Shown: one piece after another, positions 1 to 64,000 of the stretch
Layout: every line of letters begins with the position of its first letter
How positions within the stretch are numbered: the stretch's first letter is position 1
Sequence record: NC_006883.2
Length of the DNA: 64,000 bases
Direction: 5' to 3' (one strand)
Notes under the pieces: generated by a model
What the model was told of the DNA's origin: nothing
The model's input: only the letters and a program-made list of their open reading frames with translations
Databases searched by the model: none
Translations under genes and position numbers: made by a program

Positions 1-101
1 CCTACACCCTGTGCATTCACAGGGGCAGTCACAACCACACTCAGAGCAGATAGACATATTGCTTTTATTGGGTAAATGTACTTGTTGTATCGGTAACGCT
101 T
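1..101 (-). CDS. Partial secreted protein (N-terminus only; runs off window edge), third gene of a minus-strand operon
   Basis: Minus frame reads KRYRYNKYIYPIKAICLSALSVVVTAPVNAQGVG, a signal-peptide-like segment; no canonical start codon found nearby. Confidence 0.4.
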
Positions 102-538
102 TGTATTGTTGTTACTCTTTGTATTACTGTTTGATTGGTCATTCCTGGTCCAGAATACGTCTGGGTAAATTGAAAGGCTCCACCAGGTTCGCTTATCGTG
201 AAGTTGTTTTGACCGTTGAAGTTTAATGAATCGAACGAAGAAGTTGTCGCTGCTGCGGTTGCTCCTGTTTCGTCTGTCCCTACGGTTGGTGCTATTTGCA
301 CTGTTGATGTACTCACACTGGGATTGAGGGCTTCGCCATTGTTGTCTACGCCTACCCCAGTAACGCTGTATTCCCATCCTGTCCTATAGTCAATTGAATT
401 TATAGTTTCCGTGACCGTAGATTCAGTCTCGGTGTGGCTCGTCATTGAACCCTGCTGGAAATTGGGGACCACTGGCACTGCTCTTACAGCACCAGCACTA
501 CCTAATAACACTAATATAGTTATAAGACTTTTCATCAC
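65..538 (-). CDS. Secreted Thr/Ser-rich conserved cyanophage protein
   Basis: Signal peptide (..AVRA/VPVVPNF), beta-rich composition, PGGAFQFTQ motif. Confidence 0.8.
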   Translation of the reverse strand: MMKSLITILVLLGSAGAVRAVPVVPNFQQGSMTSHTETESTVTETINSIDYRTGWEYSVTGVGVDNNGEALNPSVSTSTVQIAPTVGTDETGATAAATTSSFDSLNFNGQNNFTISEPGGAFQFTQTYSGPGMTNQTVIQRVTTIQSVTDTTSTFTQ

Positions 539-546
539 CTAGTTTC

Positions 547-1047
547 CTAGTTAATTGTCAACTCAGTTACAAACTGTCCAGTAGCTGAAGTTCCAGCTCC
601 ACCAGCCGTTACAGTCAAAGCACCTTGCGAAGTTACAGTTCCAGCCAAGGATCCAGCACTTCCTGCAGCAGTAGACAACTGATCACCGTATGCCGAAACA
701 TCACCGATGTCAGGTCCAGTTGTATCAATTGCGTCAGCTTGGGTAAATGCCTGAGTGAAGCTAAAAGATTCACCAGGATCATCCTGTGTTGCAGCAATAG
801 TACCAGGAGAATATACACCTGATGCTATAGTACCAGCACTAATTGTGTTAGCTGTCGTTCCATCAGTTGTATCCACATTATTACCTGTGATACTAAATGA
901 AGATCCAATTCTTTGCATTTGTGTTGCAGCAGCATTGACTGTTAGCTGAACACTAGAAGTCATTCTGGATGTCATATCAGCCTTAGCTGATGGTGCTACC
1001 ACAGCACCAGTCATCAATAACATTACAATGGGTAAGAATCTTTTCAT
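547..1047 (-). CDS. Secreted Thr/Gly/Ala-rich conserved cyanophage protein
   Basis: Signal peptide (..SAKA/DMT), PGESFSFTQ motif shared with neighbour. Confidence 0.8.
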   Translation of the reverse strand: MKRFLPIVMLLMTGAVVAPSAKADMTSRMTSSVQLTVNAAATQMQRIGSSFSITGNNVDTTDGTTANTISAGTIASGVYSPGTIAATQDDPGESFSFTQAFTQADAIDTTGPDIGDVSAYGDQLSTAAGSAGSLAGTVTSQGALTVTAGGAGTSATGQFVTELTIN

Positions 1048-1074
1048 ATTTCTGAGTATTTCTTACTGTAGCTA

Positions 1075-1081
1075 TATTTAG
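1075..1081 (-). promoter_or_regulatory. T4-type late promoter (CTAAATA) for the minus-strand operon
   Basis: tatttag on + strand, ~30 nt upstream of the 1047 start. Confidence 0.5.
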
Positions 1082-1115
1082 CATTTGCTAATTTAATACA
1101 CAAATACTAAAAGTA

Positions 1116-1124
1116 TGTTATAAT
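1116..1124 (+). promoter_or_regulatory. Extended -10 promoter (TGnTATAAT)
   Basis: tgttataat upstream of 1149 ORF/talC. Confidence 0.5.
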
Positions 1125-1148
1125 ATATAATAAAATTTAGTGTAACCG

Positions 1149-1373
1149 ATGACACAAAATAGTCAGCATCAAACACATTTAGAGTCCGCAATAGAGCAGC
1201 AGAAACAGTTATTGAACGATGTTCAAGAACTTAATAATCAAGTTGCTACTAAAAAAGAAATAATTCTAAAGGTACAAGGTGTGATAGAATATCTACAGCA
1301 AGTAACTGCTGCACCCGAAGAACCAACTGAACCAGTTGTAGTCCCAGAAGAAACTAAGAAATCAAAATCATGA
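1149..1373 (+). CDS. Hypothetical coiled-coil protein
   Basis: 74 aa, heptad pattern, ATGA overlap with talC. Confidence 0.7.
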   Translation: MTQNSQHQTHLESAIEQQKQLLNDVQELNNQVATKKEIILKVQGVIEYLQQVTAAPEEPTEPVVVPEETKKSKS

Positions 1374-2017
1374 AAATCTTTTTAGATACTGCCGATACTG
1401 ATGCTATTAAACAGCATTATGATACAGGCATCATTGATGGTATTACTACCAATCCAACTTTAATTAGAAAGAGTGGTAGAGATCCTGAAGAAGTATATCA
1501 GGAACTCATTGACTATGGTATCAATGATATTAGTATGGAAGTCGTGGGTGACTATGGTACTATGTTTGAGGAAGGAACTCGTCTTTCTCGTAAGTTCGGT
1601 AAAGCATGTACTGTTAAAGTTCCTTGCACTCCAGATGGTTTGAAAGTTTGTAGAGAACTTTCTAGGGATCTTGTAAATGTTAATGTTACTTTGATTTTCT
1701 CTGCAGCACAAGCAATCCTTGCTGCTAAGTCTGGTGCGAAGTATGTATCACCATTCGTAGGAAGAGTTGATGATAATTCTTTCGTTGGTATGGATCTTAT
1801 AGAACAGATTTCTGACATCTATACTATTCAGAATGTTCATAAGACAGAAATTCTATCAGCATCCATTCGTGATGTGAAGAGTGTTTCTGATTCCTTTGCT
1901 TCAGGTGCTCACGTAGTAACTATGCCACCAACAGTATTTGAGAAGATGTATAACCATGTTCTTACTGATAAAGGTTTATATCTTTTTGATATGGATTGGG
2001 CTCAGGTTAAGCGTTAA
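1370..2017 (+). CDS. talC: Transaldolase (TalC/FSA family)
   Basis: IFLDTA, GITTNPTL, VKVP catalytic Lys, NVTLIFS, SPFVGR motifs. Confidence 0.97.
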   Translation: MKIFLDTADTDAIKQHYDTGIIDGITTNPTLIRKSGRDPEEVYQELIDYGINDISMEVVGDYGTMFEEGTRLSRKFGKACTVKVPCTPDGLKVCRELSRDLVNVNVTLIFSAAQAILAAKSGAKYVSPFVGRVDDNSFVGMDLIEQISDIYTIQNVHKTEILSASIRDVKSVSDSFASGAHVVTMPPTVFEKMYNHVLTDKGLYLFDMDWAQVKR

Positions 2018-2592
2018 TGAAAGACTTCATCGGTGAATATTCTGATATAGTACCTACTGGGTTATGTGATTGGTTAATGCAAATGATTGACCAATCACAT
2101 ACTATTGATTGTCGTACTACTGAGAATAGATCACCTTGGCGTTCTGACAAACAAATAATTATGGAATCATTTGCTCCAGGTGAAGCAGGTGATTTAATGG
2201 GTTTTGTTGGTAAGTGTTTGAAATTATACGTTGAAGAGAATTGTCCTGTTCTTCAAAATCATACATTCATTTCTTCTTTAACTTTATTGCAGAAGACTGC
2301 TCCTATGCAGGGGTATCATAATTTTCATTGTGAAAATACTGATTACCAAACAAATGATAGAACTATGGCATGGATGGTATATCTTAATGATGTTGAAGAA
2401 GGTGGTGAGACAGAATTTCTTTATCAACAGAAAAAAATAAAACCAAAGAAAGGCACTGTTGTTATTTGGCCAGGTGGGTTTACTCATATGCATAGAGGTA
2501 ATCCTCCAATGGATGATAAGTATATTGTTACTGGTTGGTTACAATCTGATAAAGGTGGTTTTGGGGAAAAAATAATTAAGGTTAATGGGTAA
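2017..2592 (+). CDS. 2OG-Fe(II) oxygenase (prolyl-4-hydroxylase-like)
   Basis: FHCE...YLNDVEEGGETEF...KPKKG...HMHRG motifs. Confidence 0.88.
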   Translation: MKDFIGEYSDIVPTGLCDWLMQMIDQSHTIDCRTTENRSPWRSDKQIIMESFAPGEAGDLMGFVGKCLKLYVEENCPVLQNHTFISSLTLLQKTAPMQGYHNFHCENTDYQTNDRTMAWMVYLNDVEEGGETEFLYQQKKIKPKKGTVVIWPGGFTHMHRGNPPMDDKYIVTGWLQSDKGGFGEKIIKVNG

Positions 2593-2600
2593 ACCGACCC

Positions 2601-2635
2601 TTGACATATAACGTAAACTTATGTTAATATAAATA
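2601..2635 (+). promoter_or_regulatory. Sigma70-like -35 (TTGACA) plus T4 late promoter TATAAATA
   Basis: ttgaca 2601-2606; tataaata 2628-2635. Confidence 0.65.
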
Positions 2636-2643
2636 CATCATAC

Positions 2644-2740
2644 AAAGGAATCGAAAGATCGTACCCCTACGTAGATGTAAAACAGAATCCCATGTCGGGG
2701 ATTCTATCATCCGCAGGGGTTTTTTAGTCCCGTGCGAGAT
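2644..2740 (+). ncRNA. Structured 5' leader RNA (family not recognised)
   Basis: GAAA-tetraloop hairpin 2650-2659 plus nested stems 2663-2671/2712-2720, 2674-2677/2708-2711, 2684-2691/2698-2705, then a T-run. Confidence 0.55.
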
Positions 2741-2756
2741 AATAATAAACAAAAAA

Positions 2757-3146
2757 ATGTCTATTAAATCAACAATCGCAGCTCTTGCTGCATCACCTTT
2801 CCTATTCGCTGGAGCCGCTTTTGCTGGTCCTTACGTGAATGTAGAGGCAAACGCATCATATCCTGATGGAGACTACACAGGTGCTACTACAGACGTTGCT
2901 GTAGGTTTCGATGGATCTACTTCTGAAGGTAAGATCGCATACTACATCCAAGGTGGTCCTGCTTTCGTTCACAGTGAGTCTGCTGACGATACTGAGACTG
3001 AGTTCTCTGGTAAGGCAGGTGCTTCTCTAGCAGTTAACGAAGATCTTTCAGTTTATGCTGAGATCTCTGGTATCTCTGATGAAGATTCAACTGGCGATGA
3101 CATCGTAAACTTCGGTGGTAAAATCGGTGCTAAGTTCGTATTCTAA
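2757..3146 (+). CDS. Small outer-membrane beta-barrel-like protein
   Basis: Signal peptide AFA/GPYV, alternating beta pattern, C-terminal Phe (KFVF). Confidence 0.8.
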   Translation: MSIKSTIAALAASPFLFAGAAFAGPYVNVEANASYPDGDYTGATTDVAVGFDGSTSEGKIAYYIQGGPAFVHSESADDTETEFSGKAGASLAVNEDLSVYAEISGISDEDSTGDDIVNFGGKIGAKFVF

Positions 3147-3170
3147 ATATTAGGAGTTCGAGATGGATCA

Positions 3171-3199
3171 AGACCTCTGCTTTGCAGGGGTCTTTTTTT
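3171..3199 (+). terminator. Rho-independent terminator
   Basis: agacctctgc-ttt-gcaggggtct followed by T-run. Confidence 0.85.
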
Positions 3200-3282
3200 A
3201 TGTGTTGAAGATTACACAGAGATTAAGAAATATAACACAAATATAAAGAAAATGGTAAAAAAATGGTGTCATAGTGATACAG

Positions 3283-3348
3283 TATAAACGGATACTAAAC
3301 TTCCCTTAACCTTCTCTTAGTTTACATATCAATTAAATTTGATATAAT
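3283..3348 (+). promoter_or_regulatory. Pho box array and -10 element
   Basis: 8-mers at 11-bp period: tataaacg/actaaact/cttaacct/cttagttt (3283, 3294, 3305, 3316); TATAAT 3343-3348; upstream of pstS unit. Confidence 0.7.
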
Positions 3349-3380
3349 GTATAGATATTACAGTTTCTTTAAAAAAACTA

Positions 3381-3737
3381 ATGAAAGCATTCGCAGTTGT
3401 CCTGCTCGCACTTGGTGTATCAGCACCAGCATTTGCAGGCCCGTATGTATCCACCAAGTCCGAATTTAAAGGTAATGAGGATGGATACAGTAAAGCAGCA
3501 AACCAAGCACGAATCGGAAACACCTTCGATATTGGATTGGGTAAATCCTATATTGAAGCAGGTGGTGGTATTGTATCTCCTGATAGTGGAGATAGTGAAG
3601 GATTCAAGGTTGCTGAAGTTGGAACCAAGTTTAAGGTAACAGACTCACTCTCTGCTAAAGCAAAGTTTGAGCACAAGTGGTCTCCCGATGATGAGAGAGA
3701 CTGGAAATTTGAAGTAGCAACAAAGTACAAATTCTAA
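3381..3737 (+). CDS. Small outer-membrane beta-barrel-like protein, co-transcribed with pstS
   Basis: Signal peptide AFA/GPYV, C-terminal KYKF; resembles 2757 gene. Confidence 0.8.
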   Translation: MKAFAVVLLALGVSAPAFAGPYVSTKSEFKGNEDGYSKAANQARIGNTFDIGLGKSYIEAGGGIVSPDSGDSEGFKVAEVGTKFKVTDSLSAKAKFEHKWSPDDERDWKFEVATKYKF

Positions 3738-3747
3738 GGACTAGATA

Positions 3748-4713
3748 ATGAAAAAAACTCTACTAATCGCAGCAGCATTATTCACTGCTGTATCTCCTGT
3801 AATGGCAGGAGGAAGACTAAGTGGTGCTGGTGCATCATTCCCATCTAAAATTTACACTAGATGGTTTGCTGATCTTGCAAAAGAGAAGGGTGCTCCAAGA
3901 GTAAACTATCAGGCAGTTGGTTCTGGTAGTGGTCGTAAGGCATTTATTGATGAGACAGTTAACTTCGGTGCGTCTGATGATCCTATGAAGGACAAGGATA
4001 TTGCCAAGGTGAAGAGAGGACTAGTTCAAATTCCTATGACAGGAGGTACTATTGCTTTTGGATACAACAACCCTGGCTGTGATCTCAAACTTACACAGCA
4101 AAAAGCAGTTGAAGTTGCAATGGGACAAGTCACTAACTGGTCTGAACTTGGATGTGATGACAAAAAACTTACTTGGGCTCACAGATCCGATGGATCAGGC
4201 ACAACTAAGGCATTCACAAACTCAATGCAAGCGTTCTCAAAAACATGGACACTAGGTACAGGTAAGTCAGTTGCTTGGCCTGCTGGTGTAGGTGGTAAGG
4301 GTAATGCTGGTGTTGCTGGTGTCATCAGAAATACTGATGGTGCTATTGGTTATGTGAACCAGTCATACATTGATGAGAATGTTAGAGCTGCTGCATTGCA
4401 GAATCTATCTGGTGAGTTCTTGAAACCATCTGTTGAGGCAGGTGCAAAAGCACTTAATGGTATTACCTTAGATGAAAATCTTGCAGGTACTAATCCAAAC
4501 CCAACCGCAAAGGGAGCATACCCTATAGCAACGTTGACTTGGATACTTGCATATGAGAATGGTAATGGTAGAAATACTAAACCAGTTAAGACTGCATTGA
4601 GCAGACTCTTAAGTGATGAGTATCAAGATAAAGCACCTAGTTTAGGATTCGTTCCTCTTAAAGGTGATATTCTTGAGAAGGCAAGAGGTGCGGTTGAAAG
4701 AATAGGTAAGTAG
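3748..4713 (+). CDS. pstS: Phosphate ABC transporter substrate-binding protein
   Basis: GAGASFP, YQAVGSGSG, FGASD, HRSDGSGTT, YPI motifs. Confidence 0.97.
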   Translation: MKKTLLIAAALFTAVSPVMAGGRLSGAGASFPSKIYTRWFADLAKEKGAPRVNYQAVGSGSGRKAFIDETVNFGASDDPMKDKDIAKVKRGLVQIPMTGGTIAFGYNNPGCDLKLTQQKAVEVAMGQVTNWSELGCDDKKLTWAHRSDGSGTTKAFTNSMQAFSKTWTLGTGKSVAWPAGVGGKGNAGVAGVIRNTDGAIGYVNQSYIDENVRAAALQNLSGEFLKPSVEAGAKALNGITLDENLAGTNPNPTAKGAYPIATLTWILAYENGNGRNTKPVKTALSRLLSDEYQDKAPSLGFVPLKGDILEKARGAVERIGK

Positions 4714-4737
4714 ATAATTGTTAAATAATGTGTTAGA

Positions 4738-4764
4738 ATGGGAGGGTAATACCTCCCATTTTTT
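4738..4764 (+). terminator. Rho-independent terminator
   Basis: atgggagg-gtaata-cctcccat + T-run. Confidence 0.85.
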
Positions 4765-4775
4765 ATAGGAGTAAT

Positions 4776-4973
4776 ATGGATCCTAATAAAGATTGTTCTC
4801 CCAAATGGAGGAAGTGGTGTATGGCTTGTTGCTCAACGCAACTATGGATACTACCAGCAATGTTATTGATAGTATTGATTAGTATTGAATATCAACATAC
4901 ACAAGCACATAATAATGCCCAAGATGGTATTGATGTGCATGGGTGGTGCAAACAAGCAGGATTTAAACAATAA
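4776..4973 (+). CDS. Hypothetical membrane protein
   Basis: 65 aa, RBS GGAG, one hydrophobic segment. Confidence 0.65.
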   Translation: MDPNKDCSPKWRKWCMACCSTQLWILPAMLLIVLISIEYQHTQAHNNAQDGIDVHGWCKQAGFKQ

Positions 4974-5019
4974 AAATCATATATAAAGAAAAGCATTTGT
5001 GTAAGACATAAAGTTTGAG

Positions 5020-5280
5020 ATGGAGAACATTAGAATAAGATGTCGCTCTTGTGGTAAAGAGGTGATAGGTTGTGCTGGTAAATCAGTCTCGTGCGGATGC
5101 CCTAATATGGCATCCGTTATCGGGGATGTAGTGTCTGCTAAAGATATGGATCAGGTGATTATGCTTAATTCTTATATGCCAAAAAAAGAACAAAAAGAAG
5201 GGTTAACCGATCAAGATTTGTTATGGCAAGAACAAAGAAGGAAGCGTAAAGTGCGTAAGTTGGATTTTGAAGTTAGATAA
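5020..5280 (+). CDS. Zn-ribbon-like hypothetical protein
   Basis: CRSC...CGC motif; typical cyanophage C-terminus RKLDFEVR. Confidence 0.75.
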   Translation: MENIRIRCRSCGKEVIGCAGKSVSCGCPNMASVIGDVVSAKDMDQVIMLNSYMPKKEQKEGLTDQDLLWQEQRRKRKVRKLDFEVR

Positions 5281-5355
5281 ATATTAATACTTAAATCCAC
5301 AACTCACTGTGTAGCTTTTGGTGGGGAGGTTTAAGAGAAGCATTTTAAAACTTAA

Positions 5356-5517
5356 ATGACTGACAGTTCTATTGAATCTGAACTTAAAGAAGTCCATAAG
5401 AAATTGGACGATATTGAAAAGAAGCAAGAGATGATGAATAAGTTGTATCAGATAGACAGAGACAAGAAAGCGAAGATGGGGGAACGACCATCTACACACA
5501 TCCACGAGATGATGTGA
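5356..5517 (+). CDS. Hypothetical coiled-coil protein, 53 aa (not in ORF track)
   Basis: MTDSSIESELKEVHKKLDDIEKKQEMMNKLYQIDRDKKAKMGERPSTHIHEMM. Confidence 0.6.
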   Translation: MTDSSIESELKEVHKKLDDIEKKQEMMNKLYQIDRDKKAKMGERPSTHIHEMM

Positions 5518-5556
5518 TATAATAGATACTAATACAAATAGTTCATATTGATACAT

Positions 5557-5886
5557 ATGACAGAAGAGGCAATTAAAAAAATCCTCCCTCACTTATGCTA
5601 TACTAAAGAAGAAGTTGATGTGCTAATTCGTGCTGCTGTAGAAGAGGCAAGAGCTATTGATGAAGCATCAATGGCAAAGCATAATAGGGAGGCAACGATC
5701 ATCAGTATGATTTTAGGATTTACTTGCCTAGCATTATTTGTAGATGGTTTGCTTAGGATTCTAGGAGTCATTCCTCCATTTATGCACCTTGATGTAAACA
5801 TCATAGAGAAAGTATCTGATAGGGTTGAGATGGATGTTATGCATAAGATAAGACAAGTACCACTAGAAAGAATATTCAGAAGATGA
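5557..5886 (+). CDS. Conserved cyanophage membrane protein
   Basis: One TM segment; start at MTEE assumed. Confidence 0.7.
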   Translation: MTEEAIKKILPHLCYTKEEVDVLIRAAVEEARAIDEASMAKHNREATIISMILGFTCLALFVDGLLRILGVIPPFMHLDVNIIEKVSDRVEMDVMHKIRQVPLERIFRR

Positions 5887-6467
5887 AAAAAGTATTAACA
5901 GCAATAATGGCAGCATCAATGCTATTGCCTACAGGAGCATTAGCATCCTCTATCAGACCAGGTTCAAGAGTCACTCACGATTCTCTTAATTCCAAATCAA
6001 GAAAAAGTATATCAAATTGTCTTGTACTAGTAGATGATGGTGAATATGTTGAAGAGAAGTGGGAGAAATGTGAGGTAGTAATAGATGAGACAGGTGTAAC
6101 ACATCCTTCAGGTAAGATTATTAATGTAGTTCAATGGACTACAGAAGAGAAAGAGTTTAATGTAGCAGGTGGAATTGTTGGTGGTGCTGCTGGTGCTACT
6201 GTAGGTTTTGCTGCTGGATTGGGTAGTTGTGCTTTTCTAGGACCATTTTGTTTGATTACAGCACCAGCAATAATGAATGGTGGAGCAATGGTTGGTGGTG
6301 CTGCTGGTGGAGTGGGAACAGGAAAGTTCTTTACTATCGTTGGTGATGATATTAATGGTAGAAGATTGATAGGAGAGGTTTACTTTAATACAGGAAAGTC
6401 AGTTAGAAAGGCATCTAAAGATTTACTCAGAACAACTGGACTAGCAGAAGGAGAGGTAAGAAGATGA
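5883..6467 (+). CDS. Secreted protein with glycine-zipper segment
   Basis: Signal peptide; GGIVGGAAGATVGFAAG...GGAMVGGAAGG. Confidence 0.7.
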   Translation: MKKVLTAIMAASMLLPTGALASSIRPGSRVTHDSLNSKSRKSISNCLVLVDDGEYVEEKWEKCEVVIDETGVTHPSGKIINVVQWTTEEKEFNVAGGIVGGAAGATVGFAAGLGSCAFLGPFCLITAPAIMNGGAMVGGAAGGVGTGKFFTIVGDDINGRRLIGEVYFNTGKSVRKASKDLLRTTGLAEGEVRR

Positions 6468-6598
6468 TTTTAGAAACATTCCTAATTCTTGCGGCACTTC
6501 CATTTGTAGGATTGACTCTATTCTTTGGAAGTAAGAATGGTTATTATGATAGTGATGATTATCAAGGTGATGGTTGTGCTCACGATGTAAAACGATGA
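6464..6598 (+). CDS. ndhP: NDH-1L subunit P homolog, 44 aa (not in ORF track)
   Basis: MILETFLILAALPFVGLTLFFGSKNGYYDSDDYQGDGCAHDVKR matches the recalled NdhP signature FFGTRNGFYDTDQYHGNGSAH. Confidence 0.8.
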   Translation: MILETFLILAALPFVGLTLFFGSKNGYYDSDDYQGDGCAHDVKR

Positions 6599-6678
6599 TT
6601 ACAGCATTTCCTTTTTTCTTTGTAATTGTTATAGTTATTGGATTACATTATACCTGGCCTTTAAAATATAGAAGATGA
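6595..6678 (+). CDS. Tiny membrane peptide, 27 aa
   Basis: MITAFPFFFVIVIVIGLHYTWPLKYRR; ATGA coupling at both ends. Confidence 0.55.
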   Translation: MITAFPFFFVIVIVIGLHYTWPLKYRR

Positions 6679-6770
6679 TCGACACATCACCCAGTTCGAT
6701 AAGAGTATTTTTTATTATTGTTTTATCAATTGCGTGGTTGTGGATTTTTAATACTAGAAGTAGTGAATAG
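6675..6770 (+). CDS. Tiny membrane peptide, 31 aa
   Basis: MIDTSPSSIRVFFIIVLSIAWLWIFNTRSSE; ATGA coupled. Confidence 0.55.
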   Translation: MIDTSPSSIRVFFIIVLSIAWLWIFNTRSSE

Positions 6771-6771
6771 C

Positions 6772-6800
6772 TTGACTAGATACCTTACATCCATTATAAT
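6772..6800 (+). promoter_or_regulatory. Sigma70-like (early) promoter
   Basis: TTGACT-17 bp-TATAAT. Confidence 0.75.
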
Positions 6801-6823
6801 AGTAGGGTAAACTATTCAGAGCA

Positions 6824-7039
6824 ATGACGCTTACTTCCAAATTTAAGAAAGATTTGCAGACACTTCGTGCTGCTGCCAACAAAGAATTATTTCTTGATGT
6901 AAAGAATCCAAAGCTATACAAGAAAGTTAGAAAATACTACGAACGTGAAGAAAATATAGAATTTACTGGCGAACCCCTAGAGGATTATGATATACTAATG
7001 GATGTAATCAAAGAAGACCTCCAATCGGTTGAAGCCTAA
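6824..7039 (+). CDS. Conserved cyanophage hypothetical protein
   Basis: 71 aa ORF downstream of promoter. Confidence 0.75.
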   Translation: MTLTSKFKKDLQTLRAAANKELFLDVKNPKLYKKVRKYYEREENIEFTGEPLEDYDILMDVIKEDLQSVEA

Positions 7040-7278
7040 TGAACATTCTCCTTGAAAGATTCCCTTATCGTTATGTTGAGAACGGAACTTTAGAAAACGG
7101 TAAACCTGATTTCCGCATCCAAAAGATGAGTTCTTATTCTCCTAGATGGAAGGATATGTATCTCTGTGATAATGGAATGCAACTTACTCAAGCTATGGAA
7201 GACTTTGAGTATACTAAATGGCTTGATCCTGATGGTGTTCCTTGCTATACTAAAGATGAAGCAAGGAGTTACTCATGA
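7039..7278 (+). CDS. Conserved cyanophage hypothetical protein
   Basis: 79 aa; TAATG coupled. Confidence 0.75.
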   Translation: MNILLERFPYRYVENGTLENGKPDFRIQKMSSYSPRWKDMYLCDNGMQLTQAMEDFEYTKWLDPDGVPCYTKDEARSYS

Positions 7279-7424
7279 GTGAAGAGTTCACTAGGATTGC
7301 ATCAGCACTCGAAAGAATTGCTAATGCACTAGAGCATCTACATATTGAGAAGATCGATCATGCACATATCGATGATATTGGTGAGATCCACGGTGATGTG
7401 GTAACTCATCCTAAGCAATTTTAA
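7275..7424 (+). CDS. His/Asp-rich small protein, 49 aa (not in ORF track)
   Basis: MSEEFTRIASALERIANALEHLHIEKIDHAHIDDIGEIHGDVVTHPKQF; ATGA coupled. Confidence 0.65.
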   Translation: MSEEFTRIASALERIANALEHLHIEKIDHAHIDDIGEIHGDVVTHPKQF

Positions 7425-7427
7425 ATA

Positions 7428-8429
7428 ATGAAAAAAGCATTAATAACAGGCATAACTGGGCAGGATGGATCTTATCTTGCCGAGTTTCTTTTGTCTAAGG
7501 GATATGAAGTTCATGGTATTGTAAGGAGAAGTTCCCTAATCAATACTCATAGAATTGATCATATCTATGAGAAGATCACTCTTCATTATGGAGATCTAAC
7601 TGATCCTGTAAATGTTATGGGTGTCATTAGGGCAGTTGAACCTGCTGAGATCTATAATCTTGGTGCTCAAAGTCATGTTAAAGTTTCCTTTGAGATGCCA
7701 GAGTATACTTCTAATGTTGATGCTTTAGGAACTCTTAGAATACTTGAAGCAGTTCGTATGTTGGGAATGGAGAAAGATGTTCGCATCTATCAGGCATCTA
7801 CCAGCGAACTGTATGGTGGTGTTCTAGGCACTCCACTATCAGAAACCACACCATTTCATCCACGCTCTCCTTATGGTGTAGCAAAGTTGTATGGTTATTG
7901 GATCATCAAGAATTATCGTGAGTCATATGGATTCCACGCTAGTTCTGGTATTCTCTTCAATCACGAATCTCCAAGAAGAGGTGAGACATTTGTAACTCGT
8001 AAGATTACACAAGGTTTATCTAAGATCTCTGTTGGATTACAGAAGATTCTTTATCTTGGTAATCTTAATGCTAAGAGGGATTGGGGACACGCAAAGGATT
8101 ATGTTGAAGCGATGTGGTTAATGTTGCAACAGGATGAACCCGATGATTATGTGATTGCTACAGGTGAACAGTATTCTGTTAGAGACTTTGTGAATGAAGC
8201 AGCACCCTATTTTGGTTTTAAACTAGAATGGATGGGTGAAGGTGAAGACGAGATTGCTCTCGATTGGAATACTAAAAAAACAATCATCGGAATCAACCCT
8301 AGATACTTCAGACCTGCAGAAGTGGATTCATTATTAGGTGATGCTACAAAAGCAAAAGAAGTTTTAGGTTGGGAACCTAAGATTAAATTTAAAGAATTGG
8401 TTGAGGACATGTGCATTTATGGACAGTAA
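7428..8429 (+). CDS. gmd: GDP-mannose 4,6-dehydratase
   Basis: [43 protein letters not shown]. Confidence 0.97.
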
Positions 8430-9354
8430 TAGTAAAGTATTCGTTGCAGGGCATAAAGGTCTTGTAGGATCTGCGATATATCGTAATCTAGAATCTAAGC
8501 ATTATCAAAATATCTATTGGATAGGAAGAGATAACTGTGATCTAAGAAATAAGTTAGAGGTTGATGCATACTTTAAGCAATCGAAACCTGAGTATGTATT
8601 TCTTGCTGCTGCTAAGGTAGGTGGTATAGGTGGTAACTCTACCTATCCTGCCGATTTCATCTATGACAATCTGATGATTCAGACAAATGTTATTGATGCT
8701 GCATATCGTAATGGAGTTAAGAAACTATTGTTTCTAGGTTCATCTTGCATCTATCCTAAGTTTCCAAAGATACCTATTACAGAGGATCAGTTACTTGCTA
8801 GTCCTTTGGAAGAATCTAATAGTGCTTATGCAATTGCAAAGATAGCAGGTATGAGGATGTGTCAAGCATATCGTCAGCAGTATGGATTTAATGCAATATC
8901 ATTAATGCCTACTAATCTATACGGACCTAATGATAATTTTGATATTAATAATGGTCATGTATTACCATCACTCATCGCTAAGTTCCACGGATCACTTGAG
9001 AAGAGTGAGCACTGGGTTGTTAAGTTATGGGGTGATGGATCTCCGAAGAGAGAGTTCCTTCATGTTGATGATCTAGCAGAAGCTTGTGTTAAGTGTATGC
9101 AAGAGTATGATGATGAAGAACACATTAATGTTGGCACAGGTGAAGATGTAACTATCAAAGAACTTGCTGAAACTATTGTTGATGTGGTAGGATATAAGAA
9201 CCATTATGAATGGGATACCAGCAAACCAAATGGAACTCCACGCAAAGTATTGAATGTGGATAAGATGAAGTCACTTGGTTGGGAACCTAAGATTGGTCTT
9301 AGGGAAGGTATTGAATCTACTTATGAGTGGTATAAAGAAAATGTCAGAGACTAA
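8419..9354 (+). CDS. fcl: GDP-L-fucose synthase
   Basis: [40 protein letters not shown]; start at MDSNSK. Confidence 0.95.
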
Positions 9355-10201
9355 AAGAATCCTTATTCTTGGATCAAGTGGTCAGATAGGAGCATACCTA
9401 ACAGAATACTTTAAGAAAAAAGATTATGATGTTAGGGAGTTTGATATTGTAAATGGTGAAGATCAAGACATTAGAAAGTTTGAGAGTTCAACTTTACACG
9501 CAGCGATTAGTACTGCTGACTTTATTTTCTTCCTTGCCTTTGATGTTGGTGGATCAAGGTACTTGAAAAAGTATCAACATACCTTTGATTTCATTCATAA
9601 CAACTCAAGGATAATGGTAAATGCCTTTGATTATATAAAAAGGTATGAAAAACCGTTCGTTTTCGCATCATCTCAGATGTCGAACATGGGTCATTCACCC
9701 TACGGTGTTCTTAAAAATGTAGGAGAACTGTATACAAAATCCTTAAATGGGTTGGTAGTTAAGTTCTGGAACATATATGGTATAGAAAAGGATATGGATA
9801 AGTCCCATGTGATTACTGATTTCATTAAAAAGGGATTTGAAACTGGCACTATTGACATGATTACAGATGGCACGGAAGAAAGGGAATTTCTATACGCTGA
9901 AGATTGTTGCGAAGCGTTGGATACGGTTATGTCTAAGTACTCTGAGTTCACTAGCGATAATGATCTTCATATTACTTCTGGCAATTCTACAAGTATTTTG
10001 GAGATTGGTAGAGAAATACAAAAGTTATTCAAAGGTATCGGTAAGGAAATCGAGGTTGTCCCCTCTGAAGAGAAGGATGTTGTACAGAAGGACGCAAGAA
10101 ATATCGCAGATCCATTCTTTAGAAAATGGTGGGAACCAAAAACTTCCTTAGTAGAAGGTATCGGTAAAGTGTTTAATGAGATGAAAAATGACAAAGGTTA
10201 G
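9341..10201 (+). CDS. NAD-dependent epimerase/dehydratase
   Basis: LGSSGQIG Rossmann motif, YGVLK catalytic motif; start at MSETK. Confidence 0.85.
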   Translation: MSETKRILILGSSGQIGAYLTEYFKKKDYDVREFDIVNGEDQDIRKFESSTLHAAISTADFIFFLAFDVGGSRYLKKYQHTFDFIHNNSRIMVNAFDYIKRYEKPFVFASSQMSNMGHSPYGVLKNVGELYTKSLNGLVVKFWNIYGIEKDMDKSHVITDFIKKGFETGTIDMITDGTEEREFLYAEDCCEALDTVMSKYSEFTSDNDLHITSGNSTSILEIGREIQKLFKGIGKEIEVVPSEEKDVVQKDARNIADPFFRKWWEPKTSLVEGIGKVFNEMKNDKG

Positions 10202-10967
10202 TACGATTACACCTTGCTATAATATGGGCAAGTATATGCAAGGTTTCCTTGAGAATCTTTCTAAGCAAACTCATAAGGATATTGAGATAGTGATGGATCA
10301 TAATAATCCTTCAGATGAAGAGGTTACTATGATTGAAGAATATAATGAAATCTATGATAATATCTTTCACATTCAAGTAGAAGGTGTTGATCCTATTGGC
10401 ATCTCTATGAACAGATGTATTGAAAATGCGTCTGGTGAATACTTGTGTATATGGAATATAGATGATCTAAGAACACCTGATTCTGTTGAGATGATGGCAA
10501 AGGCATTAGACGATAACCCTGATGTTGATTTTGTATATGGAGACTTTACTATAGTTCCACGATTCAGATCTACTGAAGGAGAGTATGTTGATAATGCTGG
10601 TAGAGAGGATCTACTCAAGGTTGGAATGATTCTCGGACCTTTCTTTATGTTTAGGAAATCTATTCTAAAGATGACTAAGGTATTTGATGAGCAATTAGTA
10701 TCGGGTGCTGATTATGATCTAGCATTACGATTAGCTCATAATGGTAAAGGAATGCATATACCCCATAACTCAGGTTATTATCTGAATGAGGGATTAGGTG
10801 CAAGCACTAGACCAGACAGTAAGCAACCAGTAGAGAGGACTGTGATTGAAATGAGATACGGATTAGATGTTATTGACCCACGGTTGATACCTTATACAAG
10901 TGATTATGATATTGAGAATGTTCATAATGGAACTTTTAAATTTAAAGCCAAGTGTTTAGTAGCATGA
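10188..10967 (+). CDS. Glycosyltransferase family 2
   Basis: STITPCYN, NIDD, ADYDLALR. Confidence 0.85.
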   Translation: MTKVSTITPCYNMGKYMQGFLENLSKQTHKDIEIVMDHNNPSDEEVTMIEEYNEIYDNIFHIQVEGVDPIGISMNRCIENASGEYLCIWNIDDLRTPDSVEMMAKALDDNPDVDFVYGDFTIVPRFRSTEGEYVDNAGREDLLKVGMILGPFFMFRKSILKMTKVFDEQLVSGADYDLALRLAHNGKGMHIPHNSGYYLNEGLGASTRPDSKQPVERTVIEMRYGLDVIDPRLIPYTSDYDIENVHNGTFKFKAKCLVA

Positions 10968-11866
10968 AAGTAATTGCCTTATTGCCATTTAAAAATGAAG
11001 AATGGTGTTTACCTGCATACCTTCACAATACAAAGGTAATCGCAGATGAGATTATTGCCATAGATGATGGATCTACCGATGATTCTGTAAAAATTTTAGA
11101 ATATGCTGGTGCAAAAGTATATTCCTCAGAAAAACTAAGGAACTTTAATTCTGGTTGGTCTGAAGGATCTATTCGTGCAGAGTTATTAAGATTAGGTAGA
11201 GAAGCAGAAGGAACTCATTTTGTTTGCTTAGATGCTGATGAATCTTTTAGTAATAACTTTGCGGTATTAGCAAAACAGATATTACCTCAAGTTAAACCAG
11301 GTAAAAAGATTGCTATGCAATGGTTGGCACTATGGAAAAGTTATACTCATTATAGACATGATTCTACTGTGTGGAGTGATAACTGGAAGGAGTTTATATT
11401 TGCAGATGATCCATCATTAAGTTATAACTCAGAACAACATATGCATCTTGGTAGAACACCTGTTTCTCCTGATGAATCTGGTGATTCTAATTGGTTGCGT
11501 ATAGATCAAAATATTGGAACCGTATTACATTTCCAATTTGCTGCATATAATAATTTCCAATTAAAGCAATCTTGGTTTAGATGTTCGGAATTAATTCAAG
11601 CACCAGGTACAGAAGCAGCGATTAATGCTAAGTATTCTATTACATTATTAGATGATAATGTTGGTCTTAAGGAGATGCCTGAAGTTTGGTATGAGGGTAT
11701 TCCTATGCCTACGATTGGATATGATCCAGAGTGGGGTGAAGATTCGTTTGCTAGAAAGGATCTATTACCAGGTATAATGAAGTACTTTGATGATTATGGT
11801 GTTGAGTATTTTAAAGGTTTAGATATTTGGCACATACCACAACTAAAGGAAAGATTAGATGGGTAA
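10964..11866 (+). CDS. Glycosyltransferase family 2-like
   Basis: IAIDDGSTD, CLDADE, LHFQF. Confidence 0.8.
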   Translation: MKVIALLPFKNEEWCLPAYLHNTKVIADEIIAIDDGSTDDSVKILEYAGAKVYSSEKLRNFNSGWSEGSIRAELLRLGREAEGTHFVCLDADESFSNNFAVLAKQILPQVKPGKKIAMQWLALWKSYTHYRHDSTVWSDNWKEFIFADDPSLSYNSEQHMHLGRTPVSPDESGDSNWLRIDQNIGTVLHFQFAAYNNFQLKQSWFRCSELIQAPGTEAAINAKYSITLLDDNVGLKEMPEVWYEGIPMPTIGYDPEWGEDSFARKDLLPGIMKYFDDYGVEYFKGLDIWHIPQLKERLDG

Positions 11867-12470
11867 TATTCAATCTATTTTTCCAGTACCCATATACATG
11901 GATAAAGCAGAGGGAGAAAATTTTAAATTAATTCAAGAGGAACTCCTTTCTATCACTGAAAAAATTGAATTTTCTCAAAGAAAGGGGTGGAATAAAGATA
12001 CTCATATGTTGAATAAAGATCCTTTTTCTACTAATTTTTTATTTGACAACAATTGCCAAAATACTGTGAGATTTATCTATGAATCTGCTACCGAGTATGT
12101 TCAAAATATTGCTGGTCATCCTGATTATCAATATAGTATAATAGAATCTTGGATAACTAAAACATTAAAAGGTCAGTATGCTCATGAACATCATCATGGT
12201 GCTACTGATATTTCAGGGGTATATTATATTAACACTAATGGAGAAGATGGTAATTTGATATTTGATAATATTCACAGTCAAATGGCTGGTAATTTTGTAT
12301 TTTCTTCATTGGTTTTTGATCACAAACTGCCTTTAGAAAATGGTTTACTTATTCTTTGGCCAGGACTACTTAGACATAGAACACAAGAAAACACTACTGA
12401 TAATGAAAGATTGAGTTTAAGTTTTAATATTATGATAGGAAGAAAGGGGTTTGTAGTAGAAAATGGTTAG
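11859..12470 (+). CDS. Putative 2OG-Fe(II) oxygenase
   Basis: IFPVP, HEHHHG..DISGVYY, WPGLLRH, RLSLSFN. Confidence 0.85.
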   Translation: MGNIQSIFPVPIYMDKAEGENFKLIQEELLSITEKIEFSQRKGWNKDTHMLNKDPFSTNFLFDNNCQNTVRFIYESATEYVQNIAGHPDYQYSIIESWITKTLKGQYAHEHHHGATDISGVYYINTNGEDGNLIFDNIHSQMAGNFVFSSLVFDHKLPLENGLLILWPGLLRHRTQENTTDNERLSLSFNIMIGRKGFVVENG

Positions 12471-13605
12471 TGCGAGAATCAATTTAGATCATTACTTTGA
12501 TCCTAATGAAAAGAGAATCAGAGTTGCTTTCATAAAGTTCTGTGGTATGGCTACAGGTGGTACTGAGAAGGTTCTACAAACTATTGCTTCAAACTTAGAT
12601 AAGAATAAGTTTCTAGTAGATTTTTATTACTGTGATTCTGCACCTTATATTGGATCTGATTTCGTTCATCCTGATAATGATCTTGATAGGATGGCATATT
12701 GTTATGCTGGTGGTGTAAGATTAATTAAGTTTTTTGTAAAGAATAAAGATCTAAGAGTTCCCACACACGATTGGATAGGTACTGATTTCTGGGATGTATT
12801 TAAAGAGAGTAGATATGATGTAATACAGACTGGTCGTGCTGGACATCCAGAATATCCTTTCACCTTAATTAATAACACTCCTATAGTTGATAGTATTCAT
12901 CTGGCAGGGATGGCAGAGGATAAACCAAATGTATATAAGACAGTTTTAATATCTAAGGATCAAAGGGACAGATGGGTTAGTGCTGGTGGTCCTAGAGATA
13001 GATCGGTAATCATACCAAACCCAGTAGAGATACCTGATTATACTGACAGTTATATACAGAAATTAAAATTAAGAAGGAAGTTTGTATTTGGTATGCATCA
13101 AAGAGATGATGATGGTATCTTCTCTAGTATTCCTTTAGATGCATATAAAACTATTGAAAGTGATAAGACTCATTTTATAATGTTAGGTGGAAGTGCTAGA
13201 TATAAAAAGCAAGCAGAAGATCTTGGTATTAAGAATATTACTTTCTTACCAACGGTGTCTGATTTAGAATCTATTCATAAGTTTTTGAACACATTAAAGG
13301 TATATTCACACGGTAGAGCAGATGGCGAACAGTGTTCTTGTGCTATAATAGAAGCACTAGCACATAATTTACCTGTGATTAGTCATACTGCACCTAGTAT
13401 GGGTCATTTAGAACAGATAGGTAATGCTGGTAAAGTGGTTTCTAATCCTGTTGAATACTCTGAGGTAATGATTAAATTGATTGAGGATAAGGAATATTAT
13501 AAAGAATGTTCTACTAATGCAAAGAAAAGGTTTGATTCTATCTATGGTATGGATGCAATTATATCAAGATACTCTGCCATCTATGAGGAAATAAAAAATG
13601 GATGA
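12463..13605 (+). CDS. Glycosyltransferase family 4 (GT-B)
   Basis: GGTEKV, IIPNPV, GEQCSCAIIEALAHNLPVI. Confidence 0.85.
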   Translation: MVSARINLDHYFDPNEKRIRVAFIKFCGMATGGTEKVLQTIASNLDKNKFLVDFYYCDSAPYIGSDFVHPDNDLDRMAYCYAGGVRLIKFFVKNKDLRVPTHDWIGTDFWDVFKESRYDVIQTGRAGHPEYPFTLINNTPIVDSIHLAGMAEDKPNVYKTVLISKDQRDRWVSAGGPRDRSVIIPNPVEIPDYTDSYIQKLKLRRKFVFGMHQRDDDGIFSSIPLDAYKTIESDKTHFIMLGGSARYKKQAEDLGIKNITFLPTVSDLESIHKFLNTLKVYSHGRADGEQCSCAIIEALAHNLPVISHTAPSMGHLEQIGNAGKVVSNPVEYSEVMIKLIEDKEYYKECSTNAKKRFDSIYGMDAIISRYSAIYEEIKNG

Positions 13606-14236
13606 TATATCTTACACTAAACATAATTCTCATTATGTTCAGGACTCTGCTCTTAGTGCAGAGAAAATGGCACATGAAAGAAACAATATAGAAAACTTTA
13701 AATTTTTATATCAACCAGATGTTCCTCACGGTGATGTATTAGACAGTACTAAATTTAAAACTGCTGTTGATATTGGATCTGGTACTGGATGGTTTGCTAA
13801 TTATCTTGTTAATGAGAGAAAGTATAGTAAGGTATATGCAATAGAACCATCTGAATCTGCTATTGATATTTCTAAACAAATATATCCTGATCAGAAGAAA
13901 GTGAAATATATAAATGGGTTTGCTGAAGAAGAGTTATCAAAAATAAAGTTGACAAAACCTTCTTTATTTTCTACTTTATGTGTTCTAACTCATCTTAAGA
14001 ATGAAACTGTAATACCTATTTTAAGTGCTGTTGATAAGATCGCACAAACTGGATCTGTTCTTGCTTGTTCAGAGGCTTGGGGTATTAGACATATAGAAGA
14101 TGCTTGGAATATCAGATCACCTGAATGGTGGGTTGAGAATCTTCCTAATTGGGAATTTGAATTCTATAATGATTATGTTCTTCCTCATCCAACAGATCAT
14201 CCACGTTACAAAGGATTTATTGCTACTAAATTATGA
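13598..14236 (+). CDS. Class I SAM-dependent methyltransferase
   Basis: VDIGSGTGW, AIEPS. Confidence 0.85.
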   Translation: MDDISYTKHNSHYVQDSALSAEKMAHERNNIENFKFLYQPDVPHGDVLDSTKFKTAVDIGSGTGWFANYLVNERKYSKVYAIEPSESAIDISKQIYPDQKKVKYINGFAEEELSKIKLTKPSLFSTLCVLTHLKNETVIPILSAVDKIAQTGSVLACSEAWGIRHIEDAWNIRSPEWWVENLPNWEFEFYNDYVLPHPTDHPRYKGFIATKL

Positions 14237-15027
14237 TTAGTTTTAACAGTCTTGGAAATCTTGGTAGACTTGCTAACCAGATGTTTCAGTATGCTTCATT
14301 AAAAGGTATTGCCAAGAATAGGGGTTTTGATTTTGTCATACCACCTGAAAGTAAGTTTGGAGAATCAGATCCTTTAGTTAGAAGTGATCCTCTTAATATA
14401 CATAATTGTTTTTATGTTGGTAAACATACTGAGATGGGATTGTATCCTAATGATATGTTTGGTGAAAGGATGCACACCTTTGATAAGGATTTATTTGAAC
14501 AGTGTCCTGATAATATAGATCTATTTGGATATTTTCAAACACCAAAGTATTTTAATCATATTGAAGATGAGATAAGAAAAGATTTTTCTTTCTCTAAGGA
14601 GTTGAATGATAGTTGTCAGGATGTAGTGAATAGTTTGGGTGATGATCCAATCTCACTTCATATTCGTAGAACTGATTACAAAGCAAATCCAAATCATCCC
14701 TTACAAACGATAGAGTATTATCAGAGTGCTTTAGATAAGTTACCTAAAGATTCTCCTGTGATTGTATTCTCGGATGATCCTGAGTGGTGTGAGAACCATG
14801 AAGCGTTCTCTGATGATAGGTTTGCTATATCAAATAACGCAGCAGACTTCGATCTATGTTTAATGACTTTATGTAAGTATCATATTATTGCTAACTCATC
14901 TTACTCTTGGTGGGGTGCTTGGTTAGGTAAGAGTGATATGGTTATCGCACCTAAGAATTGGTTTGGTGCTAGTTGTGCTCATAAATCTGTAGAGGATATG
15001 CAATTCGGAGGTTGGATCTGGTTATGA
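14233..15027 (+). CDS. Alpha-1,2-fucosyltransferase (GT11)
   Basis: GRLANQMFQYA, GYFQ, SLHIRRTDY, FSDDPEWC, IANSSYSWWGAWL. Confidence 0.92.
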   Translation: MISFNSLGNLGRLANQMFQYASLKGIAKNRGFDFVIPPESKFGESDPLVRSDPLNIHNCFYVGKHTEMGLYPNDMFGERMHTFDKDLFEQCPDNIDLFGYFQTPKYFNHIEDEIRKDFSFSKELNDSCQDVVNSLGDDPISLHIRRTDYKANPNHPLQTIEYYQSALDKLPKDSPVIVFSDDPEWCENHEAFSDDRFAISNNAADFDLCLMTLCKYHIIANSSYSWWGAWLGKSDMVIAPKNWFGASCAHKSVEDMQFGGWIWL

Positions 15028-15887
15028 TTAATTTATTTTATGAAGAGGATTATTGGCGTGGTGCTAGAACTTTAAATGGTCCTAAAAAGGTTATTGACAA
15101 TTTAAAGGCATCTTTAGAACAAGAGAAGATACCTTATGCTATTAATGAAGAGAAGTATAAGAATAACTTCTTAGTTCAGTATGACTATAATGCATATCTA
15201 AAACATTCTAAACTTACATTAGAGAACTGTGTGATAGGTCCACAGATATGGATGTTTGATTCTCATATAGAACTAAAGGAGAATCCACATTATTATAAGT
15301 CTATTATTACACCATCTCAGTGGGTAAAGGATCTTTATGTAAGTAAGTTTGGATACCCAGAAGAAAAGATATCTGTCTGGCCAGTTGGTATTACATTACC
15401 CAAATACAAAAGAGAGAAGAAGTATGGGTGTTTGGTTTACTATAAACGTAGAGATGAAGCATCATTATCTAAGGTTAGAGAACTACTAGCAGATAGGCAT
15501 ATAACATATAATGTTATGGAGTATGGTCAATATTCTCAGAATGCACTTGAGATACTTGCACCAGAATCAGAATTTTGTTTTGTATTAAATGGGACAGAAA
15601 GTCAGGGTATAGCAATCCAAGAGATTATGAGTTATAACACTCCTATGTTTGTATGGGATATTGAATCTTGGGAGGATCAAGGACCAGAATGGTCTGTTCC
15701 AGCAACATCGATTCCATATTGGTCTGATGAATGTGGTGAAAGATTTGTTAACGCTGATGATATGGACGTGACATTTGATAAGTTTTATAGTAGAATAGGT
15801 GAATATAATCCTCGTAAATATGTTGAGGATAATTTATCTTACAAGAAATCAGTAGAAAAGTTATTGGAGATTTTCGATGCTAATTAG
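15024..15887 (+). CDS. Putative glycosyltransferase (GT-B-like)
   Basis: ESQGIAIQEIMSYNTPMFV; position in glycan island. Confidence 0.65.
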   Translation: MINLFYEEDYWRGARTLNGPKKVIDNLKASLEQEKIPYAINEEKYKNNFLVQYDYNAYLKHSKLTLENCVIGPQIWMFDSHIELKENPHYYKSIITPSQWVKDLYVSKFGYPEEKISVWPVGITLPKYKREKKYGCLVYYKRRDEASLSKVRELLADRHITYNVMEYGQYSQNALEILAPESEFCFVLNGTESQGIAIQEIMSYNTPMFVWDIESWEDQGPEWSVPATSIPYWSDECGERFVNADDMDVTFDKFYSRIGEYNPRKYVEDNLSYKKSVEKLLEIFDAN

Positions 15888-16497
15888 TTTTAAAGACTTA
15901 GTTAAAAAATATGACCTAAAGATTAGAGGCATTATTCATATTGGTGGTCATCATGGTGAAGAATTAGAAGATTATATTGATGAAGGAATTCAGAATATAC
16001 TTTTATTTGAACCTTTAAGTGATTGTTTTGATGTTATAGGATATAAGTGTCAAGATTTAAATGCTAATATTCAAGGGCATCAAGTTGCATTGGGTTCTGA
16101 AAGAGGAATTAAGAAGATGTATGTGAGTGATAATGAAAAGCAAAGTAGTTCTATTTTGAAACCAAAAGTTCATTTAACACATCATCCTCATGTAAAGTTT
16201 GTTGAAACAGAAAACGTAGAGGTTCATCTTTTAGATGATTATATTAAGGATGTTAAAAATTATAATTTTATTAATATGGATGTTCAAGGATATGAACTTG
16301 AAGTATTAAAGGGTGGGAAGAAAGTATTAGAGAATATTAATTATGTTTATTGTGAAGTGAATCGTGATGAGGTTTATGAGAATAATGCATATGTAGAAGA
16401 GATTGATGAGTTCCTCGCTGATTATGGTATGGAAAGAGTAGAAACCAATTGGGCAGGTGACATTTGGGGTGATGCACTTTATATAAGAACAAAATGA
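15877..16497 (+). CDS. FkbM-family methyltransferase
   Basis: IIHIGGHHGE, LFEP, NMDVQGYELEVLKG. Confidence 0.9.
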   Translation: MLISFKDLVKKYDLKIRGIIHIGGHHGEELEDYIDEGIQNILLFEPLSDCFDVIGYKCQDLNANIQGHQVALGSERGIKKMYVSDNEKQSSSILKPKVHLTHHPHVKFVETENVEVHLLDDYIKDVKNYNFINMDVQGYELEVLKGGKKVLENINYVYCEVNRDEVYENNAYVEEIDEFLADYGMERVETNWAGDIWGDALYIRTK

Positions 16498-17189
16498 AAA
16501 TTTGTATTTTAACCATAGCAACAAACAAATATATTCAGTTTGTTGAAAAGTTATATGATAATATTGATGATCATTTTTTAAATGGACATGAAATAGAAGG
16601 TATAATTTTTACTGATCAGGAAGTAGAATCTTCTGATAATATTAAAATATCTCAGATAGAACATGAACCTTGGCCAGTTCCTACTTTGAAGAGATACAAT
16701 TACTTTATGAAAGAAGCAGAGCATATCTCTAAGTATGATTACTGCTTCTATTTTGATGTAGATATGGGTATAGTAGATAAGGTTGGTGATGAGGTCTTAG
16801 GTGATCTTGTTGCTACTATGCATCCATATCAATCTTTTGCTCCTAAGATACAAAGATCATATGATCGTAATCCAAAGTCATTAGCATATGTTCCTTTATA
16901 TGATGAGGGTGAACATTACTATGCTGGTGGATTCAATGGTGGATCTACTAAGAGATTCCTAGAGATGGCAGAGGTTATTGCTGATAGGGTTAATAAGGAT
17001 CTTGAGAATGATGTTATTGCTTTATGGCACGATGAGTCGCATTTGAACAGGTATTTGATTGATAATCCACCAACCATAAGTTTAACCCCTTCATATTGTT
17101 TTGCAGAGGAACAGATGAGTAACTTAGAATATCCATATAAACCAAAAATTATTGCATTGAAGAAGGATCATAATGAACTTAGATCTTAG
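16494..17189 (+). CDS. Glycosyltransferase family 6 (ABO-like alpha-1,3-GalNAc/Gal transferase)
   Basis: IATNKY, FTD, DVD motif, YYAGGFNGG, WHDESHLN. Confidence 0.92.
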   Translation: MKICILTIATNKYIQFVEKLYDNIDDHFLNGHEIEGIIFTDQEVESSDNIKISQIEHEPWPVPTLKRYNYFMKEAEHISKYDYCFYFDVDMGIVDKVGDEVLGDLVATMHPYQSFAPKIQRSYDRNPKSLAYVPLYDEGEHYYAGGFNGGSTKRFLEMAEVIADRVNKDLENDVIALWHDESHLNRYLIDNPPTISLTPSYCFAEEQMSNLEYPYKPKIIALKKDHNELRS

Positions 17190-17811
17190 AACTGTATCAG
17201 CAGTCTATATCAATCTCAAGAAGGATGTAAAAAAAGATTTTGAGATGAAGAGGTTGATGGTTGACTTTGGATTCAAGAATGTTATTCGTGTAGAAGGTAA
17301 TGTTATACCCGATAGACATCTTGCTGGATGTTCTCTCTCACACTATAATGCTCTACATGAAATAGATCCACCCTTTATTATCTTTGAGGATGATTGTGTA
17401 ATCAAAAACAATACACCAGAGATAGAAATACCTGATGATGCAGATGCAGTTTATCTTGGTGTGTCTTCTTGGGGTAGAATGAACTCACACTCAGGACCAT
17501 TTGTTCAGTATGAAAAGGTTGATGAAAATCTTGTAAGGGTGTATAATATGCTTGGTGCTCACGCAATATTATATCTGAATCAAGAGTATGCTTCTATGTG
17601 TAGTAGAATCGCTCAGAATGGATATGATATAGCAGATCATCAAGATATAGGATTCGCAGAGATTCAAAGGTACTTTAATGTATATGCCTTTAATGATCCT
17701 CTGTTCTATCAGACAAGTTCTAATGGAACTAATGAACCATTAACTTCATATCCTACACAAGAATTGATGCAACCACATCGTTCATTCTGGAAACCAACAG
17801 CTTTATACTAA
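17173..17811 (+). CDS. Glycosyltransferase, GT25-like
   Basis: YINL, GCSLSH, IFEDD. Confidence 0.7.
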   Translation: MNLDLRTVSAVYINLKKDVKKDFEMKRLMVDFGFKNVIRVEGNVIPDRHLAGCSLSHYNALHEIDPPFIIFEDDCVIKNNTPEIEIPDDADAVYLGVSSWGRMNSHSGPFVQYEKVDENLVRVYNMLGAHAILYLNQEYASMCSRIAQNGYDIADHQDIGFAEIQRYFNVYAFNDPLFYQTSSNGTNEPLTSYPTQELMQPHRSFWKPTALY

Positions 17812-18716
17812 TGAGTAAACCCCTAAGTTTAGTAACAGGTGCAGCAGGTTTTATTGGATCAAACCTGACTGACTATCTTCTTGATTTAGATCATCAAGTT
17901 ATATGTGTTGATAATAAGAGTGCTGATAATGATAAGTTCCATTGGAACGATAAGGCATGGAATGTAGATTGTGATATAACAGATTACAAAGCTATGAAGA
18001 ATGTATTCAACAAGGTTGATTATGTTTTTCACTTGGCAGCAGAGTCAAGAATACAATCTGCAATAGACAATCCTATACAGGCAGTTCAGAGGAATTGTGT
18101 AGGTACTGCTACGGTGCTACAGTGTGCTAGAGAAGCTGGCGTAAAGAGATTTGTATATTCTTCAACCTCTTCTGGTTACGGTAATAATCCTTTTCCAAAT
18201 GTAGAGACACAACCAGATGATTGTCTGAATCCTTATTCTGCAACTAAGGTTGCTGGTGAGAAACTATGTAAGATGTATACTAATCTCTATGGGTTAGAGA
18301 CAGTTGTTCTTAGATACTTTAATGTCTTTGGGCAGAGATCCCCTACAAAGGGGCAGTATGCTCCTGTGATTGGTATATTCAGAAGGCAGTTAGATAGTAA
18401 AGAACCATTAACTATTGTTGGTGATGGATCTCAGAGAAGAGATTTTGTTCATGTTAATGATGTAGCAAGAGCAAATTATCTTGCATCAATATTACCACTT
18501 CAAGGACACGAGGGTGAAGTGTTTAATGTGGGTAGTGGAAAGAACTATTCTGTTCAAGAGATTGCAGATGTTATTTCTGATAATCAAGTTTATCTTCCAA
18601 AGAGAGAAGGTGAGATGGACACTACTCTTGCTAACATAGATAAGATTGGTAGTATAATAGGATGGAAACCTGAAGTGGATGTAATGGATTGGATTAAAGG
18701 TGAGATGAATGGATAA
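17811..18716 (+). CDS. NAD-dependent nucleotide-sugar epimerase
   Basis: TGAAGFIGS, HLAA, YSSTSS, PYSATK, LRYFNVFG. Confidence 0.9.
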   Translation: MSKPLSLVTGAAGFIGSNLTDYLLDLDHQVICVDNKSADNDKFHWNDKAWNVDCDITDYKAMKNVFNKVDYVFHLAAESRIQSAIDNPIQAVQRNCVGTATVLQCAREAGVKRFVYSSTSSGYGNNPFPNVETQPDDCLNPYSATKVAGEKLCKMYTNLYGLETVVLRYFNVFGQRSPTKGQYAPVIGIFRRQLDSKEPLTIVGDGSQRRDFVHVNDVARANYLASILPLQGHEGEVFNVGSGKNYSVQEIADVISDNQVYLPKREGEMDTTLANIDKIGSIIGWKPEVDVMDWIKGEMNG

Positions 18717-19500
18717 GAATAAAGCATCTAGTAAACTTAAGGGTTTTCCTCATGTATACTGTATTAACCTTGATGGTGAACCACATAGATGGGAATCTAT
18801 GAAAACGATGCTTGAGTATTGGGAAGTAGAAAACTATACTCGTATCTCTGCTTATGATGGTAGAGAGGATGATCTAAGTGATATTCTTAAAGGTAGATAC
18901 CCAGATTCTATGACTGGTGGTGAGGTTGGATGTACTACTTCACATCTAAAAGCACTTAAGGAATTTCTTAAGACAGATCAACCTTGTGCTATTGTTATGG
19001 AAGATGATTGTGATCTAAGTCCAGTAGCACACTGGGGATTTACTTGGAAGGATTTCTTTTCAAAGATTCCTTATGATTATGATGTAATTCAATTAGCAAT
19101 TATTAATCCAGCACAGGTACACCTACAGATGCATCGTAGGTTTGTAAATGATTTTTCTACTGCTTGCTATTTGATTACAAGACACCACGCAGAGAAACTT
19201 GTTAGATTACATTGTAGGGGTGAGGATAAGTATAAGTTAGATCAAGGTGTTAAACCTAGAGCAGTTGCAGATGATTTAATATACAATTCAGGTAATACAT
19301 TCGCTATGCCACTCTTTCTCTATAAGATTGAGTTAGGATCTTCGATACATGATATTCATATCAATGTATTTCATAAGACAAGTTACGAAGGACTATGGCA
19401 GTTCTGGAGAAACGAATCTCCTAACATTACTGATTGGAATGCTTTGTTTTCGTATGATCCGTACTTCAACCGTATTCCACCAGGTTTTGAAGGTAAGTAA
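18709..19500 (+). CDS. Glycosyltransferase family 25
   Basis: CINLD, EVGCTTSH, VMEDD, FSTACYLI. Confidence 0.85.
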   Translation: MDKNKASSKLKGFPHVYCINLDGEPHRWESMKTMLEYWEVENYTRISAYDGREDDLSDILKGRYPDSMTGGEVGCTTSHLKALKEFLKTDQPCAIVMEDDCDLSPVAHWGFTWKDFFSKIPYDYDVIQLAIINPAQVHLQMHRRFVNDFSTACYLITRHHAEKLVRLHCRGEDKYKLDQGVKPRAVADDLIYNSGNTFAMPLFLYKIELGSSIHDIHINVFHKTSYEGLWQFWRNESPNITDWNALFSYDPYFNRIPPGFEGK

Positions 19501-19516
19501 TATTAATTAACTTTAT

Positions 19517-19538
19517 GGGGGTCATTAGACCCCCTTTT
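19517..19538 (+). terminator. Rho-independent terminator
   Basis: gggggtc-atta-gaccccc + T-run. Confidence 0.85.
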
Positions 19539-19559
19539 CATTGTTCGGATACCACTATT

Positions 19560-19577
19560 GTTACACTTCTTTACAAA
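19560..19577 (+). promoter_or_regulatory. HLR1-like (RpaB) direct repeat upstream of hli cluster
   Basis: gttacact-tc-tttacaaa resembles (G/T)TTACA(T/A)(T/A)-N2 repeat. Confidence 0.55.
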
Positions 19578-19629
19578 GGTTAAGGTTTACTATATAATTA
19601 TGTAAAGAAACGTTACAAACAAAAGTTCA

Positions 19630-19848
19630 ATGACTTCTTCATCAACAACTGAAAAGTATACCGTTACTGAATACGGCAAACAGAATATGTTTGGAGCAGA
19701 GGTAACACCTTGGGTTGACGAGAACGACAACTACGAAGGTTATGCTTTAAATGCTGAGAAAACTAATGGTCGTTGGGCCATGATCGGTTTCATAGCACTC
19801 ATCGGTGCTTATGTAACAACAGGTCAAATTATTCCAGGAGTATTTTAA
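19630..19848 (+). CDS. hli: High-light inducible protein
   Basis: AEKTNGRWAMIGF...TGQIIPGVF. Confidence 0.95.
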   Translation: MTSSSTTEKYTVTEYGKQNMFGAEVTPWVDENDNYEGYALNAEKTNGRWAMIGFIALIGAYVTTGQIIPGVF

Positions 19849-19962
19849 ATGAACTACTGGAAGAACGCAGAACAAATCAATGGTCGCCTTGCGATGATGG
19901 GTTTCTTCGCTGCCGTAATTAACTACGGATTTACAGGCTGGGTTATACCTGGCATATTTTGA
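19849..19962 (+). CDS. hli: High-light inducible protein, 37 aa
   Basis: MNYWKNAEQINGRLAMMGFFAAVINYGFTGWVIPGIF. Confidence 0.92.
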   Translation: MNYWKNAEQINGRLAMMGFFAAVINYGFTGWVIPGIF

Positions 19963-20006
19963 GATAAAAGGTCTCTTACACTTCTACCCCTATTAATCTA
20001 AGAACA

Positions 20007-20114
20007 ATGACTCCAGAAGCAGAAAAATTTAACGGTTGGATGGCAATGATCGGTTTCGTAGCCGCATTCGGTGCTTATGCAACAACAGGACAAATCATTC
20101 CAGGTATTTTCTAA
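20007..20114 (+). CDS. hli: High-light inducible protein, 35 aa
   Basis: MTPEAEKFNGWMAMIGFVAAFGAYATTGQIIPGIF. Confidence 0.92.
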   Translation: MTPEAEKFNGWMAMIGFVAAFGAYATTGQIIPGIF

Positions 20115-20227
20115 TGAACAACAAACAAATCTTTTTAAGAGCAAATGGTCGTGCAGCAATGATCGGCTTCCTTGTACTCTGTGCATCATACGCAACAACA
20201 GGCAACCTTATTCCAGGTATAGTTTAA
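20114..20227 (+). CDS. hli: High-light inducible protein, 37 aa
   Basis: MNNKQIFLRANGRAAMIGFLVLCASYATTGNLIPGIV. Confidence 0.9.
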   Translation: MNNKQIFLRANGRAAMIGFLVLCASYATTGNLIPGIV

Positions 20228-20370
20228 TGACAAAGCAAACACAAAAAACTGAAGACAAGGTAGATTTTTCTATCGCTGAGAAATGGAATGGCATTGCTGC
20301 CATCGTTGGATGTGGAGCACTTATCGTGTCCTACTCACTATCAGGTCAAATCATTCCAGGTTTCGTTTAA
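20227..20370 (+). CDS. hli: High-light inducible protein, 47 aa
   Basis: AEKWNGIAAIVGCGALIVSYSLSGQIIPGFV. Confidence 0.88.
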   Translation: MTKQTQKTEDKVDFSIAEKWNGIAAIVGCGALIVSYSLSGQIIPGFV

Positions 20371-20498
20371 TGAACGTCCCAACTTACGACATTCCAGCAT
20401 CACCAATCCTTCTTTTAGGATTTGCTGGAATCGCAGTTGCACTCTTCACACTTTATACTGTGAACAAAGCATACGCAAACTCACCCTTTAAGTCATGA
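20370..20498 (+). CDS. Small membrane protein, 42 aa
   Basis: MNVPTYDIPASPILLLGFAGIAVALFTLYTVNKAYANSPFKS; TAATG coupled. Confidence 0.65.
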   Translation: MNVPTYDIPASPILLLGFAGIAVALFTLYTVNKAYANSPFKS

Positions 20499-20581
20499 AA
20501 GCACTCATCCAAACCCTATTCTTAGGAACTGTTGCAGCAACAGTTATATACGCACCATCTATGGCATACGTGGTAGTATAA
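20495..20581 (+). CDS. Small membrane peptide, 28 aa
   Basis: MKALIQTLFLGTVAATVIYAPSMAYVVV; coupled both ends. Confidence 0.6.
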   Translation: MKALIQTLFLGTVAATVIYAPSMAYVVV

Positions 20582-20700
20582 TGACTTGCACTTTATTTAC
20601 AATCAAAAGATCTACTTTAGTAAAATTACTCGTGGTAATCAACTTACCTTGGATAGCGGTTTCTGCTACAGCAGGTTCCCTGATTAGTATAATTACCTAG
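20581..20700 (+). CDS. Small membrane peptide, 39 aa
   Basis: MTCTLFTIKRSTLVKLLVVINLPWIAVSATAGSLISIIT. Confidence 0.55.
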   Translation: MTCTLFTIKRSTLVKLLVVINLPWIAVSATAGSLISIIT

Positions 20701-20756
20701 TGCAAATCTTAACATATCTAAATATTTACTCGTAGCATATCAGCATACCAAAATAA

Positions 20757-20954
20757 ATGAGCGAATTCCAAGTAGCAACAGATACATTCCCAATATGGAA
20801 AGCAGTCCTATGGATCTTTTATCCTATGGCAGCACTTGTAATGGTGGAACTACTTCTACGTGGATTCGATGACGATGATGATGACGATGGTGGTAAAGGA
20901 ATCAGAATCCGTTCACAGGAAATGACTCCAGCATACGCACCATCAGGAGCATGA
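20757..20954 (+). CDS. Small membrane protein with poly-Asp tract
   Basis: TM segment then DDDDDDDGGKG. Confidence 0.75.
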   Translation: MSEFQVATDTFPIWKAVLWIFYPMAALVMVELLLRGFDDDDDDDGGKGIRIRSQEMTPAYAPSGA

Positions 20955-21055
20955 TCGATTATTCTCATCAGTATTGGAGATACGCAGAACGTTGGAATGG
21001 ACGTTTAGCAATGGTTGGAGTACTTATTTTAGTTTTAAAAACATGTATCAATTAA
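20951..21055 (+). CDS. hli: High-light inducible protein, 34 aa (short C-terminus)
   Basis: MIDYSHQYWRYAERWNGRLAMVGVLILVLKTCIN. Confidence 0.85.
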   Translation: MIDYSHQYWRYAERWNGRLAMVGVLILVLKTCIN

Positions 21056-21117
21056 TTTTCGTAGCAGCAGTAGCAGTTACTGTATATACAAACGGTTTAT
21101 CTTTCGTATTTCAATGA
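21043..21117 (+). CDS. Tiny membrane peptide, 24 aa
   Basis: MYQLIFVAAVAVTVYTNGLSFVFQ; ATGA coupled to next. Confidence 0.5.
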   Translation: MYQLIFVAAVAVTVYTNGLSFVFQ

Positions 21118-21227
21118 TACCACTCGCAGTTTTATTAACATCACTACCACCAGGCTCTAGGGATTTAGTAGAGTTTGGATTTTTTGTGACGGTAGGGATT
21201 ACAGCAGGTTCACTGGGACTAATATAA
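21114..21227 (+). CDS. Small membrane peptide, 37 aa
   Basis: MIPLAVLLTSLPPGSRDLVEFGFFVTVGITAGSLGLI. Confidence 0.6.
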   Translation: MIPLAVLLTSLPPGSRDLVEFGFFVTVGITAGSLGLI

Positions 21228-21331
21228 TGGAAACTTTTAAAATGACTTTGATGATACTAGGGACAGTTGTATCATTTACAACTCTCTGGATGACAATGAT
21301 GTATTACATGATGAAAGAAGACAATGGTTAA
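21227..21331 (+). CDS. Small membrane peptide, 34 aa
   Basis: METFKMTLMILGTVVSFTTLWMTMMYYMMKEDNG. Confidence 0.55.
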   Translation: METFKMTLMILGTVVSFTTLWMTMMYYMMKEDNG

Positions 21332-21515
21332 TCACGCAAGAACACCCTCAATAGAAGAAGAAAGAAAGGTAGCACTCAGAGAGCAAGTTATCCAGATTTT
21401 GTATCGACAATTTGGAAATAAAGACGATATATATGAATGTGCTGATGAATGGGTAGGAAAACAAGTTACATCTGCAGGTATAGTCAGTTACTATAAGGCG
21501 TATTATAATAAATAA
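21324..21515 (+). CDS. Hypothetical protein
   Basis: 63 aa ORF in chain. Confidence 0.65.
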   Translation: MVNHARTPSIEEERKVALREQVIQILYRQFGNKDDIYECADEWVGKQVTSAGIVSYYKAYYNK

Positions 21516-21536
21516 AATTGCCTTATATAATTTTAA

Positions 21537-21830
21537 ATGGCTTACTCAATTACACTTCGCTCACCTGATGGAGCAGAAGAAGTAGTCCAATGTGAAGAAG
21601 ATCAATATATACTAGAAGCAGCCGAAGATGCTGGTCTAGATATGCCTTCTTCTTGTAGAGCAGGAGCTTGTTCTGCTTGTTTAGGAAAAGTATTAGAAGG
21701 ATCAGTTAATAATGAAGAACAATCATTCTTAGATGATGATCAATTAGAAGAAGGATGGTCACTTCTTTGTGTTGCTATGCCACAGTCAGACTGTGTTATA
21801 CTAACTGAACAAGAGGACAACTTAGACTAA
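21537..21830 (+). CDS. petF: Plant-type [2Fe-2S] ferredoxin
   Basis: [12 protein letters not shown]...LLCVA. Confidence 0.97.
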
Positions 21831-22030
21831 TGAGAGAAAAACTACTTAAGGCACTTCTAGCACACGCTAATGGAGATATCCAAAAGCATGTTGCTAATGT
21901 AGAAGTCTACCTAGAAAATCCTGCTGGTATTGGAGAACACTCCAATATCGTAGAAGCAATCGAAGAAGAACTTAATATGATTGCCAAATATCAGGATCAA
22001 ATTGAGGTAATCAAAACATATTTCAAATAA
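21830..22030 (+). CDS. Conserved cyanophage hypothetical protein
   Basis: 66 aa, NPAGIGEHS motif. Confidence 0.75.
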   Translation: MREKLLKALLAHANGDIQKHVANVEVYLENPAGIGEHSNIVEAIEEELNMIAKYQDQIEVIKTYFK

Positions 22031-22057
22031 TATAAGTCTTTCTTATTAAATAATAGT

Positions 22058-22282
22058 ATGTTATTTCCACGACGCTATGCTAGTTGCCCTTGGCCTGATT
22101 CTAGGTACAGAGAGTATATGAACGGACGACTTAAAAAGATCGATATGAAAGCCCGACTTATGGGTATTAAAAAAGGTATCGATGAGAAGGTATGGTATCC
22201 TGAATGGGATAGTAAAGAAAGATGGGCAGCTCAAAGAGCACTTAATAATGCCTTAGATGTCCTTGACGAATACGACTACTAA
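22058..22282 (+). CDS. Hypothetical protein
   Basis: 74 aa, WYPEW motif. Confidence 0.65.
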   Translation: MLFPRRYASCPWPDSRYREYMNGRLKKIDMKARLMGIKKGIDEKVWYPEWDSKERWAAQRALNNALDVLDEYDY

Positions 22283-22306
22283 ATATCTAAAAGACGTAGA
22301 TCTTTA

Positions 22307-25300
22307 ATGTCGTATTTTAAGAAAGCAAGAAGTTATACAAAACCTTCAGTAACTCTTGATGAAAAGATTGCAAAAGCAAATCAAGAGTATGAGAAGACGG
22401 GTGTTGACTTAGTAGAGATTGCTAACAGCACTGCTGGTGTTTATTATGCTGGTATAGATCACCCAGAAGAGCCTGCTATTCCGAGTGATGTGCCAGATTC
22501 AAATGGATTTAGAAGTAGAGATCCAAGTCTTCCTGCTGAGAATGCTTCTGATATAGATCCTTCTGATCCATCCACATGGGAAACTGGTGGACAGGGTATG
22601 GATCATTTAATAAATCCAAATGAATTACCTGTAATTCATGGTGATAATGGAGTAGAAACTCAGTCTACTGTTAAAGATCAACCAATATTAATAACACCAG
22701 ACCTTACAGGATTTAAAGGATTGAGAGTTGACCCAAATGGTGATCAGAATGACATGGGTCAGTATGGTGGTATAGCGTATACTTATAATTTGGGTGTTTG
22801 GGGTAGGACAGAAGGTGTTATAGGACCTGGTAATAAATTTGTATCGGTATTAGCTGCATTTGGTTGGCCAACTGGTCCACTTGTAGATTCTGGTCATCCA
22901 GACTATCCATCAGATAGAGCTATGTTTGGATTTTATAGGTATGATGATAATGCGACCTATGCTGCAAGGTTGAAAATGAAAGCGTTGTATGCGAATGGTT
23001 TACCATCGGGTTCTTGGAAACCAGTTAAGTGTTGGATGAATTTTAATTCATATGGATTTGGTCAGACATGGACACAATATACATCAAATCCAAATAATAT
23101 ATGGAGAGCGAATGGTGATGCATATGTCACAGTTCATGTATATGATGGTGCAAATCAATATAATTCGACAGATACTGTACCACCATATACAACGGTAATA
23201 TTTAAAGACGATATTGGTAAAGGAGAGAATCTACCTATTGGTGGTTTATTAGGAGATTTAATAGGAAAATTATTTGGTATAGGTGGATCTGCTGCTGAAG
23301 ACCTTGCTTGGCTTGGTGGTGGTAAGAAAACTCCAAATTGGCCAAAACCAGGAACTCTTAGTGGTAATAGAATAAGAAGTGAAGCAGGGTATGCACAGGA
23401 TGGAGCTTATCCTGGAGGACCACAAGCCTTTGAAGATAAGTATGGATATACTCCCCAAGAGGCAATTGATGCTTATAATAATGGAGGAACTCCTCCAGAC
23501 CAATCATCTACTGGTGGTGATATTGGTGATATTGCAGGATCTTGGAGTGGTGGTCCTAGAGTAGCACCAGGAACAGGAGGTAATAAAGGACCTCATCCTG
23601 GACCAGGTTGGAAATGGTATCCTGATGCTAAAGGTGGACAGGGAGATTATCTTCCTATACCAAAAGTAGATGCTGGTGGGGGTGGATCTCAAGTTGCATC
23701 CGCATCACAAACTTCACCATTTCCTTCAGATCCTGCATCCGATGCTTCATCTGGTTTAGGTGTTCAAGATGGTGATCAACTTGCTTTCAATTGGGGTAAT
23801 TCAGGAACACCATCAACAAATAAAAAATTGGGTCATGGAGCTGATACGAATGCTGTTAATTATGCTAATACTAATGGAGAAATGGGCGGACTTCCTGATG
23901 GTTGGACAGATCAAGATCTTCAGGATTATCTAGACAATAGAGATAAGGGATTTCCAGACCAATCATCTATTGATGCTGGTTTACCTAATCAAATGGTTGC
24001 AGCACTTAATAATGCACAGATGCCGCAATATGTTAAGGATTCTATTAAGAGACAGTATAAAGGTGGACCTGATTATTCCATAGAAGATAAGAAAAATATT
24101 CTTAACTGGCAGCAAAAGATGAAAGTAGATGCTGGTGGTTCTGATTGGACTCCAAGTAGCGGAGTTCAAGTTGCTTCAACTGATCTTAGTGGTTTATTTG
24201 GATCAAGTGGAACTGGAAGTGGTTCAACAGGTCAATTAAATCTGCCTAGTTGGTTTTCTGGTTATGGAAATGCCAAGAATGCTAAGTTAGATGCTGATGG
24301 TAGAATATATGGATATAATTATTCTGGTGGATATGGATACTTAAGTAGAGGACCTGGATCAGGTGCTCCTGGTACAGCAGAATCGGGTTATGGCACTAAA
24401 GGATTTGATTGGGATACTCAATCAGGTGGAACCAGTTGGTCATTTACTCGTCACGATCCATCTAAAGTTGCTGCTTCTCCTAATAGTCCTGATCCAGTTA
24501 AGCCTGGAGATGTTCCTACAGCCCCTAGTAGTCCTTATCTACCAGGTAAATCACCATATAAAGTTGCTGCAAATGCAGGACCTTCTACTCCTGTTAAAAA
24601 TTATGATGGTAAATTTTTACCTAATATGGGTGGTGGAAGACCTGGAAACATAAGACCAAAAGGTAGTGCTGCATTTCCACAGGCAAAGAAAGATGATACT
24701 GGTAGAGGTGGTAAGGGTAATAATTTTGGTATGGGTTCTGCTGTTGTTACTAAAGGTAAGAAAAAGAAGAATAACAAGCTTGTTACAGCTTCAAATGAAA
24801 TAACAGGAGTATTTTTAAATGAAAGTAATCTCTTAATGGAGAAGAATTATCTGAGAGATTTGAGAGAGAAGAAAAGAGAAAAGAAAAATGCTGGTGATAA
24901 AGTCATGAAGATTAATATAACTGGACCAAAAGATCATCTTACTGTCAAGGCAATTGATATGCTTAGACAATATAAAGTTAGTGAAAAGGAGATGCAAGAG
25001 TATGCAACCATAATCTCAGATATTAATCAGTGGATAAGAGAGAATCCAAAAGAGTATGAGATATGGAAAGTAAGATATCCAGCAAATGATCCTAGAACTG
25101 CTGAGTTAAACTGGAGATTGGATCAGCAGTTAAAAGCATCAGATGAATATATGGATTCTCATTTCCCAGAGAATGAAAAATTATTTGGAAAACTTAGGCA
25201 GAAGATTGCTACTAATGTTGATATAACAGACCCTCGTAATTTCAAAGATGTTAAACCAGTAGTAACTCATAAGAAGTTATTACAGGTTTCAAAGGCATTA

Positions 25301-25312
25301 GAAAAGGAGTAA
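22307..25312 (+). CDS. Large Gly/Pro-rich protein, possibly virion-associated
   Basis: 1001 aa open frame; charged termini, low-complexity core with short repeats. Confidence 0.75.
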   Translation: MSYFKKARSYTKPSVTLDEKIAKANQEYEKTGVDLVEIANSTAGVYYAGIDHPEEPAIPSDVPDSNGFRSRDPSLPAENASDIDPSDPSTWETGGQGMDHLINPNELPVIHGDNGVETQSTVKDQPILITPDLTGFKGLRVDPNGDQNDMGQYGGIAYTYNLGVWGRTEGVIGPGNKFVSVLAAFGWPTGPLVDSGHPDYPSDRAMFGFYRYDDNATYAARLKMKALYANGLPSGSWKPVKCWMNFNSYGFGQTWTQYTSNPNNIWRANGDAYVTVHVYDGANQYNSTDTVPPYTTVIFKDDIGKGENLPIGGLLGDLIGKLFGIGGSAAEDLAWLGGGKKTPNWPKPGTLSGNRIRSEAGYAQDGAYPGGPQAFEDKYGYTPQEAIDAYNNGGTPPDQSSTGGDIGDIAGSWSGGPRVAPGTGGNKGPHPGPGWKWYPDAKGGQGDYLPIPKVDAGGGGSQVASASQTSPFPSDPASDASSGLGVQDGDQLAFNWGNSGTPSTNKKLGHGADTNAVNYANTNGEMGGLPDGWTDQDLQDYLDNRDKGFPDQSSIDAGLPNQMVAALNNAQMPQYVKDSIKRQYKGGPDYSIEDKKNILNWQQKMKVDAGGSDWTPSSGVQVASTDLSGLFGSSGTGSGSTGQLNLPSWFSGYGNAKNAKLDADGRIYGYNYSGGYGYLSRGPGSGAPGTAESGYGTKGFDWDTQSGGTSWSFTRHDPSKVAASPNSPDPVKPGDVPTAPSSPYLPGKSPYKVAANAGPSTPVKNYDGKFLPNMGGGRPGNIRPKGSAAFPQAKKDDTGRGGKGNNFGMGSAVVTKGKKKKNNKLVTASNEITGVFLNESNLLMEKNYLRDLREKKREKKNAGDKVMKINITGPKDHLTVKAIDMLRQYKVSEKEMQEYATIISDINQWIRENPKEYEIWKVRYPANDPRTAELNWRLDQQLKASDEYMDSHFPENEKLFGKLRQKIATNVDITDPRNFKDVKPVVTHKKLLQVSKALEKE

Positions 25313-25350
25313 TTATAACAGTCATAAAGGATGCTTATAATTGTTCGGTG

Positions 25351-25384
25351 TTGACATAATTGTAAAGATTTGTTATAATAAATA
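25351..25384 (+). promoter_or_regulatory. psbA promoter: TTGACA-17-TATAAT plus overlapping late TAAATA
   Basis: ttgaca 25351-25356, tataat 25374-25379, taaata 25379-25384. Confidence 0.85.
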
Positions 25385-25405
25385 CATCGGTGAGCATTTC
25401 CTCAC

Positions 25406-25472
25406 TTCCCTCTAACCGAGATCACGGGGGTTACATCTCTCATATCCACTAGTGAAGGGATTAGTGGAAATA
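25406..25472 (+). ncRNA. PhotoRC-II-like cis-regulatory RNA
   Basis: gagat/atctc stem, tccactagt/attagtgga stem, loop gaaggg can pair with upstream ccct; 5' of phage psbA. Confidence 0.7.
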
Positions 25473-25518
25473 AACGTATCGCTCTACCCTTTGAGCCCTA
25501 CTAAATTTAATTGTCCTC

Positions 25519-26601
25519 ATGACAACTCTTCAAAAAAGGGAACAAGGCTTACTATCAGGTTGGTCTGAGTTCTGCGACTGGGTAACATCAACAAACAACA
25601 GAATCTATGTTGGTTGGTTTGGTGTTCTTATGATCCCATGTCTTCTAGCTGCAACAACATGCTTTATCGTAGCATTCATCGCAGCACCTCCCGTTGATAT
25701 CGACGGAATCCGTGAACCAGTAGCTGGTTCATTCATGTATGGTAACAACATCATCTCTGGTGCAGTTGTTCCATCTTCAAACGCAATCGGTTTACACTTC
25801 TATCCTATCTGGGAAGCAGCAACTCTTGATGAGTGGCTCTACAATGGTGGTCCTTACCAGTTGGTAATCTTCCACTTCCTTATCGGAATCTCAGCATACA
25901 TGGGAAGACAGTGGGAACTTTCATACCGTTTAGGTATGCGTCCTTGGATCTGTGTTGCTTATTCAGCACCTGTATCAGCAGCTTTCGCTGTATTCCTTGT
26001 TTACCCATTCGGTCAGGGTTCATTCTCAGACGGTATGCCTTTAGGTATATCAGGAACATTCAACTTCATGTTCGTATTCCAAGCAGAACATAACATCCTT
26101 ATGCACCCATTCCATATGGCAGGTGTTGCAGGTATGTTCGGTGGAGCATTATTCTCTGCTATGCACGGTTCTCTTGTTACATCTTCACTTATCCGTGAAA
26201 CCACTGGTTTAGATTCACAGAACTATGGTTACAAGTTCGGACAAGAAGAAGAGACATATAACATCGTTGCTGCACATGGATACTTCGGTAGACTTATCTT
26301 CCAGTATGCATCATTCAACAACAGCAGAAGTTTACACTTCTTCCTCGCATCATGGCCTGTTATCTGTGTATGGTTAACCTCTATGGGTATCTGCACAATG
26401 GCATTCAACCTAAATGGATTCAACTTCAACCAATCAGTTGTTGATGCATCAGGTAAGGTTGTTCCTACTTGGGGTGATGTTCTTAACAGAGCAAACCTTG
26501 GTATGGAAGTTATGCACGAAAGAAATGCACACAACTTCCCACTTGACTTAGCATCTGCTAACGAGACAGAAGTTGCTCTTGTTGCTCCTTCTATAGGTTA
26601 A
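25519..26601 (+). CDS. psbA: Photosystem II D1 protein
   Basis: Full-length 360 aa D1, [14 protein letters not shown]; no intron. Confidence 0.99.
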
Positions 26602-26675
26602 TGGAAATTCTATTTCTAGTTGCTGCCATAGGCGGTGCAGCATTCGGTGCATATAAGATGACACCTACTAAATAA
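26601..26675 (+). CDS. Tiny membrane peptide coupled to psbA, 24 aa
   Basis: [24 protein letters not shown]; TAATG overlap, upstream of the terminator. Confidence 0.55.
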   Translation: MEILFLVAAIGGAAFGAYKMTPTK

Positions 26676-26684
26676 ATCAACTAT

Positions 26685-26712
26685 AAGACCCCTTTTATAG
26701 GGGTCTTTTTTT
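26685..26712 (+). terminator. Rho-independent terminator
   Basis: aagacccc-tttta-t-aggggtctt + T-run. Confidence 0.85.
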
Positions 26713-27078
26713 ATGGATATAGATCGCCAATTAAAATCTGAGAATCTTTTATTGGAGGAGAGAACTTGTAGAACCTGTGGAGGATACAAGAATCTGTTAA
26801 CAGATTTTTATTTGTCTAGGAGTGATACTCCAGATCTACCATCATCATATTCTTATGAATGTAAAGAGTGTGCCAAATTAAGAATTAGGAAACATTATTC
26901 AGAAGATAATATATTAGGTACTTGTTGTATTTGTGGTAGTCATGATGTAAAAGTATCTAAGGGTATTTGTAAGAAGTGTAATAATGGATTGAAACAGTTT
27001 GGATATAATATCGACACTTTAAGGAAATCTGTGCTATACTTAGAGGACAATAAATTAACTGGCACATCTAAAAAATAA
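26713..27078 (+). CDS. Endonuclease VII-like protein lacking the catalytic DHxH segment
   Basis: CRTC...CKEC then CCIC-10aa-GICKKCN.GL..F...IDTLRKSVLYLE. Confidence 0.6.
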   Translation: MDIDRQLKSENLLLEERTCRTCGGYKNLLTDFYLSRSDTPDLPSSYSYECKECAKLRIRKHYSEDNILGTCCICGSHDVKVSKGICKKCNNGLKQFGYNIDTLRKSVLYLEDNKLTGTSKK

Positions 27079-27102
27079 ATATTTTTAGTTACGGAGATTA
27101 TT

Positions 27103-27189
27103 ATGACACCGATGGAGATCACTGGTATTATCGCAGCAGCATTTGTTATTACTGCATTTCAATTTCGTTTATTTGGATTACTTAAATAA
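27103..27189 (+). CDS. Tiny membrane peptide, 28 aa
   Basis: RBS GGAGA; MTPMEITGIIAAAFVITAFQFRLFGLLK; TAATG coupled. Confidence 0.55.
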   Translation: MTPMEITGIIAAAFVITAFQFRLFGLLK

Positions 27190-27425
27190 TGACTGATAAA
27201 ACTTATGATGACTCCAATTGGAGGGAAGAATACAAGAACTATACTTCTAGTAGGTATGAGTTAGATCTACTTGAGAATGGTCCTCGTAGTTTATCTCAAT
27301 CTTGGATGATGAGTGCATTACATAATAAGTGGAAGAAGATGAAAGGATATAAAGATCCTTCACCACCAGACGTATCATCATCTATGAAAGAGTTTTTTCA
27401 ACGACAAAAAGATCAAGGTATTTAA
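27189..27425 (+). CDS. Conserved cyanophage hypothetical protein
   Basis: 78 aa, DDSNWREEY motif. Confidence 0.75.
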   Translation: MTDKTYDDSNWREEYKNYTSSRYELDLLENGPRSLSQSWMMSALHNKWKKMKGYKDPSPPDVSSSMKEFFQRQKDQGI

Positions 27426-27707
27426 ATGACTTTTCTAATAGCAGTAATGTCTTTTGCAAATTTTGTATTTTGGCCATTGGTCATAGGTACAATTATTGCA
27501 TTTGTTATTGAGCAGATTCTAAGACAAATAGGTAATGCATATGATCCTGTAGCAGTTAAGAAAGTAGATATTGCTATGCGTGTGAGAAAATATTTTTGGA
27601 GACAAGCTTGGTTATTTAATATAATATGGTTCGTATGTTATGGAATATTATTATTCGTAATGCGACCAGGACAACAAACAATGCCCGATATGATATGGCA
27701 AGGATAA
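27426..27707 (+). CDS. Membrane protein
   Basis: Two hydrophobic segments. Confidence 0.7.
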   Translation: MTFLIAVMSFANFVFWPLVIGTIIAFVIEQILRQIGNAYDPVAVKKVDIAMRVRKYFWRQAWLFNIIWFVCYGILLFVMRPGQQTMPDMIWQG

Positions 27708-27708
27708 A

Positions 27709-28410
27709 ATGACAGTAGCAGATTTTTCAGTTCAAATAAAAGAGGGAACAAAGAAGTCCCATTCAGCAGCAGAGAATACTTCTTTCGTTGCATCATTTCT
27801 TAGAGGTGTTGTAAGTAAAGAAAGTTATAAAGCATTAGTAAAGGATCTGTATTATGTTTACAGAACCTTGGAAGAGGAGTTTGAAAAGCATAAGGATCAT
27901 CCTGTAGTTGGAAAACTTTACCTCCCAGAACTTAATAGAGTTAATGCACTTGAAAGAGATCTTAGATTCTATTATGGACCTATATGGAGATCTTTAATTA
28001 TGCCTTCTGAGGCTTGTGCCAATTATGTAAGTAGAATCAAATGTTGTTCTATTGAAGATCCTACTCTATTAGTTGGACATCATTACACAAGATACTTGGG
28101 TGATTTATCAGGTGGACAGATACTTAAAGGTATTGCTGAGAAAGCAATGGGTCTCAAGGATGAAGGATTATATTTCTATGATTTTGATAAGATAGAAAAT
28201 GCCAAGAAATATAAGGATGGGTATAGAGCAATTCTTAATGGACTCGATGTAGATCAACATCAAGTAGATGCTATTATAGTAGAAGCGAATTATGCTTTTA
28301 GATTAAACATGTATATGTTTGATACCTTAGAAGGTAATTGGTTCCAGTCATTAATACAAATGATATTTGGTTTTATCAAGTCAATTCTAAAGAAAAGAAA
28401 AAGCGAATAG
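27709..28410 (+). CDS. ho1: Heme oxygenase
   Basis: TKKSHSAAE proximal His, HHYTRYLGDLSGGQ, EANYAF. Confidence 0.96.
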   Translation: MTVADFSVQIKEGTKKSHSAAENTSFVASFLRGVVSKESYKALVKDLYYVYRTLEEEFEKHKDHPVVGKLYLPELNRVNALERDLRFYYGPIWRSLIMPSEACANYVSRIKCCSIEDPTLLVGHHYTRYLGDLSGGQILKGIAEKAMGLKDEGLYFYDFDKIENAKKYKDGYRAILNGLDVDQHQVDAIIVEANYAFRLNMYMFDTLEGNWFQSLIQMIFGFIKSILKKRKSE

Positions 28411-28443
28411 TAATCAATAAATAATTGTAACTCGCAATAGTTT

Positions 28444-28815
28444 ATGACTATTCTCCATACTCCGAAGGCTTATGTGTTTAACTTACAAACTACAAGTTCA
28501 TCAGAAGCAAAACGATTATGGAGGAGGGATATAAAAGAAAGTTGGAATTTTAAATGTGCCTATTGTGGTAGTGAAGATCATCTTACAATAGATCACATAG
28601 TTCCTAGAGCAAAAGGTGGTCCTGATTTTACAAAGAACGTGTTGTGTTGCTGCCATTCTTGTAATCAAGATAAGGGACATGAAGATTGGGAAGAATGGTT
28701 TTTTAATCAGAGTTTTTTCTCTTTAGAAAGATATCATGAGATTAGAAAATGGATGAGACCCGATCCACCAAAGGACTTATTTGCGTATCGCCCAAGAAGG
28801 AATAATTTAACTTGA
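28444..28815 (+). CDS. HNH endonuclease
   Basis: CAYCG...TIDHIVP..KGG....N...CCHSCNQDKG. Confidence 0.92.
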   Translation: MTILHTPKAYVFNLQTTSSSEAKRLWRRDIKESWNFKCAYCGSEDHLTIDHIVPRAKGGPDFTKNVLCCCHSCNQDKGHEDWEEWFFNQSFFSLERYHEIRKWMRPDPPKDLFAYRPRRNNLT

Positions 28816-28873
28816 ATAAATAACTCAGCAGTATATACTGCTAGTTTTAAGGTACATACCGAAATCATTATAA

Positions 28874-30727
28874 ATGGCGACTCCGTTTAGAATTAAACGA
28901 TCTGCCGTTCCTGGGAAAGGACCGTCAGTATCTGACCTACAATTAGGTGAATTAGCTCTTAATACTTATGATGCTGAACTGTATACACTACGTTCACGTC
29001 CTGGTATTGGCACGGAAGTTGTAAAAATCGGTGGTGCTGCAATAGAGAATGTTTTATATGTCAACAAAGACGGAGACGACGGAAATTCAGGATCAACCCC
29101 TGCCGACGCAAAAGCAACCCTCAAAGCAGCAGTTGGAATCGCATCAGAGGGAACTGCGATTAAAGTTGCTGCTGGAACTTATATAGAAAACAATCCTATA
29201 AAAGTACCGAAACAAGTTAGTATTGTTGGAGACAGTTTGAGAGAAGTAACTGTATCTCCTCAGAATGCTGATGAGGATATGTTCCACGTATCTCCTGGAG
29301 ATATGATAAGTGAAATAACATTTTCGGGGACAGTAGATAAAGGTGTTGCGGTAATAGCATTTGATCCTGATAAAATTCAATATGTTAATCAATCACCTTA
29401 CATAAGATTTTGTACCAATAGAGTTGCTAATAGTATTGGTTTAAAGGTAGATGGTAATAAAGCAGTAGGACCATTTAAGAGTATGGTTACAGACTCCTAC
29501 ACTCAGTATAATGTGAGTGGTATAGGGGTCTCTGTTAGTAATGAGGGATATGCTCAGATAGTTTCATTATTTACGATGAACCTTGATGAAGCAGTTGCTT
29601 GTCATTCTGGTGGGCAATGTGATGTAACAAACTCCAACTCTTCATTTGGTAATTATGGATTAGTTGCTGATGGTGTAGGAGCACTTCAATATACAGGAAC
29701 CATAGCATCAGAAGCTAAAGAGAATACTGATAAGTTTGAGGTTAATTTAAGTACATCTTCAGTTAATATTTCTAATTTTGTTTATGATAATGTAAGTGGA
29801 TTGGCAACAGTTACTACTAGTTCTGCTCATGGATTCAATGTTGGAATGGGAGTTACTATTGCAGGTGTTCAACTAACTTGCCCTTATGGAACAAAGACAT
29901 ATCCACATCAAGCTCCATATGTGTTTACAGTTGATACTGTTCCAAACACAACATCCTTTACTACAAATATAGGAATATCAACTCTTGCTCATTCTTATTT
30001 TGGTGGTGGTACTGCAAAGATAAATTTGATTAGACCTTTTGATGGTAAGGCTGTTTATTTTGAGAATGAATATAATACTATTGGAAAAATAAAACTTACT
30101 AATCCTGGTAGTGGATATAATACTGCACCTACCGTTACTATAGGAGATCCTAGTACTTCAAGTACTTTTGGTGTTACTGCGACAGCATTAGCAACTATAA
30201 TTGGTAGTAAGGTTGACGAGATTCAAATTCTCTCAAATGGTAGAGGATATACTTCTCTACCATCTGTTACAATTTCTGCTCCTGATGTTGGGATAAATAC
30301 AGCAACAGCTACCGTAGAATTACTTCCAACTTATTATACTGTTAAAGAATCAACTCCAATTTCTGCTGGAATTTGTACTATTACAATAAACGAAACCCTT
30401 CCATATTCTGTTGGTGTTGGAACAACAGTTCCTTTCTTTAGACAAAGTAGAATATTAGCATCCAGTCATTCCTTCCAATATATTGGAAGTGGTGTTGATC
30501 CTATTAATTCTCTTCCTTCTCGTGGAGGTGTTACTATACAGGAGAATGAAGTTGATAACCGTAATGGTGGATTAGTTGTATACACTAGTACTGATCAAGG
30601 TGGAAACTTTAGAATCGGTGATGGTGTTCAAATAGACCAAATTAGCGGAACTATTACTGGTACTTCTTATTCTAAGAGTTTATTTGCCAATGTTACACCA
30701 TTAATTCTAGCACTAGGAGGAGAATAA
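28874..30727 (+). CDS. Virion structural/tail-fibre protein (beta-helix-like)
   Basis: KVAAGTYIE..VSIVGDSLR and YTSTDQGGNFRIG motifs shared with 41615 protein. Confidence 0.75.
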   Translation: MATPFRIKRSAVPGKGPSVSDLQLGELALNTYDAELYTLRSRPGIGTEVVKIGGAAIENVLYVNKDGDDGNSGSTPADAKATLKAAVGIASEGTAIKVAAGTYIENNPIKVPKQVSIVGDSLREVTVSPQNADEDMFHVSPGDMISEITFSGTVDKGVAVIAFDPDKIQYVNQSPYIRFCTNRVANSIGLKVDGNKAVGPFKSMVTDSYTQYNVSGIGVSVSNEGYAQIVSLFTMNLDEAVACHSGGQCDVTNSNSSFGNYGLVADGVGALQYTGTIASEAKENTDKFEVNLSTSSVNISNFVYDNVSGLATVTTSSAHGFNVGMGVTIAGVQLTCPYGTKTYPHQAPYVFTVDTVPNTTSFTTNIGISTLAHSYFGGGTAKINLIRPFDGKAVYFENEYNTIGKIKLTNPGSGYNTAPTVTIGDPSTSSTFGVTATALATIIGSKVDEIQILSNGRGYTSLPSVTISAPDVGINTATATVELLPTYYTVKESTPISAGICTITINETLPYSVGVGTTVPFFRQSRILASSHSFQYIGSGVDPINSLPSRGGVTIQENEVDNRNGGLVVYTSTDQGGNFRIGDGVQIDQISGTITGTSYSKSLFANVTPLILALGGE

Positions 30728-30731
30728 TAAA

Positions 30732-31073
30732 ATGGCATTACCATTAAACGTATTTCAAACAATAACATATGTCGCACCAGGAAGTCCAGTTGGAATTTAT
30801 ACTGCTCCAGTTGGATATAGTGGTGTTATTTTAGGTTGTCAAGCAACGAATGTAGATTCTACATCACATACAGTATCATTAGATCATGTAAGAACTAGAA
30901 CTGGTATTGCTGTTACTACTGAGATTGTAAAGCAAATGCCTATTCAAGGTCATGATACTATGAATTTGACTTCTGGAAAGATAGTGCTTGAAACTGGCGA
31001 TGAACTTAAATTATCTGCAAGCAATCCTAATCATGTAAAATTTATTGGAAGTATATTAGAAACCCTTAATTAG
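30732..31073 (+). CDS. Small fibre-associated protein (~110-aa module)
   Basis: IYTAPVG...KIVLETGDELKL; related to 45648 and 55322 N-terminal repeats. Confidence 0.7.
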   Translation: MALPLNVFQTITYVAPGSPVGIYTAPVGYSGVILGCQATNVDSTSHTVSLDHVRTRTGIAVTTEIVKQMPIQGHDTMNLTSGKIVLETGDELKLSASNPNHVKFIGSILETLN

Positions 31074-31084
31074 TATATCAAGTA

Positions 31085-34000
31085 ATGACAAGGTTTAGAA
31101 GCGGAAGAGTCCCCCATCAACATATCGGTATTAGTTCTTTTACCGAAGATAAGCTTGTCCTTGATGTAATAGGTAATGCCACGATTAGTGGTACTTTAAG
31201 TGTTGGTGTTGGAACTAATAATAGTGGTAATGGTAATATTAGTATTGGTGGAACTACTGGAACAATAGGTCAGTATTTAAAATCCACTGGTGTTGGAGTT
31301 ACTTGGGCTGATTTTGCTGATGTAAGAGATTCTCAATCCTTTGTTGCAACTGCAGGACAAACAACATTTGTATTTACTGCAAATGAACTTAATCAATATA
31401 ATCCAAATTTTATTGATGTATATGTTAATGGTGTTAAATTAATTAATAGTGAATATGATGCATTTAATGGATCTAATGTAGTTTTAAAATCTGCGTGTTT
31501 TGCTGGAGATATTGTTGAGTTAATTTCTTATAATACAAATCAAATTACTAATGGTATGGGTGGAAGTACCATTGGTATTAACACCTTTGCTACATCAACC
31601 TTTACTCATATAGGTGCAAGTGGGGTTGTAACTGCTACAACTTATTATGGTGATGGATCTAATTTAACAGGAGTAACAACTTCTTTACGTTCTGAGTATG
31701 CTGATGTATCTGGCATTTCAACTATCTCTCAAGGGTTAACTGGAACACCTGATATTGCAGTAAGAAATATTAATGTTGGTATTGCAACTTTTACTGGGAA
31801 CCTTGATGCTGTTGATGCTTCCTTTAGTGGAAATGTATCTATCGGTGGAACATTAACATACGAAGATGTAACAAATATAGATTCAGTTGGACTTATAACT
31901 GCTAGAAATGGTATAGATGTAACTGGTCCTATAAAGGGGTTTAGTTATACTCAATCACCATATAGTAATACTGTAGAAACAATAATAGTAAAAGTAGTAA
32001 CTAAAACTGCAGCACACCGATATAATGGTAATGGTAGTTCACTTGGATATACTTTTGATGGTGTCGAATCTCCTTTCCTCACGTTAACACCTGGTAAAAC
32101 TTATAGATTTGATCAATCAGATAATTCAAACCTTACACATCAATTAAGATTTTATTTAGATCCTGAGAAGGTAGTAGAATATCTTAGAACTCCTGGTGAG
32201 ATTGTTTATAGTGGAGCAGCAGGTTCTAATGGTTCTTATACTGAAATTCAAATACTTGATGATACCCCAACGGTCTTATATTATCAATGCGTAAACCATT
32301 CTTATATGGGTAATGCGGTTCAGGTTAATACTGGACACGCTATTGGATTTGCAACAGCAGCATCTATAGACACATCTGGTATTATAACTGCATTTAGATA
32401 TTATGGTGATGGAACATATCTAAGTGGAGTACAATCTCAACTTGTAATACAAGAAGAGGGTGGTGCTGTAGGTACTGCTGGAACAATTAATTTTGTTGGT
32501 GTTGGTGTAACAGCATCGGTTACTGATGATATTGCAACAATTCAAGTTGGTAATCATTTTGCTGTTACTGCTGGTATTGCTACTGTTGCTGAAGGGATAA
32601 CAGGATCTCCAAATGCTTCATTCTCTGGTATAACTGCAACAGGATTGCAGATGACTGGATTATGTACTGCTGGTACTTTTGTTGGTAACTTAGTTGGTGG
32701 TGTTGCTGGTGGTAATTGGGGTGGATATGATTCAACTGCTACTAATAATGTAAGTGCTGGTCAAAATGTAAGTGCTGGTCAATCAGTAACAGCAGGAAAT
32801 GGATTCTATGGTGATGGTTCTGGTATAACAAATCTTGTTACAACCTCAGATACCGCACCAAGTAATCCTACTGATGGTAATCTTTGGTGGAAATCTGATG
32901 AAGGTCAATTAAAAATATATTATCAAGATGCTGATAGTGCTCAATGGGTAGATGCAAATGCTAGTGGTGGAGCTGGTTCTTCTGGTGGATCTAGCGATCT
33001 ATTAAATGACACAACACCACAGTTGGGAGGAACACTAGATCTTAATAACCGTGATATTACTGGAACTGGTAATATATCCATTAATGGAGGTTTAACTTTA
33101 ATTGGTGGTACAAGTAATATAGGTAATGTATACTCGACTGGTATTGTAACTGCTTCAACTTTCTATGGAAACATTGTAGGTGATCTTAGTGGTACTTCTA
33201 CTGGTAATGTAACTGGAACTGTTAATGCTACTGGATTATCTACTTTTACTACCCTTGACATAAATGGTGATGTTAATGTTAGTGGTGCATCTACTATAAC
33301 TGGTGCTCTTGATGTAACTGATAGTGTTGATGCACATAGTATAAATGTTTCTACAGCAGTAACGGCAATATCATTCCACGGTGATGGACAATATTTAACT
33401 AACATATATTCTGCACCTCCACAAGGTATTAGTACAACTGGATATACTGGATTAACAAATTTATTCTGTGGTGGATACTTAGAGGTAGATGGTCAATCTA
33501 TCCTTGATGATGTTATTGTATCTGCTGCTGCAACTTTCCAAGGTGCTTTAAGTGCTAATACAGGACCAGTTACTCTTAACAATGCAACTATTAATGGTAC
33601 TACAAATGTAACTGGTCCATCTACGCTTACAACTGTTAATGTGGTTGGTCATTCAGAATTAGATAATGTAAATATTTCTGGTGTTGCTACTGCTATAGGT
33701 TTTGTTGGACCTTTGACTGGTAATGCTGCTACTGCTTCTAATTTAAGTGGATCCCCAAGTATTAGTGTTACGAATGTATCTGCTGGAATTATAACTGCAA
33801 CTAACGGTTATTATGGAAATGTAAATGTTAATAATCAAAATATTGAAGTTGGTAATTGTACCACTCAAGGAACCGATAATACTATAAAGGTAGGATCTAG
33901 TGCATTAGAAATTTTCCATAGACCTGCTGCATATGCAACTTATCTTCAAAATAAAGCAGATACAAACCTCTTTATAACTGGTAATGATGCTACTGGAACT

Positions 34001-34597
34001 TGGGGTAATATATTCATTAGACCTTATCTAAGTAACTTTAGTGGAGTTGCTTGTTGGTGGGGCGGTGCTACAGAATTATTCTATGGTAATAATAACACTA
34101 AGAGATTGGAGACGACTTCTGGTGGTGTTAATATTATTGGAACCCTGAGTAAGAGTGGTGGATCGTTTAAGATTCCTCATCCAGTATCAGGATTATCTAC
34201 CACTAAGCACTTAGTTCATTCTTTCCTTGAAGGTCCACAAATGGATCTTATCTATCGTGGTAAGGTTGATTTGGTTGGTGGTACTGCTACAGTTAATATT
34301 GATACCAAGGCTGGTATGACTGAAGGGACATTTGTTTTATTAAATAGAGATGTTCAATGTTTTACTACAAATGAAACTGGGTGGACAGCAGTGAAGGGTT
34401 CTGTAACTGGTAATGAGATTACTATAGTTGCACAAGATAATAGTTGTACTGATACTATTTCTTGGATGGTTGTTGGTGAAAGACAAGATGATACTGTTAA
34501 GGCATTAGATATGACTGATAGTGAGGGTAACTTAATTGTTGAACCAGATCAACCAGCAGCAGACACAAAACATGCTGATGTTCAAGCACAGTTATAG
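31085..34597 (+). CDS. Long tail-fibre protein with cupredoxin-like module
   Basis: 1170 aa, repeated GIVTAxxFYGDGS units, HQLRF...YYQCVNHSYMG. Confidence 0.8.
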   Translation: MTRFRSGRVPHQHIGISSFTEDKLVLDVIGNATISGTLSVGVGTNNSGNGNISIGGTTGTIGQYLKSTGVGVTWADFADVRDSQSFVATAGQTTFVFTANELNQYNPNFIDVYVNGVKLINSEYDAFNGSNVVLKSACFAGDIVELISYNTNQITNGMGGSTIGINTFATSTFTHIGASGVVTATTYYGDGSNLTGVTTSLRSEYADVSGISTISQGLTGTPDIAVRNINVGIATFTGNLDAVDASFSGNVSIGGTLTYEDVTNIDSVGLITARNGIDVTGPIKGFSYTQSPYSNTVETIIVKVVTKTAAHRYNGNGSSLGYTFDGVESPFLTLTPGKTYRFDQSDNSNLTHQLRFYLDPEKVVEYLRTPGEIVYSGAAGSNGSYTEIQILDDTPTVLYYQCVNHSYMGNAVQVNTGHAIGFATAASIDTSGIITAFRYYGDGTYLSGVQSQLVIQEEGGAVGTAGTINFVGVGVTASVTDDIATIQVGNHFAVTAGIATVAEGITGSPNASFSGITATGLQMTGLCTAGTFVGNLVGGVAGGNWGGYDSTATNNVSAGQNVSAGQSVTAGNGFYGDGSGITNLVTTSDTAPSNPTDGNLWWKSDEGQLKIYYQDADSAQWVDANASGGAGSSGGSSDLLNDTTPQLGGTLDLNNRDITGTGNISINGGLTLIGGTSNIGNVYSTGIVTASTFYGNIVGDLSGTSTGNVTGTVNATGLSTFTTLDINGDVNVSGASTITGALDVTDSVDAHSINVSTAVTAISFHGDGQYLTNIYSAPPQGISTTGYTGLTNLFCGGYLEVDGQSILDDVIVSAAATFQGALSANTGPVTLNNATINGTTNVTGPSTLTTVNVVGHSELDNVNISGVATAIGFVGPLTGNAATASNLSGSPSISVTNVSAGIITATNGYYGNVNVNNQNIEVGNCTTQGTDNTIKVGSSALEIFHRPAAYATYLQNKADTNLFITGNDATGTWGNIFIRPYLSNFSGVACWWGGATELFYGNNNTKRLETTSGGVNIIGTLSKSGGSFKIPHPVSGLSTTKHLVHSFLEGPQMDLIYRGKVDLVGGTATVNIDTKAGMTEGTFVLLNRDVQCFTTNETGWTAVKGSVTGNEITIVAQDNSCTDTISWMVVGERQDDTVKALDMTDSEGNLIVEPDQPAADTKHADVQAQL

Positions 34598-34607
34598 AGG
34601 TAAATAA

Positions 34608-35372
34608 ATGGCTATTAATTTTCCAAGCAATCCTAGCGTAAACGATACTCACACTGCAAATAATATTACATGGAAGTGGGATGGAACAACTTGGAAAGTT
34701 GGCATAACCACTTTTAATGCTGCTACTATTCCAGGTATTAGCACATCAGGGACATCATATTTTTATGATTTAGATGTTGCTCATAATGTATCAGTGGGTT
34801 CTTCTATAACTGCTGGTACTTATTTTGGTGATGGTGCTGGTTTAACAAATGTTGCTGGTACTACTGGTCCTGCTGGTCCTACTGGTTCTCCTGGTCCTGC
34901 TGGTCCTGCTGGTGGAACTGGTCCACAAGGTTCACCTGGTCCTGCTGGTTCGCCTGGTGCAACTGGTCCTGTTGGAAATCCTGGTCCTACTGGTCCTTCT
35001 GGTGGTCCTGTTGGTCCTCCAGGTCCTCCTGGTCCTGCTGGTGGTGGAACGGGTGGAACTATTGGTAGTGGATCCTTTAATGCAGTTGCAGGTCAAACAG
35101 TTCAGTTGGATAGTGTTACACAGGCTCATTTACTATCTGATTATGATATGTATTTCAGTCATAGTGCTGGTACACAATCTCAAAAAGTTACAGTATTAAA
35201 TGCTGGTGGAACTACTGCACACTCTCAACAATTTGGTATTATGTTTAATAATAATTTACTTGTTTCTGTTGGATCATCTATTCATAATAGTAATTTAACT
35301 GTAAATGTTACACCAGAGCCAGGAATAACTGGCACAGTAACGTATAAGTTCCTTAGAACGGAGGTATCATGA
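34608..35372 (+). CDS. Collagen-like fibre protein
   Basis: [17 protein letters not shown] head; ~20 Gly-X-Y triplets. Confidence 0.85.
34857..35042 (+). repeat. Collagen Gly-X-Y coding repeat
   Basis: Repeated ggtcct(g/a)ct units. Confidence 0.9.
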
Positions 35373-37204
35373 TTAGTACAACATTAGATTCAAATACTGG
35401 AAGAGTTCTTGTTGTTCATAGCACTTCTGCTCAACCATATACTGTTTGTGTAAAGGATGCTGCGGATTGGGCAGAGATTCATAATTATATAATCAATGAA
35501 AATAATATAGATGATATTCCAAATAGGAAGATTGATTGTACATCAGAGATGCAGTGTTCTCCTAAGAGAGGTGTATATGAAATCTCTCCTGCAGAGGCAG
35601 ATGTATTAAAGAATCACCCTAAGATTGAATGGGTATTGAGGTCTGCTTTATATAATGAGTATGAATTAGAACAGAGAAAATATGATCAAGAGTTTGATCA
35701 ACACATTACTACTAATAGATTTAAATATGATGTAACTAATAGAAGGTTTTCAACCAGTGGTGGAGGTAATCCAGGAAACACTTTAGATTTTACTCAGTGG
35801 GGATTATATCGTCACTCTCATAGGAGTAATAAGTTTATTAATGCTACAACTATAACTGAAGATCTGCAGTATACTTTATCGGGGAAAAATGTTGATGTTG
35901 TTATTATGGATACTGGAGTTCGTTGGAATCACCCAGAATTTTTAAAACCAGGATACACATCTGTTGCTAATAGTTTAGCTTGTGAAACTGAGAGTAGAGT
36001 TAGAGATATATTAATTCATGGTGAATCTGAATATGGAATCAATTGGTCTGCTAATGGATTATCTGCACCTGGATCAGGAGCATTTGGAAATTATAATGTT
36101 GCTGGTGCTTTATTGATGCATAATAATGGTAATCAAAATAATAGTTTAGCAAACCATCATGGTTCTCACTGTGCTGGAACTGCTGCTGGTAATCAGTTTG
36201 GTCATGCTTTTGAAGCAAATATATGGTCTATTGCTTGTGTTGATAGAAGTGATCTTGGATGGTCAAATCCTTCTGATGGATTTGATTATATTAAAGTTTG
36301 GCATAAGAATAAACCAATTAATCCATTAACTGGTAGAAGAAATCCTACAGTTGTTAATGGTAGTTGGGGAAATAGGCAATTTTGGAATTATAATAATGCT
36401 CATATTGCAACCTTTAGAGGAACTGCTTATAACGAGACTCAAATAAATTCTACTACTGCACCTGCAGTACATTATATGTCTTATGGTTTCAGTACTTATA
36501 ATGAGTTTACTGCTAAACAAACATATGGTCAATCAGAAGCAGATGAATTATTTGATGATCCTGATTGTAAGGATATAGTATTTTGTTTTGCTGCAGGTAA
36601 TTCTAATGATAAACAGGAGATTCCTTCAGGGAGAGATTATCATAATGAAATGACTTCTGCTACTTTTTATTATAGTTCTGGGTATGAACATTATTATAAT
36701 AGATCTGGAACACCTGCTATATCTGGGGAAGGAAGAGATGATGCTGCGATAGTTGTTGGATCTATTGATGCTACAAGACAGACAACTGGAGGGCAAGAAA
36801 GATGTTCCTCTTTCAGTAATAGAGGTCCAAGAATTGATGTTTGGGCTGGAGGATCTATTATCTTAAGTCCATATGCAACTGGATATGCTGATCCAAGAAA
36901 TAATAATTTTTATAATTATGCTATAAGTGGAACTAGTATGGCAACACCTCAAGTATGTGGTGTGATGGCGTTGTATTTGGAATCTCAACCACAGGCAACT
37001 AGAGCAGATGCTAGAAAATGGTTGTATAATCATGGATCTTGTGAAGTTGCTGACACTGAATATTATGATCCATACCAAAGTAATGGTGATACTGATTCAA
37101 ACTACTGGGGTAACACTTATAGTTTGAAGAGTTCTCCTCGTAGGATTTTATTTAATCCTTTCGCTAATAATGGTGAATCATCCATTACTGGCATTTCATT
37201 CTAA
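35369..37204 (+). CDS. Subtilisin-like serine protease (S8)
   Basis: Triad: VIMDTG, HHGSHCAGTAAG, SGTSMATPQV; oxyanion FAAGN. Confidence 0.92.
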   Translation: MISTTLDSNTGRVLVVHSTSAQPYTVCVKDAADWAEIHNYIINENNIDDIPNRKIDCTSEMQCSPKRGVYEISPAEADVLKNHPKIEWVLRSALYNEYELEQRKYDQEFDQHITTNRFKYDVTNRRFSTSGGGNPGNTLDFTQWGLYRHSHRSNKFINATTITEDLQYTLSGKNVDVVIMDTGVRWNHPEFLKPGYTSVANSLACETESRVRDILIHGESEYGINWSANGLSAPGSGAFGNYNVAGALLMHNNGNQNNSLANHHGSHCAGTAAGNQFGHAFEANIWSIACVDRSDLGWSNPSDGFDYIKVWHKNKPINPLTGRRNPTVVNGSWGNRQFWNYNNAHIATFRGTAYNETQINSTTAPAVHYMSYGFSTYNEFTAKQTYGQSEADELFDDPDCKDIVFCFAAGNSNDKQEIPSGRDYHNEMTSATFYYSSGYEHYYNRSGTPAISGEGRDDAAIVVGSIDATRQTTGGQERCSSFSNRGPRIDVWAGGSIILSPYATGYADPRNNNFYNYAISGTSMATPQVCGVMALYLESQPQATRADARKWLYNHGSCEVADTEYYDPYQSNGDTDSNYWGNTYSLKSSPRRILFNPFANNGESSITGISF

Positions 37205-37224
37205 ATATTTAAAAAATAAAGCAA

Positions 37225-40200
37225 ATGGCAGATAAAGGATTTGGCGTAAAGAAAATTAATTTGATTGGGGCATCTGGTACTCCAACACTTACAAGTCCAA
37301 ATAATCTAAATTTAAACGCAGTAAACGTTGCTATAAGTACTGATGTATCAATCGGTGGAACTTGTACTGCATATGAATTTAGTGGTGCTACTGCTAGTTG
37401 GATGGTTGGTAATGATGGAACAGATAATTACACTTTTATAGGATCAGGTATTTCAACTCAAGTAAATGATCCAGAATTAAATCTTTATAAAGGACAAAAA
37501 TATATTTTTCATAATAGATCTTCAGGGCATCCATTTAGGATTCAAATCACTCCTAATGGGTCTGTAGGTGGACAATATAATACTGGTGTGACCAATAATG
37601 ATGGTTCCGCACAAACAGATATTATATTTGAAGTTCCACAAGATGCACCTGATACTCTATATTATCAGTGTACATCGCATACTGGAATGGGTGGTAAGAT
37701 TAATATAGTAGGTGTAGCTTCTGATACTGATACAACTTTAGATGGAAAGACTAGTGGTACAAATGTTTACTTAGGAACTACTGCTGGTGCAGCAAATACA
37801 ACAAGTCCTGGTAATGAAGTTGGTATTGGTTACAGTGCATTAATGCAATCTACTGGCCGTGATAGTACTGGTATTGGAGCATACGCTTTACAAAATGTTA
37901 ATGGATATTATAATACTGCAGTTGGATCTTACGCTGGATTTAGTACTACTGCTGGCATTAGCACTGCATCAGATAATAGTTTCTTTGGATATGCTTCTGG
38001 GTATCAGAATAATGGAGATGGTAATTCTGGAATTGGTCTTCGTACTCTCTTTAGAAATATTGGAACAGAGAATACTGCATTGGGTATGTATTCTTTACAG
38101 GATAATATAAATGGAAGTTATAATGTTGGAATGGGTGTTTATGCACAATACGCTAATGTGAGTGGATCAAACAATACTTCGGCTGGTTGGGCTGCATTAT
38201 CCTCTAATGTGAGTGGTAATTTTAATTTGGTTTTAGGGTCGAATGCATTAAGAACAATTACCTCTGGACTTTCAAATGCTGCTGTAGGTTCTGATGCAGG
38301 AAGGTATTTAACTGGTGGATCTAGTTATAATACATTAATTGGTAATTATGCTGTTGGTATTGGTACTACTGGAAGTTATGTCACTGCCGTTGGAGCAAGT
38401 GCATTAGCTAAGAATATAGCAAATTTTAACACAGCAACAGGTGCTTATGCATCGCTACAGAATACAACAGGAGCTTTGAATTGTTCTTTCGGTGCTTATG
38501 CAGGAGAAAATACCACGACAGGAAGTTGGAATAATGCGTTTGGATATGCTGCTTTAAATGATAATATAACAGGTGTATCTAATAATGTAATGGGATATTT
38601 CGCACTTGGAGTTTCTACTGATGCTAGTTATAATGTTGCAATCGGATATGAGAGTTTAAAATCTCTAAAAACTGGTGATTATAATACTGCCGTAGGACAT
38701 AGGACACTTGATCTTCAAACTAGTGGAAGTTATCAAACTGCTCTTGGTGGATTTGCATTAGGTATGAGTACTACGACCATATCAAATACTGCTATTGGAT
38801 ATGGTAGTCAACTTCAGACTATAGAAGGTAATTATAATACTGCGGTTGGAAATAATAGTTTACGGGAAAATATTGAGGGTGATAGTAATGTTGCTGTGGG
38901 AGATAACGCAATTGGTATTGGAACGACTGGAAGTTATAATGTTGCAGTTGGTGCTTATGCATTAGAAAAAAATAATAGTAACTATAGTACTGCAGTAGGT
39001 TATAAAGCATTACGAAACATTACGAAATCTCAAAGTACTGCAGTAGGTTATAACGCTGCTGGTATAGCTACGGAAGCTTGGAACGTATGTGCATTTGGAT
39101 TTCAAACACTATTTCACTTGACAACAGGTGATAATAATTGTGCTTATGGACATATGAGTCAGTTTGATACCACAACAGGACAATTTAATTCGTCCTTTGG
39201 TTCGTTATCAATGAGAGATAACACCATAGGTGGTCAGAATTGTGCTTTTGGTGAACAGGCATTAAAATCAAGTGGAATTGGTTCTGATAATACTGCAGTG
39301 GGATATAAAGCACTGTTGAGCATGAATAACGGTTCAAATACTAATACTGCGGTTGGTAGTTTTTGTCTTAGTAATACAGGTACAGTTGCACCATTTGCTA
39401 TAGCTGTTGTTAATTCTGGAGCAAGTTCATATACTATGAGTGGTACTGATAGAAATGGATCAGTTTCTGGTGGAGCCAACCCAACTATTACTCTTAATAT
39501 AAATGACACTGCTACAATTAGTATAAGTGCTATTGGACATCCATTCTGGATTCAGTCAAGTTCTGGTGGATATAATGCTTCAAATGTTCTTGGAACAAAC
39601 GAGGGTGTAACTAATAATGGGCAAGATAATGCAAATGTCGTTTTTAAGCCTAAAACTGCTGGTACTTATTACTATGTTTGCCAAAATCATGCGGCTATGC
39701 AGGGGCAAATTGTTGTTCAGGACCCACCTAATCCAAGCACTGCTGTGGGATATGCTGCGTTATACAACCAAACAGTTGGGGGTAATAACGTAGCTGTTGG
39801 TAAAAATACAATGTTCCTTAACCTTTCAGGTTATAACAATACTTCGATAGGTCAACAATCACATTATGGTAATAGTGGATCAACTCATTCATCATACGAC
39901 TGTGTCTCTGTGGGACATATGGCACATTATTCCCTTGATACAGGATATTCAAATACTGCTGTGGGTAAATGGGCTGGATATTTTGTTAATACTGGTAGTA
40001 ATAATACCTGTATAGGGTATCAGTCAGGAACTGGATCATCACCATCAGGTTCTGTTAATAGTAATAGTAATGTTATTTGTTTAGGAGATAATTCTGTTCA
40101 AAATATATATTGTAATGATACATCAATTAGTTCTTCGGATCTGAGAGATAAGGCTGATATACAAAATTTTGATCATGGATTAGCGTGGATTAAGGAGTTA

Positions 40201-40509
40201 AGACCTGTTACTTATCGTTGGGATAAGCGTTCTTGGTATACTGAAGATCCAGCTACTAAAGGAACACCTGATGGAAGTAAGAAGACTAATCGTATTCATG
40301 TAGGTTTCATAGCACAAGAAGCAATTGAAGTTGAGAAAAAATTTGGTTATGGAGATAAAAAGGATAATATGCTTATCACTAACCAAGATGAGGATGATGC
40401 TGATCCTTCATATGGTATGAAGTATGAAAGATTAATCCCAGTTCTTGTAAATGCAATCAAGGAATTGTCTAGTGAGATAGACACTTTGAAGGCAAAAATA
40501 GCAGAATAG
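37225..40509 (+). CDS. Tail fibre with YadA-like repeats, two cupredoxin-like modules and C-terminal S74 chaperone
   Basis: Many NTAVGYxAL repeats; SSDLRDKADI...LRPVTYRW...GFIAQE...YERLIPVLVNAIKEL. Confidence 0.88.
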   Translation: MADKGFGVKKINLIGASGTPTLTSPNNLNLNAVNVAISTDVSIGGTCTAYEFSGATASWMVGNDGTDNYTFIGSGISTQVNDPELNLYKGQKYIFHNRSSGHPFRIQITPNGSVGGQYNTGVTNNDGSAQTDIIFEVPQDAPDTLYYQCTSHTGMGGKINIVGVASDTDTTLDGKTSGTNVYLGTTAGAANTTSPGNEVGIGYSALMQSTGRDSTGIGAYALQNVNGYYNTAVGSYAGFSTTAGISTASDNSFFGYASGYQNNGDGNSGIGLRTLFRNIGTENTALGMYSLQDNINGSYNVGMGVYAQYANVSGSNNTSAGWAALSSNVSGNFNLVLGSNALRTITSGLSNAAVGSDAGRYLTGGSSYNTLIGNYAVGIGTTGSYVTAVGASALAKNIANFNTATGAYASLQNTTGALNCSFGAYAGENTTTGSWNNAFGYAALNDNITGVSNNVMGYFALGVSTDASYNVAIGYESLKSLKTGDYNTAVGHRTLDLQTSGSYQTALGGFALGMSTTTISNTAIGYGSQLQTIEGNYNTAVGNNSLRENIEGDSNVAVGDNAIGIGTTGSYNVAVGAYALEKNNSNYSTAVGYKALRNITKSQSTAVGYNAAGIATEAWNVCAFGFQTLFHLTTGDNNCAYGHMSQFDTTTGQFNSSFGSLSMRDNTIGGQNCAFGEQALKSSGIGSDNTAVGYKALLSMNNGSNTNTAVGSFCLSNTGTVAPFAIAVVNSGASSYTMSGTDRNGSVSGGANPTITLNINDTATISISAIGHPFWIQSSSGGYNASNVLGTNEGVTNNGQDNANVVFKPKTAGTYYYVCQNHAAMQGQIVVQDPPNPSTAVGYAALYNQTVGGNNVAVGKNTMFLNLSGYNNTSIGQQSHYGNSGSTHSSYDCVSVGHMAHYSLDTGYSNTAVGKWAGYFVNTGSNNTCIGYQSGTGSSPSGSVNSNSNVICLGDNSVQNIYCNDTSISSSDLRDKADIQNFDHGLAWIKELRPVTYRWDKRSWYTEDPATKGTPDGSKKTNRIHVGFIAQEAIEVEKKFGYGDKKDNMLITNQDEDDADPSYGMKYERLIPVLVNAIKELSSEIDTLKAKIAE

Positions 40510-40552
40510 TAGATGTACAACCTCAATAAATACCTAATAAAGTAATCATATA

Positions 40553-41218
40553 ATGGCATTCAATAGAGAGCTGTCACAATTTGGTCATTATATAGTAGTT
40601 GATGACACTACTGGTAAGATTGCTATTACCAGTACAACAACTCCTAATATTGGATTCGGAACTACAAATCCACAATTTAAAGTGGATGTTGCTGGTGATA
40701 TTAATTTTACTGGTGATATCTATAGACAAGGTGAAAAATTTACTTCTGGTGTTGGTATTGGATCAACAACAAGTAATCCAGTTTCAGCAGAGATAAGTAA
40801 TAAAATTGGTGTAGGATTTACTGACATCAACTTTGTTGGTGCTGGTATGACTGTTACTGGTTATGGAACTACTATAGTTGTTGACTTTACCAACCTTGCT
40901 GTTAAATCAGATGCTACAATACCATCATTAACTATACTAAGTTCAAGTGTTAATGTTGATTCTAATACGAGTTATCTGACTAATACTGTAGGTGCAGGAT
41001 TTACTGTAACTCTTCCCTTAACTAAGAACCCTGGAGATTTTATTGAACTTCATGATACGGAAGTAAGTTGGGGCATAAATAATCTTATGGTTGCAACCCA
41101 AAATAATGAGCAGTTTAAAAACTTTTCAGGCGTGATTGATTCTCCTTTAGCATGTGATGTCGATGGTGCTACTGTAAAATTAGTTTGGACCAACACTTAC
41201 TGGAGGGTATTTGCATGA
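40553..41218 (+). CDS. Fibre-associated structural protein
   Basis: NIGFGTTNPQFKVDVAGD; VTLPLTKNPGD module. Confidence 0.7.
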   Translation: MAFNRELSQFGHYIVVDDTTGKIAITSTTTPNIGFGTTNPQFKVDVAGDINFTGDIYRQGEKFTSGVGIGSTTSNPVSAEISNKIGVGFTDINFVGAGMTVTGYGTTIVVDFTNLAVKSDATIPSLTILSSSVNVDSNTSYLTNTVGAGFTVTLPLTKNPGDFIELHDTEVSWGINNLMVATQNNEQFKNFSGVIDSPLACDVDGATVKLVWTNTYWRVFA

Positions 41219-41598
41219 CAATGTTCCTAAGTGGGAGTATGCTATCAGGGTCATCTGGAGGTGGCGGTGGCGGACTTCAATTTGGTCAGCAAGATAATTT
41301 TACCGTTCACGCTCTAAGAAGAGATGATGACGGTATGCTTCGTTATACTAAAGTAAAAACTTCTGATCCTGATGTAGTTGATGTATCACATAGACTCGAT
41401 GGAACAGCATACCCAGAGTTCTTAGAAGGTTTAGATTATGTGGATGAAACCACTGAAGAAAAAACTTATAAGAACAACGACTTCGATAAATACCAGCAGT
41501 TCAGGTTTGATTTTAGGAGAACATCCTATTATATTGATGATGATGGATATCTAACTGTATCTTTTAGTGATTATGATTATACCGCAGGACCAAAATAG
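41215..41598 (+). CDS. Conserved virion-associated hypothetical protein
   Basis: ATGA coupled; HALRRDDDGMLRY...YYIDDDGYL. Confidence 0.7.
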   Translation: MTMFLSGSMLSGSSGGGGGGLQFGQQDNFTVHALRRDDDGMLRYTKVKTSDPDVVDVSHRLDGTAYPEFLEGLDYVDETTEEKTYKNNDFDKYQQFRFDFRRTSYYIDDDGYLTVSFSDYDYTAGPK

Positions 41599-41614
41599 GA
41601 TTTAACAAAAAACA

Positions 41615-44600
41615 ATGGCTGAATTTAGACTTGGCAGATTAAAATTTAACTGGCGTAGTGACTGGACTATAAGTACTGCGTATGTTATAGATGACATCAT
41701 AAAGTATGGTGCAAATACTTATGTTTGTAAGAAGAATCACACTTCTGCTGGTGCTGAAGAATCTTTTTATAGCACAGATCTAACACTTAATTGGTCCTTA
41801 CATACCGAAGGAATTGTTAATAAGGGAAGTTGGGCAGCAAATTATTGGTATAAAGTAAACGATATATTCAAATACGGTAATACTCAATATAGAGTAACTA
41901 CTGGATTTACTTCTGGTGCTACTTTTGATGAAGCTGCTACTACTACAAATGTAGTTGAGTATTTACAATCATTTAATTATGAAGATACTTGGAGTAATTC
42001 AACACAGTATCAGGATGGAGATGTTGTAACTTACGGTGGATACACTTACGTTGCAAAGAGCGTTAATACAAATAAAGCACCTTCATATAATTTAACGAAT
42101 GATTGGGATATTATAACTACAGGATTTAGTGTAGTTGGTTATTATTCTACAACAACAGATTATAAGCAAGGTGATGTGGTTCAATATGGTGGATACACCT
42201 ATGTTGCAATTACAACTAGTACAAATACTATCCCAACAACACCAGCAAATTGGACCTTAGTTACTAAAGGTGTTTCTTGGAAAGGTAACTGGGATTCTAC
42301 TGTAAAGTATGAATTAGGAGATGCTGTAAAGAGATTAAGTAATAGTTATATTGGTGTTGCTACTGTTGGTAGTTTAAACGAAGATCCTTCAACTGACGGT
42401 ACAAGTACTTATTGGAGTATGTTGGCTGAGGGTGCTGCCAACAATGTGATGACCACTCAAGGTGATATGGTCTATTACACCACTGGTTCTGCTAGATTAC
42501 CTAAAGGAACTAATGGTCAAGTACTCGCTATGAGTTCTGGTGGTGTACCTAATTGGGAATCTAATAGTGTAACACATCCAGTTTTCTATGTAACAGAAGA
42601 AGGAAGTGATACTAATGATGGTTCAAATATCAGTAGAGCATTTGCCTCAGTAAGACATGCTTGTGCAAAAGCAGCTGAAACAGGAAATCCTTGTTCAGTT
42701 TATGTAAAAGCAGGAACATATTCAGAAACACTTCCAATTGTAGTGCCACCATTTGTATCTATTGTTGGAGATAACTTAAGAACATCTAGGGTTAAACCAG
42801 GTGTTCATTATGCACATACCTTTATAAGTGGTCTTACTGGTAGTATTACGGCAGATTCTGGTGGTCCTTTTACTGCTGGTAGTGGAACAACCTACGATTC
42901 TGCAACAGGAGACCTTGTATTAGAAATTGGAACACATAGTTTAACTACTTCTAATACTATTGGTATTAATGGTAATTCATTAACATTTACTTGTTCACAG
43001 GATAGTCATGCTACTCAGCATACTTATCCAAGACCAAAGGATCCAGTTTACAATAAAACTGATATAGCAATTATTGCAACAACTGGAACTACAATTACAG
43101 TTAGAGTTGGTAAAGGAAATGCATCTAGGCATCAAGATCTAGTATTAGCATCTGCTCCTTCTTCTGTTTCATATGGTTCTTCAATCTTTAATGGTGCTGG
43201 AACTAAATGTGCTGTTATCTTAGATTCAGATTACGCTGAGAAGAAGATACAAATCAGATGGCTTTCTGGTGGAGAATGGACAACATCAGACGAGTGGGAA
43301 AATGGTGGAACAGATATAGGTATTACTTCGGTTACTACAAGACCGAATGAAGAATCAACAATGTTTATGTTAAGCAACGCAACGATGCTTAAAGACTTGT
43401 TGATGGAAGATATGACTGGTTTCAGTCCAGCAGGTATCGTTACAACTATAAGTTGTAGTATTGCTGGATCAAAAGTAACTGGTAGTGAGTTATTCCCAGA
43501 CTTAGTTGGTACAACTGTAACTGGTTCTGGTGTTTCAACTGGAACAAAGGTTAGTGGATTTATTGATGCACAAACATTAGAAGTTGATATAGTTCAAAAT
43601 CTTGGTGCAACTGATCTTACATTTACAGCACAACAGTATGATCCTAATAACGCACATATTAAAGGAACCTTTTGTGCTTTAAACCCAGAAAGTAGAGTTA
43701 TTAAATCACCATACGTATCAAACTGTTCTGCAAAATCAGTTAGAGGTATTGGTGCAGTCGTAGATGGTGGGGTTCATAGACAATTTGTTGATGGATCAGC
43801 AACACCTTCTAACAAATCTATCGTGTTTGACTCATTTACAAATATTCACGATGAAGGAATGGCATTCTGGATCACAGACGGTGCTGTGGCAGAAACAGTT
43901 TCTTGTTTCACATACTATAACCATATAAGTTATGCTGCTACTCGTGGTGGAAGACTTAGATCTCTTGTTGGAAATAGTTCTTGGGGTAAGTATGGTGTTG
44001 TAAGTTCTGGATTCAGTCCACTTGAAAAAGCAAGAGAAGGTGAGATTGAAGGATTAGTTCTTCAATATGATGTAGATAGTATGAGTGGATCTGGTTTCCA
44101 AGTTGGAGAAAGAATTAGAGGTAACACTTCTGGTGCTTGGGGTTATATTAACTCAGTACAAGGAACTACTCAAGAGAAAATATATTATTCAGTAATTAGT
44201 GAAGGTCCAGTTGGAGTTGGAACAGGATTTGGACCTGGTGAAACCATTACTGCTATGACTTCAGGAACAACTGCTCCACTTCTTAATAATACAAGTGCAA
44301 ACGAGGGTCAAGCTGGTCGTATTCTTGTTCTTAGTGGATTAGGAACATCACCAACCCTTGAAGTTAATGGTAGTATTGAATTTATTACTGGATTGGGTAA
44401 CGGTGGATATAATAGCGATAATATTACTGGTGCTGATCCATTTACCTTTGTGATCTCTGGTGTGAGTCAGACAGGTCCTACTGGTAAGGGTAATGTACAG
44501 ATTGACAGAGCACAGTGGTCTACTACTGGTGCAGCACATACAGGTGGAAGTACAACGTTTGTTAAGTATCCAGTTAATATTGGTGCTTCATTTACTCTGC

Positions 44601-45595
44601 TAACTCCTGCTGCTGCTGGCGATACTACTCTCAGTACGAGTACTATTAGTGGATTCAATCCAGGTGAATATTGTTTATCACCAACTAATGAACTTTGTAA
44701 GATTGTTAGTTTCCCAACTGCAAACTCTATGAGTGTTCAGAGAGCACAAGATGGTGCTGGTGCTGCTGTTGCATATAGTATTGGTGACATCTTTACTTCA
44801 ATTGGAACAACTAGTTTTGTTACTTCAGCAGAAGTTAATAAAGATTTTACTGGTGTTTCTACTGACTTTAGAGCAACGATTTCAAATAGATTTGAGGATG
44901 CTGTTGGTGCTTATATGAAGATTGATGATGAATTTACAAAAGTAACAGGTGTTACTACTGATACTTACGGTACTACTACAGTAACTCTTGTTGAAGAAAA
45001 GGCTGCTAAATCCTTTGATGAACAGGATATTAAGATCCGCTACATCTTCAGTCAGGCAAGATTAACTGGACATGACTTCTTACAAGTAGGAACTGGTGGA
45101 ACATACACAACTAATTGGCCTGATGTTCCTTCACAAGATCCAGTTCAGACACAGGAAATTACAGAAGACTTCCCAGGAAGGGTATTCTATGTTTCTACTG
45201 ATGAACAAGGTAACTTTAGGGTTGGTAAGTACTTCCGTGTTAACCAGGCAACTGGTGCTGCAACGTTGAATGCTAACAGTTTCGATCTATCTGGTTTGAC
45301 CTCAATTCGATTGGGTTCAATCGGTGCTCAGTTAGGTGCTCAAGTTAATGAGTTCTCAACTGATGGAACTATGGCACAAAATAGTAATGAGAAAGTGCCA
45401 ACACAGGCTGCGGTTAGAACTTATGTTGCTACTAGAGATGCAGAGCATCTTGTAATGGCACAAAACGCAGCAAACTTGGGTATAGCAACTGCATTAGCAC
45501 ACGCTAACGCTGGTATAGCAACTTTAAGAACTGATGCAAACACTGAGTTCAGATCAGGAGTTCAGGTATCTGAATTCTTTGTTGGGCAAATCTAA
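41615..45595 (+). CDS. Large virion structural/tail protein with aromatic (CBM5/12-like) repeats
   Basis: 1326 aa; WKGNWDSTVKYELGD-type repeats; paralogous motifs to 28874. Confidence 0.8.
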   Translation: MAEFRLGRLKFNWRSDWTISTAYVIDDIIKYGANTYVCKKNHTSAGAEESFYSTDLTLNWSLHTEGIVNKGSWAANYWYKVNDIFKYGNTQYRVTTGFTSGATFDEAATTTNVVEYLQSFNYEDTWSNSTQYQDGDVVTYGGYTYVAKSVNTNKAPSYNLTNDWDIITTGFSVVGYYSTTTDYKQGDVVQYGGYTYVAITTSTNTIPTTPANWTLVTKGVSWKGNWDSTVKYELGDAVKRLSNSYIGVATVGSLNEDPSTDGTSTYWSMLAEGAANNVMTTQGDMVYYTTGSARLPKGTNGQVLAMSSGGVPNWESNSVTHPVFYVTEEGSDTNDGSNISRAFASVRHACAKAAETGNPCSVYVKAGTYSETLPIVVPPFVSIVGDNLRTSRVKPGVHYAHTFISGLTGSITADSGGPFTAGSGTTYDSATGDLVLEIGTHSLTTSNTIGINGNSLTFTCSQDSHATQHTYPRPKDPVYNKTDIAIIATTGTTITVRVGKGNASRHQDLVLASAPSSVSYGSSIFNGAGTKCAVILDSDYAEKKIQIRWLSGGEWTTSDEWENGGTDIGITSVTTRPNEESTMFMLSNATMLKDLLMEDMTGFSPAGIVTTISCSIAGSKVTGSELFPDLVGTTVTGSGVSTGTKVSGFIDAQTLEVDIVQNLGATDLTFTAQQYDPNNAHIKGTFCALNPESRVIKSPYVSNCSAKSVRGIGAVVDGGVHRQFVDGSATPSNKSIVFDSFTNIHDEGMAFWITDGAVAETVSCFTYYNHISYAATRGGRLRSLVGNSSWGKYGVVSSGFSPLEKAREGEIEGLVLQYDVDSMSGSGFQVGERIRGNTSGAWGYINSVQGTTQEKIYYSVISEGPVGVGTGFGPGETITAMTSGTTAPLLNNTSANEGQAGRILVLSGLGTSPTLEVNGSIEFITGLGNGGYNSDNITGADPFTFVISGVSQTGPTGKGNVQIDRAQWSTTGAAHTGGSTTFVKYPVNIGASFTLLTPAAAGDTTLSTSTISGFNPGEYCLSPTNELCKIVSFPTANSMSVQRAQDGAGAAVAYSIGDIFTSIGTTSFVTSAEVNKDFTGVSTDFRATISNRFEDAVGAYMKIDDEFTKVTGVTTDTYGTTTVTLVEEKAAKSFDEQDIKIRYIFSQARLTGHDFLQVGTGGTYTTNWPDVPSQDPVQTQEITEDFPGRVFYVSTDEQGNFRVGKYFRVNQATGAATLNANSFDLSGLTSIRLGSIGAQLGAQVNEFSTDGTMAQNSNEKVPTQAAVRTYVATRDAEHLVMAQNAANLGIATALAHANAGIATLRTDANTEFRSGVQVSEFFVGQI

Positions 45596-45614
45596 AGAGA
45601 GTATATCTATAAAT

Positions 45615-45622
45615 TATAAATA
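45615..45622 (+). promoter_or_regulatory. T4 late promoter
   Basis: TATAAATA. Confidence 0.7.
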
Positions 45623-45647
45623 ATCAAGACAAAGGAAAGTTTAAACA

Positions 45648-45968
45648 ATGGCATCTGGTATTTTAGGACAGTCTGCGTTGGGTGCGAGCTCTAATACTAC
45701 AGTATATACAGTTCCTGCATCAACTCACGCTGTTGTCAATGTAAGTATATTGAATCGATCAAGTTCATCTGCTTCTACAGTAAGACTTGCTATTTCTGCA
45801 ACAGGTTCTCCTGGTAATGCAGAATGGATTGAATATGGTGTATCTGTTCCTAAAGGTGCTGTTCTTGAAAGAACTGCAATATCTTTGAATGCAGGTAAAA
45901 ATGTAGTCGCTTGGGCATCTGGTTCAGATTGCAGTGTAAGTGTCTATGGTATTGAACAAGCAGTTTAA
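45648..45968 (+). CDS. Small fibre-associated protein (~110-aa module)
   Basis: VYTVPAS..VNVSILNR..VRLAI..WIEY..LERT. Confidence 0.75.
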   Translation: MASGILGQSALGASSNTTVYTVPASTHAVVNVSILNRSSSSASTVRLAISATGSPGNAEWIEYGVSVPKGAVLERTAISLNAGKNVVAWASGSDCSVSVYGIEQAV

Positions 45969-45980
45969 TAGGTATCTAAC

Positions 45981-46256
45981 ATGGGAAGATTTGTAGGTCT
46001 TAGTATAAACAAAGGAAAAGGTGGTGGTGGTGGAACCATTGTTGGAACTGATTCTTTTACAAGGGCATCAGGTATTACTACTAATGCTGCTAATAACGTA
46101 ACAGCTATTACGTTGGGTGACAATAATTATAGTAATATTGCATATAATGCATCCAATCTTATAACATCCTATACTGAAAGTATAGGTGGTGTTGATAAAA
46201 ATTGGCAACTTACATATAATTCCGCAAATCTAGTTACAGCAATTACTGAGGTATAA
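45981..46256 (+). CDS. Small structural protein
   Basis: YNASNLITS/YNSANLVTA repeat. Confidence 0.7.
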   Translation: MGRFVGLSINKGKGGGGGTIVGTDSFTRASGITTNAANNVTAITLGDNNYSNIAYNASNLITSYTESIGGVDKNWQLTYNSANLVTAITEV

Positions 46257-46259
46257 GAA

Positions 46260-47330
46260 ATGGCAGCAGACGTATTAACCTATAATGCTCTCGCAGAAGT
46301 TAATCAAGAGTTAAAGGCTGAATCTGCAGCATTGACAGCTGCTATTACTGCTGCTGAAAGTGGTGGTGGCGGTGGTGGAGCCGCAGAAACCACTACTCAA
46401 GCAATAATGAAGAATGCATATAGTCCAAATGCTGGATTATGGTGTATGATTCCAACAGGAAGTGCTTCTTCAGAAGCAGACCCTCATGCAGGTGGTTGGA
46501 GTGGTGGTATTAAAGTATGTGATACATCAAACTATCGTAGATGTGGTTGTTGCTGTGGATGGACTGTTCCAGGTGGCGTAACTTGTGCTCGATTCCAAAT
46601 TTGGGGTGCTGGTGGTGGAGCTGGAATGGGATGTTGTTGTGGTGGATCTCCTAATGGTGGATCTGGTGCATATGCGTCTGTTATTATGCCTGTAACAGCA
46701 GGTCAAACTTATACTCTTTGTGCTGGTTGTGCTTACTGTTGTTATACAGAAAGAAACCAGATGACTGCTGATGGATGTCCATCTTACGTTCAAGGTCAAG
46801 GATTAACAAACTTCTGTGCTGAAGGTGGCGAATCTAATATTTTCTGTGAAAGAAAAACTAGATGTCATTACCAGCCAAATCAAAGTAACGTTTGTCAGTA
46901 CATGGGTGGATGTATATGTAATAATGGTTCAGATTATTGTGAAGAAAATTCTCAAACTCCTTCTCCTGGATATCCACAGCATAGAATGGACGCAAACTTC
47001 CCTGTAGCTGCGAGTTGTAAGACTCACTATGGATCAGCGACAGGTGGAAGTGTATATGGTATACCTGGAACATTTTCATTCTGGAAACATAATCACGGAT
47101 CATATAACCAGTGCATGAAGCACGGTGGTACATATGGATTCCCACAATGTTCTTGCTGTAATGCAACTATGAATAATGAAAATACTGGATGTTGCTACCA
47201 AGCATGTTATTGTCAAGCAATGCAATGTATTCCTGGTGCTGGTGCATGGGGTTACTCAACTTGCGGTGGAGACACTACTGGGTGTGCTGACATTGGTAAA
47301 ACAGGTATGGTTTGTGTATCATACTGCTAA
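46260..47330 (+). CDS. Cys-rich glycine-rich adhesin-like protein A
   Basis: ~36 Cys in 356 aa (manual count); RFQIWGAGGG glycine-rich domain; N-terminal coiled coil. Confidence 0.75.
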   Translation: MAADVLTYNALAEVNQELKAESAALTAAITAAESGGGGGGAAETTTQAIMKNAYSPNAGLWCMIPTGSASSEADPHAGGWSGGIKVCDTSNYRRCGCCCGWTVPGGVTCARFQIWGAGGGAGMGCCCGGSPNGGSGAYASVIMPVTAGQTYTLCAGCAYCCYTERNQMTADGCPSYVQGQGLTNFCAEGGESNIFCERKTRCHYQPNQSNVCQYMGGCICNNGSDYCEENSQTPSPGYPQHRMDANFPVAASCKTHYGSATGGSVYGIPGTFSFWKHNHGSYNQCMKHGGTYGFPQCSCCNATMNNENTGCCYQACYCQAMQCIPGAGAWGYSTCGGDTTGCADIGKTGMVCVSYC

Positions 47331-47338
47331 TATATTAT

Positions 47339-47346
47339 TATAAATA
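47339..47346 (+). promoter_or_regulatory. T4 late promoter
   Basis: TATAAATA. Confidence 0.7.
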
Positions 47347-47380
47347 ACTAAAGTAAAAAAAACAGAGATCGTAAAAAACA

Positions 47381-48058
47381 ATGGCAAACATTACATCATC
47401 TTTTACTCACCTTCTTCCTACTGAATTGTATGTCGCTGGCATCTCTACAAATATAACAGGAAGTTATACTTATGTTGGACCTGATGCGTTTGATGTATGG
47501 GTTGACAGGTCAGATGGAGAAGTAACTAAAATTGCCGTTACTACTGATCCTCCTGAAGGTGGTGATATTAGAAAAACTATTTCGGCAACGAGTCCTGATT
47601 CATTGCCGATGGCATATGCGTTATCACATCAATTCACCGATGATTATAGTTGGCCTTACACCTATACTAATGAAACTATGGAGAATGGTGATATCTATAA
47701 GAAGATAGATAACCCAGATTTAAGAGATGCATACCAAGTTTATTGGGATTTTGCTTCAGAAAAATGGGCATTCAAGCAGATATTAAAACTATTAGTGAAT
47801 GATAATGCTGATGAAGCAAAGAGAAGAAGGGATTATGTAAAAACTTTTACAGATCAATATGATTTTGGTGATACTATTAACACTAAAGCAGATCATTATA
47901 TTGCTGGTATTGGAACATATCTAGGAAATAATCCATACTATAAGAGGTGGAAGTACATAACACTTCCAGCATCAGTAGGAACTATACCAAAAATTCCTGT
48001 TGATGTTCAAATTGAATTAAATAAAGTCTCTATTCGAGGGGTTGGGGGTGTTGTCTAA
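47381..48058 (+). CDS. Hypothetical protein between the Cys-rich paralogs (possible chaperone)
   Basis: 225 aa, no Cys. Confidence 0.7.
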   Translation: MANITSSFTHLLPTELYVAGISTNITGSYTYVGPDAFDVWVDRSDGEVTKIAVTTDPPEGGDIRKTISATSPDSLPMAYALSHQFTDDYSWPYTYTNETMENGDIYKKIDNPDLRDAYQVYWDFASEKWAFKQILKLLVNDNADEAKRRRDYVKTFTDQYDFGDTINTKADHYIAGIGTYLGNNPYYKRWKYITLPASVGTIPKIPVDVQIELNKVSIRGVGGVV

Positions 48059-49126
48059 ATGGATGTATTAGTTTATAGTGCTCTGAATGAACAAGCTGCA
48101 CTGAAAAAAGAAATAGCTGAAAAGCAAGCCTGTTTATTTGATCTTAAACAGGATGCTAGTGCTGGTGGTGGTGCTTCTGGTTCTGCAGAATCTTGTGCTA
48201 AAGCTTGGTTAAATCGTGAAGATGGTAAAGGTGAGAAGGGGCATTGGAAAGATCCTGCTGATACAACTAAATGGCATGTTTGGGAAGGAGAAGGTTGGAC
48301 TGGTGGTCTAAAAGTTTGTGATGGTACTGGTTATTATAGATGTAACTGTAGTTGTAACTGGACTGTTCCTTCTGGTGTAACAAAAGCTAGATTCCAATTA
48401 TGGGGTGCTGGTGGTGGTGCAAATAGAGGACCTTGTTGTTGTGCTCATACACCATTCGGATCTACTGGTGCTTATGCATCGGTTATTATTCCAGTAACTG
48501 CTGGTTGGACTTATTGTATGTGTACTGGTTGTGCTTATTGTTGCTATGCATATAGTCAATCTGGAGCACATAGACTAAATGGATGTCAAACTTGGGTAAG
48601 TGGATGCCACTTCTGTAATTTCTGTGCAGATGGAGGACAAGGTGGTTTAGGTGTTTGGATGTCCATGAGAGGTAACTACTGTGTTTGTAGGGTTGCTTCT
48701 GCACAAAATGATCAGTGTGGTGGGCAGATATGTTATAATGGTGGTGACTGGTGTTTCACTGGACCTAACTTTGGTGAGATATGTAATGTTCCTGGATCTC
48801 ATACTTCTGGATCTCTTTGCGATATCGCTTGTCCAACATTCGAGAATGTAATTTACGGTATTCGTGGAATATGGCCAAGTATGTGTTTCAATAGTGACCA
48901 TTATGGATGGGAAATGCATCCTCCTGTATATGGATTTGAAACTGCTACTAGATGTTGCCCTTGCTATACTAGTGGTAACTGTTGTGGATATGCGTGTAGT
49001 GCTTGGCAGAACTCTTGTTTAAGATATCCTGGTGCTGGTGGATTTGCATCACATGCTATGGGTGGTGGTACTAGTCACTGTGGTGACGTTGGTAAGTTTG
49101 GTATGGTTTGTGTATCTTGGAAATAG
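48059..49126 (+). CDS. Cys-rich glycine-rich adhesin-like protein B
   Basis: ~36 Cys in 355 aa; paralog of 46260 (RFQLWGAGGG, CAYCC, GMVCVS). Confidence 0.75.
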   Translation: MDVLVYSALNEQAALKKEIAEKQACLFDLKQDASAGGGASGSAESCAKAWLNREDGKGEKGHWKDPADTTKWHVWEGEGWTGGLKVCDGTGYYRCNCSCNWTVPSGVTKARFQLWGAGGGANRGPCCCAHTPFGSTGAYASVIIPVTAGWTYCMCTGCAYCCYAYSQSGAHRLNGCQTWVSGCHFCNFCADGGQGGLGVWMSMRGNYCVCRVASAQNDQCGGQICYNGGDWCFTGPNFGEICNVPGSHTSGSLCDIACPTFENVIYGIRGIWPSMCFNSDHYGWEMHPPVYGFETATRCCPCYTSGNCCGYACSAWQNSCLRYPGAGGFASHAMGGGTSHCGDVGKFGMVCVSWK

Positions 49127-49150
49127 TATAATTTTTTAAATATAAAAATT

Positions 49151-49186
49151 AAAACCCTTGACTTATTCGGTTGAGGGTTTTATAAT
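49151..49186 (+). promoter_or_regulatory. Sigma70-like promoter overlapping a terminator-like hairpin
   Basis: TTGACT 49158-17 bp-TATAAT 49181; aaaaccct...agggtttt inverted repeat. Confidence 0.7.
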
Positions 49187-49281
49187 GTAATGGTGTAGTG
49201 TAATCATAACCTAACACTCTTAGTTTGGTTGACTATATAAATCACCAATGATATAATATTAAACATTGAGGTTTGACTTGA

Positions 49282-50394
49282 ATGAATAAGGCGTTTTTCA
49301 TTAATGGTGGAGCAGGGCGTGTGCTTTGTTCTATTCCTGCATTAGAGAGGTTTGCAGAAACACATGACGATTTTGTAGTAGTATCTGAATCTTGGCATGA
49401 GTTATATTTAAACAGTAAAATATTACGAGAGAAGGTTTTTCCTTTTGGTCATAAAGATTTATTTGAAGATCATTTGAAAGATAAAAAGATAATATCACCT
49501 GAACCATACAGAGTAAATCAATATTTTAATCAGAAATGTAATCTCATACAAGCATTTGATATAGAGATTAATGAGTTGGATGAGATCCCAGAAACTAGAA
49601 ATATTAGTATAGATCTTAATAAAGAAGATCAAATAACTGGACATAATTTAACTGCTGAAGTAAAAGGCACTTTAGGTAAAGATAAGGTAATAGTATTTCA
49701 ACCATTTGGACAAGGTTCTAAATCTGAAGGTAATTTTATATACGATAGTAGTGGTAGAAGTTTTGAAGTTTCTAATATAATATCTCTAATTAAAGAGTTG
49801 AATAAAAATTACGGTGTAATTATTATGACAACTATAGAAATTCCAGGATGGCAGGGAATGGGTGTTGCTTGTCCTCAAGGTTTAGGATTGAATGGTTGGA
49901 TGGGTGTTATTAACTCTGCGGATTATTTCTTAGGGTGTGACAGTATTGGGCAGCATATGGCATATGCATTAAAGAAACCTTCTACTGTTGTTATTGGATC
50001 AACTTTTCCTGAAAATATTTCTTATCCAGATACTTCTAGATTTACTGTTATTGATAATGGAGAAGGAAGAAGACGGTATAGTCCAATAAGATTAACAATG
50101 GATTTGAATGTTGATAGAAATAATGAAGATTTAATGGTACTAGACGATAAGAAGTTAAAAAATATTGTTAAAGGTATTAAAGATAAGATAGGTGTAAGTA
50201 AATCAATAAATGTAGGAGTTGGGGTGACTCCTAAAGGTTCTTCTACACCAGAATTGGTATATAATAAACCCAATAAAGGAATTACACCTTCAAAGTATTC
50301 AATCTCTCTTGATGGAGATTCAAAATCTTCAAAGAAAAAGAAAAAACCAATCGAAGAATTATTGACTTTAGAAACTAAAAAAGGATTATCTTAA
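49282..50394 (+). CDS. GT9 (heptosyltransferase)-like glycosyltransferase
   Basis: GGAGRVLCSIPAL, VFQPFG, FLGCDSIGQHMAYALKKP..VIGST. Confidence 0.72.
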   Translation: MNKAFFINGGAGRVLCSIPALERFAETHDDFVVVSESWHELYLNSKILREKVFPFGHKDLFEDHLKDKKIISPEPYRVNQYFNQKCNLIQAFDIEINELDEIPETRNISIDLNKEDQITGHNLTAEVKGTLGKDKVIVFQPFGQGSKSEGNFIYDSSGRSFEVSNIISLIKELNKNYGVIIMTTIEIPGWQGMGVACPQGLGLNGWMGVINSADYFLGCDSIGQHMAYALKKPSTVVIGSTFPENISYPDTSRFTVIDNGEGRRRYSPIRLTMDLNVDRNNEDLMVLDDKKLKNIVKGIKDKIGVSKSINVGVGVTPKGSSTPELVYNKPNKGITPSKYSISLDGDSKSSKKKKKPIEELLTLETKKGLS

Positions 50395-50396
50395 TT

Positions 50397-52199
50397 ATGA
50401 GTAATATTATCTGTTCTATTTCTCGTGGACATAATGCTAGTACCACGTTGATGGTTGATGGTAAAATAATTTTTTATCTTGAGGAAGAGCGTTTATCTAG
50501 GTTTAAACGTGATGGTACTCCGTTGTTGGGGATGGCAAAAGTATATGAATATGTGGATCATATTGATCATTTAGTTGTTTGTCATACACATAGATCCGCA
50601 CCTACAGTTGATTGGACTACTGAGGATCTTTATAAATCTTGGATGAGAAAATTATGTAAGAGAAAAACTCCATATAAAATAACTTTTATTGATAGTATTC
50701 ACCATGAAATGCATTCTAATATAGCATTTATAAATTCTGGATTTGATAGTGCTGCTGCTGTCATTGCTGATGGTGCAGGAAGTTTTTTACATATTGAAGC
50801 TTTTGAAAATACAATATACGAATTTGAATCAATATATCATGTCAAGAAAGATTTAGATACTAAAACTGTGTATAAGCACTATGGAACAGACGAACCATGT
50901 GGATATATGTTATTAGATAGAGAAACCCAGAATCCAAATTTGATTATTACTGAGTTTCCTGGTATAGTGAAAGAATATGAAGCAATAACAAGATATTGTG
51001 GGTTTAATTCTATTGAAGCTGGAAAAACAATGGGTTTATCTCCATATGGAGAACCAAATCCAGAGATACCTCCAATGTTTGTGAATGGATTTGGAAATAG
51101 GAATTTATTTAAACCGAATTATCCAAATGGTGCATATGTTATAGAGGATCGATATAAAATAATTAGAGATGATTATATCTCTCATAATGGAGAAGTAGGA
51201 ACAGGAGAGTATACGCAGGTTCAAAAAGATCTAGCATATGCTATTCAGAAAGAATCTGAAGATCAAATGTGTGCTTTAATTCAAAAGGCACATGAAATGA
51301 CTGGAGAAAAGAATATTGTTATATGTGGTGGGTATGGTTTAAATTGTGTTGCTAACTATAAATTTAAGCAAAGATTTCCAAATCTAAACATATATGTTGA
51401 ACCAATTTCTCACGATGGTGGAACATCTATGGGTGGTGCTTACCATGTTTATTATAATGATTATGTAAAAACAGGGAAAGAATCTAGGAAAGTAGAACCA
51501 CCAAAAACAATATATTATGGACCTCAATATGATCCAGATACATACCTAAATTATATTCATGAGTATCCAAGTGCTAAAGTTACTGATGCTTCATATGATA
51601 GTGTTGCTAGGTTAATTCGTGAAGGTAATATTGTAACTATCTTCCAAGGTAGATCGGAAGCAGGTCCTAGAGCACTTGGAAATAGATCTATTCTATTTGA
51701 TCCTACTATTAAAGATGGTAAGGACATAGTTAATAGTGTAAAACATCGGGAGTTCTTTAGACCATTTGCGTGTTCTATTCTTGCAGATAAGGTTCATGAT
51801 TGGTTTGATCTTGCTGGTATGGATGATTCTCCAAGTATGATGTATGCTGTAGATGCTTTACCTGGAGTTGCAGAGAAGATTCCATCAGTAATACATGTTG
51901 ATAATACTTGTAGAATTCAGACAGTTACTAAAGAGCAAAATGAACATTATTATAATTTGATTAGTGCTTTTGAAAAACTTTCCAACACGCCTATATTATT
52001 CAATACATCATTTAATTTGGGTGGAGATCCTTTAGTTGAAGATATTGATGATGCATTAGATACACTATCAACTAGTGATATTAATTATATGTATTTGCCT
52101 GAAATTCAAAAGTTAGTTGAACTAAAAACTAGGGAAATGCAAGATACAAGACAACAACCTATTAATATACTAACGGAAACTGCTGATACTAAATTATAA
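50397..52199 (+). CDS. Carbamoyltransferase (NodU/CmcH family)
   Basis: GHNAS, HHEMH, AGKTMGL, GGYGLNCVAN, HDGGTSMG, GPRALGNRS, NTSFN. Confidence 0.93.
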   Translation: MSNIICSISRGHNASTTLMVDGKIIFYLEEERLSRFKRDGTPLLGMAKVYEYVDHIDHLVVCHTHRSAPTVDWTTEDLYKSWMRKLCKRKTPYKITFIDSIHHEMHSNIAFINSGFDSAAAVIADGAGSFLHIEAFENTIYEFESIYHVKKDLDTKTVYKHYGTDEPCGYMLLDRETQNPNLIITEFPGIVKEYEAITRYCGFNSIEAGKTMGLSPYGEPNPEIPPMFVNGFGNRNLFKPNYPNGAYVIEDRYKIIRDDYISHNGEVGTGEYTQVQKDLAYAIQKESEDQMCALIQKAHEMTGEKNIVICGGYGLNCVANYKFKQRFPNLNIYVEPISHDGGTSMGGAYHVYYNDYVKTGKESRKVEPPKTIYYGPQYDPDTYLNYIHEYPSAKVTDASYDSVARLIREGNIVTIFQGRSEAGPRALGNRSILFDPTIKDGKDIVNSVKHREFFRPFACSILADKVHDWFDLAGMDDSPSMMYAVDALPGVAEKIPSVIHVDNTCRIQTVTKEQNEHYYNLISAFEKLSNTPILFNTSFNLGGDPLVEDIDDALDTLSTSDINYMYLPEIQKLVELKTREMQDTRQQPINILTETADTKL

Positions 52200-52615
52200 T
52201 GCAGAACGATATTGTTTGGTGCAACGGCACATTCGATATTCTTCATCCAGGACACATAGAACTATTCAAGGTTGCTAGATCTCTAGGAGACAAAGTAATA
52301 GTTGCTACGGATACGGATGAGAAGATTCGTACTGACAAAGGTGAGCATCGCCCTATAAACGATCTTTGTTATAGGGTTGCTATGCTTGAGGCAATCAAGT
52401 ATATTGATGTGGTACATACCTTTGGTAGTAGGAAAGAGTTAGAGGATCTAATTGAACTATACCAACCTGATATATTATTACTTGGTGATGATTGGAGGGA
52501 TGGTGATGTAGTTGGTTGGGAACACGCTGGTGAGGTAAGACATCTTCCTAGAGTAGGTGGATATGCCAGCAGTAATGTCATCAAAAAGATTAATGAAAGT
52601 ACTGTTACTGGGTGA
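52199..52615 (+). CDS. Heptose-1-phosphate nucleotidyltransferase (HldE C-terminal/HldC-like)
   Basis: NGTFDILHPGH HxGH motif, GDDW. Confidence 0.88.
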   Translation: MQNDIVWCNGTFDILHPGHIELFKVARSLGDKVIVATDTDEKIRTDKGEHRPINDLCYRVAMLEAIKYIDVVHTFGSRKELEDLIELYQPDILLLGDDWRDGDVVGWEHAGEVRHLPRVGGYASSNVIKKINESTVTG

Positions 52616-53333
52616 TAGTTGTGAAGATGAGTACATCTATGGTAGGTGTACTAGGTTAAGTCCAGAGGCTCCTGTACCTGTATTAGATTATGCTAAGTTA
52701 CAAACTAAATCTGGTATGGCAGGTAACGTTTGTTTAAACTTACAATCATTTGGTCTTGACATAACATTTTTAACTAACCCTGAGAAGATAGTAAAGACAA
52801 GATTTATTGATGAGAAATCAAATCAACAGATACTCAGAGTTGATAATGAGACTAGAGTAAAACCTTTATTGGTTCCTGTAGCAACAAATAGTTTTGATGC
52901 AGTTGTTATTTCGGATTATAATAAAGGGTATCTACCTACAGAAAAGATATTTGAAATTGTAGAGAGTGCAACTTGCCCTGTTTTTATTGATAGTAAGAAA
53001 ACTGTTCTTCCTAACAAAGAGAATTGCTTTGTTAAGATAAATGATGTAGAATATGAGAAGTTACAGCATGATTGTTATATTGATAATCTGATAGTAACGA
53101 AAGGATCTCAAGGATGTGTTTACAAACAAACTTTATATCCAGCAGAGAAAGTAAATGTATATGATGTAGTTGGTGCTGGAGATACTTTTCTTTCAGCATT
53201 AGTCTATGGGTATATAACTACTAACAACATAGATGAATCCCTTATGATGGGAAATAGAGCAGCAGCGATTGCAGTTCAACAACCAGGAACTTACATTTTA
53301 ACAGAGGAAGATGTCCAAAAGATACTGTATTGA
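52593..53333 (+). CDS. PfkB-family heptose kinase (HldE N-terminal/HldA-like)
   Basis: RLSPEAPVPV, GMAGNV, ISDYNKG, DVVGAGDTF. Confidence 0.9.
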   Translation: MKVLLLGDSCEDEYIYGRCTRLSPEAPVPVLDYAKLQTKSGMAGNVCLNLQSFGLDITFLTNPEKIVKTRFIDEKSNQQILRVDNETRVKPLLVPVATNSFDAVVISDYNKGYLPTEKIFEIVESATCPVFIDSKKTVLPNKENCFVKINDVEYEKLQHDCYIDNLIVTKGSQGCVYKQTLYPAEKVNVYDVVGAGDTFLSALVYGYITTNNIDESLMMGNRAAAIAVQQPGTYILTEEDVQKILY

Positions 53334-53655
53334 TATTGATGGTACAATTTGTACTCCAACTGTGGGTAGGGATTACCATAAAGCACAACCTTGGCAAGAT
53401 CGTATTGCAAAAATAAATAATTTATATGATGAAGGTCATTATATTATCTACTTTACTGCTAGAGCGATGGGTAGATTTTCAGACCAACCTCATTCTATTG
53501 CTTCTGTAAAAGCAGAAGGAGTTCTATTTGATCTTACAAAGGATCAATTGGATGAGTGGGGATGTAAGTATAATGAATTGATTATGGGTAAACCTCATGC
53601 AGATTTATTCATAGATGACAAAGGAATTAACTGTGATGACTTCTTCAGAGATTAA
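53311..53655 (+). CDS. Small HAD-family phosphatase
   Basis: DIDGT, FTAR, GKP..DLFIDDK. Confidence 0.85.
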   Translation: MSKRYCIDIDGTICTPTVGRDYHKAQPWQDRIAKINNLYDEGHYIIYFTARAMGRFSDQPHSIASVKAEGVLFDLTKDQLDEWGCKYNELIMGKPHADLFIDDKGINCDDFFRD

Positions 53656-53992
53656 ATTTGTTCCTAAAGGATGGGGTTACGAGAAGTGGATATGTAATAC
53701 CCCAGAATATTGTGGTAAACTTTTATTCTTTGCTAAAGGTAAGAGATGCTCTTGGCATTATCATCTTTTAAAAGATGAAACATTTTTCTTACAGTCAGGT
53801 AAGATACATCTCTTTTATGGTTTTGATAATAATATAGGATTGTCCGAGAGTATAGTTTTAGAACCAGGTGATAAATTTCATATTGAAAGAAAGATGAGAC
53901 ATCAAATGTATGCTATGGAGGATTCAGAACTCTTTGAGTTTTCTACACAGCATTTTGATGAAGATTCACACAGGATCTTTAGAGGAGATTAA
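53636..53992 (+). CDS. Cupin-fold sugar isomerase-like protein
   Basis: VPKGWG.E, SWHYH..KDETF, HQM, EFSTQH. Confidence 0.8.
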   Translation: MTSSEIKFVPKGWGYEKWICNTPEYCGKLLFFAKGKRCSWHYHLLKDETFFLQSGKIHLFYGFDNNIGLSESIVLEPGDKFHIERKMRHQMYAMEDSELFEFSTQHFDEDSHRIFRGD

Positions 53993-54797
53993 GATATTGT
54001 GCTACATTTATAAACTGATAGTCCCATACCTTCTCTGCGATAGTTAGATATTGATATTTTCCTTTTAGATGTTCTGGGAATGGAACATATTCTATTTCCC
54101 CATTATATTTTGCTGCTATTAATTCAGCAACAAGTTTAAAACTAATTGGGTTACTGGTTCCAAGATCATAGATCCCAGATGGTTTGTCATTATTAAGAAC
54201 GACTTCTACTATATCTCCAACCCAAATAAAATCTCTTAGATACTTACCTGAACCTTCAAATAGTTTTAGTTTACCTGTTTCCTTTACTTGTTTGGTAAAC
54301 TTATGTACTGGACTTGCTTGGTCTCCTTTTTTATCTTCTCCTTCTCCATACACATTAAAGTATCTAAAACTTTGAATAGATGAGAACTTTTCTAGGTTGT
54401 CTTGAATGTAATAATCTATTTGTAATTTGGTAATAGCATAGTAATTTAATGGAGATATTTTATTGGGAGTACTTCCCATCAAACTCTTTCTTGTATTACC
54501 ATATACCGATGCAGATGAGGCAAATTTAACATCTATTTGATGCTCTATTGCCCTCTCAAACAGTTCTATAGTGAACCAAACATTAGTTCTATGGAGTTTA
54601 TCTATATCTGTTTCTGTTGTTGCTGAGATCGCTCCTTGGTGTAGTATAAGGGATACCTTATCCCAGTCCTTAAAATATGCTATCCAATCCCAACAATCAT
54701 GCTCATCAACCGTGACGATTTCTTCATCAGAATGTTCTATTAGATACTTAAGAAAGTTCTGACCTATAAATCCTTTTGCTCCTGTTAATATAATCAT
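53979..54797 (-). CDS. rfaD: ADP-L-glycero-D-manno-heptose 6-epimerase
   Basis: TGAKGFIG, HQGAISAT, FASSASVYG, PLNYYAITK, RYFNVYG, RDFIWVGD, KYQ. Confidence 0.88.
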   Translation of the reverse strand: MIILTGAKGFIGQNFLKYLIEHSDEEIVTVDEHDCWDWIAYFKDWDKVSLILHQGAISATTETDIDKLHRTNVWFTIELFERAIEHQIDVKFASSASVYGNTRKSLMGSTPNKISPLNYYAITKLQIDYYIQDNLEKFSSIQSFRYFNVYGEGEDKKGDQASPVHKFTKQVKETGKLKLFEGSGKYLRDFIWVGDIVEVVLNNDKPSGIYDLGTSNPISFKLVAELIAAKYNGEIEYVPFPEHLKGKYQYLTIAEKVWDYQFINVAQYLNLL

Positions 54798-55291
54798 GGT
54801 GTAAATAATAGATTAAATGATGCTACTATTCTTTTCCCCTTTGATGGGGGTACTTCGTGATTCACTATAGATGGGAATAATAATAACATACCATTTTTTG
54901 GTTCAATTGTAAAATTATTCTCAAATATTATAGGTGAACTATTTTCTTCTACATCTATGTAGTATACACCTGACAGACCTCCTGGCCAATGATTATGTTT
55001 TACTGCATGATTTCCTTTTTCATATTCCATCACCCAAAAATTTAAGGGATGTAAATTACAATTCATTTTTAAAAACTCTTGACTTTTTTTTAATATTTTA
55101 TCAATTAGAATCCTAAATCTTGGTTCTTTATAATGAGTATCAAAATGACTGTGCCATGCTTTTACATTACTATTATCTGATTCTGGATATTTTGTTCTAA
55201 AATCAGATATAATCTTTTTTAATTTATTATTTAATTCTTGATAATCATCAAGAGTGTATATTCCAATTTCCGTTTCTGTTAATATAATCAT
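54794..55291 (-). CDS. Putative 2OG-Fe(II) oxygenase
   Basis: HNH..GLSGVYY, FPSIVNHEV, RIVASFN. Confidence 0.82.
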   Translation of the reverse strand: MIILTETEIGIYTLDDYQELNNKLKKIISDFRTKYPESDNSNVKAWHSHFDTHYKEPRFRILIDKILKKSQEFLKMNCNLHPLNFWVMEYEKGNHAVKHNHWPGGLSGVYYIDVEENSSPIIFENNFTIEPKNGMLLLFPSIVNHEVPPSKGKRIVASFNLLFTP

Positions 55292-55303
55292 TATAAATAT
55301 TTA
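55292..55303. promoter_or_regulatory. Back-to-back late promoters
   Basis: TATAAATA on + (55292-55299); palindrome taaatattta gives TAAATA on -. Confidence 0.5.
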
Positions 55304-55321
55304 AAATTATTGTGTGTTTAA

Positions 55322-56836
55322 ATGGCATTTGGACTGTTAAACAGCATTATACCACAAACTGGAACAGTTACTACTCTTCATACTGGAGATACTGATAAGT
55401 TAACTGTAGGTAAGATAACCGTTGGTAGTAAGAATTATAATCCATCTAGGATACAGATTGGATATAAAGACGGTACTGGTGACGTAAAGTATTTTGAGTA
55501 CAATAGATATATTAAGTATGGTGAAGTAATAGAAACTGAGAATCTTTATTTAGGTGCTGGACAAGATTTAGTTATAAGATCAACTGAACCTGATGTAAAC
55601 TTTTTATTTTATGGTGAAACTAGTAATGATGTTATAAATCCTGTAAGATCGGGTGTATTAAGTCATACTTTATCTACTGGTGCAACAAAACAAGCATTGT
55701 TTACTGCTCCTGTAGGATCTCAGTCTAAAGTAACAGTATCTATCTGTAATTTAGGACCTGATGTAGCAACAGTAAAACTTGGTCTTTCAAATGGTAATTT
55801 AGCACTATTTGATGCTACAGAATATTTAGATTTTGGTTTTCAAATAGGACCAGGTCAAACATATACTAGACCTGATATTAAATTGGGGGAAGGGCAGTCT
55901 TTAATTGGATTTTCTAATCCCAATTCAAAGGTAACATTCCTTTGTCATGGTAAATTATTCTATGAAGTAAGTGGATTACCTACGAGTGATGATTTTGTTG
56001 TTCTTGGTAACTCTAGGTTTGATGGTAATGTTGGTGTAGGAAGATCTGCTACTGTAAAATTAGATGTAGTTGGTGATGCAATTATTACTGGTAATACTAT
56101 TATTGGTGGTGATGCAAAGATTAAGACTACAAATTATAATGAAGATATTGATAATGTTAGAAATGTAAGATCTATAGGAATATCTACATTCACGGGTGAT
56201 TTTACTATCAAAGGTGATACTACTGATATACAATCTTCTACATTAAAAACAAAATCTATTGATATTGTTTTAGGTAATACCACAACAGGATCTTTTACTG
56301 GAAATGTATCTGCTGGATCAAGTCATATTACCAATGTTTTACCTACAGATAACCTAGCAAAGGATATTGTTATTACTCCAACAAGTCTTCCTGGTGGATT
56401 AAATATTACTGGATCACCAACGGTTCTATCGATAGGTTCTTCAACTGTTAATATAAATCAAACGGTTTCTGGTAATGGATCTGGTCTTGCAACATTCAAT
56501 ATATCAGCACCTTCAGATGAGATTGCTAATAATGGTGGAATTATCATTAAAGGAACTACTGACAAATCTATACTATGGAAAAATTCTTCAGGTAGATTTG
56601 AGTTTAGTAATGGTGCTACTTTAAAAACTGGAATACTTCAAATAGTAGATGCAGCATCAGAAATTACAATTGGATCTACAACTGTTATTACTGCTAATAA
56701 GGTTTTTGGTAGATTACTTACCGATTTAATTGAAGATGGTAATGATACTACAAATTATATTCCAACAGCAATAGCAGTTACTAAGAGATCAAGGCAAGTA
56801 TCAGCAGAAGGATATTTTGCATCAAATTCAATATAA
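55322..56836 (+). CDS. Virion structural protein with two ~110-aa modules
   Basis: Tandem copies of the 30732/45648 module followed by a fibre-like region. Confidence 0.72.
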   Translation: MAFGLLNSIIPQTGTVTTLHTGDTDKLTVGKITVGSKNYNPSRIQIGYKDGTGDVKYFEYNRYIKYGEVIETENLYLGAGQDLVIRSTEPDVNFLFYGETSNDVINPVRSGVLSHTLSTGATKQALFTAPVGSQSKVTVSICNLGPDVATVKLGLSNGNLALFDATEYLDFGFQIGPGQTYTRPDIKLGEGQSLIGFSNPNSKVTFLCHGKLFYEVSGLPTSDDFVVLGNSRFDGNVGVGRSATVKLDVVGDAIITGNTIIGGDAKIKTTNYNEDIDNVRNVRSIGISTFTGDFTIKGDTTDIQSSTLKTKSIDIVLGNTTTGSFTGNVSAGSSHITNVLPTDNLAKDIVITPTSLPGGLNITGSPTVLSIGSSTVNINQTVSGNGSGLATFNISAPSDEIANNGGIIIKGTTDKSILWKNSSGRFEFSNGATLKTGILQIVDAASEITIGSTTVITANKVFGRLLTDLIEDGNDTTNYIPTAIAVTKRSRQVSAEGYFASNSI

Positions 56837-56884
56837 TTTGTGTTATAATAACTACTAAATAATTTTTTAAAACTAATATCGAAA

Positions 56885-57133
56885 ATGAATTTTACGATTT
56901 ATAGTAGGGAAGGTTGCCCATATTGTGATAAAGTAAAGGAAGTGATGAGGTTGACAAAACTAGAACATGTTGTGTATAATCTAGAGGATGATTTTACACG
57001 AGAAGATTTTTATGCCGAGTTTGGTCAAGGATCAACATTTCCCCAAGTAGTCTGCGATGACACAGGAGAAAGGCAAAAAGTTGGCGGTTGCACAGAGACT
57101 GTCAAATTTCTTAGAGAAAATAAAATCGTCTAA
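56885..57133 (+). CDS. Glutaredoxin
   Basis: CPYC, TFPQV, VGGC. Confidence 0.93.
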   Translation: MNFTIYSREGCPYCDKVKEVMRLTKLEHVVYNLEDDFTREDFYAEFGQGSTFPQVVCDDTGERQKVGGCTETVKFLRENKIV

Positions 57134-57251
57134 GAAACCTATAAATAAACCAGATTATGATATTGATCGTGGTTTTGAATTCATTCTAACGGGAGGTAAA
57201 AAGCAAAGTAAACCATTACATATCACCACACTCACCATAGGAGGCAGACAG

Positions 57252-57467
57252 ATGTTAGCGATAAGTTTAGTTTTCGGGTCTTTTCTAACGATACTGTTTC
57301 TCATAGTAGGAGCGATTGGTGGATGGGTTGCCAGAGAATACTTTATGAACTATCATGATGTTAAAGTACATCCTGAAATGTTTGATGGTAATGGTAATTT
57401 ACTTCCCGACGAAATTGTAGCATTTAGATTTGAAAATTATGACAACAACGAAGAAGACGACGACTAG
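57252..57467 (+). CDS. Conserved cyanophage membrane protein
   Basis: RBS GGAGG; MLAISLVF..HPEMFD; frame is open upstream to 57057. Confidence 0.7.
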   Translation: MLAISLVFGSFLTILFLIVGAIGGWVAREYFMNYHDVKVHPEMFDGNGNLLPDEIVAFRFENYDNNEEDDD

Positions 57468-58062
57468 AAAGAAAGCGTCAACAACTAAAAAGGTTACTGC
57501 AACAAAACCTAAAGCAGCACCTCAGAAGGTTCCTGATTTACCAAGGAATCCTTTTGCATATGAGGTTCTTAATGCTGCTTCTAAAATGAGAAGCAATGCA
57601 AAGAAGATAGAAGTCCTCCAAAGATACGGTGATCCTTCTTTAAAGGCAGTGTTTATATGGAATTTTGATGAAACAATTGAAACTCTTTTACCAGAGGGAG
57701 AAGTTCCTTATGGTAGTAATATAGAAGATGAAACCCAATCAGGTTCATTATCAGGTAAGATAGATGATGCTGTTGGTAAAATGACTGAAATGGGAAGTGC
57801 TTCTCTTGGATCACAAGACCAAGGTCAGACATCTATTCGTAAAGAATATAGTAAGTTTTATAATTTTTTAAAAGGTGGAAATCCTGGTATGAGTTCTCTT
57901 CGTAGAGAATCTATGTTTATTAACATACTTCAAGGATTACATCCATTAGAGGCAGAGATTCTTATATTAGTTAAGGATGGTAAATTAACTGATAAGTATA
58001 AGATTACAAAGGAAAATGTATCTGAAGCATATCCTGATATTACATGGGGAGGAAGAGGATGA
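57439..58062 (+). CDS. Conserved T4-like cyanophage protein
   Basis: LPEGEVPY, RRESMFINILQGLHPLEAEIL. Confidence 0.8.
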   Translation: MTTTKKTTTRKKASTTKKVTATKPKAAPQKVPDLPRNPFAYEVLNAASKMRSNAKKIEVLQRYGDPSLKAVFIWNFDETIETLLPEGEVPYGSNIEDETQSGSLSGKIDDAVGKMTEMGSASLGSQDQGQTSIRKEYSKFYNFLKGGNPGMSSLRRESMFINILQGLHPLEAEILILVKDGKLTDKYKITKENVSEAYPDITWGGRG

Positions 58063-58430
58063 GTAAAGAAACTACAGAAGCTACAGAAACTGCAGAGTTA
58101 AAAAAACCTGTAAAGAAAGAGGAGATTTGGACTACTGAAGAAAAAAGTAAGATTAAATCTCAATATGGATGTGAAATGTTAGTTGAGAATGGATCTCTTC
58201 AGGATGTTTCTGCATTGGATGCACCTACAGATGCATATATTATAACCTATACCCTAGATGATCAGGTTAAATATGATTTGACTAGAGGAACTAAAACTAA
58301 CTTATTTGATATGTATTATGATAAGTTTAAAAAAGGTTTAAGGGATATTCAATATGGTCAAGGAACTGTGAGTCCAAAACTATGGGGATATAGGAATAAG
58401 CAAACAGGGAAGAAGAAAAGAAGAAAGTAA
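58059..58430 (+). CDS. Conserved T4-like cyanophage protein
   Basis: FDMYYDK..PKLWGY. Confidence 0.78.
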   Translation: MSKETTEATETAELKKPVKKEEIWTTEEKSKIKSQYGCEMLVENGSLQDVSALDAPTDAYIITYTLDDQVKYDLTRGTKTNLFDMYYDKFKKGLRDIQYGQGTVSPKLWGYRNKQTGKKKRRK

Positions 58431-58433
58431 AAA

Positions 58434-59024
58434 ATGTCCCAATTACATCCTCTTTTTCCAACTTTTGTATGGGAAACTCATTTGGGGTTAGATAAAGATG
58501 CTTTGGTATCTGCCATTAAAGAATTTAGTGAAGAAAATGAATCTGTTGATTTCACTAATAGAGATGGTGGATATCAGGCACATGGTTTTAATTATCCATT
58601 ATTAACTGATGCTATAAAGAATAATGTACCTACTAATTCTGATTTAGAGGATCTGGGTAAGTTGCATCTTCATACTTGGGTTAATATTAATAATAGTGGA
58701 TCTTATAATGTTAGACATGATCATACAGATGGTATAATTCTTTTATCTGGGTGCTATTATGTCTCTGTACCAGAAAATTCTGGGAATATTAAATTTCATG
58801 ATCCTAGATCTGAGATTATACACTCAATGGCAGATGCTAGATATTATCAATATGATAGAAGTGTTGAGTTAATACCAGAAGACGATTTGATATATTATTT
58901 TCCTTCTTGGTTACAGCACGAAGTAGGATCTAGTAAGAGTGATGATGAAAGAATTTCTATTGCTTTTAATTTGATACGTAAACCTGATGTGGATAGGTAT
59001 TGTAATGTGTATAAGTACGAGTGA
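58434..59024 (+). CDS. Putative 2OG-Fe(II) oxygenase
   Basis: LFPT, HDH..LSGCYY, FPSWLQHEV, RISIAFN. Confidence 0.87.
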   Translation: MSQLHPLFPTFVWETHLGLDKDALVSAIKEFSEENESVDFTNRDGGYQAHGFNYPLLTDAIKNNVPTNSDLEDLGKLHLHTWVNINNSGSYNVRHDHTDGIILLSGCYYVSVPENSGNIKFHDPRSEIIHSMADARYYQYDRSVELIPEDDLIYYFPSWLQHEVGSSKSDDERISIAFNLIRKPDVDRYCNVYKYE

Positions 59025-59156
59025 AACGAAATTCGACTTTTAATTCCAAAATATGCCGACAAAAAATTCGGCAATTTTTTTGCTCTGTAGGGTCGATGTA
59101 GTAAAAAGACATATTGACTTGACTAAATAATTAAAATGTGTTATTATTAACACAAT

Positions 59157-59203
59157 CGTTCAACCTGATACATTCAGGTCGCAAGTAAGCCGACTCGGAA
59201 CGG
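59157..59203 (+). ncRNA. Glutamine-II (Downstream-peptide) riboswitch-like aptamer 1
   Basis: cgttc/gaacg P1, acctga/tcaggt stem, cgcaagt core; upstream of a DUF4278-like ORF. Confidence 0.72.
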
Positions 59204-59205
59204 AT

Positions 59206-59373
59206 CGTTCATCTCATGGACATACTACTCGCTACTATTTTAACTTGTGAAGAGGCAAAGGGGATTATCACTAAGATATCACCTTCGACTCAATATAGAA
59301 CCGAATTGGTTCAAATGGTAAGAGGTAGCACTCAAGGATGTTTATGGGACGCAGAAGTTGACTAAAGGAACGG
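59206..59373 (+). ncRNA. Glutamine-II riboswitch-like aptamer 2 with a ~125-nt expanded loop
   Basis: cgttca-tctcat ... atggga-cgcagaagttgactaaaggaacgg. Confidence 0.62.
59216..59365 (+). CDS. 49-aa ORF nested inside aptamer 2
   Basis: MDILLATILTCEEAKGIITKISPSTQYRTELVQMVRGSTQGCLWDAEVD. Confidence 0.55.
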   Translation: MDILLATILTCEEAKGIITKISPSTQYRTELVQMVRGSTQGCLWDAEVD

Positions 59374-59404
59374 ATTAAAACCCCTACTACTTTGGAGAAA
59401 CCCA

Positions 59405-59551
59405 ATGGCAAAAGTCACTTATCGTGGTGTCACATACGACACTGAGCATCGTCCTAATCAGGCAACACAACCAACAGAGCATCAAGAATCTTACCGTGGT
59501 GTAAAATTCCTTGTTGATTCTGAAGGACACAAACGTGTTCTTGTTGCTTAA
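59405..59551 (+). CDS. DUF4278-like downstream peptide, 48 aa
   Basis: RBS GGAGA; MAKVTYRGVTYDTEHRPNQATQPTEHQESYRGVKFLVDSEGHKRVLVA. Confidence 0.8.
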   Translation: MAKVTYRGVTYDTEHRPNQATQPTEHQESYRGVKFLVDSEGHKRVLVA

Positions 59552-59576
59552 TTCTAGGAATAGCTAAAAAGAAAGG

Positions 59577-59602
59577 GAAGGGGTTGTACCCCTTCTTTTT
59601 TT
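59577..59602 (+). terminator. Rho-independent terminator
   Basis: gaagggg-ttgta-ccccttc + T-run. Confidence 0.85.
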
Positions 59603-59632
59603 ATGCTATAATATACTCAAAATATATTACTA

Positions 59633-59767
59633 ATGACTAGTAGATCAACAATACTAATTCAAACACTTGAATACTGGATTGGTCAAAAGCATCTTCATAC
59701 AGAACAAAAACTTGAAGATATGAAAGCACAGTTGAGAGTAATTAGAGAGGAACTTAATGGACGTTAA
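59633..59767 (+). CDS. Small coiled-coil protein, 44 aa
   Basis: MTSRSTILIQTLEYWIGQKHLHTEQKLEDMKAQLRVIREELNGR, overlaps thyX start. Confidence 0.55.
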   Translation: MTSRSTILIQTLEYWIGQKHLHTEQKLEDMKAQLRVIREELNGR

Positions 59768-60392
59768 ATTTGTAAGTATCACTCCTGATGCTGAGAAGAT
59801 GATGGCGTATATCGCTAGGGTATCAAATCCATCAAATCAGCAAAATGAGAATTATTCGGGGTTATTAAAGTATTGTATTAAACATAATCATTGGAGTGTA
59901 TTTGAACAATCCTCAATGACTCTTGAAATCGAGACTACGAGGGGATTAGCGGCCCAGATTTTGAGGCATAGGAGCTTCACATTTCAGGAGTTTTCTCAGA
60001 GATATGCTGATACAAAACTCTTAGATACTGAGATACCTGTACCAGATCTCCGCAGTCAGGACTTAAAGAATCGTCAGAATAGTAATGATGATATTCCACA
60101 GGAGAAAAAAGAGGAGTATCAGGCACTAATCGCAAGACACTTTGAGGATTCAATGAATCTTTATAATGCTTTACTATCTGAGGGAGTTGCAAAGGAATGT
60201 GCTAGATTTGTGCTTCCACTTGCCACTCCAACCCGTCTGTATATGACTGGTTCGTGCCGTTCTTGGATTCACTACATTAATTTGAGATCTGCACACGGTA
60301 CACAGAGAGAGCATATGGATGTTGTGGAAAAGGCAAGATCTATCTTTACCGAACAATTTCCTTCGGTTTCCGAAGCCCTTGGATGGGTCTAA
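59757..60392 (+). CDS. thyX: FAD-dependent thymidylate synthase
   Basis: HWSVFE, RHRSFTFQEFSQRY, ECARFVLP, HGTQREH. Confidence 0.97.
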   Translation: MDVKFVSITPDAEKMMAYIARVSNPSNQQNENYSGLLKYCIKHNHWSVFEQSSMTLEIETTRGLAAQILRHRSFTFQEFSQRYADTKLLDTEIPVPDLRSQDLKNRQNSNDDIPQEKKEEYQALIARHFEDSMNLYNALLSEGVAKECARFVLPLATPTRLYMTGSCRSWIHYINLRSAHGTQREHMDVVEKARSIFTEQFPSVSEALGWV

Positions 60393-60414
60393 ATAAGTTA
60401 CTTAGTTTATTGAT

Positions 60415-60696
60415 ATGCCTTTATATCCTGTAAAAAATTTAAAAACTGGAGAAGTGAAAGACATTCATATGTCTGTAGAGAAGTATGGAGTTTGGAGAAA
60501 AGAAAACCCTGATTGGGATAAGGATTGGTCACAAGGATGTGCTGGACTGAGATCATTAGGACCAGAATCATATTCTGCAGATGCAATAGCTAATCCAGGT
60601 GCATATGAGGATAAAAATAATAGTTTGTCTTCTGGTTTTAATGGTGCATCAGGACCTAACAATAGCTTAGTAAGAGATCACTTTAGAATGAAATAG
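60415..60696 (+). CDS. Hypothetical protein (paralog of 61267)
   Basis: MPLYPVKNLKTGE..NPDW. Confidence 0.7.
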   Translation: MPLYPVKNLKTGEVKDIHMSVEKYGVWRKENPDWDKDWSQGCAGLRSLGPESYSADAIANPGAYEDKNNSLSSGFNGASGPNNSLVRDHFRMK

Positions 60697-60704
60697 AATA
60701 AAAT

Positions 60705-61238
60705 ATGGATTTAAAAATATTTGATAATTTTCTCCCATATGATAATTTTGAACAATTGAAGACAAATATTTGTTCTATAAATTTTCCTTGGTTTTATCAA
60801 TCTGAATTAAACCCAATTGGATTTGATGATGTTGTGGCATATAGGAATGATGATGATCATCAGTGGGATTGGTATCATACTCACAAACTTTATGATAATG
60901 ATAAAATTACTAGTGAATTTTTTGAACCTGTATATAATATGATTATTCCAAAGATTAGGGAAGTATCAGAATATCATAGTTTAATGAGGATAAAGGTTAA
61001 TTCATATCCAAATACTAAAATTATTAATGAACATGATCAACATTCGGATTATCAATTTTCTAGTTATGGAGGAATTTTATCATTAAATACTTGTAATGGA
61101 TTTACTAGATTGCATGATGGTACTAAGGTAGATAGTATAGAAAATAGATTTTTTATTTTTGACCCATCTAAAGCTCATAATTCATCTACTACAACTAATA
61201 CAAAAAGAAGAGTTAATATTAATTTCAATTGGATTTGA
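60705..61238 (+). CDS. Putative 2OG-Fe(II) oxygenase
   Basis: IFDNFL, HSD, GFTRL, AHNSST, RVNINFN. Confidence 0.8.
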   Translation: MDLKIFDNFLPYDNFEQLKTNICSINFPWFYQSELNPIGFDDVVAYRNDDDHQWDWYHTHKLYDNDKITSEFFEPVYNMIIPKIREVSEYHSLMRIKVNSYPNTKIINEHDQHSDYQFSSYGGILSLNTCNGFTRLHDGTKVDSIENRFFIFDPSKAHNSSTTTNTKRRVNINFNWI

Positions 61239-61266
61239 TATATAATCTTACACATCATTAAAACCT

Positions 61267-61593
61267 ATGGCAACGTATCCAGTAAAAAATAAAAAAACAG
61301 GTGAAGAGAAAGAAGTTGTAATGAGCGTTCATTCTTGGAGTCAATGGAAAGAAGATAATCCTGATTGGGAAAGATTTTTTACTCCTGAAAATTCACCAGC
61401 ACTAGGACTTGAAACTGTAGGTGATTGGAAAGATAAACTTACCAATAAAAATCCTGGATGGGGTGAAATATTAAAGAAAGCTGATAAAGCAGGTGGTATT
61501 TCTGGAAGATTAGCAAAGAGAGGAGGTATTAATTCTACTCAGGAGCATGATGATTCTTATGCTCCTTCCCCAAAGGAAAAAAAATCTAAGTAA
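61267..61593 (+). CDS. Conserved T4-like cyanophage protein
   Basis: MATYPVKNKKTGE..NPDW..VGDWKDKL..PGWGEIL. Confidence 0.78.
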   Translation: MATYPVKNKKTGEEKEVVMSVHSWSQWKEDNPDWERFFTPENSPALGLETVGDWKDKLTNKNPGWGEILKKADKAGGISGRLAKRGGINSTQEHDDSYAPSPKEKKSK

Positions 61594-61598
61594 ATATT

Positions 61599-62351
61599 AT
61601 GCCAAGAAAAAAGAAGGTTGAGCAACCTATTGGGGTTGGATTGACGACCAAGCAAATAAAAAGAAAGAAACCAATTAATAATGATTATCTTGTTGATGTT
61701 CAACCATTAACAGAGAATCAGAAAAGATTGTTTGATTCTTATAAGGAAGGAAAGCATCTCGTTGCTTATGGCATCGCAGGTACAGGAAAAACATTCATTA
61801 CCTTATATAATGCTATAAAAGACGTTCTTTCTACGAATACTCCATATGATAGGATCTACTTGGTTCGTTCATTAGTATCTACTCGTGAGATTGGGTTCTT
61901 GCCTGGTGATCATGAAGATAAAGCAGACATCTATCAGATACCATATAAGAATATGGTGAAGTATATGTTCCAGATGCCTTCTGATGCTGACTTTGAGATG
62001 CTCTATGGCAACTTAAAGGCACAAGAAAGTATTAAGTTTTGGAGTACCTCGTTTATTCGTGGAACTACATTAGATAATGCAATCGTGATTGTTGATGAGT
62101 TTCAAAACCTCAATTTCCATGAATTAGATTCTATTATTACTCGTATTGGTGAAAATTCTAAGATTATGTTTTGTGGTGATGCAAGTCAAACTGATTTGAC
62201 TAAAACAAATGATAAGAATGGTATTGTGGACTTTATGAGTGTTTTGCGTAAAATGCCTTCTTTCGATATAATAGAGTTTGGTGTTGAGGACATTGTTCGT
62301 TCTGGACTTGTCAAAGAATATATTGTTGCTAAACTTGAATCTGGTTTATGA
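61599..62351 (+). CDS. phoH: PhoH-like ATPase
   Basis: GIAGTGKT, IGFLPG, FIRG, DEFQN, GDASQTD. Confidence 0.95.
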   Translation: MPRKKKVEQPIGVGLTTKQIKRKKPINNDYLVDVQPLTENQKRLFDSYKEGKHLVAYGIAGTGKTFITLYNAIKDVLSTNTPYDRIYLVRSLVSTREIGFLPGDHEDKADIYQIPYKNMVKYMFQMPSDADFEMLYGNLKAQESIKFWSTSFIRGTTLDNAIVIVDEFQNLNFHELDSIITRIGENSKIMFCGDASQTDLTKTNDKNGIVDFMSVLRKMPSFDIIEFGVEDIVRSGLVKEYIVAKLESGL

Positions 62352-63037
62352 AATTTCCCATAACCTGTTATGATAATTTTTATGAAAATCCAGATTATAT
62401 TAGAGAGTTTGCTCTTTCTTTAGATTATTCTCCTGAATCTGGTACTTTTCCTGGTGTTAGATCTAAGTGTTTATCTACTATTAGTGAGGAATTTCATTAT
62501 AAATCAGTAAATAAGATTTTATCTATGTTTGATGATTTTGATGCTCCTGATGTTTTATGGAAAGCAAATTCATATTTTCAAAAGATATGGTCTTTTTCTC
62601 AAGATAAAGATAGTTCTTTAAATACTGGTTGGACTCATTCTGATTATGGAACTGTTTTAGCAGCAGTAATTTACTTGGATCCCAATCCAATTGTTGATTC
62701 TGGAACTTCATTTTTTAAACCTAATAAAAATGATGATTTTTTATTAGATTGTAAAGATCCTAATTACACACCAGAACAAATTGCAAATATTCGTCAAGAT
62801 GTTTGTCAATCTACTCAAAGTTGTAATATAGATTCTATACATCATTTTTCAAATATGAAAGACTATAATAATAGTCACTTTCATAAAACTATGGAAGTTA
62901 AAAATTCTTATAATAGAATGATTACATATGATGGAAGTGAATTTCATGCACAATCTAGTTTTTATAGTGAAAATTTTAGACTAACTCAGGTTTTTTTTAT
63001 TGATGAACTTATTATACCCGATAGGATGTTACGATAA
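62348..63037 (+). CDS. Putative 2OG-Fe(II) oxygenase (tandem paralog 1)
   Basis: YDNFYENPD, FPGVRS, WTHSD, YNRMITY...FHA. Confidence 0.78.
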   Translation: MKFPITCYDNFYENPDYIREFALSLDYSPESGTFPGVRSKCLSTISEEFHYKSVNKILSMFDDFDAPDVLWKANSYFQKIWSFSQDKDSSLNTGWTHSDYGTVLAAVIYLDPNPIVDSGTSFFKPNKNDDFLLDCKDPNYTPEQIANIRQDVCQSTQSCNIDSIHHFSNMKDYNNSHFHKTMEVKNSYNRMITYDGSEFHAQSSFYSENFRLTQVFFIDELIIPDRMLR

Positions 63038-63728
63038 TTTTTATAAAGACCCTGATCCTGTTAGAGAGTTTGCTTTAGGGTTAGACTATACCAAGTATGG
63101 TGGTTTTTATCCAGGATTTAGATCTCGTTGTATCTCAACATTGAATACTAAATTATTTGAGTATTCAGTTAAGAAATTATTATCAATGTATGGAAATTAT
63201 TATAATATTCCTTTAGAAAATTATGACGTATTTTCATATTTTCAAAAGATCTATAGGTTTTCGAGTAATCCTGATGATGTTATAAATGATGGTTGGATTC
63301 ATTGTGATGGTAATACTTTATTAGCTGCAGTTATTTACTTAGATAAAGAACCATTTTCTAATAATGGAACATCTTTTTATCATAAAGTTAATTCTTCATT
63401 TAAAACCATTGTTTCACAGGTAGATGGTGCTGCTGAACAAACTCCTTATGATAGAATCATAGGTGAATCTGATCATTGCAAGATAGATGATGTTCATTGG
63501 TACAGAGATAAACTTATTGAAAACAATAATCAATTTAACTTGACTGTTAGTGTTAATAACTGCTATAATAGATTGATATCTTACAGTGGAGATCAGTGGC
63601 ATGGACAATCAAATTATTATATGCCAAATGATCAAGATTTTAGATTGACTCAAGTATTTTTCTTTTATAGGATGAATGTACCAATAGATTTAATTCCTTC
63701 AATTAGGTGTAGTGCAGATGGCATTTGA
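63003..63728 (+). CDS. Putative 2OG-Fe(II) oxygenase (tandem paralog 2)
   Basis: YDNFYKDPD, YPGFRS, WIHCD, YNRLISY...WHG. Confidence 0.78.
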   Translation: MNLLYPIGCYDNFYKDPDPVREFALGLDYTKYGGFYPGFRSRCISTLNTKLFEYSVKKLLSMYGNYYNIPLENYDVFSYFQKIYRFSSNPDDVINDGWIHCDGNTLLAAVIYLDKEPFSNNGTSFYHKVNSSFKTIVSQVDGAAEQTPYDRIIGESDHCKIDDVHWYRDKLIENNNQFNLTVSVNNCYNRLISYSGDQWHGQSNYYMPNDQDFRLTQVFFFYRMNVPIDLIPSIRCSADGI

Positions 63729-64000
63729 CCACGTTGAATTAGACCTCCCTAAACTCAATAGGGAAACCATAGATGGAGTTCGTTATTATTCCGTACCTGG
63801 TGAAGAAGAAGGAGAACTAATGAAGTTAGTCTCTATTACTTCTGTTACTAGTCACTTTAATAAGGAGATCTTTGTTAAGTGGAGAAAGAGAGTTGGTAAT
63901 GAAGAGGCAGATCGTATTACTAAAGCGGCTACTGGTCGTGGAACTGATATGCACACTCTTACAGAACATTATCTGAAGAATGAAAACCTCCCTGAAGTGC
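63718..64000 (+). CDS. PD-(D/E)XK exonuclease, partial (runs off window)
   Basis: MAFDHVELDLPKL..SITSVTS..WRKRVG.EEA..GRGTDMHTLTEHYL. Confidence 0.85.
   Translation, partial: MAFDHVELDLPKLNRETIDGVRYYSVPGEEEGELMKLVSITSVTSHFNKEIFVKWRKRVGNEEADRITKAATGRGTDMHTLTEHYLKNENLPEV

Follow-up and report, generated by a model that had tools for sequence, protein, structure and literature searches.

The 64,000 nt stretch analysed here (sequence record NC_006883.2; hereafter the window) is from Prochlorococcus phage P-SSM2 and was 100% identical to AY939844.2, window position 2757 corresponding to position 188757 of that record. A leader at 2641-2740 is located between PSSM2_245, a 2OG-Fe(II) oxygenase gene that ends at 2592, and PSSM2_246 (2757-3146), and all features described at this locus are on the + strand. 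PSSM2_246 encodes a 129-aa, signal-peptide-bearing beta-barrel protein of the Phage_OMP / DUF680 type (GenBank annotation, Pfam), which matched Pfam PF24653 (Phage_OMP) with an E value of 2.2e-41; this family, the 'cyanophage outer membrane protein-like beta barrel', was formerly known as DUF680/PhCOG173. The promoter that an initial annotation had placed ahead of a 129-aa outer membrane protein (OMP) gene was confirmed together with the identity of the ORF: a -35 box TTGACA (2601-2606) and a -10 box TAATAT (2625-2630), separated by an N18 spacer, gave 10 of 12 consensus matches in a consensus scan. The -10 box is overlapped by the T4-late-like TATAAATA (2628-2635), which by the standard of T4 would be a candidate late promoter, the composite promoter as a whole spanning 2601-2635 and transcription likely starting at about 2637-2641. 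The arrangement TTGACA...TA(A/T)TATAAATA is kept in homologous OMP leaders and in those psbA leaders that bear the P1 domain described below. We also noted that a sigma-70-like promoter with its -10 box overlapped by a T4-late-like (T/C)ATAAATA occurs in the window at both the OMP leader (2601-2635) and the psbA leader (25350-25385), and that this overlap is conserved across homologues of the two leaders; it could permit both early/middle and late transcription.

The leader is joined to the start codon by an A-rich, unstructured linker (2741-2756) that was unpaired in all folds and in which sequence inspection revealed no Shine-Dalgarno sequence. PSSM2_246 is followed by a canonical intrinsic terminator identified by a terminator scan (3170-3201; 11-bp stem then U7), by the paralogue PSSM2_247 (3381-3737) and by pstS. 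PSSM2_247 has a near-consensus promoter of its own, TTTACA-N16-TATAAT, and a short leader (window 3321-3380), in which we found none of the elements P1, P2 or P3; a model of the OMP leader (R1) matched 2632-2759 only, with no second copy in the window. In a preprint citing Lin 2016 (bioRxiv 10.1101/2021.07.20.453049), g247 and pstS are the only P-SSM2 genes given as induced by phosphate limitation, and g246 is absent from that list.

We are practically certain that positions 2641-2740 form a conserved structured 5′ leader of PSSM2_246. A 131-nt stretch folded at -37.8 kcal/mol compared with -21.5 +/- 3.3 kcal/mol in dinucleotide shuffles (z -4.97), none of 200 shuffles being as good. No Rfam 15 family matched the + strand of 2593-2756 at gathering thresholds or at E<=10, and eight homologous loci were likewise free of matches at E<=1, so that the novelty which, by the initial annotation, a known family would remove is left standing; elsewhere in the window the same scan returned PhotoRC-II at 25392-25481 and a glutamine aptamer at 59155-59206. 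The dissimilarity to the wcaG, PhotoRC-II and glutamine aptamers stated in the initial annotation is upheld by the Rfam models, although the front hairpin of the leader abuts PhotoRC-II in other phages. By blastn, the leader was found ahead of a DUF680 gene in 15 other cyanomyophages, including P-SSM7, P-SSM3, P-SSM4, P-HM1, P-HM2, P-TIM68, P-RSM6 and single-cell viral genomes, with an oxygenase, talC, glycosyltransferase or psbD-side ORF as the upstream gene. Protein-anchored IMG/VR scans contributed a further 240 loci, and in total approximately 180 distinct leader sequences were compared; these always stand before Phage_OMP genes, whichever gene lies upstream, and four elements were followed across them, namely the P1 domain, P2, P3 and a U-run. 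The literature searched on DUF680, PhCOG173, PhotoRC-II, cyanophage riboswitches and P-SSM2/P-HM2 expression yielded no account of this leader, which we regard as a previously undescribed candidate cis-regulatory RNA.

The P1 domain (2641-2673), found only in Prochlorococcus-type phages, is a sensor-like irregular hairpin of approximately 33 nt with the consensus UAC-AAA-GG-ACU-CGA-loop-UCG-UAAC-CC-UGY-GUA. Its closing strands are seg1 on the 5′ side (UACAAAGG, 2641-2648) and seg2 on the 3′ side (CCCCUACGUA, 2664-2673), and it comprises an outer helix P0 (2641-2643:2671-2673), P1b (2646-2648:2666-2668) and the CGA/UCG helix P1c (2652-2654:2659-2661) with a terminal loop at 2655-2658. ViennaRNA predicted exactly this fold once seg3, a downstream segment, was blocked. 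Across 149 sequences the covariation score of P1 was 0.145 versus 0.058 when shuffled, a score reached by 0 of 500 shuffles: pair 7-41 occurs as UA (72), AU (22), CG (4) and GC (3), pair 10-39 as CG (123), GC (7) and UG (6), and pair 11-38 as AU (52) and GC (11), and the outer helix varies between UAC:GUA and UAG:CUA, with GUAAAGG:CCUUUGC as a further variant. Rows offset by one position (the GGCC-CGA variant) inflate some of the counts of changes on both sides, and we therefore regard the support for this helix as real but less firm than that for P2 and P3. P1c and one G-C pair of P1b are invariant, and the terminal loop ranges from 4 to 5 nt around the constant CGA/UCG. Invariant nucleotides (CGA/UCG, GG/CC) together with conserved internal loops, AA(U)/UAC(C), are what would be looked for in the sensor of a riboswitch. 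The GAAA-tetraloop hairpin proposed for this position can indeed be drawn as AUC-GAAA-GAU at 2650-2659, but the tetraloop is not conserved: it is possible in P-SSM2 and P-SSM3 and incompatible with many homologues that have 5-nt loops, the family register being CGA-(4-5 nt loop)-UCG. Two other readings of the domain were considered and dropped: a Shine-Dalgarno decoy in AAAGGA of seg1, which is not conserved (UAGGAC and CAGGCC variants), and an NtcA-like GTA-N8-TAG DNA site, which would lie downstream of the promoter and whose variation is of the RNA-pairing type.

The P2 hairpin (2684-2691:2698-2705; conserved loop AUGUCG at 2692-2697) has changes on both sides in 7 of 7 pairs, with 94.7% of cells pairing, and supplies the top mutual-information pairs of the leader alignment. 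In the P3 hairpin (2709-2719:2729-2740), seg3 (CAUCCGCAGGGG, 2708-2719) is the 5′ strand and seg4 (CCCGUGCG, 2729-2736) the 3′ strand, and the U-run lies within the loop. Its core (2712-2715:2733-2736) is supported by covariation among 97 leaders of Prochlorococcus and Synechococcus type, in which 97.6% of cells pair and compensatory changes affect five of the six pairs (C-G/U-A 48/49, C-G/U-A 64/28 and G-C/A-U 51/39). P3 is nearly invariant within Prochlorococcus-type phages, and the Synechococcus-type variants are UGCGG/CCGCA, UGUGG/CCACA, CGUAG/CUACG, CGUGG/CCACG and CAUGG/CCAUG. Both hairpins are present in both types of cyanomyophage, and they are older and more widespread than the other parts of the leader. 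In Synechococcus-type leaders the promoter stands directly before P2; P2 and P3 are kept, the loop reads GUAAnCAyU, and U-run, P1 domain and upstream complement are all absent. Since P2 and P3 are present in these phages without any terminator, they should serve some further function, for which stability, translation and factor binding are candidates. We also observed a Synechococcus-type subgroup of loci (L189, L204, L228, L229, L102 from S-RSM4, L249, L256, L257 and L259) with the P2 stem GCGAUUGAG...CUCAAUCC and a loop of ACCAA/ACAA type in place of the near-universal GUCG, so that the family can evidently do without a GUCG loop.

A scan of alignment A1 for pseudoknots using mutual information/APC returned only P2, P3 and P0-flank pairs, and gave no support for pairing of the P2 loop GUCG with GAYA or with P1. 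The switch-like pairing originally put forward, UCGUAC (2659-2664) with GUGCGA (2732-2737), is complementary and present in all homologues, but in the conserved structures it is P0/P1 and P3 that compete with the outer stem; both strands barely vary and are already explained by P1c and P3, and the pairing is therefore neither supported nor excluded by the comparison.

The same RNA can also adopt a long terminator-like hairpin, PT (2663-2725), made up of 2663-2671:2712-2720, GAUG (2674-2677) with CAUC (2708-2711), the enclosed P2 and the U-run. This corresponds to the three-tier nested stem with a T-run of the initial annotation, all pairings of which were recovered in place, with U6 (2720-2725) directly 3′ of the stem. 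The basis of PT is the complementarity of CCCUGYG in seg2, the 3′ strand of P0/P1b, to CGCAGGG in seg3, the 5′ strand of P3, and its pairing of CCCCUACG with CGCAGGGG followed by U6 has the G+C-rich stem and U-tract of a terminator. PT is not a compact hairpin, being approximately 58 nt long with internal loops and an enclosed P2, and a simple terminator scan did not flag it. When Prochlorococcus-type leaders were cut at the U-run, PT was the minimum-energy fold in 81 of 82, with a mean energy of -25.0 kcal/mol versus -17.2 kcal/mol for the P1-domain state (approximately 7.7 kcal/mol better), and in homologues it is often extended by AA:UU to abut a run of U5-7; RNAalifold did not return PT, even from the alignment cut at the same point, but per-sequence folding did. 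Full-length leaders are bistable, PT being the minimum-energy fold in 44 and P3 in 35. PT and P3 are mutually exclusive because both use CGCAGGGG at 2712-2719, and PT also shares 2664-2671 with P0/P1, so that two covariation-supported helices, P0/P1 and P3, stand in the relation of anti-terminators to it. Covariation across homologues, one of the checks proposed with the initial annotation, thus supports P2, P3 and P0/P1, but for PT only wobble-tolerated changes were seen: 88.7% of cells pair, no real compensatory changes were found, and the variation is compatible with wobble pairing (U/C opposite G; C-to-U and A-to-G in seg3). No promoter-like sequence was seen between the U-run and the ATG, and transcripts from the promoter at 2601-2630 or from upstream genes must therefore cross the U-run.

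The distribution of these elements among homologues bears on whether PT matters. The U-run and the P1 domain are both present in 111 leaders and both absent in 61, with six apparent exceptions, two of which were pattern misses; this co-occurrence is confounded by relatedness, because it largely sets one phage clade against another. Leaders that have neither element nevertheless precede OMP proteins of the Prochlorococcus-phage type at six loci (L029, L047, L065, L070, L073 and L096). Where PT is possible, seg3 is nearly invariant (CGCAGG or CGCAAG in 106 of 113), its changes being transitions that pair with both partners, versus nine variants where PT is absent. The co-occurrence, the contrast with Synechococcus-type leaders and the frozen seg3 argue, at the level of sequence comparison, that PT may well be functional. 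As a separate observation, a motif UCCGAAUGCCUCAAUUACUCGCGCUAGGUC, often preceded by GAAGGACGCUUC, lies ahead of OMP leaders that have no P1 domain (L029:386-415; L047:343-372; L070:391-420; L073:392-420; L096:328-357; and L101:312-341 from S-SSM7); in L047 it is upstream of the promoter, and comparison of four of these loci (L029, L047, L070 and L073) with Rfam at E<=1 returned nothing.

The P1 domain also occurs apart from P2 and P3. A scan of IMG/VR with a P1-core pattern listed 120 matches, consisting of approximately 100 OMP leaders, 12 psbA leaders and a few chance matches in G+C-rich contigs, and the domain was found before three kinds of gene: Phage_OMP (approximately 100 loci), psbA (12 listed loci and P-HM2) and an ORF of 37-38 aa (3 loci). 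Before psbA it stands immediately 5′ of PhotoRC-II, in P-HM2 (L388:702-747; record 171601-171647) and, among the matches listed, in 12 IMG/VR contigs (L267, L281, L288, L304, L311, L321, L341, L347, L356, L367, L370 and L374). In these psbA leaders P1 follows a composite promoter of the OMP-leader type and a small covarying hairpin, and it ends where the Rfam PhotoRC-II model starts, its last ~10 nt overlapping the unpaired start of the model. There, seg2 (GUAACCCUGACUAC) is a nearly exact complement of hairpin 2 of PhotoRC-II (GUAGUGAGGGAUUAC), and seg1, together with the sequence flanking it on the 5′ side, is complementary to the region around the start codon (GUCUUACUAAUG); most P1-bearing psbA leaders are predicted to contain the two pairings in their minimum-energy folds. 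The annotated ORF PHM2_211 (135 nt) overlaps the psbA leader of P-HM2 and is probably not a gene. The conserved small ORF (MTTITK[NY]KHEIMWWMSRLT...) begins 5-8 nt downstream of a minimal P1 domain (L514:1497-1650; L517:11190-11340; L518:5190-5330) and was observed upstream of heme oxygenase in one complete phage genome; because its first residues resemble the N-terminus of psbA, this context may derive from a partial duplication of the 5′ end of psbA.

A covariance model of the P1 domain (R2) detected it in 10 of 10 Prochlorococcus-type phage genomes scanned, with two copies in P-HM2 (the leaders of the OMP gene PHM2_229 and of psbA) and two in each of two complete IMG/VR genomes, and found none in five Synechococcus phage genomes; the domain is also absent from the psbA leader of P-SSM2 itself. 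Matches of the P1 pattern in cellular genomes (596 Gb; at least 120, in unrelated taxa) were discounted as chance, none of the first 100 scoring with R2, and a set of 151 cyanobacterial genomes from one order, those listed being of 3.5-7.8 Mb and not picocyanobacteria, gave one weak match (E 0.002). A sensor-like domain of this kind, with two strands that take alternative partners in different downstream platforms, is what typically marks a riboswitch aptamer or the operator of a protein.

The reading that we favour, with a probability of roughly 0.55, is that the leader acts in cis as a factor-dependent transcription attenuator of PSSM2_246 with a four-segment layout, in which seg1:seg2 closes the P1 domain, seg3:seg4 forms P3, and seg2:seg3 can pair instead to give PT. 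In this model the weak P1 domain would form first in the nascent RNA, where a putative trans-acting factor (a metabolite, an ion or a protein) could stabilise it. If P1 were not stabilised, the emerging seg3 would displace seg1, PT would form, and RNA polymerase would stop at approximately 2722-2726; if P1 were held, polymerase would pass the U-run, seg4 would capture seg3 in P3, and the mRNA would be completed. The helices P2, P3 and P0/P1, their exclusive alternatives and the reuse of P1 are observed; that transcription ends here, which way the switch works and that a factor exists are our inferences. Ribosome-mediated control is unlikely, because no leader peptide ORF is visible in the leader of the window. 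The proposal of the initial annotation, a candidate riboswitch or attenuator, is strengthened by the mutually exclusive four-segment layout, the co-occurrence of P1 and U-run and the reuse of P1, but not by the alternative pairing or the tetraloop on which it had drawn, and the label 'riboswitch' is unproven.

Use of intrinsic termination by this phage is evident from canonical terminators such as that at 3170-3201, and this speaks for attenuation; that the gene is expressed speaks against it. In the supplement to PMC5082946, the P-HM2 homologue of PSSM2_246 is classed as a 'middle' gene, like psbA, and contigs from RNA libraries run through the leader, although as assembled sequences they cannot show transcript ends. 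One such contig breaks at 3156/3157, just before the PSSM2_246 terminator, with a mean depth of 208 before the break and 48 after it; the drop is weak evidence because these depths are whole-contig means, and the break is compatible with termination at 3170-3201. Two raw-read runs gave zero reads on the stretch, as these runs did not contain the phage.

A static structured 5′ UTR, in which P1, P2 and P3 would form together at all times and act in mRNA stability (as 5′ hairpins against RNase E/J), in membrane targeting or in the efficiency of translation, is a less likely account, to which we give real but minor weight. The U-run would then merely be the loop of P3, and the complementarity of seg2 to seg3 would have no function. 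Such a UTR fits the full-length minimum-energy fold of the window's own leader, which is exactly P0/P1+P2+P3, as well as the proximity of P1 to the predicted 5′ end in those contexts that were examined, the conservation of P2 and P3 in Synechococcus phages that have no terminator, and the want of compensatory change in PT. However, it leaves unexplained why a 7-9-bp G+C-rich complement of seg3 and a U-rich loop arose together with P1, why the freezing of seg3 is confined to the class capable of PT, and why P1 strands are complementary to downstream elements in psbA leaders. We think it quite unlikely that the element is instead a small RNA gene, a transcript of roughly 85 nt (~2637-2725) ended by PT with read-through into the OMP gene as a secondary matter: promoter, stable hairpin and U-run would make a complete small transcription unit, and the strongly conserved P2 loop GUCG could be a seed, but the element is invariably found immediately upstream of a Phage_OMP gene and co-oriented with it, nothing resembling a promoter separates the two, seg4, which lies 3′ of the U-run, equals seg3 in conservation and covaries with it, and Synechococcus-type versions have no terminator. 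Least probable, and very improbable in our view, is a mobile recombination or promoter cassette of promoter and first hairpin conserved through copying between loci, in the manner of the promoter-early-stem-loop cassettes found in T4-type phages; unrelated genes do stand behind one and the same combination of composite promoter and P1 domain, and in L047 a leader of Synechococcus type precedes an OMP protein that is close to the ones following Prochlorococcus-type leaders, but each genome has just 1-2 copies, the complementarities to downstream sequence differ with the context, and compensatory change at paired positions with variable loop lengths points to selection on RNA structure.

Beyond the attenuator itself, we offer as a tentative and rather doubtful extension that the P1 domain serves either as the aptamer in a new class of riboswitch or as an operator bound by a dedicated regulatory protein, and that it is restricted to T4-like cyanophages that infect Prochlorococcus. 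One signal in the infected cell might then co-ordinate psbA, through PhotoRC-II and the start-codon region, and Phage_OMP, through the terminator. The set of genes concerned (a membrane beta-barrel, D1 and a small membrane peptide) suggests no ligand candidate. Phages of this group reach very high abundance in the ocean, little is understood of the timing and tuning of their host-derived auxiliary genes, and to our knowledge they have none of the middle-mode regulators of T4. If the proposal is correct, a sensor-like hairpin common to the Phage_OMP/DUF680 gene and psbA would be a concrete handle on the regulation of auxiliary genes, a new orphan regulatory RNA whose ligand or protein could be sought, and the first mechanistic lead, and a testable one, for the orphan PhotoRC-II motif. 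P-SSM2/NATL and P-HM2/MED4, both available in culture, would allow a direct test of the prediction. A link of the OMP family to nutrient limitation has been made, and the gene was repeatedly lost in a related phage evolved on a Synechococcus host (PMC6224464).

Several structured RNAs invite comparison with the OMP leader. Among other candidate riboswitch motifs of cyanophages (Weinberg 2010, PMC2864571) are glutamine/glnA (RF01739), manA and wcaG. Like the OMP leader, these are structured leaders ahead of auxiliary genes in T4-like cyanophages, but there is no match in sequence or structure and the associated genes differ. PhotoRC-II (RF01717), the motif of psbA leaders in cyanophages and marine metagenomes, was reportedly put forward in 2010 as a candidate cis-regulatory element with no mechanism attached to it. 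It shares with the OMP leader the phages, the type of composite promoter and the 5′-leader position, and the P1 hairpin, which is not part of its Rfam model, is an accessory that the two have in common outside that model. Beyond P1 the two are distinct: the OMP leader has no PhotoRC-II score even at E<=10, its model R1 does not match the PhotoRC-II of the window at 25392-25481, and P2 and P3 are different hairpins, with an AUGUCG loop in P2 and a U-rich loop in P3 in place of the AACCgAGACCUA and ggAGGGU loops of PhotoRC-II, and with no psbA downstream.

Classical attenuators of the trp and pyrBI type have four segments with 1:2, 2:3 and 3:4 alternatives. The OMP leader has the same three alternatives, but in contrast to those systems it is 2:3 and not 3:4 that precedes the U-run, and there is no leader peptide ORF. 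In 'ON' transcriptional riboswitches, such as the pbuE/ydhL adenine riboswitch, the closing helix of the aptamer shares a strand with the terminator. Similarly, in the OMP leader the 3′ strand of the sensor-like hairpin doubles as the 5′ strand of the terminator-like stem, with a U-run after it; thermodynamics favour this stem in the nascent RNA, and the sensor is joined to different platforms in different genes. The putative sensor differs in being an irregular hairpin of ~33 nt and not a multi-helix junction, and the OMP leader has in addition a P3 hairpin that would capture the 3′ strand of the terminator after read-through.

Follow-up and report, generated by a model that had tools for sequence, protein, structure and literature searches.

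Cupredoxin-like modules with a complete type-1 ligand set in tail-fibre-type proteins of cyanophage P-SSM2 and in structural proteins of other aquatic phages

Cupredoxins are textbook soluble electron carriers. An earlier note on a 64,000-nucleotide stretch of NC_006883.2, which belongs to the Prochlorococcus phage P-SSM2, an ocean cyanophage, proposed that the tail fibres encoded there carry three modules with a complete set of blue-copper ligands. The locus thus raises the question of whether these modules are genuine cupredoxins, whether they bind metal, and what such a site could contribute to a virus particle. In this report, we refer to the whole stretch as the window; its relevant features are the following.

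31085..34597, + strand: ORF A (PSSM2_295), 1170 aa, tail-fibre-like (PHROG 30742), carries module A
31940..32365, + strand: module A, a cupredoxin-like domain in ORF A (family HMM envelope)
34608..35372, + strand: collagen-like ORF of 254 aa between both fibres (Pfam Collagen, PHROGs)
35369..37204, + strand: PSSM2_297, a subtilase (Peptidase_S8)-like ORF of 611 aa (Pfam PF00082)
37225..40509, + strand: ORF B (PSSM2_298), 1094 aa, tail fibre/spike-like (PHROG 4636), carries modules B1 and B2
37333..37749, + strand: module B1, a cupredoxin domain in ORF B (family HMM envelope)
39322..39759, + strand: module B2, a cupredoxin domain inserted in the repeat shaft of ORF B (family HMM envelope)
40135..40344, + strand: C-terminal intramolecular chaperone domain (Peptidase_S74) of ORF B, aa 971-1040 (Pfam PF13884)

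ORF A is 100% identical to NC_006883.2 217085-220597 and matches the tail-fibre family PHROG 30742 (E 5.7e-52). ORF B, annotated in RefSeq as a tail spike protein, matches the tail-spike family PHROG 4636 (E 2.9e-213), and its C-terminal domain matches PF13884 (E 1.7e-12); the S74 domain is a mark of self-cleaving trimeric fibres and spikes. Their neighbours on the same strand are fibre, collagen-like and CBM-bearing ORFs, among them the fibre PSSM2_301 with three CBM_5_12 modules. The 254-aa ORF lies below threshold for Pfam Collagen (E 3.5e-4) and matches PHROG 1658 and several tail-fibre PHROGs. PSSM2_297 matches PF00082 (E 1.3e-28), and the regions of its Asp, His and Ser motifs align with aqualysin. 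Its counterpart in other cyanophages has a cupredoxin module at the protein's end, and fusions of S8 and cupredoxin domains are found in S-H9-1 and in many metagenomic proteins. Judged by the matches to PHROGs 30742, 4636 and 677, the S74 domain and the structural gene run, ORFs A and B are tail-fibre-type proteins; the placement of the modules in tail fibres thus holds by homology, through the PHROG fibre/spike matches and the C-terminal S74 domain.

Each module spans about 110 aa and consists of an upstream His followed by a C-x2-H-x2-M loop. The predicted ligands, with codon positions in brackets, are His352 (32138), Cys402 (32288), His405 (32297) and Met408 (32306) in module A; His102 (37528), Cys149 (37669), His152 (37678) and Met155 (37687) in B1; and His772 (39538), Cys819 (39679), His822 (39688) and Met825 (39697) in B2. 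Translation and a motif script reproduced every one of these residues and coordinates as first described, and the loop is, as had been claimed, of the shortest type, the “amicyanin ligand loop” of PDB entries. The distance from the first His to the Cys is 47 residues in B1 and B2 and 50 in A. Pairwise identity is 20-25%, and all four ligands are invariant columns; two of the copies, like 88% of those across the family, have a Pro after the first His. A family HMM scan of the window finds exactly three copies, and no further C-x2-H-x(2-4)-M occurs there in open frames of at least 80 aa on either strand. When 110 long open frames were shuffled, C-x2-H-x2-M matches averaged 0.21, and 0.05% of shuffles reached three.

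Several lines of evidence bear on the fold. B2 narrowly exceeds the gathering score of the Pfam Copper-bind model PF00127 in the context of the full protein (23.3 bits; cut-off 21.2) and reaches 20.8 bits as an isolated module; B1 scores 12.7 bits, and A has no match. A phmmer search of the PDB with B2 returns the cupredoxin 4hcf (E 1e-3), and the His, Cys, His and Met of B2 align to rusticyanin residues 85, 138, 143 and 148, two of which are named as ligands in the PDB titles “Met148Leu” and “His143Met”. An AF2 model of B1, built from a 38-sequence alignment, has nine strands, a pLDDT of 91.6 and a pTM of 0.85. In module numbering, His52 precedes strand 54-57, strand 94-99 ends in the Cys, and the Met lies before strand 106-112. 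The best 50 Foldseek matches of this model in the PDB are copper-protein entries with cupredoxin-fold domains, headed by rusticyanin (E 3.9e-5) and followed by nitrite reductase, plastocyanin, AcoP and amicyanin; the similarity is moderate (E 4e-5 to 1e-3, TM 0.45-0.6, rmsd 4-6 A). A profile of B1 relatives likewise matches only cupredoxins in the PDB. The structural check on module A, which the earlier note had also called for, gave a weaker result: its AF2 model has a pLDDT of 78.6, and its best fold matches, rusticyanin and pseudoazurin, reach an E of only about 3e-3. Profiles of A and B1 relatives nevertheless match each other (probability 98.2%, E 3e-14), and the four ligand columns coincide in the alignment. 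The family HMM also detects petE, the phage's plastocyanin gene (E 1e-4). Because Copper-bind recognises one module, the ligands coincide with those of rusticyanin, the B1 model adopts the fold and the profiles are homologous, the modules are real cupredoxin domains, as the earlier note had proposed. We are highly confident that they represent genuine cupredoxins with a metal site under selection.

Conservation of the ligands speaks to that selection. Of 68 distinct IMG/VR relatives of B1 (38-90% identity), 67 have the whole H/C/H/M set, and so do 321 of 359 copies sampled across the family in 206 diverse proteins; these counts are of best-scoring matches of ligand-containing profiles and include related sequences, and so overstate independence. 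When the roughly 110 columns are ranked by conservation, all four ligands fall within the top 8. In 328 copies the Cys and the second His occur together, and in 27 neither is there; the Cys is kept without the His in 4 copies, and the reverse is found in none. At 95% of copies, the axial Met is retained as well as the His and Cys ligands are; where a single ligand is replaced, the change seen most often is Met to Phe (4 copies). This all-or-none loss indicates that the site is a functional unit, and both the selection inferred from three divergent copies and the expected conservation in homologous proteins are borne out. About 10% of copies have no ligands, almost always beside an intact copy, and their persistence implies that the fold has some value without metal.

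These patterns strongly imply that each module binds one metal ion. Given that the thioether of Met is conserved as strongly as His and Cys, that metal is most probably copper. Another possibility is that the modules are beta-sandwich adhesins or spacers, comparable to the Ig-like and carbohydrate-binding domains that decorate other phages, in which the site holds zinc or another metal supplied by the cytoplasm, or is empty, and the ligands serve folding stability only. Cupredoxins normally obtain copper outside the cytoplasm, and a signal peptide is typical of the family without defining it. The N-termini of ORFs A and B, as read from the sequence, have no hydrophobic leader; it is this lack of a signal peptide, together with folding and assembly in the cytoplasm, that makes a zinc or empty site conceivable. 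The existence of ligand-less copies, free shuffling among termini and internal positions of structural proteins, and co-occurrence with collagen, Big, cadherin-like and CBM domains are also consistent with this alternative. We nonetheless consider it unlikely: zinc sites normally do not select a thioether ligand, as textbook coordination chemistry has it, yet the Met stands level with His and Cys, and the concerted loss of the ligands marks the site as a functional unit.

The family extends far beyond the two fibres, a breadth that the earlier note had missed. It comprises 8,521 cluster representatives at E<=1e-3, and among 50,697 phage records the sequenced phages with a module are aquatic only; B1 alone is matched by 352 records. 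Cyanophages carry modules of the family in the gp9-like connector, gp7, fibres and S8-protease-like proteins. Purified S-SM1 virions were found to contain the gp9-like cluster T4-GC398 (PMC3037559 Table S8); that the S-SM1 protein has the module is deduced from its cluster membership and length, not from its own sequence. Intact modules also occur in fibre ORFs of the Pelagibacter phages Mosig and Baldr, the Methylophilales phage Melnitz-2, a lake actinophage and the podovirus P-GSP1, so that the non-cyanobacterial carriers are phages of SAR11, OM43 and actinobacterial hosts; those of SAR11 and OM43 include cultured phages. Judging from these contexts, in which module position varies freely over termini and internal sites, the modules are accessory domains shuffled among aquatic-phage fibres, the gp9-like connector, gp7 and S8-protease-like proteins, and the three P-SSM2 copies fall into three different sub-lineages.

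This distribution bears on two functions that had been suggested for the modules. The first is mimicry of plastocyanin, the host's photosynthetic electron carrier. The phage does encode petE, which the module HMM recognises weakly, and some pipelines label relatives of the family “plastocyanin”. Since intact modules sit on fibres of phages whose SAR11, OM43 and actinobacterial hosts are non-photosynthetic, the idea is disfavoured; moreover, the loop spacing is x2/x2 as opposed to x2/x4 in the phage's own plastocyanin, and the thylakoid lumen is, by textbook knowledge, out of a fibre's reach. We give it practically no credence. The second is copper capture, in which the fibre would act as a copper “Ferrojan horse” at a host copper-uptake receptor or would add to the copper ligands of seawater as a pool of its own. 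The restriction of the modules to aquatic phages is consistent with such a role, as is the precedent for metal in a fibre, namely the iron that His-x-His sites bind at the tip of the T4 long tail fibre (gp37), with the Ferrojan horse hypothesis (both cited in PMC11705849). If a virion has no more than about 72 sites and a litre contains about 1e10 viruses, both our own assumptions, a rough estimate puts phage sites at no more than about 1 pM against about 1 nM dissolved copper; the pool would therefore be negligible, and copper scavenging in bulk, a variant of what the earlier note had suggested, looks too small to matter. A type-1 site also buries its metal and offers no ready hand-over (textbook), and we are aware of no dedicated copper receptor in the outer membrane that these hosts share. 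Capture or receptor mimicry is thus very improbable.

A redox role deserves fuller consideration. Copper sites on fibres and baseplates could exchange electrons with the host surface or the water, and a change in oxidation state or occupancy would then act as a sensor or trigger for adsorption or baseplate firing. Cupredoxins that transfer electrons retain just such a complete type-1 set, axial Met included. In cells, one family member is joined to a PQQ sugar dehydrogenase and carries a T9SS sorting signal, and others are fused to DOMON and globin domains; the dehydrogenase fusion means that the family includes members in a redox context. The T4 gp9 connector, moreover, relays the fibre signal to the baseplate, and B1 corresponds to the module with which gp9-like connectors of cyanophages end (PHROG 677 positions 282-410); 277 phage records, P-SSM4 and Syn9 among them, have it at the C-terminus of a full-length connector. 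Against this role, no partner redox protein is evident in the P-SSM2 fibre gene run, a common surface redox partner would be needed across cyanobacteria, SAR11, OM43 and actinobacteria, and ligand-less copies persist. We therefore regard a redox function as possible, with the odds clearly against it. Its boldest form, in which oxidation state or occupancy of type-1 copper centres gates host recognition in aquatic phages, as an adsorption step common to phages of cyanobacteria, SAR11, OM43 and freshwater actinobacteria, is a speculation that we consider doubtful.

The best explanation as a whole, to which we assign a probability of roughly 0.6, is that these are phage-shuffled cupredoxin modules with a complete type-1 site that would form a metal-locked, exposed knob. 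Because virions are assembled in the cytoplasm, and cupredoxins do not normally receive their metal there, the metal would most probably be acquired late, at or after lysis. The holo-domain would most likely be a rigid, exposed knob on a trimeric fibre, its fold locked by metal for long survival in water and its surface available for docking to the host envelope. Redox activity is conceivable, with no partner evident. On the parts of this reading we are less certain: the chance that the mature virion holds copper seems slightly better than even, and a stabilised knob or adhesin as the main role is offered tentatively.

Our literature search found no paper describing virion cupredoxins and no functional study of the family, in agreement with the earlier note's statement that no described function was known; cupredoxins as standard virion parts would be new. 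If copper is bound, particle stability or host recognition could depend on a trace metal. Prochlorococcus is unusually copper-sensitive, and bound copper would tie infection by these phages to the copper chemistry of the ocean, as the Ferrojan horse idea does for iron. With 8,521 representatives and no functional study found, the family marks a sizeable blind spot of phage biology and bioinorganic chemistry. The comparison also corrects an annotation: the reported gp9 similarity of P-SSM2 orf298, on which its “proximal fibre” call was based, is only the shared module.

Among known proteins, the modules most resemble single-domain type-1 copper proteins, which supply all of the best PDB matches by sequence and fold. 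They share the Greek-key beta-sandwich of rusticyanin, amicyanin, plastocyanin, pseudoazurin and AcoP, the upstream His some 47-50 residues before the Cys-His-Met loop, and the position of that loop between the last two strands. Whereas those proteins are free soluble carriers with a signal peptide, the modules lie inside cytoplasm-made virion proteins of 1100 aa. Membership in the amicyanin or rusticyanin equivalogs was rejected: B2 scores 20.9 bits against TIGR02657 (cut-off 110.2) and 21.3 bits against TIGR03095 (cut-off 146.7), A and B1 match neither, and the likeness is one of loop length only. The Pfam model most often matched is PF25489, the “At5g54830-like domain” (18 of 79 sampled members, best E 3.6e-18), named after a plant cytochrome b561/DOMON protein. 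Two MAG relatives pass its gathering score of 27 (31.5 and 32.8 bits), and modules A (17.7 bits) and B1 (17.5 bits) fall under it; for At5g54830 itself, the literature yielded mentions in the gene lists of 6 papers and no functional study. In their small, shuffled, beta-sandwich nature the modules are also like the Ig-like, FN3 and carbohydrate-binding domains of virions, which are passed among structural proteins and, unlike the modules, have to our knowledge no conserved metal site.

Viruses encode other cupredoxins with a type-1 site as petE/pcy auxiliary metabolic genes, such as petE of P-SSM2 itself (record 181103-181447) and the plastocyanin genes in viruses of ammonia-oxidising archaea (PMC12998224). 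Those products are free-standing, host-like electron carriers in the infected cell, whereas the modules belong to structural proteins, their loop is shorter, and their relationship to petE is remote (HMM E 1e-4). The iron of T4 gp37 is likewise a transition metal in a phage fibre for which an ecological meaning in the metal-poor ocean has been proposed (PMC11705849). In T4, that metal lies on the trimer axis, where it is coordinated by His pairs that three chains supply, and its role is structural only; each P-SSM2 chain, in contrast, is predicted to have a self-contained, redox-type site within a globular domain.

The modules considered here lie in two proteins within a run of fibre-type genes, all on one strand and densely packed: neighbouring genes either overlap slightly or are separated by a few to ~50 bases. 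The segment 31085-40509 is 100% identical to NC_006883.2 217085-226509 of Prochlorococcus phage P-SSM2 (window coordinate = record coordinate minus 186000). The relevant features are:

28874-30727, +, fibre gene
31085-34597, +, PSSM2_295, 1170-aa ORF annotated "tail fiber protein"
31940-32365, +, module A, in PSSM2_295
34608-35372, +, collagen-like gene
35369-37204, +, subtilase-like (Peptidase_S8) ORF
37225-40509, +, PSSM2_298, 1094-aa ORF annotated "tail spike protein"
37333-37749, +, module B1, in PSSM2_298
39322-39759, +, module B2, in PSSM2_298
41615-45595, +, fibre PSSM2_301, with three CBM_5_12 modules
NC_006883.2 25481-25852, outside the window, fourth intact module, in collagen-like fibre PSSM2_028
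NC_006883.2 181103-181447, outside the window, petE, the plastocyanin gene of P-SSM2

At its N-terminus PSSM2_301 carries three carbohydrate-binding CBM_5_12 modules (E 8.4e-12); a further match, to the N-terminal domain of glyoxal oxidase, a copper radical oxidase family, is weak and below threshold. In the 99.8% identical P-SSM5 (HQ632825.1), the region holds five annotated coding sequences against four in P-SSM2, and the counterpart of PSSM2_298 appears as a pair of proteins, of 590 and 463 aa. Across the whole window, the T4 late-promoter octamer is present five times against 11 expected by chance, with none upstream of the fibre ORFs; this count is uninformative as evidence of their expression.

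The earlier note assigned each module an upstream His and a C-x2-H-x2-M loop, and translation with a motif scan returned every residue and coordinate that it gave. The His lies 47-50 residues upstream of each loop. The long open frames of the window contain no other C-x2-H-x2-M string. Shuffled frames contained a mean of 0.21 matches and reached three in 0.05% of trials; this disparity, together with homology, rules out a chance motif. A family HMM found exactly three copies in the window and, in the rest of the P-SSM2 genome, one further copy, the module of PSSM2_028. Pairwise, the three modules are 20-25% identical, with the four ligand residues invariant. This divergence and the separate relatives of each module exclude a recent duplication inside P-SSM2: B1 is related to gp9-like connectors, B2 to S8-protease-like proteins, and module A to gp7 and to fibres of pelagiphages and OM43 phages. 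The profile of the relatives of A matches that of the relatives of B1 with 98.2% probability (E 3e-14), all four ligand columns being aligned.

The family has the cupredoxin fold. B2 scores 23.3 bits against Pfam Copper-bind (cut-off 21.2), and a search of the PDB with the profile of B1 relatives retrieved cupredoxins only, the top matches being variants with an engineered short "amicyanin ligand loop". An AlphaFold2 model of B1 (38-sequence alignment; pLDDT 91.6) has nine strands, and its ligands, His102, Cys149, His152 and Met155, are predicted at the canonical places in the chain. The earlier note had proposed a structural comparison with cupredoxins; the best 50 Foldseek matches of this model in the PDB are all copper-protein entries that contain a cupredoxin-fold domain, and the TM scores are moderate (0.45-0.6). 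The most divergent of the three is module A: it lacks a Copper-bind match, its model has a pLDDT of 78.6, and its matches to cupredoxins reach no better than E about 3e-3. The closest Pfam model for the family as a whole is the uncharacterised PF25489.

The earlier note further argued that the ligand set is under selection, and a much wider sample bears this out. Of 68 distinct IMG/VR sequences related to B1 at 38-90% identity, 67 have all four residues, and the single exception has lost three ligands together. A profile of the three modules matched 8,521 cluster representatives among 1.84 billion (E<=1e-3); the 206 proteins retrieved hold 384 copies, one to eight per protein. Residues stand at all four columns in 359 copies, of which 321 have the complete set. 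Like the other counts given here, this figure is descriptive rather than a probability, since the sets are biased to good matches and phylogenetically related. Of about 110 columns, the eight most conserved include all four ligand columns. Ligand loss is all-or-none: the Cys and second His are both kept in 328 copies and both missing in 27, while the second His is missing alone in four and the Cys alone in none. A ligand-less copy adjoins an intact one in 18 of 20 proteins. Retention of the Met is 95%, and Phe is the commonest single-ligand substitute.

High Met retention with substitution by Phe is, in coordination chemistry, the pattern of copper rather than zinc sites. From these residue patterns, we infer that the modules bind a metal, most probably copper; zinc in the predicted site is possible. 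Cupredoxins are not normally loaded with metal in the cytoplasm, where the particle is built, and loading is therefore likely to be late or incomplete.

The context of the modules is that of virion proteins. Among 50,697 phage records searched by tblastn, B1 matched 352, B2 48 and A 46; all matched records are aquatic, and phages of enteric, soil or clinical hosts gave no match to any module. In cyanophages the module forms the C-terminus of the gp9-like baseplate connector; 277 records carry it on a full-length connector, and we verified this arrangement, with intact ligands, in ACG-2014d, P-SSM4 and Syn9. Within gp7 of P-HM1 it is internal; it ends S8-protease-like proteins (S-H9-1) and begins a protein of podovirus P-GSP1. 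Fibre ORFs that contain it come from Pelagibacter phages Mosig and Baldr and from Methylophilales phage Melnitz-2, and a hypothetical protein with the module adjoins collagen-like genes in a lake actinophage. Table S8 of PMC3037559 lists the gp9-like cluster T4-GC398 among those detected in purified virions of S-SM1; the S-SM1 member of this cluster, judging from cluster and length, should carry the module; T4-GC 290 and 293 have no entry in the supplementary tables of that paper.

In the 2005 genome paper (PMC1079782), orf298 was taken for a proximal-fibre analogue on the strength of an N-terminal resemblance to the gp9 homologue of P-SSM4. By our sequence comparison (window 37225-37750), that resemblance is confined to the shared cupredoxin module, at PHROG 677 positions 282-410, and does not involve the gp9 core. 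In the neighbouring subtilase-like ORF (35369-37204), the Asp, His and Ser motif regions align to aqualysin. Its counterparts in other cyanophages have a cupredoxin module at their end, whereas that of P-SSM2 lies at the start of the next gene, PSSM2_298, which suggests that the domain moved across the gene boundary.

The host distribution rules out a photosynthesis-specific role, and it also disfavours the mimicry of plastocyanin suggested in the earlier note. The same note raised copper scavenging; in bulk, this is disfavoured by a rough stoichiometric estimate, the numbers of which are assumed. We favour the view that the module is a metal-locked exposed knob, which would stabilise the fibre and offer a docking face. 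Several features of the module argue for such a knob: it is shuffled in the way of other virion decorations, is placed at termini and as a shaft insertion, and serves very different hosts, and a minority of copies persist without ligands. The most interesting alternative is a switch operated by redox state or metal occupancy.

Cellular relatives of the module exist. A Rhodothermales MAG protein (L083:3700-5724) combines an intact module with a PQQ-dependent glucose/sorbosone dehydrogenase domain and a T9SS sorting signal; there, the cupredoxin plausibly serves as the internal electron acceptor of the enzyme. Further family members have DOMON or globin domains. One peptide pattern found only five loci in 185,579 species genomes, a count that says little about the family's frequency in cells because the pattern is very narrow and at least one locus is phage DNA binned into a MAG. 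Contig NZGL01000008.1, filed as "Gammaproteobacteria MAG", has two ORFs with the module and encodes a Gp23 capsid protein, a heme oxygenase and an S8-like protein, a content that identifies it as T4-like cyanophage DNA binned into a MAG. The Prochlorococcus single-cell contig QCCH01000014.1 probably represents the DNA of a phage that had infected the cell.

Some relatives of the module are already tagged "plastocyanin" by annotation pipelines. Full-text literature searches on cupredoxin, blue-copper or plastocyanin-like domains in phages and cyanophages, their tail fibres and baseplates included, returned nothing relevant and no account of cupredoxin or blue-copper domains in phage structural proteins; the earlier note likewise knew of no described function. 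The known viral cupredoxins are free auxiliary metabolic genes. One such protein may be compared directly: the family HMM matches P-SSM2 petE, absent from its training set, at 1e-4, and this plastocyanin has a longer loop (x2/x4). In a phmmer search of the PDB, B2 aligned to rusticyanin across the whole domain, its His, Cys, His and Met falling on the positions corresponding to residues 85, 138, 143 and 148, two of which are confirmed as ligands by the PDB titles "Met148Leu" and "His143Met"; compared with rusticyanin, the B2 loop is shorter by two plus two residues.

Follow-up and report, generated by a model that had tools for sequence, protein, structure and literature searches.

Duplicated cysteine-rich proteins in the tail-fibre block of Prochlorococcus phage P-SSM2 as probable fibre-tip proteins with a cysteine-rebuilt glycine-rich domain

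The closest described system to the locus analysed here is the fibre of Pam3, a freshwater cyanophage. The Pam3 fibre protein gp24 (7YPX, 7YFW), which is served by the chaperone gp25, is built from a helix at the N-terminus, a sandwich of TNF type and a distal glycine-rich domain whose tip varies, and its accessory gene adjoins the fibre gene. These features recur in the P-SSM2 module, whose host is also a cyanobacterium. The Pam3 virion uses disulfides, and the authors report that gp24 resembles the glycine-rich domain of ALK/LTK and relate gp38 of phage S16 to it (PMC9608196, PMC9942802). The documented disulfide of the Pam3 fibre links a single N-terminal Cys to the wedge and is not an intradomain network. 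The ALK/LTK domain (7LIR, 7LS0, 7NWZ) is likewise a TNF-like and glycine-rich supradomain, but it belongs to animal cell-surface receptors. S16 gp38 (6F45) is a distal fibre adhesin with a glycine-rich scaffold bearing hypervariable loops, although its middle domain is a beta-helix and not a TNF-like sandwich. The tail-tip proteins of mycobacteriophage Bxb1 (9D93, chains Qa and Qb), a siphophage of an unrelated host, have been observed in place at the phage tail tip. Glycine-rich domains of phages and giant viruses are collected in PF21722 (Gly_rich_2), and its ordinary members contain almost no Cys (0.2% in the giant protein P0259; 4 Cys in a 549-aa protein of the related locus L002).

We analysed a window of 64,000 nucleotides from record NC_006883.2. 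The stretch is from Prochlorococcus phage P-SSM2, and the three open reading frames under study are PSSM2_304, PSSM2_305 and PSSM2_306 (100% DNA identity). Inspection of the sequence had pointed to two Cys-rich paralogues of 355-356 aa around a Cys-free spacer, and this was correct: the three proteins contain 36, 0 and 36 Cys. The genes lie within the tail-fibre block of P-SSM2, directly downstream of the 1326-aa fibre PSSM2_301. They and the two small genes before them are as follows.

45648..45968, + strand: PSSM2_302, 106 aa, Cys-free, opens the late unit 302-303-304
45981..46256, + strand: PSSM2_303, 91 aa, Cys-free, weak YD/RHS-repeat-like match (Pfam RHS_repeat, E 1.9e-4)
46260..47330, + strand: PSSM2_304, Cys-rich paralogue A, 356 aa, 36 Cys
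47381..48058, + strand: PSSM2_305, Cys-free middle protein, 225 aa, candidate assembly factor or adaptor
48059..49126, + strand: PSSM2_306, Cys-rich paralogue B, 355 aa, 36 Cys, start abutting the stop of 305

PSSM2_302 matches PHROG 11338, 'tail fiber protein', at E 4.5e-8, and a homologue was found in most of 52 viral loci. PSSM2_303 lies 12 nt 3' of 302 and 3 nt 5' of 304, and roughly half of the related loci have it. Of the 52 loci, 45 keep the order Cys-rich, middle, Cys-rich, and three others have Cys-rich, Cys-rich, middle. Unlike in Pam3, there are always two Cys-rich paralogues in a module of the P-SSM2 type. The module is located downstream of a large fibre gene and upstream of a GT9-like gene and a carbamoyltransferase; the GT9-like transferase, ADP-heptose genes and carbamoyltransferase follow it in all 48 viral loci whose flanks are long enough, including those at identities as low as 31%. 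The heptosyltransferase likeness of the GT9-like neighbour PSSM2_307 comes from weak Pfam and NCBIfam matches, and a phmmer search of this protein against the PDB gave no match. A glutaredoxin gene is located about 8 kb downstream of the Cys-rich genes. The annotation of PSSM2_312 as 'cysteine dioxygenase' was considered as a link to the Cys-rich genes and rejected, because the protein matched only the generic Cupin_2 model. A scan of 185,579 species genomes revealed no relatives in cells, so that by sequence the family appears to be restricted to viruses; the scan was pattern-based, and distant members could escape it.

Among the open reading frames of 100 aa or more in the window, the two paralogues are the richest in Cys. 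Cys makes up 10.1% of each, against a median of 1.2% for the + strand reading frames of the window. They align over their full length with 38% identity (E 1e-76), and A-type and B-type proteins form separate orthologous groups. The Cys clusters that had been noticed in both are indeed common to them: CCC occupies residues 125-127 and C-x2-C-x2-C-C residues 154-161 in each, and PSSM2_306 has an extra C-x2-C-x2-C. The original prediction depended on a conserved Cys pattern, and such conservation was observed. PSSM2_304 has 583 protein relatives at E<=1e-3, and an alignment of 115 sequences, the most distant at 44% identity, has 20 columns in which Cys makes up at least 90%. The Cys-rich family comprises 541 clusters at 50% identity, nearly all with 6-15% Cys, and across this wide family seven Cys columns are at least 90% conserved. 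In the alignment of relatives, many other Cys are singles confined to one lineage.

An AlphaFold model of PSSM2_304, the structural check that had been proposed, was obtained with pLDDT 82.8 and pTM 0.79, and it matched the folds of fibre tips. The best Foldseek match in the PDB was Pam3 gp24 (7ypx_A, E 1.4e-6, probability 1.0), although the sequences are only 15% identical and the TM-scores against the solved fibres are modest (0.34 and 0.45). The Bxb1 tail-tip proteins were the second-best solved folds (Qa and Qb of 9d93, E 7e-6 and 1e-5, probability 1.0), with 16% identity. The ALK glycine-rich domain followed at E 6e-3 (7lir); the ALK/LTK entries gave weaker fold matches (E 6e-3 to 0.1) at a TM-score of about 0.2 and without sequence similarity. 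In a viral structure library 158 models matched at E<=1e-3, and the best 50 of these were mostly annotated as 'glycine-rich domain-containing protein', tail fibres and giant-virus collagen-like proteins, with dozens of Gly_rich_2-type proteins among the fold matches. The BFVD model of PSSM2_306 (Q58M49) superimposed on the PSSM2_304 model with a TM-score of 0.69. AlphaFold and Foldseek together thus assign PSSM2_304 a TNF-type beta sandwich that carries a glycine-rich part. This agrees with the expectation of an adhesin- or fibre-like protein with a glycine-rich scaffold. [quoted passage not shown] The domains are placed as follows.

46491..47327, + strand: Cys-rich TNF-like/glycine-rich (Gly_rich_2-type) domain of A, aa about 78-356
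48296..49123, + strand: Cys-rich Gly_rich_2-type domain of B, aa about 80-355, by alignment to A and by profile

By sequence, the assignment of PSSM2_304 and PSSM2_306 to PF21722 follows by transitivity and not from a direct match. Neither protein reached any Pfam model, Gly_rich_2 included, at E<=0.1, and a search of the family profile against all PDB chains gave no match at E<=10. Relatives supply the link. The protein P0024, which is 62% identical to 304, matches PF21722 with 27.3 bits against a gathering cut-off of 24.3, and its residues 92-349 cover profile positions 5-225 of 226. Paralogues of phage S-SSM7 are also above the gathering score, with 26.4 and 24.9 bits, and at E<=1 Gly_rich_2 is matched by 17 of 110 relatives. 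In the other direction, the family profile detects seven Cys-poor repeats in P0259, with which the core motif blocks align column by column.

Comparison with an ordinary, Cys-poor domain indicates which positions the Cys occupy. The original prediction held that Cys sits where ordinary domains have Gly or hydrophobic residues. This is true for C97 and C125, which replace Gly, and for C154 and C186, which replace hydrophobic residues, but C109, C157 and C173 replace polar residues, and C127, C160 and C161 are insertions. Three short Gly blocks are kept in the core, around residues 116-122, 133-136 and 189-190; other positions are Cys, and short Cys insertions are added. Because many polyglycine motifs are lacking, the family was classed as a variant and not as a typical member of Gly_rich_2. 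The distal domain of Pam3 has 39% Gly and 12 motifs, whereas the P-SSM2 proteins have 15.7% (PSSM2_304) and 15.5% (PSSM2_306) Gly together with 10% Cys. With so little Gly, the polyglycine lattice may be largely absent.

The N-terminal part differs from the rest of the protein.

46260..46361, + strand: conserved 12-residue motif and helix of A (aa 1-34), presumed docking/oligomerisation part

Residues 1-12 are common to A- and B-type proteins, with a mean top-residue share of 0.85. The AlphaFold monomer model of PSSM2_304 has a helix at residues 5-34, followed by a low-confidence Gly linker at 35-40. A BLAST search with the N-terminal 45 residues found the motif in no other protein encoded in the window, and a tblastn search of 50,697 phage records with residues 1-35 returned only the protein itself and close relatives. 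Conservation is high at the termini and in the core, and hypervariable stretches lie between them (aa 193-216, 229-252, 277-288 and 301-324 of PSSM2_304), so that the divergent loops noticed between conserved blocks are seen across the family as well. The Cys-rich domain also occurs fused to fibre N-termini. In the related locus L014, proteins of 515-565 aa carry it as their last 290 aa, and at the other end they share homology with the N-terminus of PSSM2_301 (E 5e-15 to 9e-9); they have 33-38 Cys inside the Cys-rich domain and 1 outside.

Predicted signals for late transcription divide the genes into two units.

45615..45622, + strand: T4-type late promoter motif 5' of PSSM2_302, exact octamer, 33 nt before the start
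47339..47346, + strand: T4-type late promoter motif 5' of PSSM2_305, exact octamer, 42 nt before the start
49150..49182, + strand: terminator-like hairpin closing the 305-306 unit, 14-bp stem, -16.2 kcal/mol, z -3.9 against shuffles
49158..49257, + strand: two sigma-70-like promoter matches (11/12, consensus matches only) before the GT9-like PSSM2_307, at the module boundary

The role of the T4-type late promoter motif in cyanomyoviruses has been described (PMC2984593). The octamer has five exact + strand matches in the window, four of which are in the 13% outside open reading frames. The motif 5' of 302 is found at the same place in the relatives L002 and L007, and an exact or one-off motif precedes the middle gene in L002, L005 and L007. 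In S-SSM7, such a motif, exact or one-off, stands before a Cys-poor gene downstream of the Cys-rich genes. Comparable hairpins lie 3' of the last Cys-rich gene in L010 and S-SSM7. The papers found on expression in P-SSM2 contain only qPCR of three marker genes, and whole-genome data were not found. A search with locus tags and protein accessions, including the supplements of Sullivan 2010, found the Cys-rich genes named nowhere, and neither a particle proteome nor a particle map of P-SSM2 was found.

PSSM2_305 had been proposed as a chaperone of the two Cys-rich proteins. Its gene is beside the fibre genes that it would serve and is tightly coupled to 306, as expected for a chaperone, but its structure lends the proposal no support. 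The AlphaFold model (pLDDT 86.9) consists of a beta domain (1-135) and a helical hairpin (141-183). A Foldseek search against the PDB gave nothing significant (best E 0.058, probability 0.08), with no likeness to Pam3 gp25 or Mu Tfa and no chaperone among the PDB matches listed, and a chaperone assignment from the fold was therefore dropped. The protein has no match in Pfam, PHROG or NCBIfam, and its 56 relatives all contain 0 or 1 Cys. The Cys-poor gene SSSM7_118 of S-SSM7 was rejected as a homologue of 305, since it gave no match with the middle-protein profile. An alternative with somewhat less than an even chance is that PSSM2_305 is not a chaperone but a structural adaptor, one that remains part of the virion and connects the two Cys-rich proteins with one another or with the baseplate. 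In every locus examined, the next Cys-rich gene follows the middle gene at a distance of 0-5 nt, which suggests matched amounts; the middle protein is conserved as deeply as the Cys-rich genes; and a confidently modelled protein unlike gp25, Tfa or other PDB entries suits this role. On the other hand, accessory genes directly after fibre genes are typically chaperones, as is Pam3 gp25, the middle gene comes after both Cys-rich genes in three loci, and in L014 a small Cys-free gene follows each of three Cys-rich fibre genes.

The Cys themselves can be read in more than one way. Among the relatives, 113 have an even and 123 an odd number of Cys, without an even-number bias. Together with the single Cys confined to one lineage, this departs from the expectation for a domain with all Cys paired in disulfides. 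Column pairs 95/160 and 87/352 do co-occur as expected of disulfide partners, but only some columns behave in this way. Columns 62, 109, 299 and 335 occur together in 90 relatives and are jointly absent in 36 more (49 if relatives gapped at the first column are included). It is thus conceivable, though we consider it unlikely, that the same fibre-tip fold uses its Cys mainly to hold metal, as Zn(Cys)4-type, Fe-S or Cu(I)-thiolate sites, and folds around the metal in the reducing cytoplasm where the proteins are produced. The joint presence or absence of four distant columns, the lack of even bias and the odd number (seven) of columns with at least 90% Cys across the wide family agree with metal sites, as do the motifs CCC, C-x2-C-x2-C-C, C-x-C and CC, which are of thiolate-cluster type and are present in both paralogues. 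Other observations argue against metal. PSSM2_304 and PSSM2_306 match no metal-domain model in Pfam or NCBIfam, metal-binding families gave single stray matches at E about 0.1 among 110 relatives, and no His or Asp that could act as a partner was seen to be conserved in the family alignment. In PSSM2_304, about 14 of 36 Cys are located in predicted beta strands of the sandwich core, not in knuckle-like loops, and the paired columns fit disulfides, which are documented in a cyanophage particle (Pam3). The original prediction had further suggested a metal-loaded tail from blue-copper modules. Neighbouring fibre proteins do carry cupredoxin-like modules and ligand loops, which would favour metal, but nothing links these modules to 304-306.

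A bolder proposal, which we regard as quite improbable, is that the Cys-saturated tips are chemically active and more than a cross-linked scaffold, with thiolate metal clusters or with residues modified by the GT9-like, ADP-heptose and carbamoyltransferase enzymes. If it were true, the particle would show metal-loaded, glycosylated or carbamoylated, redox-sensitive receptor-binding tips. Least probable, and very doubtful in our view, is that the Cys-rich proteins are not in the particle and function within the host cell during infection, for instance by buffering thiols or metals: metal-sequestering proteins are typically high in Cys, a glutaredoxin gene is about 8 kb away and the literature gave no proteomic evidence of particle location, but the fold class is that of fibre tips, L014 fuses the domain to fibre N-termini, the genes belong to the fibre block and are preceded by late promoter motifs, binding surfaces typically show such hypervariable stretches, and metallothioneins have Cys levels far above 10%.

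Taken together, PSSM2_304 and PSSM2_306 probably derive from an ancient duplication and act as late-expressed short fibre or receptor-binding proteins in the fibre block of P-SSM2, with a tip domain rebuilt around Cys and with PSSM2_305 as an accessory protein. By analogy with the helix of Pam3 gp24, the 12-residue N-terminus and the helix of about 30 residues would attach the protein to the baseplate or to another fibre and oligomerise it. A glycine linker would join this part to the distal TNF-like and glycine-rich (Gly_rich_2) domain of about 275 residues, in which the four hypervariable stretches may carry binding specificity. Much of the polyglycine scaffold would have been replaced, with about 30 Cys at former Gly, hydrophobic-core and polar positions and in short insertions. 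These Cys may rigidify the domain by cross-links, mainly disulfides formed on reaching oxic seawater, and some of them may be shared-thiolate sites. PSSM2_305 would be made with 306 from its own late promoter and might serve both fibres as an assembly factor or adaptor.

The range of cells to which a phage can attach is decided by its tail-fibre tips, and P-SSM2-type cyanomyoviruses abound in the ocean. For a large family without assigned function (541 clusters at 50% identity; PHROGs 35878 and 4205), the analysis supplies both a fold and a likely role, and it suggests that a glycine-rich fibre-tip domain can be rebuilt around cysteine. The fixed module of fibre, 302, 303, Cys-rich, middle and Cys-rich genes followed by sugar and carbamoyl enzymes can be recognised in metagenomes. 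A 36-Cys protein that would be assembled in a reducing cytoplasm and then meet oxic seawater is a good case for studying how phage particles use disulfides or metal, which Pam3 has recently illustrated.

The stretch at 45600-49300 of the window is 100% identical to positions 231600-235300 of NC_006883.2, the genome of the T4-like cyanomyovirus P-SSM2, which infects Prochlorococcus. Three genes, each labelled 'hypothetical protein' in the record, sit here within the tail-fibre gene block:

46260-47330: PSSM2_304 (hereafter 304), 356 aa, 36 Cys (10.1%)
47381-48058: PSSM2_305 (305), 225 aa, 0 Cys
48059-49126: PSSM2_306 (306), 355 aa, 36 Cys (10.1%)

Among + strand ORFs in the window that are 100 aa or longer, the median Cys content is 1.2%; 304 and 306 rank highest, and their Cys enrichment is far beyond chance. 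The two proteins contain about 15.6% Gly, and their full-length alignment shows 38% identity (E 1e-76). A Cys-rich pair flanking a Cys-free gene, as in the original prediction, is borne out. Upstream lie PSSM2_295-301, labelled as tail fibre, tail spike or tail proteins, and downstream a GT9-like gene (307), a carbamoyltransferase gene (308) and heptose-pathway genes.

The trio belongs to a gene module with a constant order. In the six loci read in detail, a large fibre gene is followed by a 106-aa gene, an optional 90-aa gene, a Cys-rich gene of the 304 type (A), the middle gene, a Cys-rich gene of the 306 type (B), a GT9-like gene and a carbamoyltransferase gene. The family alignment was used to find 52 IMG/VR viral loci (L015-L066); 45 of them have the order Cys-middle-Cys and three Cys-Cys-middle, and four are cut by contig ends. 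In three loci (L062, L063 and L065), two longer Cys-rich genes (469-489 aa) precede the middle gene. A fibre gene like PSSM2_301 precedes the module and homologues of 307 and 308 come after it in all loci with enough flank, and these neighbours are still there when the identity of the Cys-rich protein falls to 31%. A and B types form separate orthologous groups, with 48-64% identity within A, 42-60% within B and 36-42% between them. Therefore, the A/B duplication is old and both copies have been retained. S-SSM7 (L009 4255-6648) carries three tandem Cys-rich paralogues of 261-264 aa, SSSM7_114-116, without the N-terminal helix. In locus L014, three proteins of 515-565 aa have the Cys-rich domain as their C-terminal 290 aa; their N-termini are nearly Cys-free and homologous to the N-terminus of PSSM2_301, and a small Cys-free gene follows each of the three fusion genes. 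Of the sequence evidence, this fusion argues most strongly that the Cys-rich domain forms a fibre's distal end. PSSM2_301 itself (window 41615-45595, 1326 aa), whose kind of N-terminus is also the one fused in L014, has at its start three carbohydrate-binding repeats of the CBM_5_12 family (E 8e-12).

Structure prediction suggests a fold for the Cys-rich proteins. A confident AlphaFold model of 304, with 110 relatives as input (pLDDT 82.8, pTM 0.79), has a helix at 5-34, a Gly linker at 35-40 of low confidence and a beta-rich domain from about 82 to the end. In a Foldseek search of the PDB, its top match was fibre gp24 of the cyanophage Pam3 (7ypx_A, E 1.4e-6, probability 1.0). Two mycobacteriophage Bxb1 tail-tip chains ranked next (about 1e-5), ahead of the glycine-rich domains of ALK and LTK (6e-3 and weaker). 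Among predicted viral structures, 158 matched the 304 model at E<=1e-3. The paralogue 306 ranked first and an S-CAM3 protein second, and the others among the best 50 were mostly proteins named 'glycine-rich domain-containing', tail fibres and collagen-like proteins of giant viruses. [quoted passage not shown] 304 and 306 share this plan and are best explained as a version of the TNF-like/glycine-rich fibre-tip domain that has been rebuilt with cysteine. The likeness does not extend specifically to the gp38-type adhesins cited in the original prediction: no S16 gp38 entry appears in the 50 top PDB matches listed. The relevant Pfam family is Gly_rich_2 (PF21722), which was matched at E<=1 by 17 of 110 relatives. 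Its gathering score is exceeded by P0024, a relative 62% identical to 304 (aligned to profile positions 5-225 of 226), and by two S-SSM7 paralogues. 304 and 306 are not typical members, because their Gly content is far lower and both miss the Gly_rich_2 model; neither matched any Pfam or NCBIfam model.

A search of a 90%-clustered protein collection with 304 found 583 relatives at E<=1e-3. The alignment of 115 full-length sequences (lowest identity 44%) has 20 columns with at least 90% Cys and 29 with at least 50%. A profile search against 1.84 billion 50%-cluster representatives matched 541 clusters at E<=1e-3, of which 107 reached E<=1e-30; Cys content is 6-15% in nearly all full-length clusters among the 150 matches listed. 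Seven Cys columns (residues 99, 126, 127, 154, 157, 186 and 227 of 304) are still at least 90% conserved when the set is widened to 236 sequences. Two PHROGs, both of unknown function, match 304 and 306: PHROG 35878 along the full length and PHROG 4205 along the C-terminal 270 aa. A pattern-based scan of 185,579 species of bacteria and archaea, at one genome per species, found no relatives; the family is uncharacterised and apparently virus-only.

The family profile also matched seven ordinary Cys-poor glycine-rich repeats in P0259, a giant protein of 5418 aa with 0.2% Cys, where at least seven such repeats are evenly spaced about 330 aa apart. Aligning them to the profile residue by residue showed what the cysteines of 304 replace. 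The original prediction had placed them at Gly or hydrophobic positions. This holds for C97 and C125, which replace Gly, and for C154 and C186, which replace Ile, Val or Leu, but not for C109, C157 and C173, which replace Gln, Ser or Ala, or for C127, C160 and C161, which are insertions. Short Gly blocks are retained near residues 116-122, 133-136 and 189-190, and predicted strands of the AlphaFold model hold about 14 of the 36 Cys. Along the protein, the first 12 and last 8 residues are very conserved and the core at 85-192 is conserved. Four stretches (193-216, 229-252, 277-288 and 301-324) are hypervariable in the conservation profile, which agrees with the predicted divergent loops between scaffold blocks.

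Cross-linking mainly by disulfides is only moderately likelier than the metal clusters originally proposed. The column pairs 95/160 and 87/352 co-occur as pairs, and disulfides are documented in a cyanophage particle, that of Pam3 (PMC9608196, PMC9942802); both fit disulfide pairing. A fully paired design, however, does not fit the Cys number, which is even in 113 relatives and odd in 123, or the many single Cys specific to one lineage. The distant columns 62, 109, 299 and 335 are all present in 90 sequences and all absent in 36 (49 if a gap at the first column is counted), a co-occurrence that is confounded with the A/B split and would be consistent with either two cystines or a single site of four thiolates. 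Metal-domain models did not match 304 or 306 and gave no more than single stray hits at E about 0.1 among the 110 relatives, and the family alignment has no conserved His.

The middle protein 305 has 56 relatives, each with 0-1 Cys, and no family match in Pfam, NCBIfam or PHROG. Its AlphaFold model, also confident (pLDDT 86.9), combines a beta domain (1-135) with a helical hairpin (141-183), and Foldseek found nothing significant in the PDB (best E 0.058). Even the most divergent loci have a homologue of 305 between their Cys-rich genes. This position and the coupling to 306 support a role as an accessory protein for the fibres, either a chaperone that leaves, as originally suggested, or an adaptor that stays.

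Cyanomyovirus late genes carry a T4-type late promoter octamer upstream (PMC2984593). The + strand of the window has five copies of it, four of them within the 13% without ORFs. Among these four are:

33 nt before PSSM2_302, + strand, late promoter octamer
42 nt before PSSM2_305, + strand, late promoter octamer
30 nt before the fibre gene PSSM2_315, + strand, late promoter octamer

The octamer or its one-off cyanophage form is found at equivalent sites in relatives. Intergenic gaps are 12 nt (302-303), 3 nt (303-304) and 0 nt (305-306). A hairpin lies 3' of 306 (14-bp stem, -16.2 kcal/mol, z -3.9), and past it, ahead of 307, are two sigma-70-like matches (11 of 12). From these motifs we infer that 302-303-304 and 305-306 would form two late units and the sugar genes a separate one. 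No genome-wide P-SSM2 expression data were found in the literature. 304 and 306 would be made late and are probably displayed on the particle.

PSSM2_298 (window 37225-40509), a fibre or spike, matches Pfam Copper-bind weakly (E 8.9e-5). Two C-x2-H-x2-M loops occur in it, one at aa 149-155 and one, with an upstream His, at 819-825, and it ends in a Peptidase_S74 chaperone domain. PSSM2_295 (31085-34597) has one such loop near aa 403. These loops therefore point to cupredoxin-like modules with apparent copper ligands in tail proteins. PSSM2_297 (35369-37204, 611 aa), within the fibre block, has a subtilase domain (Peptidase_S8, E 1.3e-28), and in relatives the gene after its homologue encodes an ordinary Gly_rich_2 protein poor in Cys (L002 781-2430). 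Just past psbA, a 121-aa ORF (26713-27078) without a Pfam match has 9 Cys (7.4%) and four C-x2-C pairs as in a zinc ribbon.

Past 308, P-SSM2 carries ADP-heptose-type genes (cytidylyltransferase-like, PfkB kinase, isomerase, cupin and epimerase). The name 'cysteine dioxygenase' for PSSM2_312 (53615-53992) looks unsupported because only a generic Cupin_2 model matched, just below the cut-off. In P-SSM2 (window 49282-53992) and in L015-L066, 307, with weak heptosyltransferase matches, and 308 follow the module wherever the flank suffices. So constant a linkage prompts the question whether these enzymes act on fibre proteins and not on host lipopolysaccharide.

Follow-up and report, generated by a model that had tools for sequence, protein, structure and literature searches.

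A conserved small gene nested in the P2 arm of a tandem glutamine-type aptamer in Prochlorococcus phage P-SSM2 and related marine cyanomyophages

The Prochlorococcus phage P-SSM2 (Kyanoviridae; a T4-like cyanomyovirus) carries two abutting glutamine-type aptamers, the second of which hosts a small protein-coding gene inside its P2 arm. We found that every element of this architecture is conserved among related phages, that the hosted ORF has the status of a coding sequence, and that selection favors the predicted closure of P2 around it. In at least 88 of 116 related ocean phage contigs, as in P-SSM2, a single RNA segment has to serve both as a folded sensor and as a translated message.

The window analyzed here is a stretch of 64,000 nt from sequence record NC_006883.2, and its positions 59100 to 59620 are 100% identical to positions 245100 to 245620 of that record (P-SSM2). 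Within it lies a self-contained cassette (59119-59604) that runs from a promoter through the two abutting glutamine aptamers and a DUF4278 (IF17-like) gene to a terminator. In P-SSM2, the cassette is flanked by a 2OG-Fe(II) oxygenase gene and thyX. The elements of the locus are as follows.

59054-59073: terminator-like hairpin of the upstream gene
59119..59147, + strand: sigma-70-type promoter-like site (TTGACT, 17 nt, TG-TATTAT; 10/12 matches, with the extended -10 TG)
59155..59206, + strand: aptamer 1, compact, with P1 CGUUC/GAACG, a 6-bp P2 hairpin and a P3 mini-hairpin (RF01739, 35.1 bits)
59198..59210, + strand: junction hairpin, pairing GAACG (P1 3' strand of unit 1) with CGUUC (P1 5' strand of unit 2)
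59206..59217, + strand: 5' strands of aptamer 2 (P1, 59206-59210; P2, 59212-59217)
59216..59365, + strand: hosted ORF of 49 codons, phrog_504 family, identified by profile match, conservation and dN/dS
59344..59373, + strand: 3' strands of aptamer 2 (P2, 59344-59349; core CGCAGAAGU; P3; CUAAAG; GGAACGG)
59390..59397, + strand: conserved spacer element CUUUGG, overlapping the Shine-Dalgarno (SD) sequence GGAG of the DUF4278 gene
59405..59551, + strand: DUF4278 gene PSSM2_320, IF17-like, 48 amino acids with two YRG motifs (PF14105, phrog_5049)
59579..59604, + strand: intrinsic-terminator-like hairpin followed by a T run, at the 3' end of the cassette

The promoter-like site would put the transcript start near 59154, on the first base of aptamer 1. 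The DUF4278 gene begins 31 nt past unit 2, and its product scored 29.0 bits against PF14105 (curated cut-off, 25.3) and matched the phrog_5049 profile (E 8e-17). IF17, which inactivates glutamine synthetase, carries the DUF4278 domain, and in cyanobacteria glutamine riboswitches turn on the genes that encode this domain (PMC6212724). Together with the RF01739 match of unit 1, the PF14105 assignment agrees with an earlier sequence-only reading of this DNA, which had placed tandem glutamine aptamers ahead of a DUF4278 gene.

That reading had also described two consecutive CGTTCA...GGAACGG units, both of which are present, with small corrections to their coordinates. In unit 1, CGTTCA (59157-59162) is followed by a P2 that is indeed a short hairpin (6 bp, 59163-68 with 59174-79), by CGCAAGT at 59180 and by GGAACGG (59197-59203). 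On the 5' side of unit 2, CGTTCA (59206-59211) precedes the P2 5' strand TCTCAT (59212-59217), and the first two bases of the ATG that opens the hosted ORF (59216-59218) fall within that strand, as had been noticed for a 49-codon ORF (59216-59365). The 3' side consists of the P2 strand ATGGGA (59344-59349), CGCAGAAGT at 59350, the TAA stop codon (59363-59365) and GGAACGG (59367-59373). The P2 strands of unit 2 therefore close the long loop that had been proposed, with 126 nt between them (59218-59343), and the ORF ends as described, with W-D-A-E-V-D-stop over the conserved 3' aptamer strand. Its stop codon is contained in the CUAAAG segment (59362-59367) of aptamer 2, whose P3 keeps just 2 bp (AG/CU) around a loop of 4 nt. 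The combined pattern of unit 2 (CGTTCA, a gap of 125 to 155 nt and the 26-nt 3' strand) matched once in the window and not at all in 100 dinucleotide-preserving shuffles of it.

Class assignment of these aptamers was less straightforward. Unit 1 (59155-59206) was a borderline pass for the type I model RF01739 (35.1 bits; gathering score, 35) and stayed under the gathering score of the glutamine-II model RF01704 (26.4 bits; gathering score, 33). The 3' hairpin of RF01704, which carries GGAACGG in its loop (pseudoknot), is unformed, as the corresponding alignment columns were mostly deleted or non-canonical. The term "glutamine-II-like" used previously is thus apt for the letters CGCA...GGAACGG, which resemble the glutamine-II consensus, but not for the Rfam model that the unit passes, which is type I. 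A few relatives barely passed RF01704 (L014, 33.1 bits; L073, 33.2 bits). Compared with the RF01739 consensus, the alignment of unit 1 shows CGCA for CGGA and GGAACGG for GGAACGC, changes that are consistent with a swapped long-range pair. Unit 2 had no Rfam match in a permissive scan (E <= 10) over positions 59050 to 59650, as expected given its insert of about 126 nt. At 10 of 16 loci, hairpin-only units with a 3' strand of the unit-2 type (26 nt) scored high enough for RF01739 (35.1 to 40.4 bits), which argues that the ORF-bearing unit is the same aptamer with an expanded P2. Aptamer 2 is thus a putative glutamine binder.

The hosted ORF is a genuine, conserved gene under selection. It carries no annotation in RefSeq NC_006883.2 and has been annotated as PCMG_00321 in GU071092.1 and as PRTG_00125 in P-SSM5. 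Its product matched phrog_504 (E 4e-8, residues 2 to 47), the products of unit-1 ORFs matched phrog_6471, and the two families are homologous over their Cys-to-Cys core (hhalign, 91%, E 1e-6). In an alignment of 91 unique ORFs, two cysteines are invariant even as their codons vary between TGT and TGC, one glutamate is kept in 83 sequences, and all length differences are multiples of three. Codon-position entropy followed a coding pattern, with the second position conserved. Furthermore, dN/dS was approximately 0.37 (Nei-Gojobori, pairs with dS of 0.1 to 0.6) and fell below 1 in 86% of 1277 ORF pairs, and all 88 frames found in viral contigs were open over 49 to 66 codons at amino acid identities to the P-SSM2 ORF down to 22%. 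A profile search returned 933 homologous clusters, all of them unnamed. Codon conservation across phage homologs had been put forward as a check on the ORF, and dN/dS, the invariant cysteines and the 933 clusters all point to a real coding sequence.

The C terminus of the protein is tied to the aptamer. Of the 120 homologues listed from the 933 clusters, 115 finish with D-A-x-x-D or D-A-x-D, and the aptamer-coded D-A is still present in the remaining 5; among these 120, the ORF family was therefore never seen outside the aptamer. In every isolate retrieved by BLAST, GAC and GCA show no variation at their synonymous third positions. An AlphaFold model of the 49-amino-acid protein consists of two helices (pLDDT 75), for which Foldseek gave no significant match in the PDB (best E, 2.8), and the protein has no Pfam match. 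A lipoprotein signal peptide (hydrophobic N terminus followed by Cys) was considered and rejected, because the segment before the cysteine comprises only about 10 residues and lacks a charged n-region.

The nested-ORF aptamer is a modular and widespread architecture and not an oddity of P-SSM2, and one or both of the tandem aptamers can host an ORF. BLAST relatives of the cassette were found in P-SSM4, P-HM1, P-SSM7, S-SSM4, S-SSM7, P-RSM6, P-TIM68 and several single-cell virus contigs, with a distance from CGTTCA to GGAACG of 167 to 236 nt around an annotated small CDS (T4-GC 429, 430 and 541). P-SSM4, P-HM1 and viruses from single-cell genomes (SAGs) carry an ORF in both tandem units, P-TIM68 carries one in neither, and the nested-ORF architecture is also present in isolates of at least six genera. 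Two DNA-pattern scans of viral contigs each returned at least 120 loci. In the IMG/VR scan with the 3' strand of unit 2 (at least 120 loci), 116 of the matches listed had enough upstream sequence to be classified: 88 contain a long P2 insert and 28 a plain hairpin. Every one of the 88 long inserts in these viral contigs contains an ORF, with its ATG 3 to 6 nt past CGUUCA, and 82 of the 88 ORFs terminate at a UNA between CGCANAAG and GGAACGG. The six exceptions begin at the same ATG. Five of them end early (within the P2 3' strand in four cases), and the sixth, L120, is in another frame.

For 113 of the 116 loci, unit 1 could be typed too. The combinations of unit 1 and unit 2 were hairpin/ORF in 60, ORF/ORF in 27, hairpin/hairpin in 18 and ORF/hairpin in 8, and the existence of all four means that the ORF is dispensable for the role of the tandem switch. 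Triple tandems also occur. The next ORF was of the YRG (DUF4278) type in 112 of 116 loci, starting 30 to 36 nt past GGAACGG in 104 of these 112. The entire P2 module of unit 1 is exactly swapped between P-SSM2 and 98%-identical SAG viruses, a unit-1-family ORF is joined to a unit-2 strand at one locus (L090), and the genomic neighborhood of the cassette varies between phages. When 185,579 species genomes were scanned for the unit-2 strand, two contigs were returned, both from Prochlorococcus single-cell assemblies, one of which is a 189,106-bp contig classed as viral in IMG/VR. Hence, there was no evidence of a host copy in these 185,579 genomes with the unit-2 3' strand as the query.

Folding predictions are in line with this architecture. 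Unit 2 of P-SSM2 alone is predicted to fold into exactly P1 and an 11-bp P2, with pair probabilities of at least 0.95 for P1 and 0.74 to 1.0 for P2, and the minimum free energy (MFE) structure of unit 1 likewise contains P1 and P2. Among 86 unique ORF-bearing units, P2 pairs 1 to 5 are at least 96.5% canonical, and compensatory double changes occur at pairs 3, 4, 5 and 6 in 14, 34, 41 and 28 sequences, respectively. The fraction paired in P2 was 0.869, compared with no more than 0.752 when partners were shuffled 500 times and 0.36 to 0.59 in slid registers; P2 thus covaries over 125 to 190 nt, in statistics that, like those on closure, count related sequences as independent. The median probability of P2 closure was 0.92 for native inserts and 0.19 for dinucleotide-shuffled interiors, and it dropped to 0.42 when synonymous codons were permuted with protein and codon usage kept. 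Native closure exceeded permuted closure in 77 of 80 sequences (Wilcoxon, 2e-14, with related sequences treated as independent). The interior of the insert was more structured than shuffles (median z of about -2). RNAalifold found no conserved interior helices in a mixed subfamily, so the "rod-like" interior of P-SSM2 is not a conserved structure; only the closure of P2 is. As far as these predictions go, selection acts on the ability of the insert ends to meet. P2 covariation across phage homologs had been suggested earlier as a check, and the compensatory changes at four pairs and the synonymous-site selection for closure answer it positively. The idea of a dual-function RNA is likewise upheld to the extent that coding and structural constraints were both found, in dN/dS on the one hand and in P2 covariation and synonymous permutation on the other.

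The ribosome-binding region of the ORF coincides with the 5' strands of P1 and P2, and its last six codons and stop codon coincide with the 3' core of the aptamer. Translation and aptamer folding must therefore be mutually exclusive on any one molecule. As both P1 and P2 are predicted to fold in the absence of ligand, the start codon may be hidden whatever the glutamine concentration and the ORF translated only cotranscriptionally.

The connections between the two aptamers, and between aptamer 2 and the DUF4278 gene, are conserved as well. The linker between units 1 and 2 measures 3 to 5 nt in all 116 loci (3 nt in P-SSM2). The junction hairpin, with a predicted dG of -3.9 to -6.2 kcal/mol, is present in the MFE structure of the two-unit fold and excludes both P1 helices. 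Downstream, the spacer ahead of the DUF4278 gene is conserved, and CUNAAG, which forms P3 and the junction of the folded aptamer, can pair with CUUYRG, over the 5' half of the SD sequence. In P-SSM2, this helix would join 59362-59367 with 59390-59395. The 6-bp helix is part of the MFE structure in approximately 75 of 82 unique sequences, with its 3' end 10 to 12 nt before the AUG, and position N of CUNAAG pairs as G-U in 42, A-U in 19, G-C in 18 and A-C in none. The case for a sequestor is drawn from this conserved helix and its one-sided covariation, and the helix is a candidate that covers only the 5' half of the SD sequence. Mean SD pairing in a mimic of the apo state was not above that obtained with a shuffled aptamer half (0.49 versus 0.55). 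The stop codon of the nested ORF lies within the 5' strand of the candidate sequestor, 36 to 40 nt before the DUF4278 AUG, which would be a candidate for the concrete wiring of the logic gate suggested by the sequence-only reading.

With moderate confidence, we lean towards a model in which the cassette is a short phage transcription unit, the P2 arm of aptamer 2 is a translated gene, and glutamine and ribosomes act on it as a reciprocal switch. When translated, the RNA would yield a small two-cysteine helical protein; when untranslated, its ends would pair, P2 before P1, and rebuild the aptamer. In the presence of glutamine, folding of aptamer 1 would open the junction hairpin and set free the 5' strand of aptamer 2. 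Aptamer 2 would next fold around the untranslated ORF and mask its start, and this folding would draw CUNAAG off the spacer and expose the SD sequence of the DUF4278 gene. The glutamine state would thus be ON for DUF4278, as in the Synechocystis gifB switch, and OFF for the hosted ORF. If glutamine is absent, the RNA would instead favor the junction hairpin and the CUNAAG/CUUYRG helix. A ribosome that ends the ORF within CUNAAG would melt both the aptamer and the sequestor and could couple its translation to that of DUF4278. The sign of each of these effects and the translational coupling are what we infer from the arrangement of the elements. Such coupling would blur, rather than sharpen, the control of DUF4278 by glutamine.

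A more far-reaching version of this model joins three ideas: a gene as an integral arm of an aptamer, a toggle of two small proteins gated by ligand and ribosome, and birth of the gene de novo. We put forward this joint reading tentatively, as a possibility. In it, the sensor would assemble only on untranslated mRNA, and the ligand would hide the nested start and free the next SD sequence. The phrog_504/phrog_6471 family may have originated de novo within a P2 hairpin as it expanded, and may later have spread among marine cyanomyophages by duplication and cassette exchange.

Other explanations of the same arrangement were weighed. The P2 loop might tolerate any insert, in which case the riboswitch would operate normally on untranslated mRNA with no designed cross-talk, and a small phage gene module would be expressed independently, its aptamer flanks serving mainly as recombination anchors between phages. 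The existence of all four combinations of hairpin-only and ORF-bearing units, the exact swap of the unit 1 P2 module between P-SSM2 and 98%-identical SAG viruses, the differing cassette neighborhoods and the mixed L090 locus would all fit a mere passenger gene. We nevertheless consider this somewhat unlikely, as the ORF family was never found outside the aptamer (120 homologues listed of 933 clusters), no long insert lacks an ORF, and every ORF starts in P2 and stops in or next to the aptamer core, not just anywhere in the loop. Moreover, synonymous sites are selected for P2 closure, which indicates that folding of the aptamer around the ORF matters, and physical exclusion between translation and folding is unavoidable. 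It appears unlikely, too, that coupling is the main function, with the ORF translated constitutively off the nascent transcript and the terminating ribosome opening the SD-proximal helix of DUF4278; the aptamer halves would then be structures at the start and stop sites that set efficiency, and glutamine sensing would be left to aptamer 1 or lost. The core motifs CGCA..AAG and GGAACGG, which lie outside the coupling helices, are conserved to the same degree as in Rfam-passing hairpin-only units, and five or six of the 88 ORFs stop early, mostly in the P2 3' strand and off the sequestor. These observations speak against that proposal, in spite of an ORF stop placed inside the 5' strand of the candidate sequestor, 36 to 40 nt ahead of the DUF4278 AUG, and of P1 and P2 helices predicted to form without ligand.

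The two remaining explanations would make the aptamer a relic or the ORF spurious, and both are poorly compatible with dN/dS, P2 covariation and the synonymous permutation. If insertion had inactivated aptamer 2, its halves would persist merely as a coding D-A-K-A-D tail and as the 5' leader of the gene. This would account for the lack of an Rfam match to unit 2 and for the partly coding nature of its 3' strand, but not for the retention of the non-coding CGUUCA and GGAACGG, the fixation of GAC and GCA at synonymous third positions in all BLAST isolates, the covariation of P2 over 125 to 190 nt or the preference of synonymous sites for P2 closure, and we regard it as improbable. It is highly improbable that the insert does nothing more than lengthen P2 as non-coding RNA: all 88 frames are open over 49 to 66 codons at identities down to 22%, codon-position entropy is of the coding type, the cysteines are invariant amid synonymous variation, 86% of pairs have a dN/dS below 1, length differences come in threes, and the interior lacks conserved helices. 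An interior more structured than shuffles (median z of about -2) and the absence of the ORF from the RefSeq annotation would be in its favor. The reciprocal switch between glutamine and ribosome is thus the reading that we prefer for the module.

Riboswitch aptamers are treated as compact non-coding domains, and homology searches assume that they are. An aptamer with a translated gene inside it would therefore go unseen in such searches, as Rfam's miss of unit 2 illustrates. It was already known that glutamine riboswitches exist, are used in tandem, are linked to DUF4278 and occur in a few cyanophages (PMC2864571, PMC6212724, PMC9964418). A census from 2017 counted only two glutamine aptamers in cyanophage genomes, and phages were said to rarely use riboswitches (PMC5473149). 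The blindness of Rfam to such units may explain the difference between that census and the at least 120 loci per scan and 933 clusters reported here. A gene nested in a glutamine aptamer was not described in the literature searched, to which Ames and Breaker 2011 did not belong, and within that literature the arrangement is new; binding of glutamine by the aptamer and the proposed direction of gene control are putative. If the module works as proposed, it would be a natural competition of ribosome traffic and ligand sensing for the same nucleotides, and possibly a case of gene birth inside a structured RNA.

The closest known relatives of the element are the glutamine riboswitches themselves. 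Type I (glnA RNA), which occurs, including as tandems, upstream of gifB/DUF4278 genes in cyanobacteria (Weinberg 2010, PMC2864571; Klaehn 2018, PMC6212724; reportedly also Ames and Breaker 2011), shares with the phage element the core sequence apart from the letter changes noted above, the layout of P1 and P2 with a reduced candidate P3, the tandem arrangement and the position in the 5' untranslated region of a DUF4278/IF17-like gene, and its model (RF01739) is the one whose threshold unit 1 passes. The P-SSM2 element differs in that it is phage-borne, that its P2 loop houses a translated gene of 49 to 66 codons with its start in P2 and its stop in the core, and that the C...G letters at the positions of the long-range pair follow the glutamine-II consensus. 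The ON logic proposed here, release of a pairing close to the ribosome-binding site (RBS), would follow the model for gifB (Klaehn 2018, PMC6212724). With glutamine-II, the Downstream-peptide motif of marine picocyanobacteria (RF01704), the element has in common CGUUCA...CGCA...GGAACGG and the short YRG/DUF4278 gene that comes next, but the P-SSM2 score of 26.4 is under the gathering score of 33 and the 3' pseudoknot hairpin around GGAACGG is unformed.

Genes and regulatory structures share RNA in other systems as well. In the Mg2+-sensing mgtA leader with mgtL, and in attenuator leader peptides, translation of a short ORF selects among alternative RNA structures. There, the ORF is placed between the sensing helices or next to them, and its product is a sensor peptide not known to have a function of its own, whereas the ORF described here is the aptamer arm itself and belongs to a conserved protein family (933 clusters). 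Group I introns such as that of T4 td have a homing-endonuclease ORF looped out of a peripheral helix. There, as here, a gene occupies the loop of a helix in a functional RNA, and the passage of ribosomes is incompatible with folding. In the phage cassette, however, the host RNA is a small metabolite sensor, the ORF overlaps its core at both ends, and the product is a tiny protein that is not an endonuclease. SgrS/SgrT and RNAIII/hld are dual-function RNAs, and the MS2 coat and replicase genes are coupled by the melting of a sequestering hairpin. The element resembles these in combining a message and a regulatory structure in one segment, and in that a terminating ribosome may open the next RBS. 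It differs from SgrS/SgrT and RNAIII/hld in that the regulator is a cis-acting, putatively ligand-binding aptamer instead of a base-pairing small RNA, and in that coding sequence and structure overlap nucleotide for nucleotide.

The first of the two abutting glutamine aptamers (unit 1) differs in its P2 element between P-SSM2 and two viruses recovered from single-cell genomes (L004 and L005; 98% and 94% identity to P-SSM2, respectively). Whereas P2 is a 17-nt hairpin in P-SSM2 (59163-59179), it is replaced in these viruses by a 199-nt module (L004, 855-1053; L005, 861-1059) that encodes a 67-aa ORF of the family phrog_6471. As the break points coincide exactly with the P2 boundaries, the difference looks like a cassette swap. 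Three tandem units were present in L142, in the order hairpin, ORF-bearing, hairpin; in L090 an ORF of the unit 1 family was joined to a unit 2-type 3' strand. The hosted ORF of L140 lacks the usual stop; its 69-aa reading frame continues past the aptamer 3' strand and ends in the spacer.

The 49-aa ORF hosted by unit 2 (window 59216-59365; L001, L002, and L003) is absent from the RefSeq annotation of NC_006883.2. It is annotated as PCMG_00321, "predicted protein," in GU071092.1 and as PRTG_00125 in P-SSM5. In the predicted fold of 59155-59262, GUUCAU pairs with AUGGAC across a loop of 3 nt to form a local hairpin at 59207-59221, which in this model can hide the AUG of the ORF before transcription of the distal P2 strand. 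Judged by eye, this hairpin was not conserved beyond the P-SSM2 subgroup.

No synteny of the cassette was observed between loci L010 to L016 and the window, and its neighbors were as follows:

P-SSM2: 2OG-Fe(II) oxygenase / thyX
P-SSM4: pstS / talC
P-HM1: purM / NAD synthetase
P-SSM7 and P-RSM6: nrdB / talC

In P-SSM2, the 44-aa ORF PSSM2_321 (59633-59767, + strand) lies shortly downstream of the cassette's terminator and overlaps the thyX start by 11 nt.

A PhotoRC-II RNA motif (RF01717) was detected at 25392-25481 (+ strand; 48.9 bits versus a gathering score of 39) and is unrelated to the aptamer-nested genes. In several related phages, a manA RNA motif (RF01745; 164-188 bits) adjoins the cassette:

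L016: 317-502
L014: 1239-1424
L007: 1210-1407
L006: 1208-1407
L054: 5366-5559
L055: 1071-1268

Because the manA motif of P-SSM4 overlaps the annotated coding sequence PSSM4_169.1, the latter may be a false gene call.
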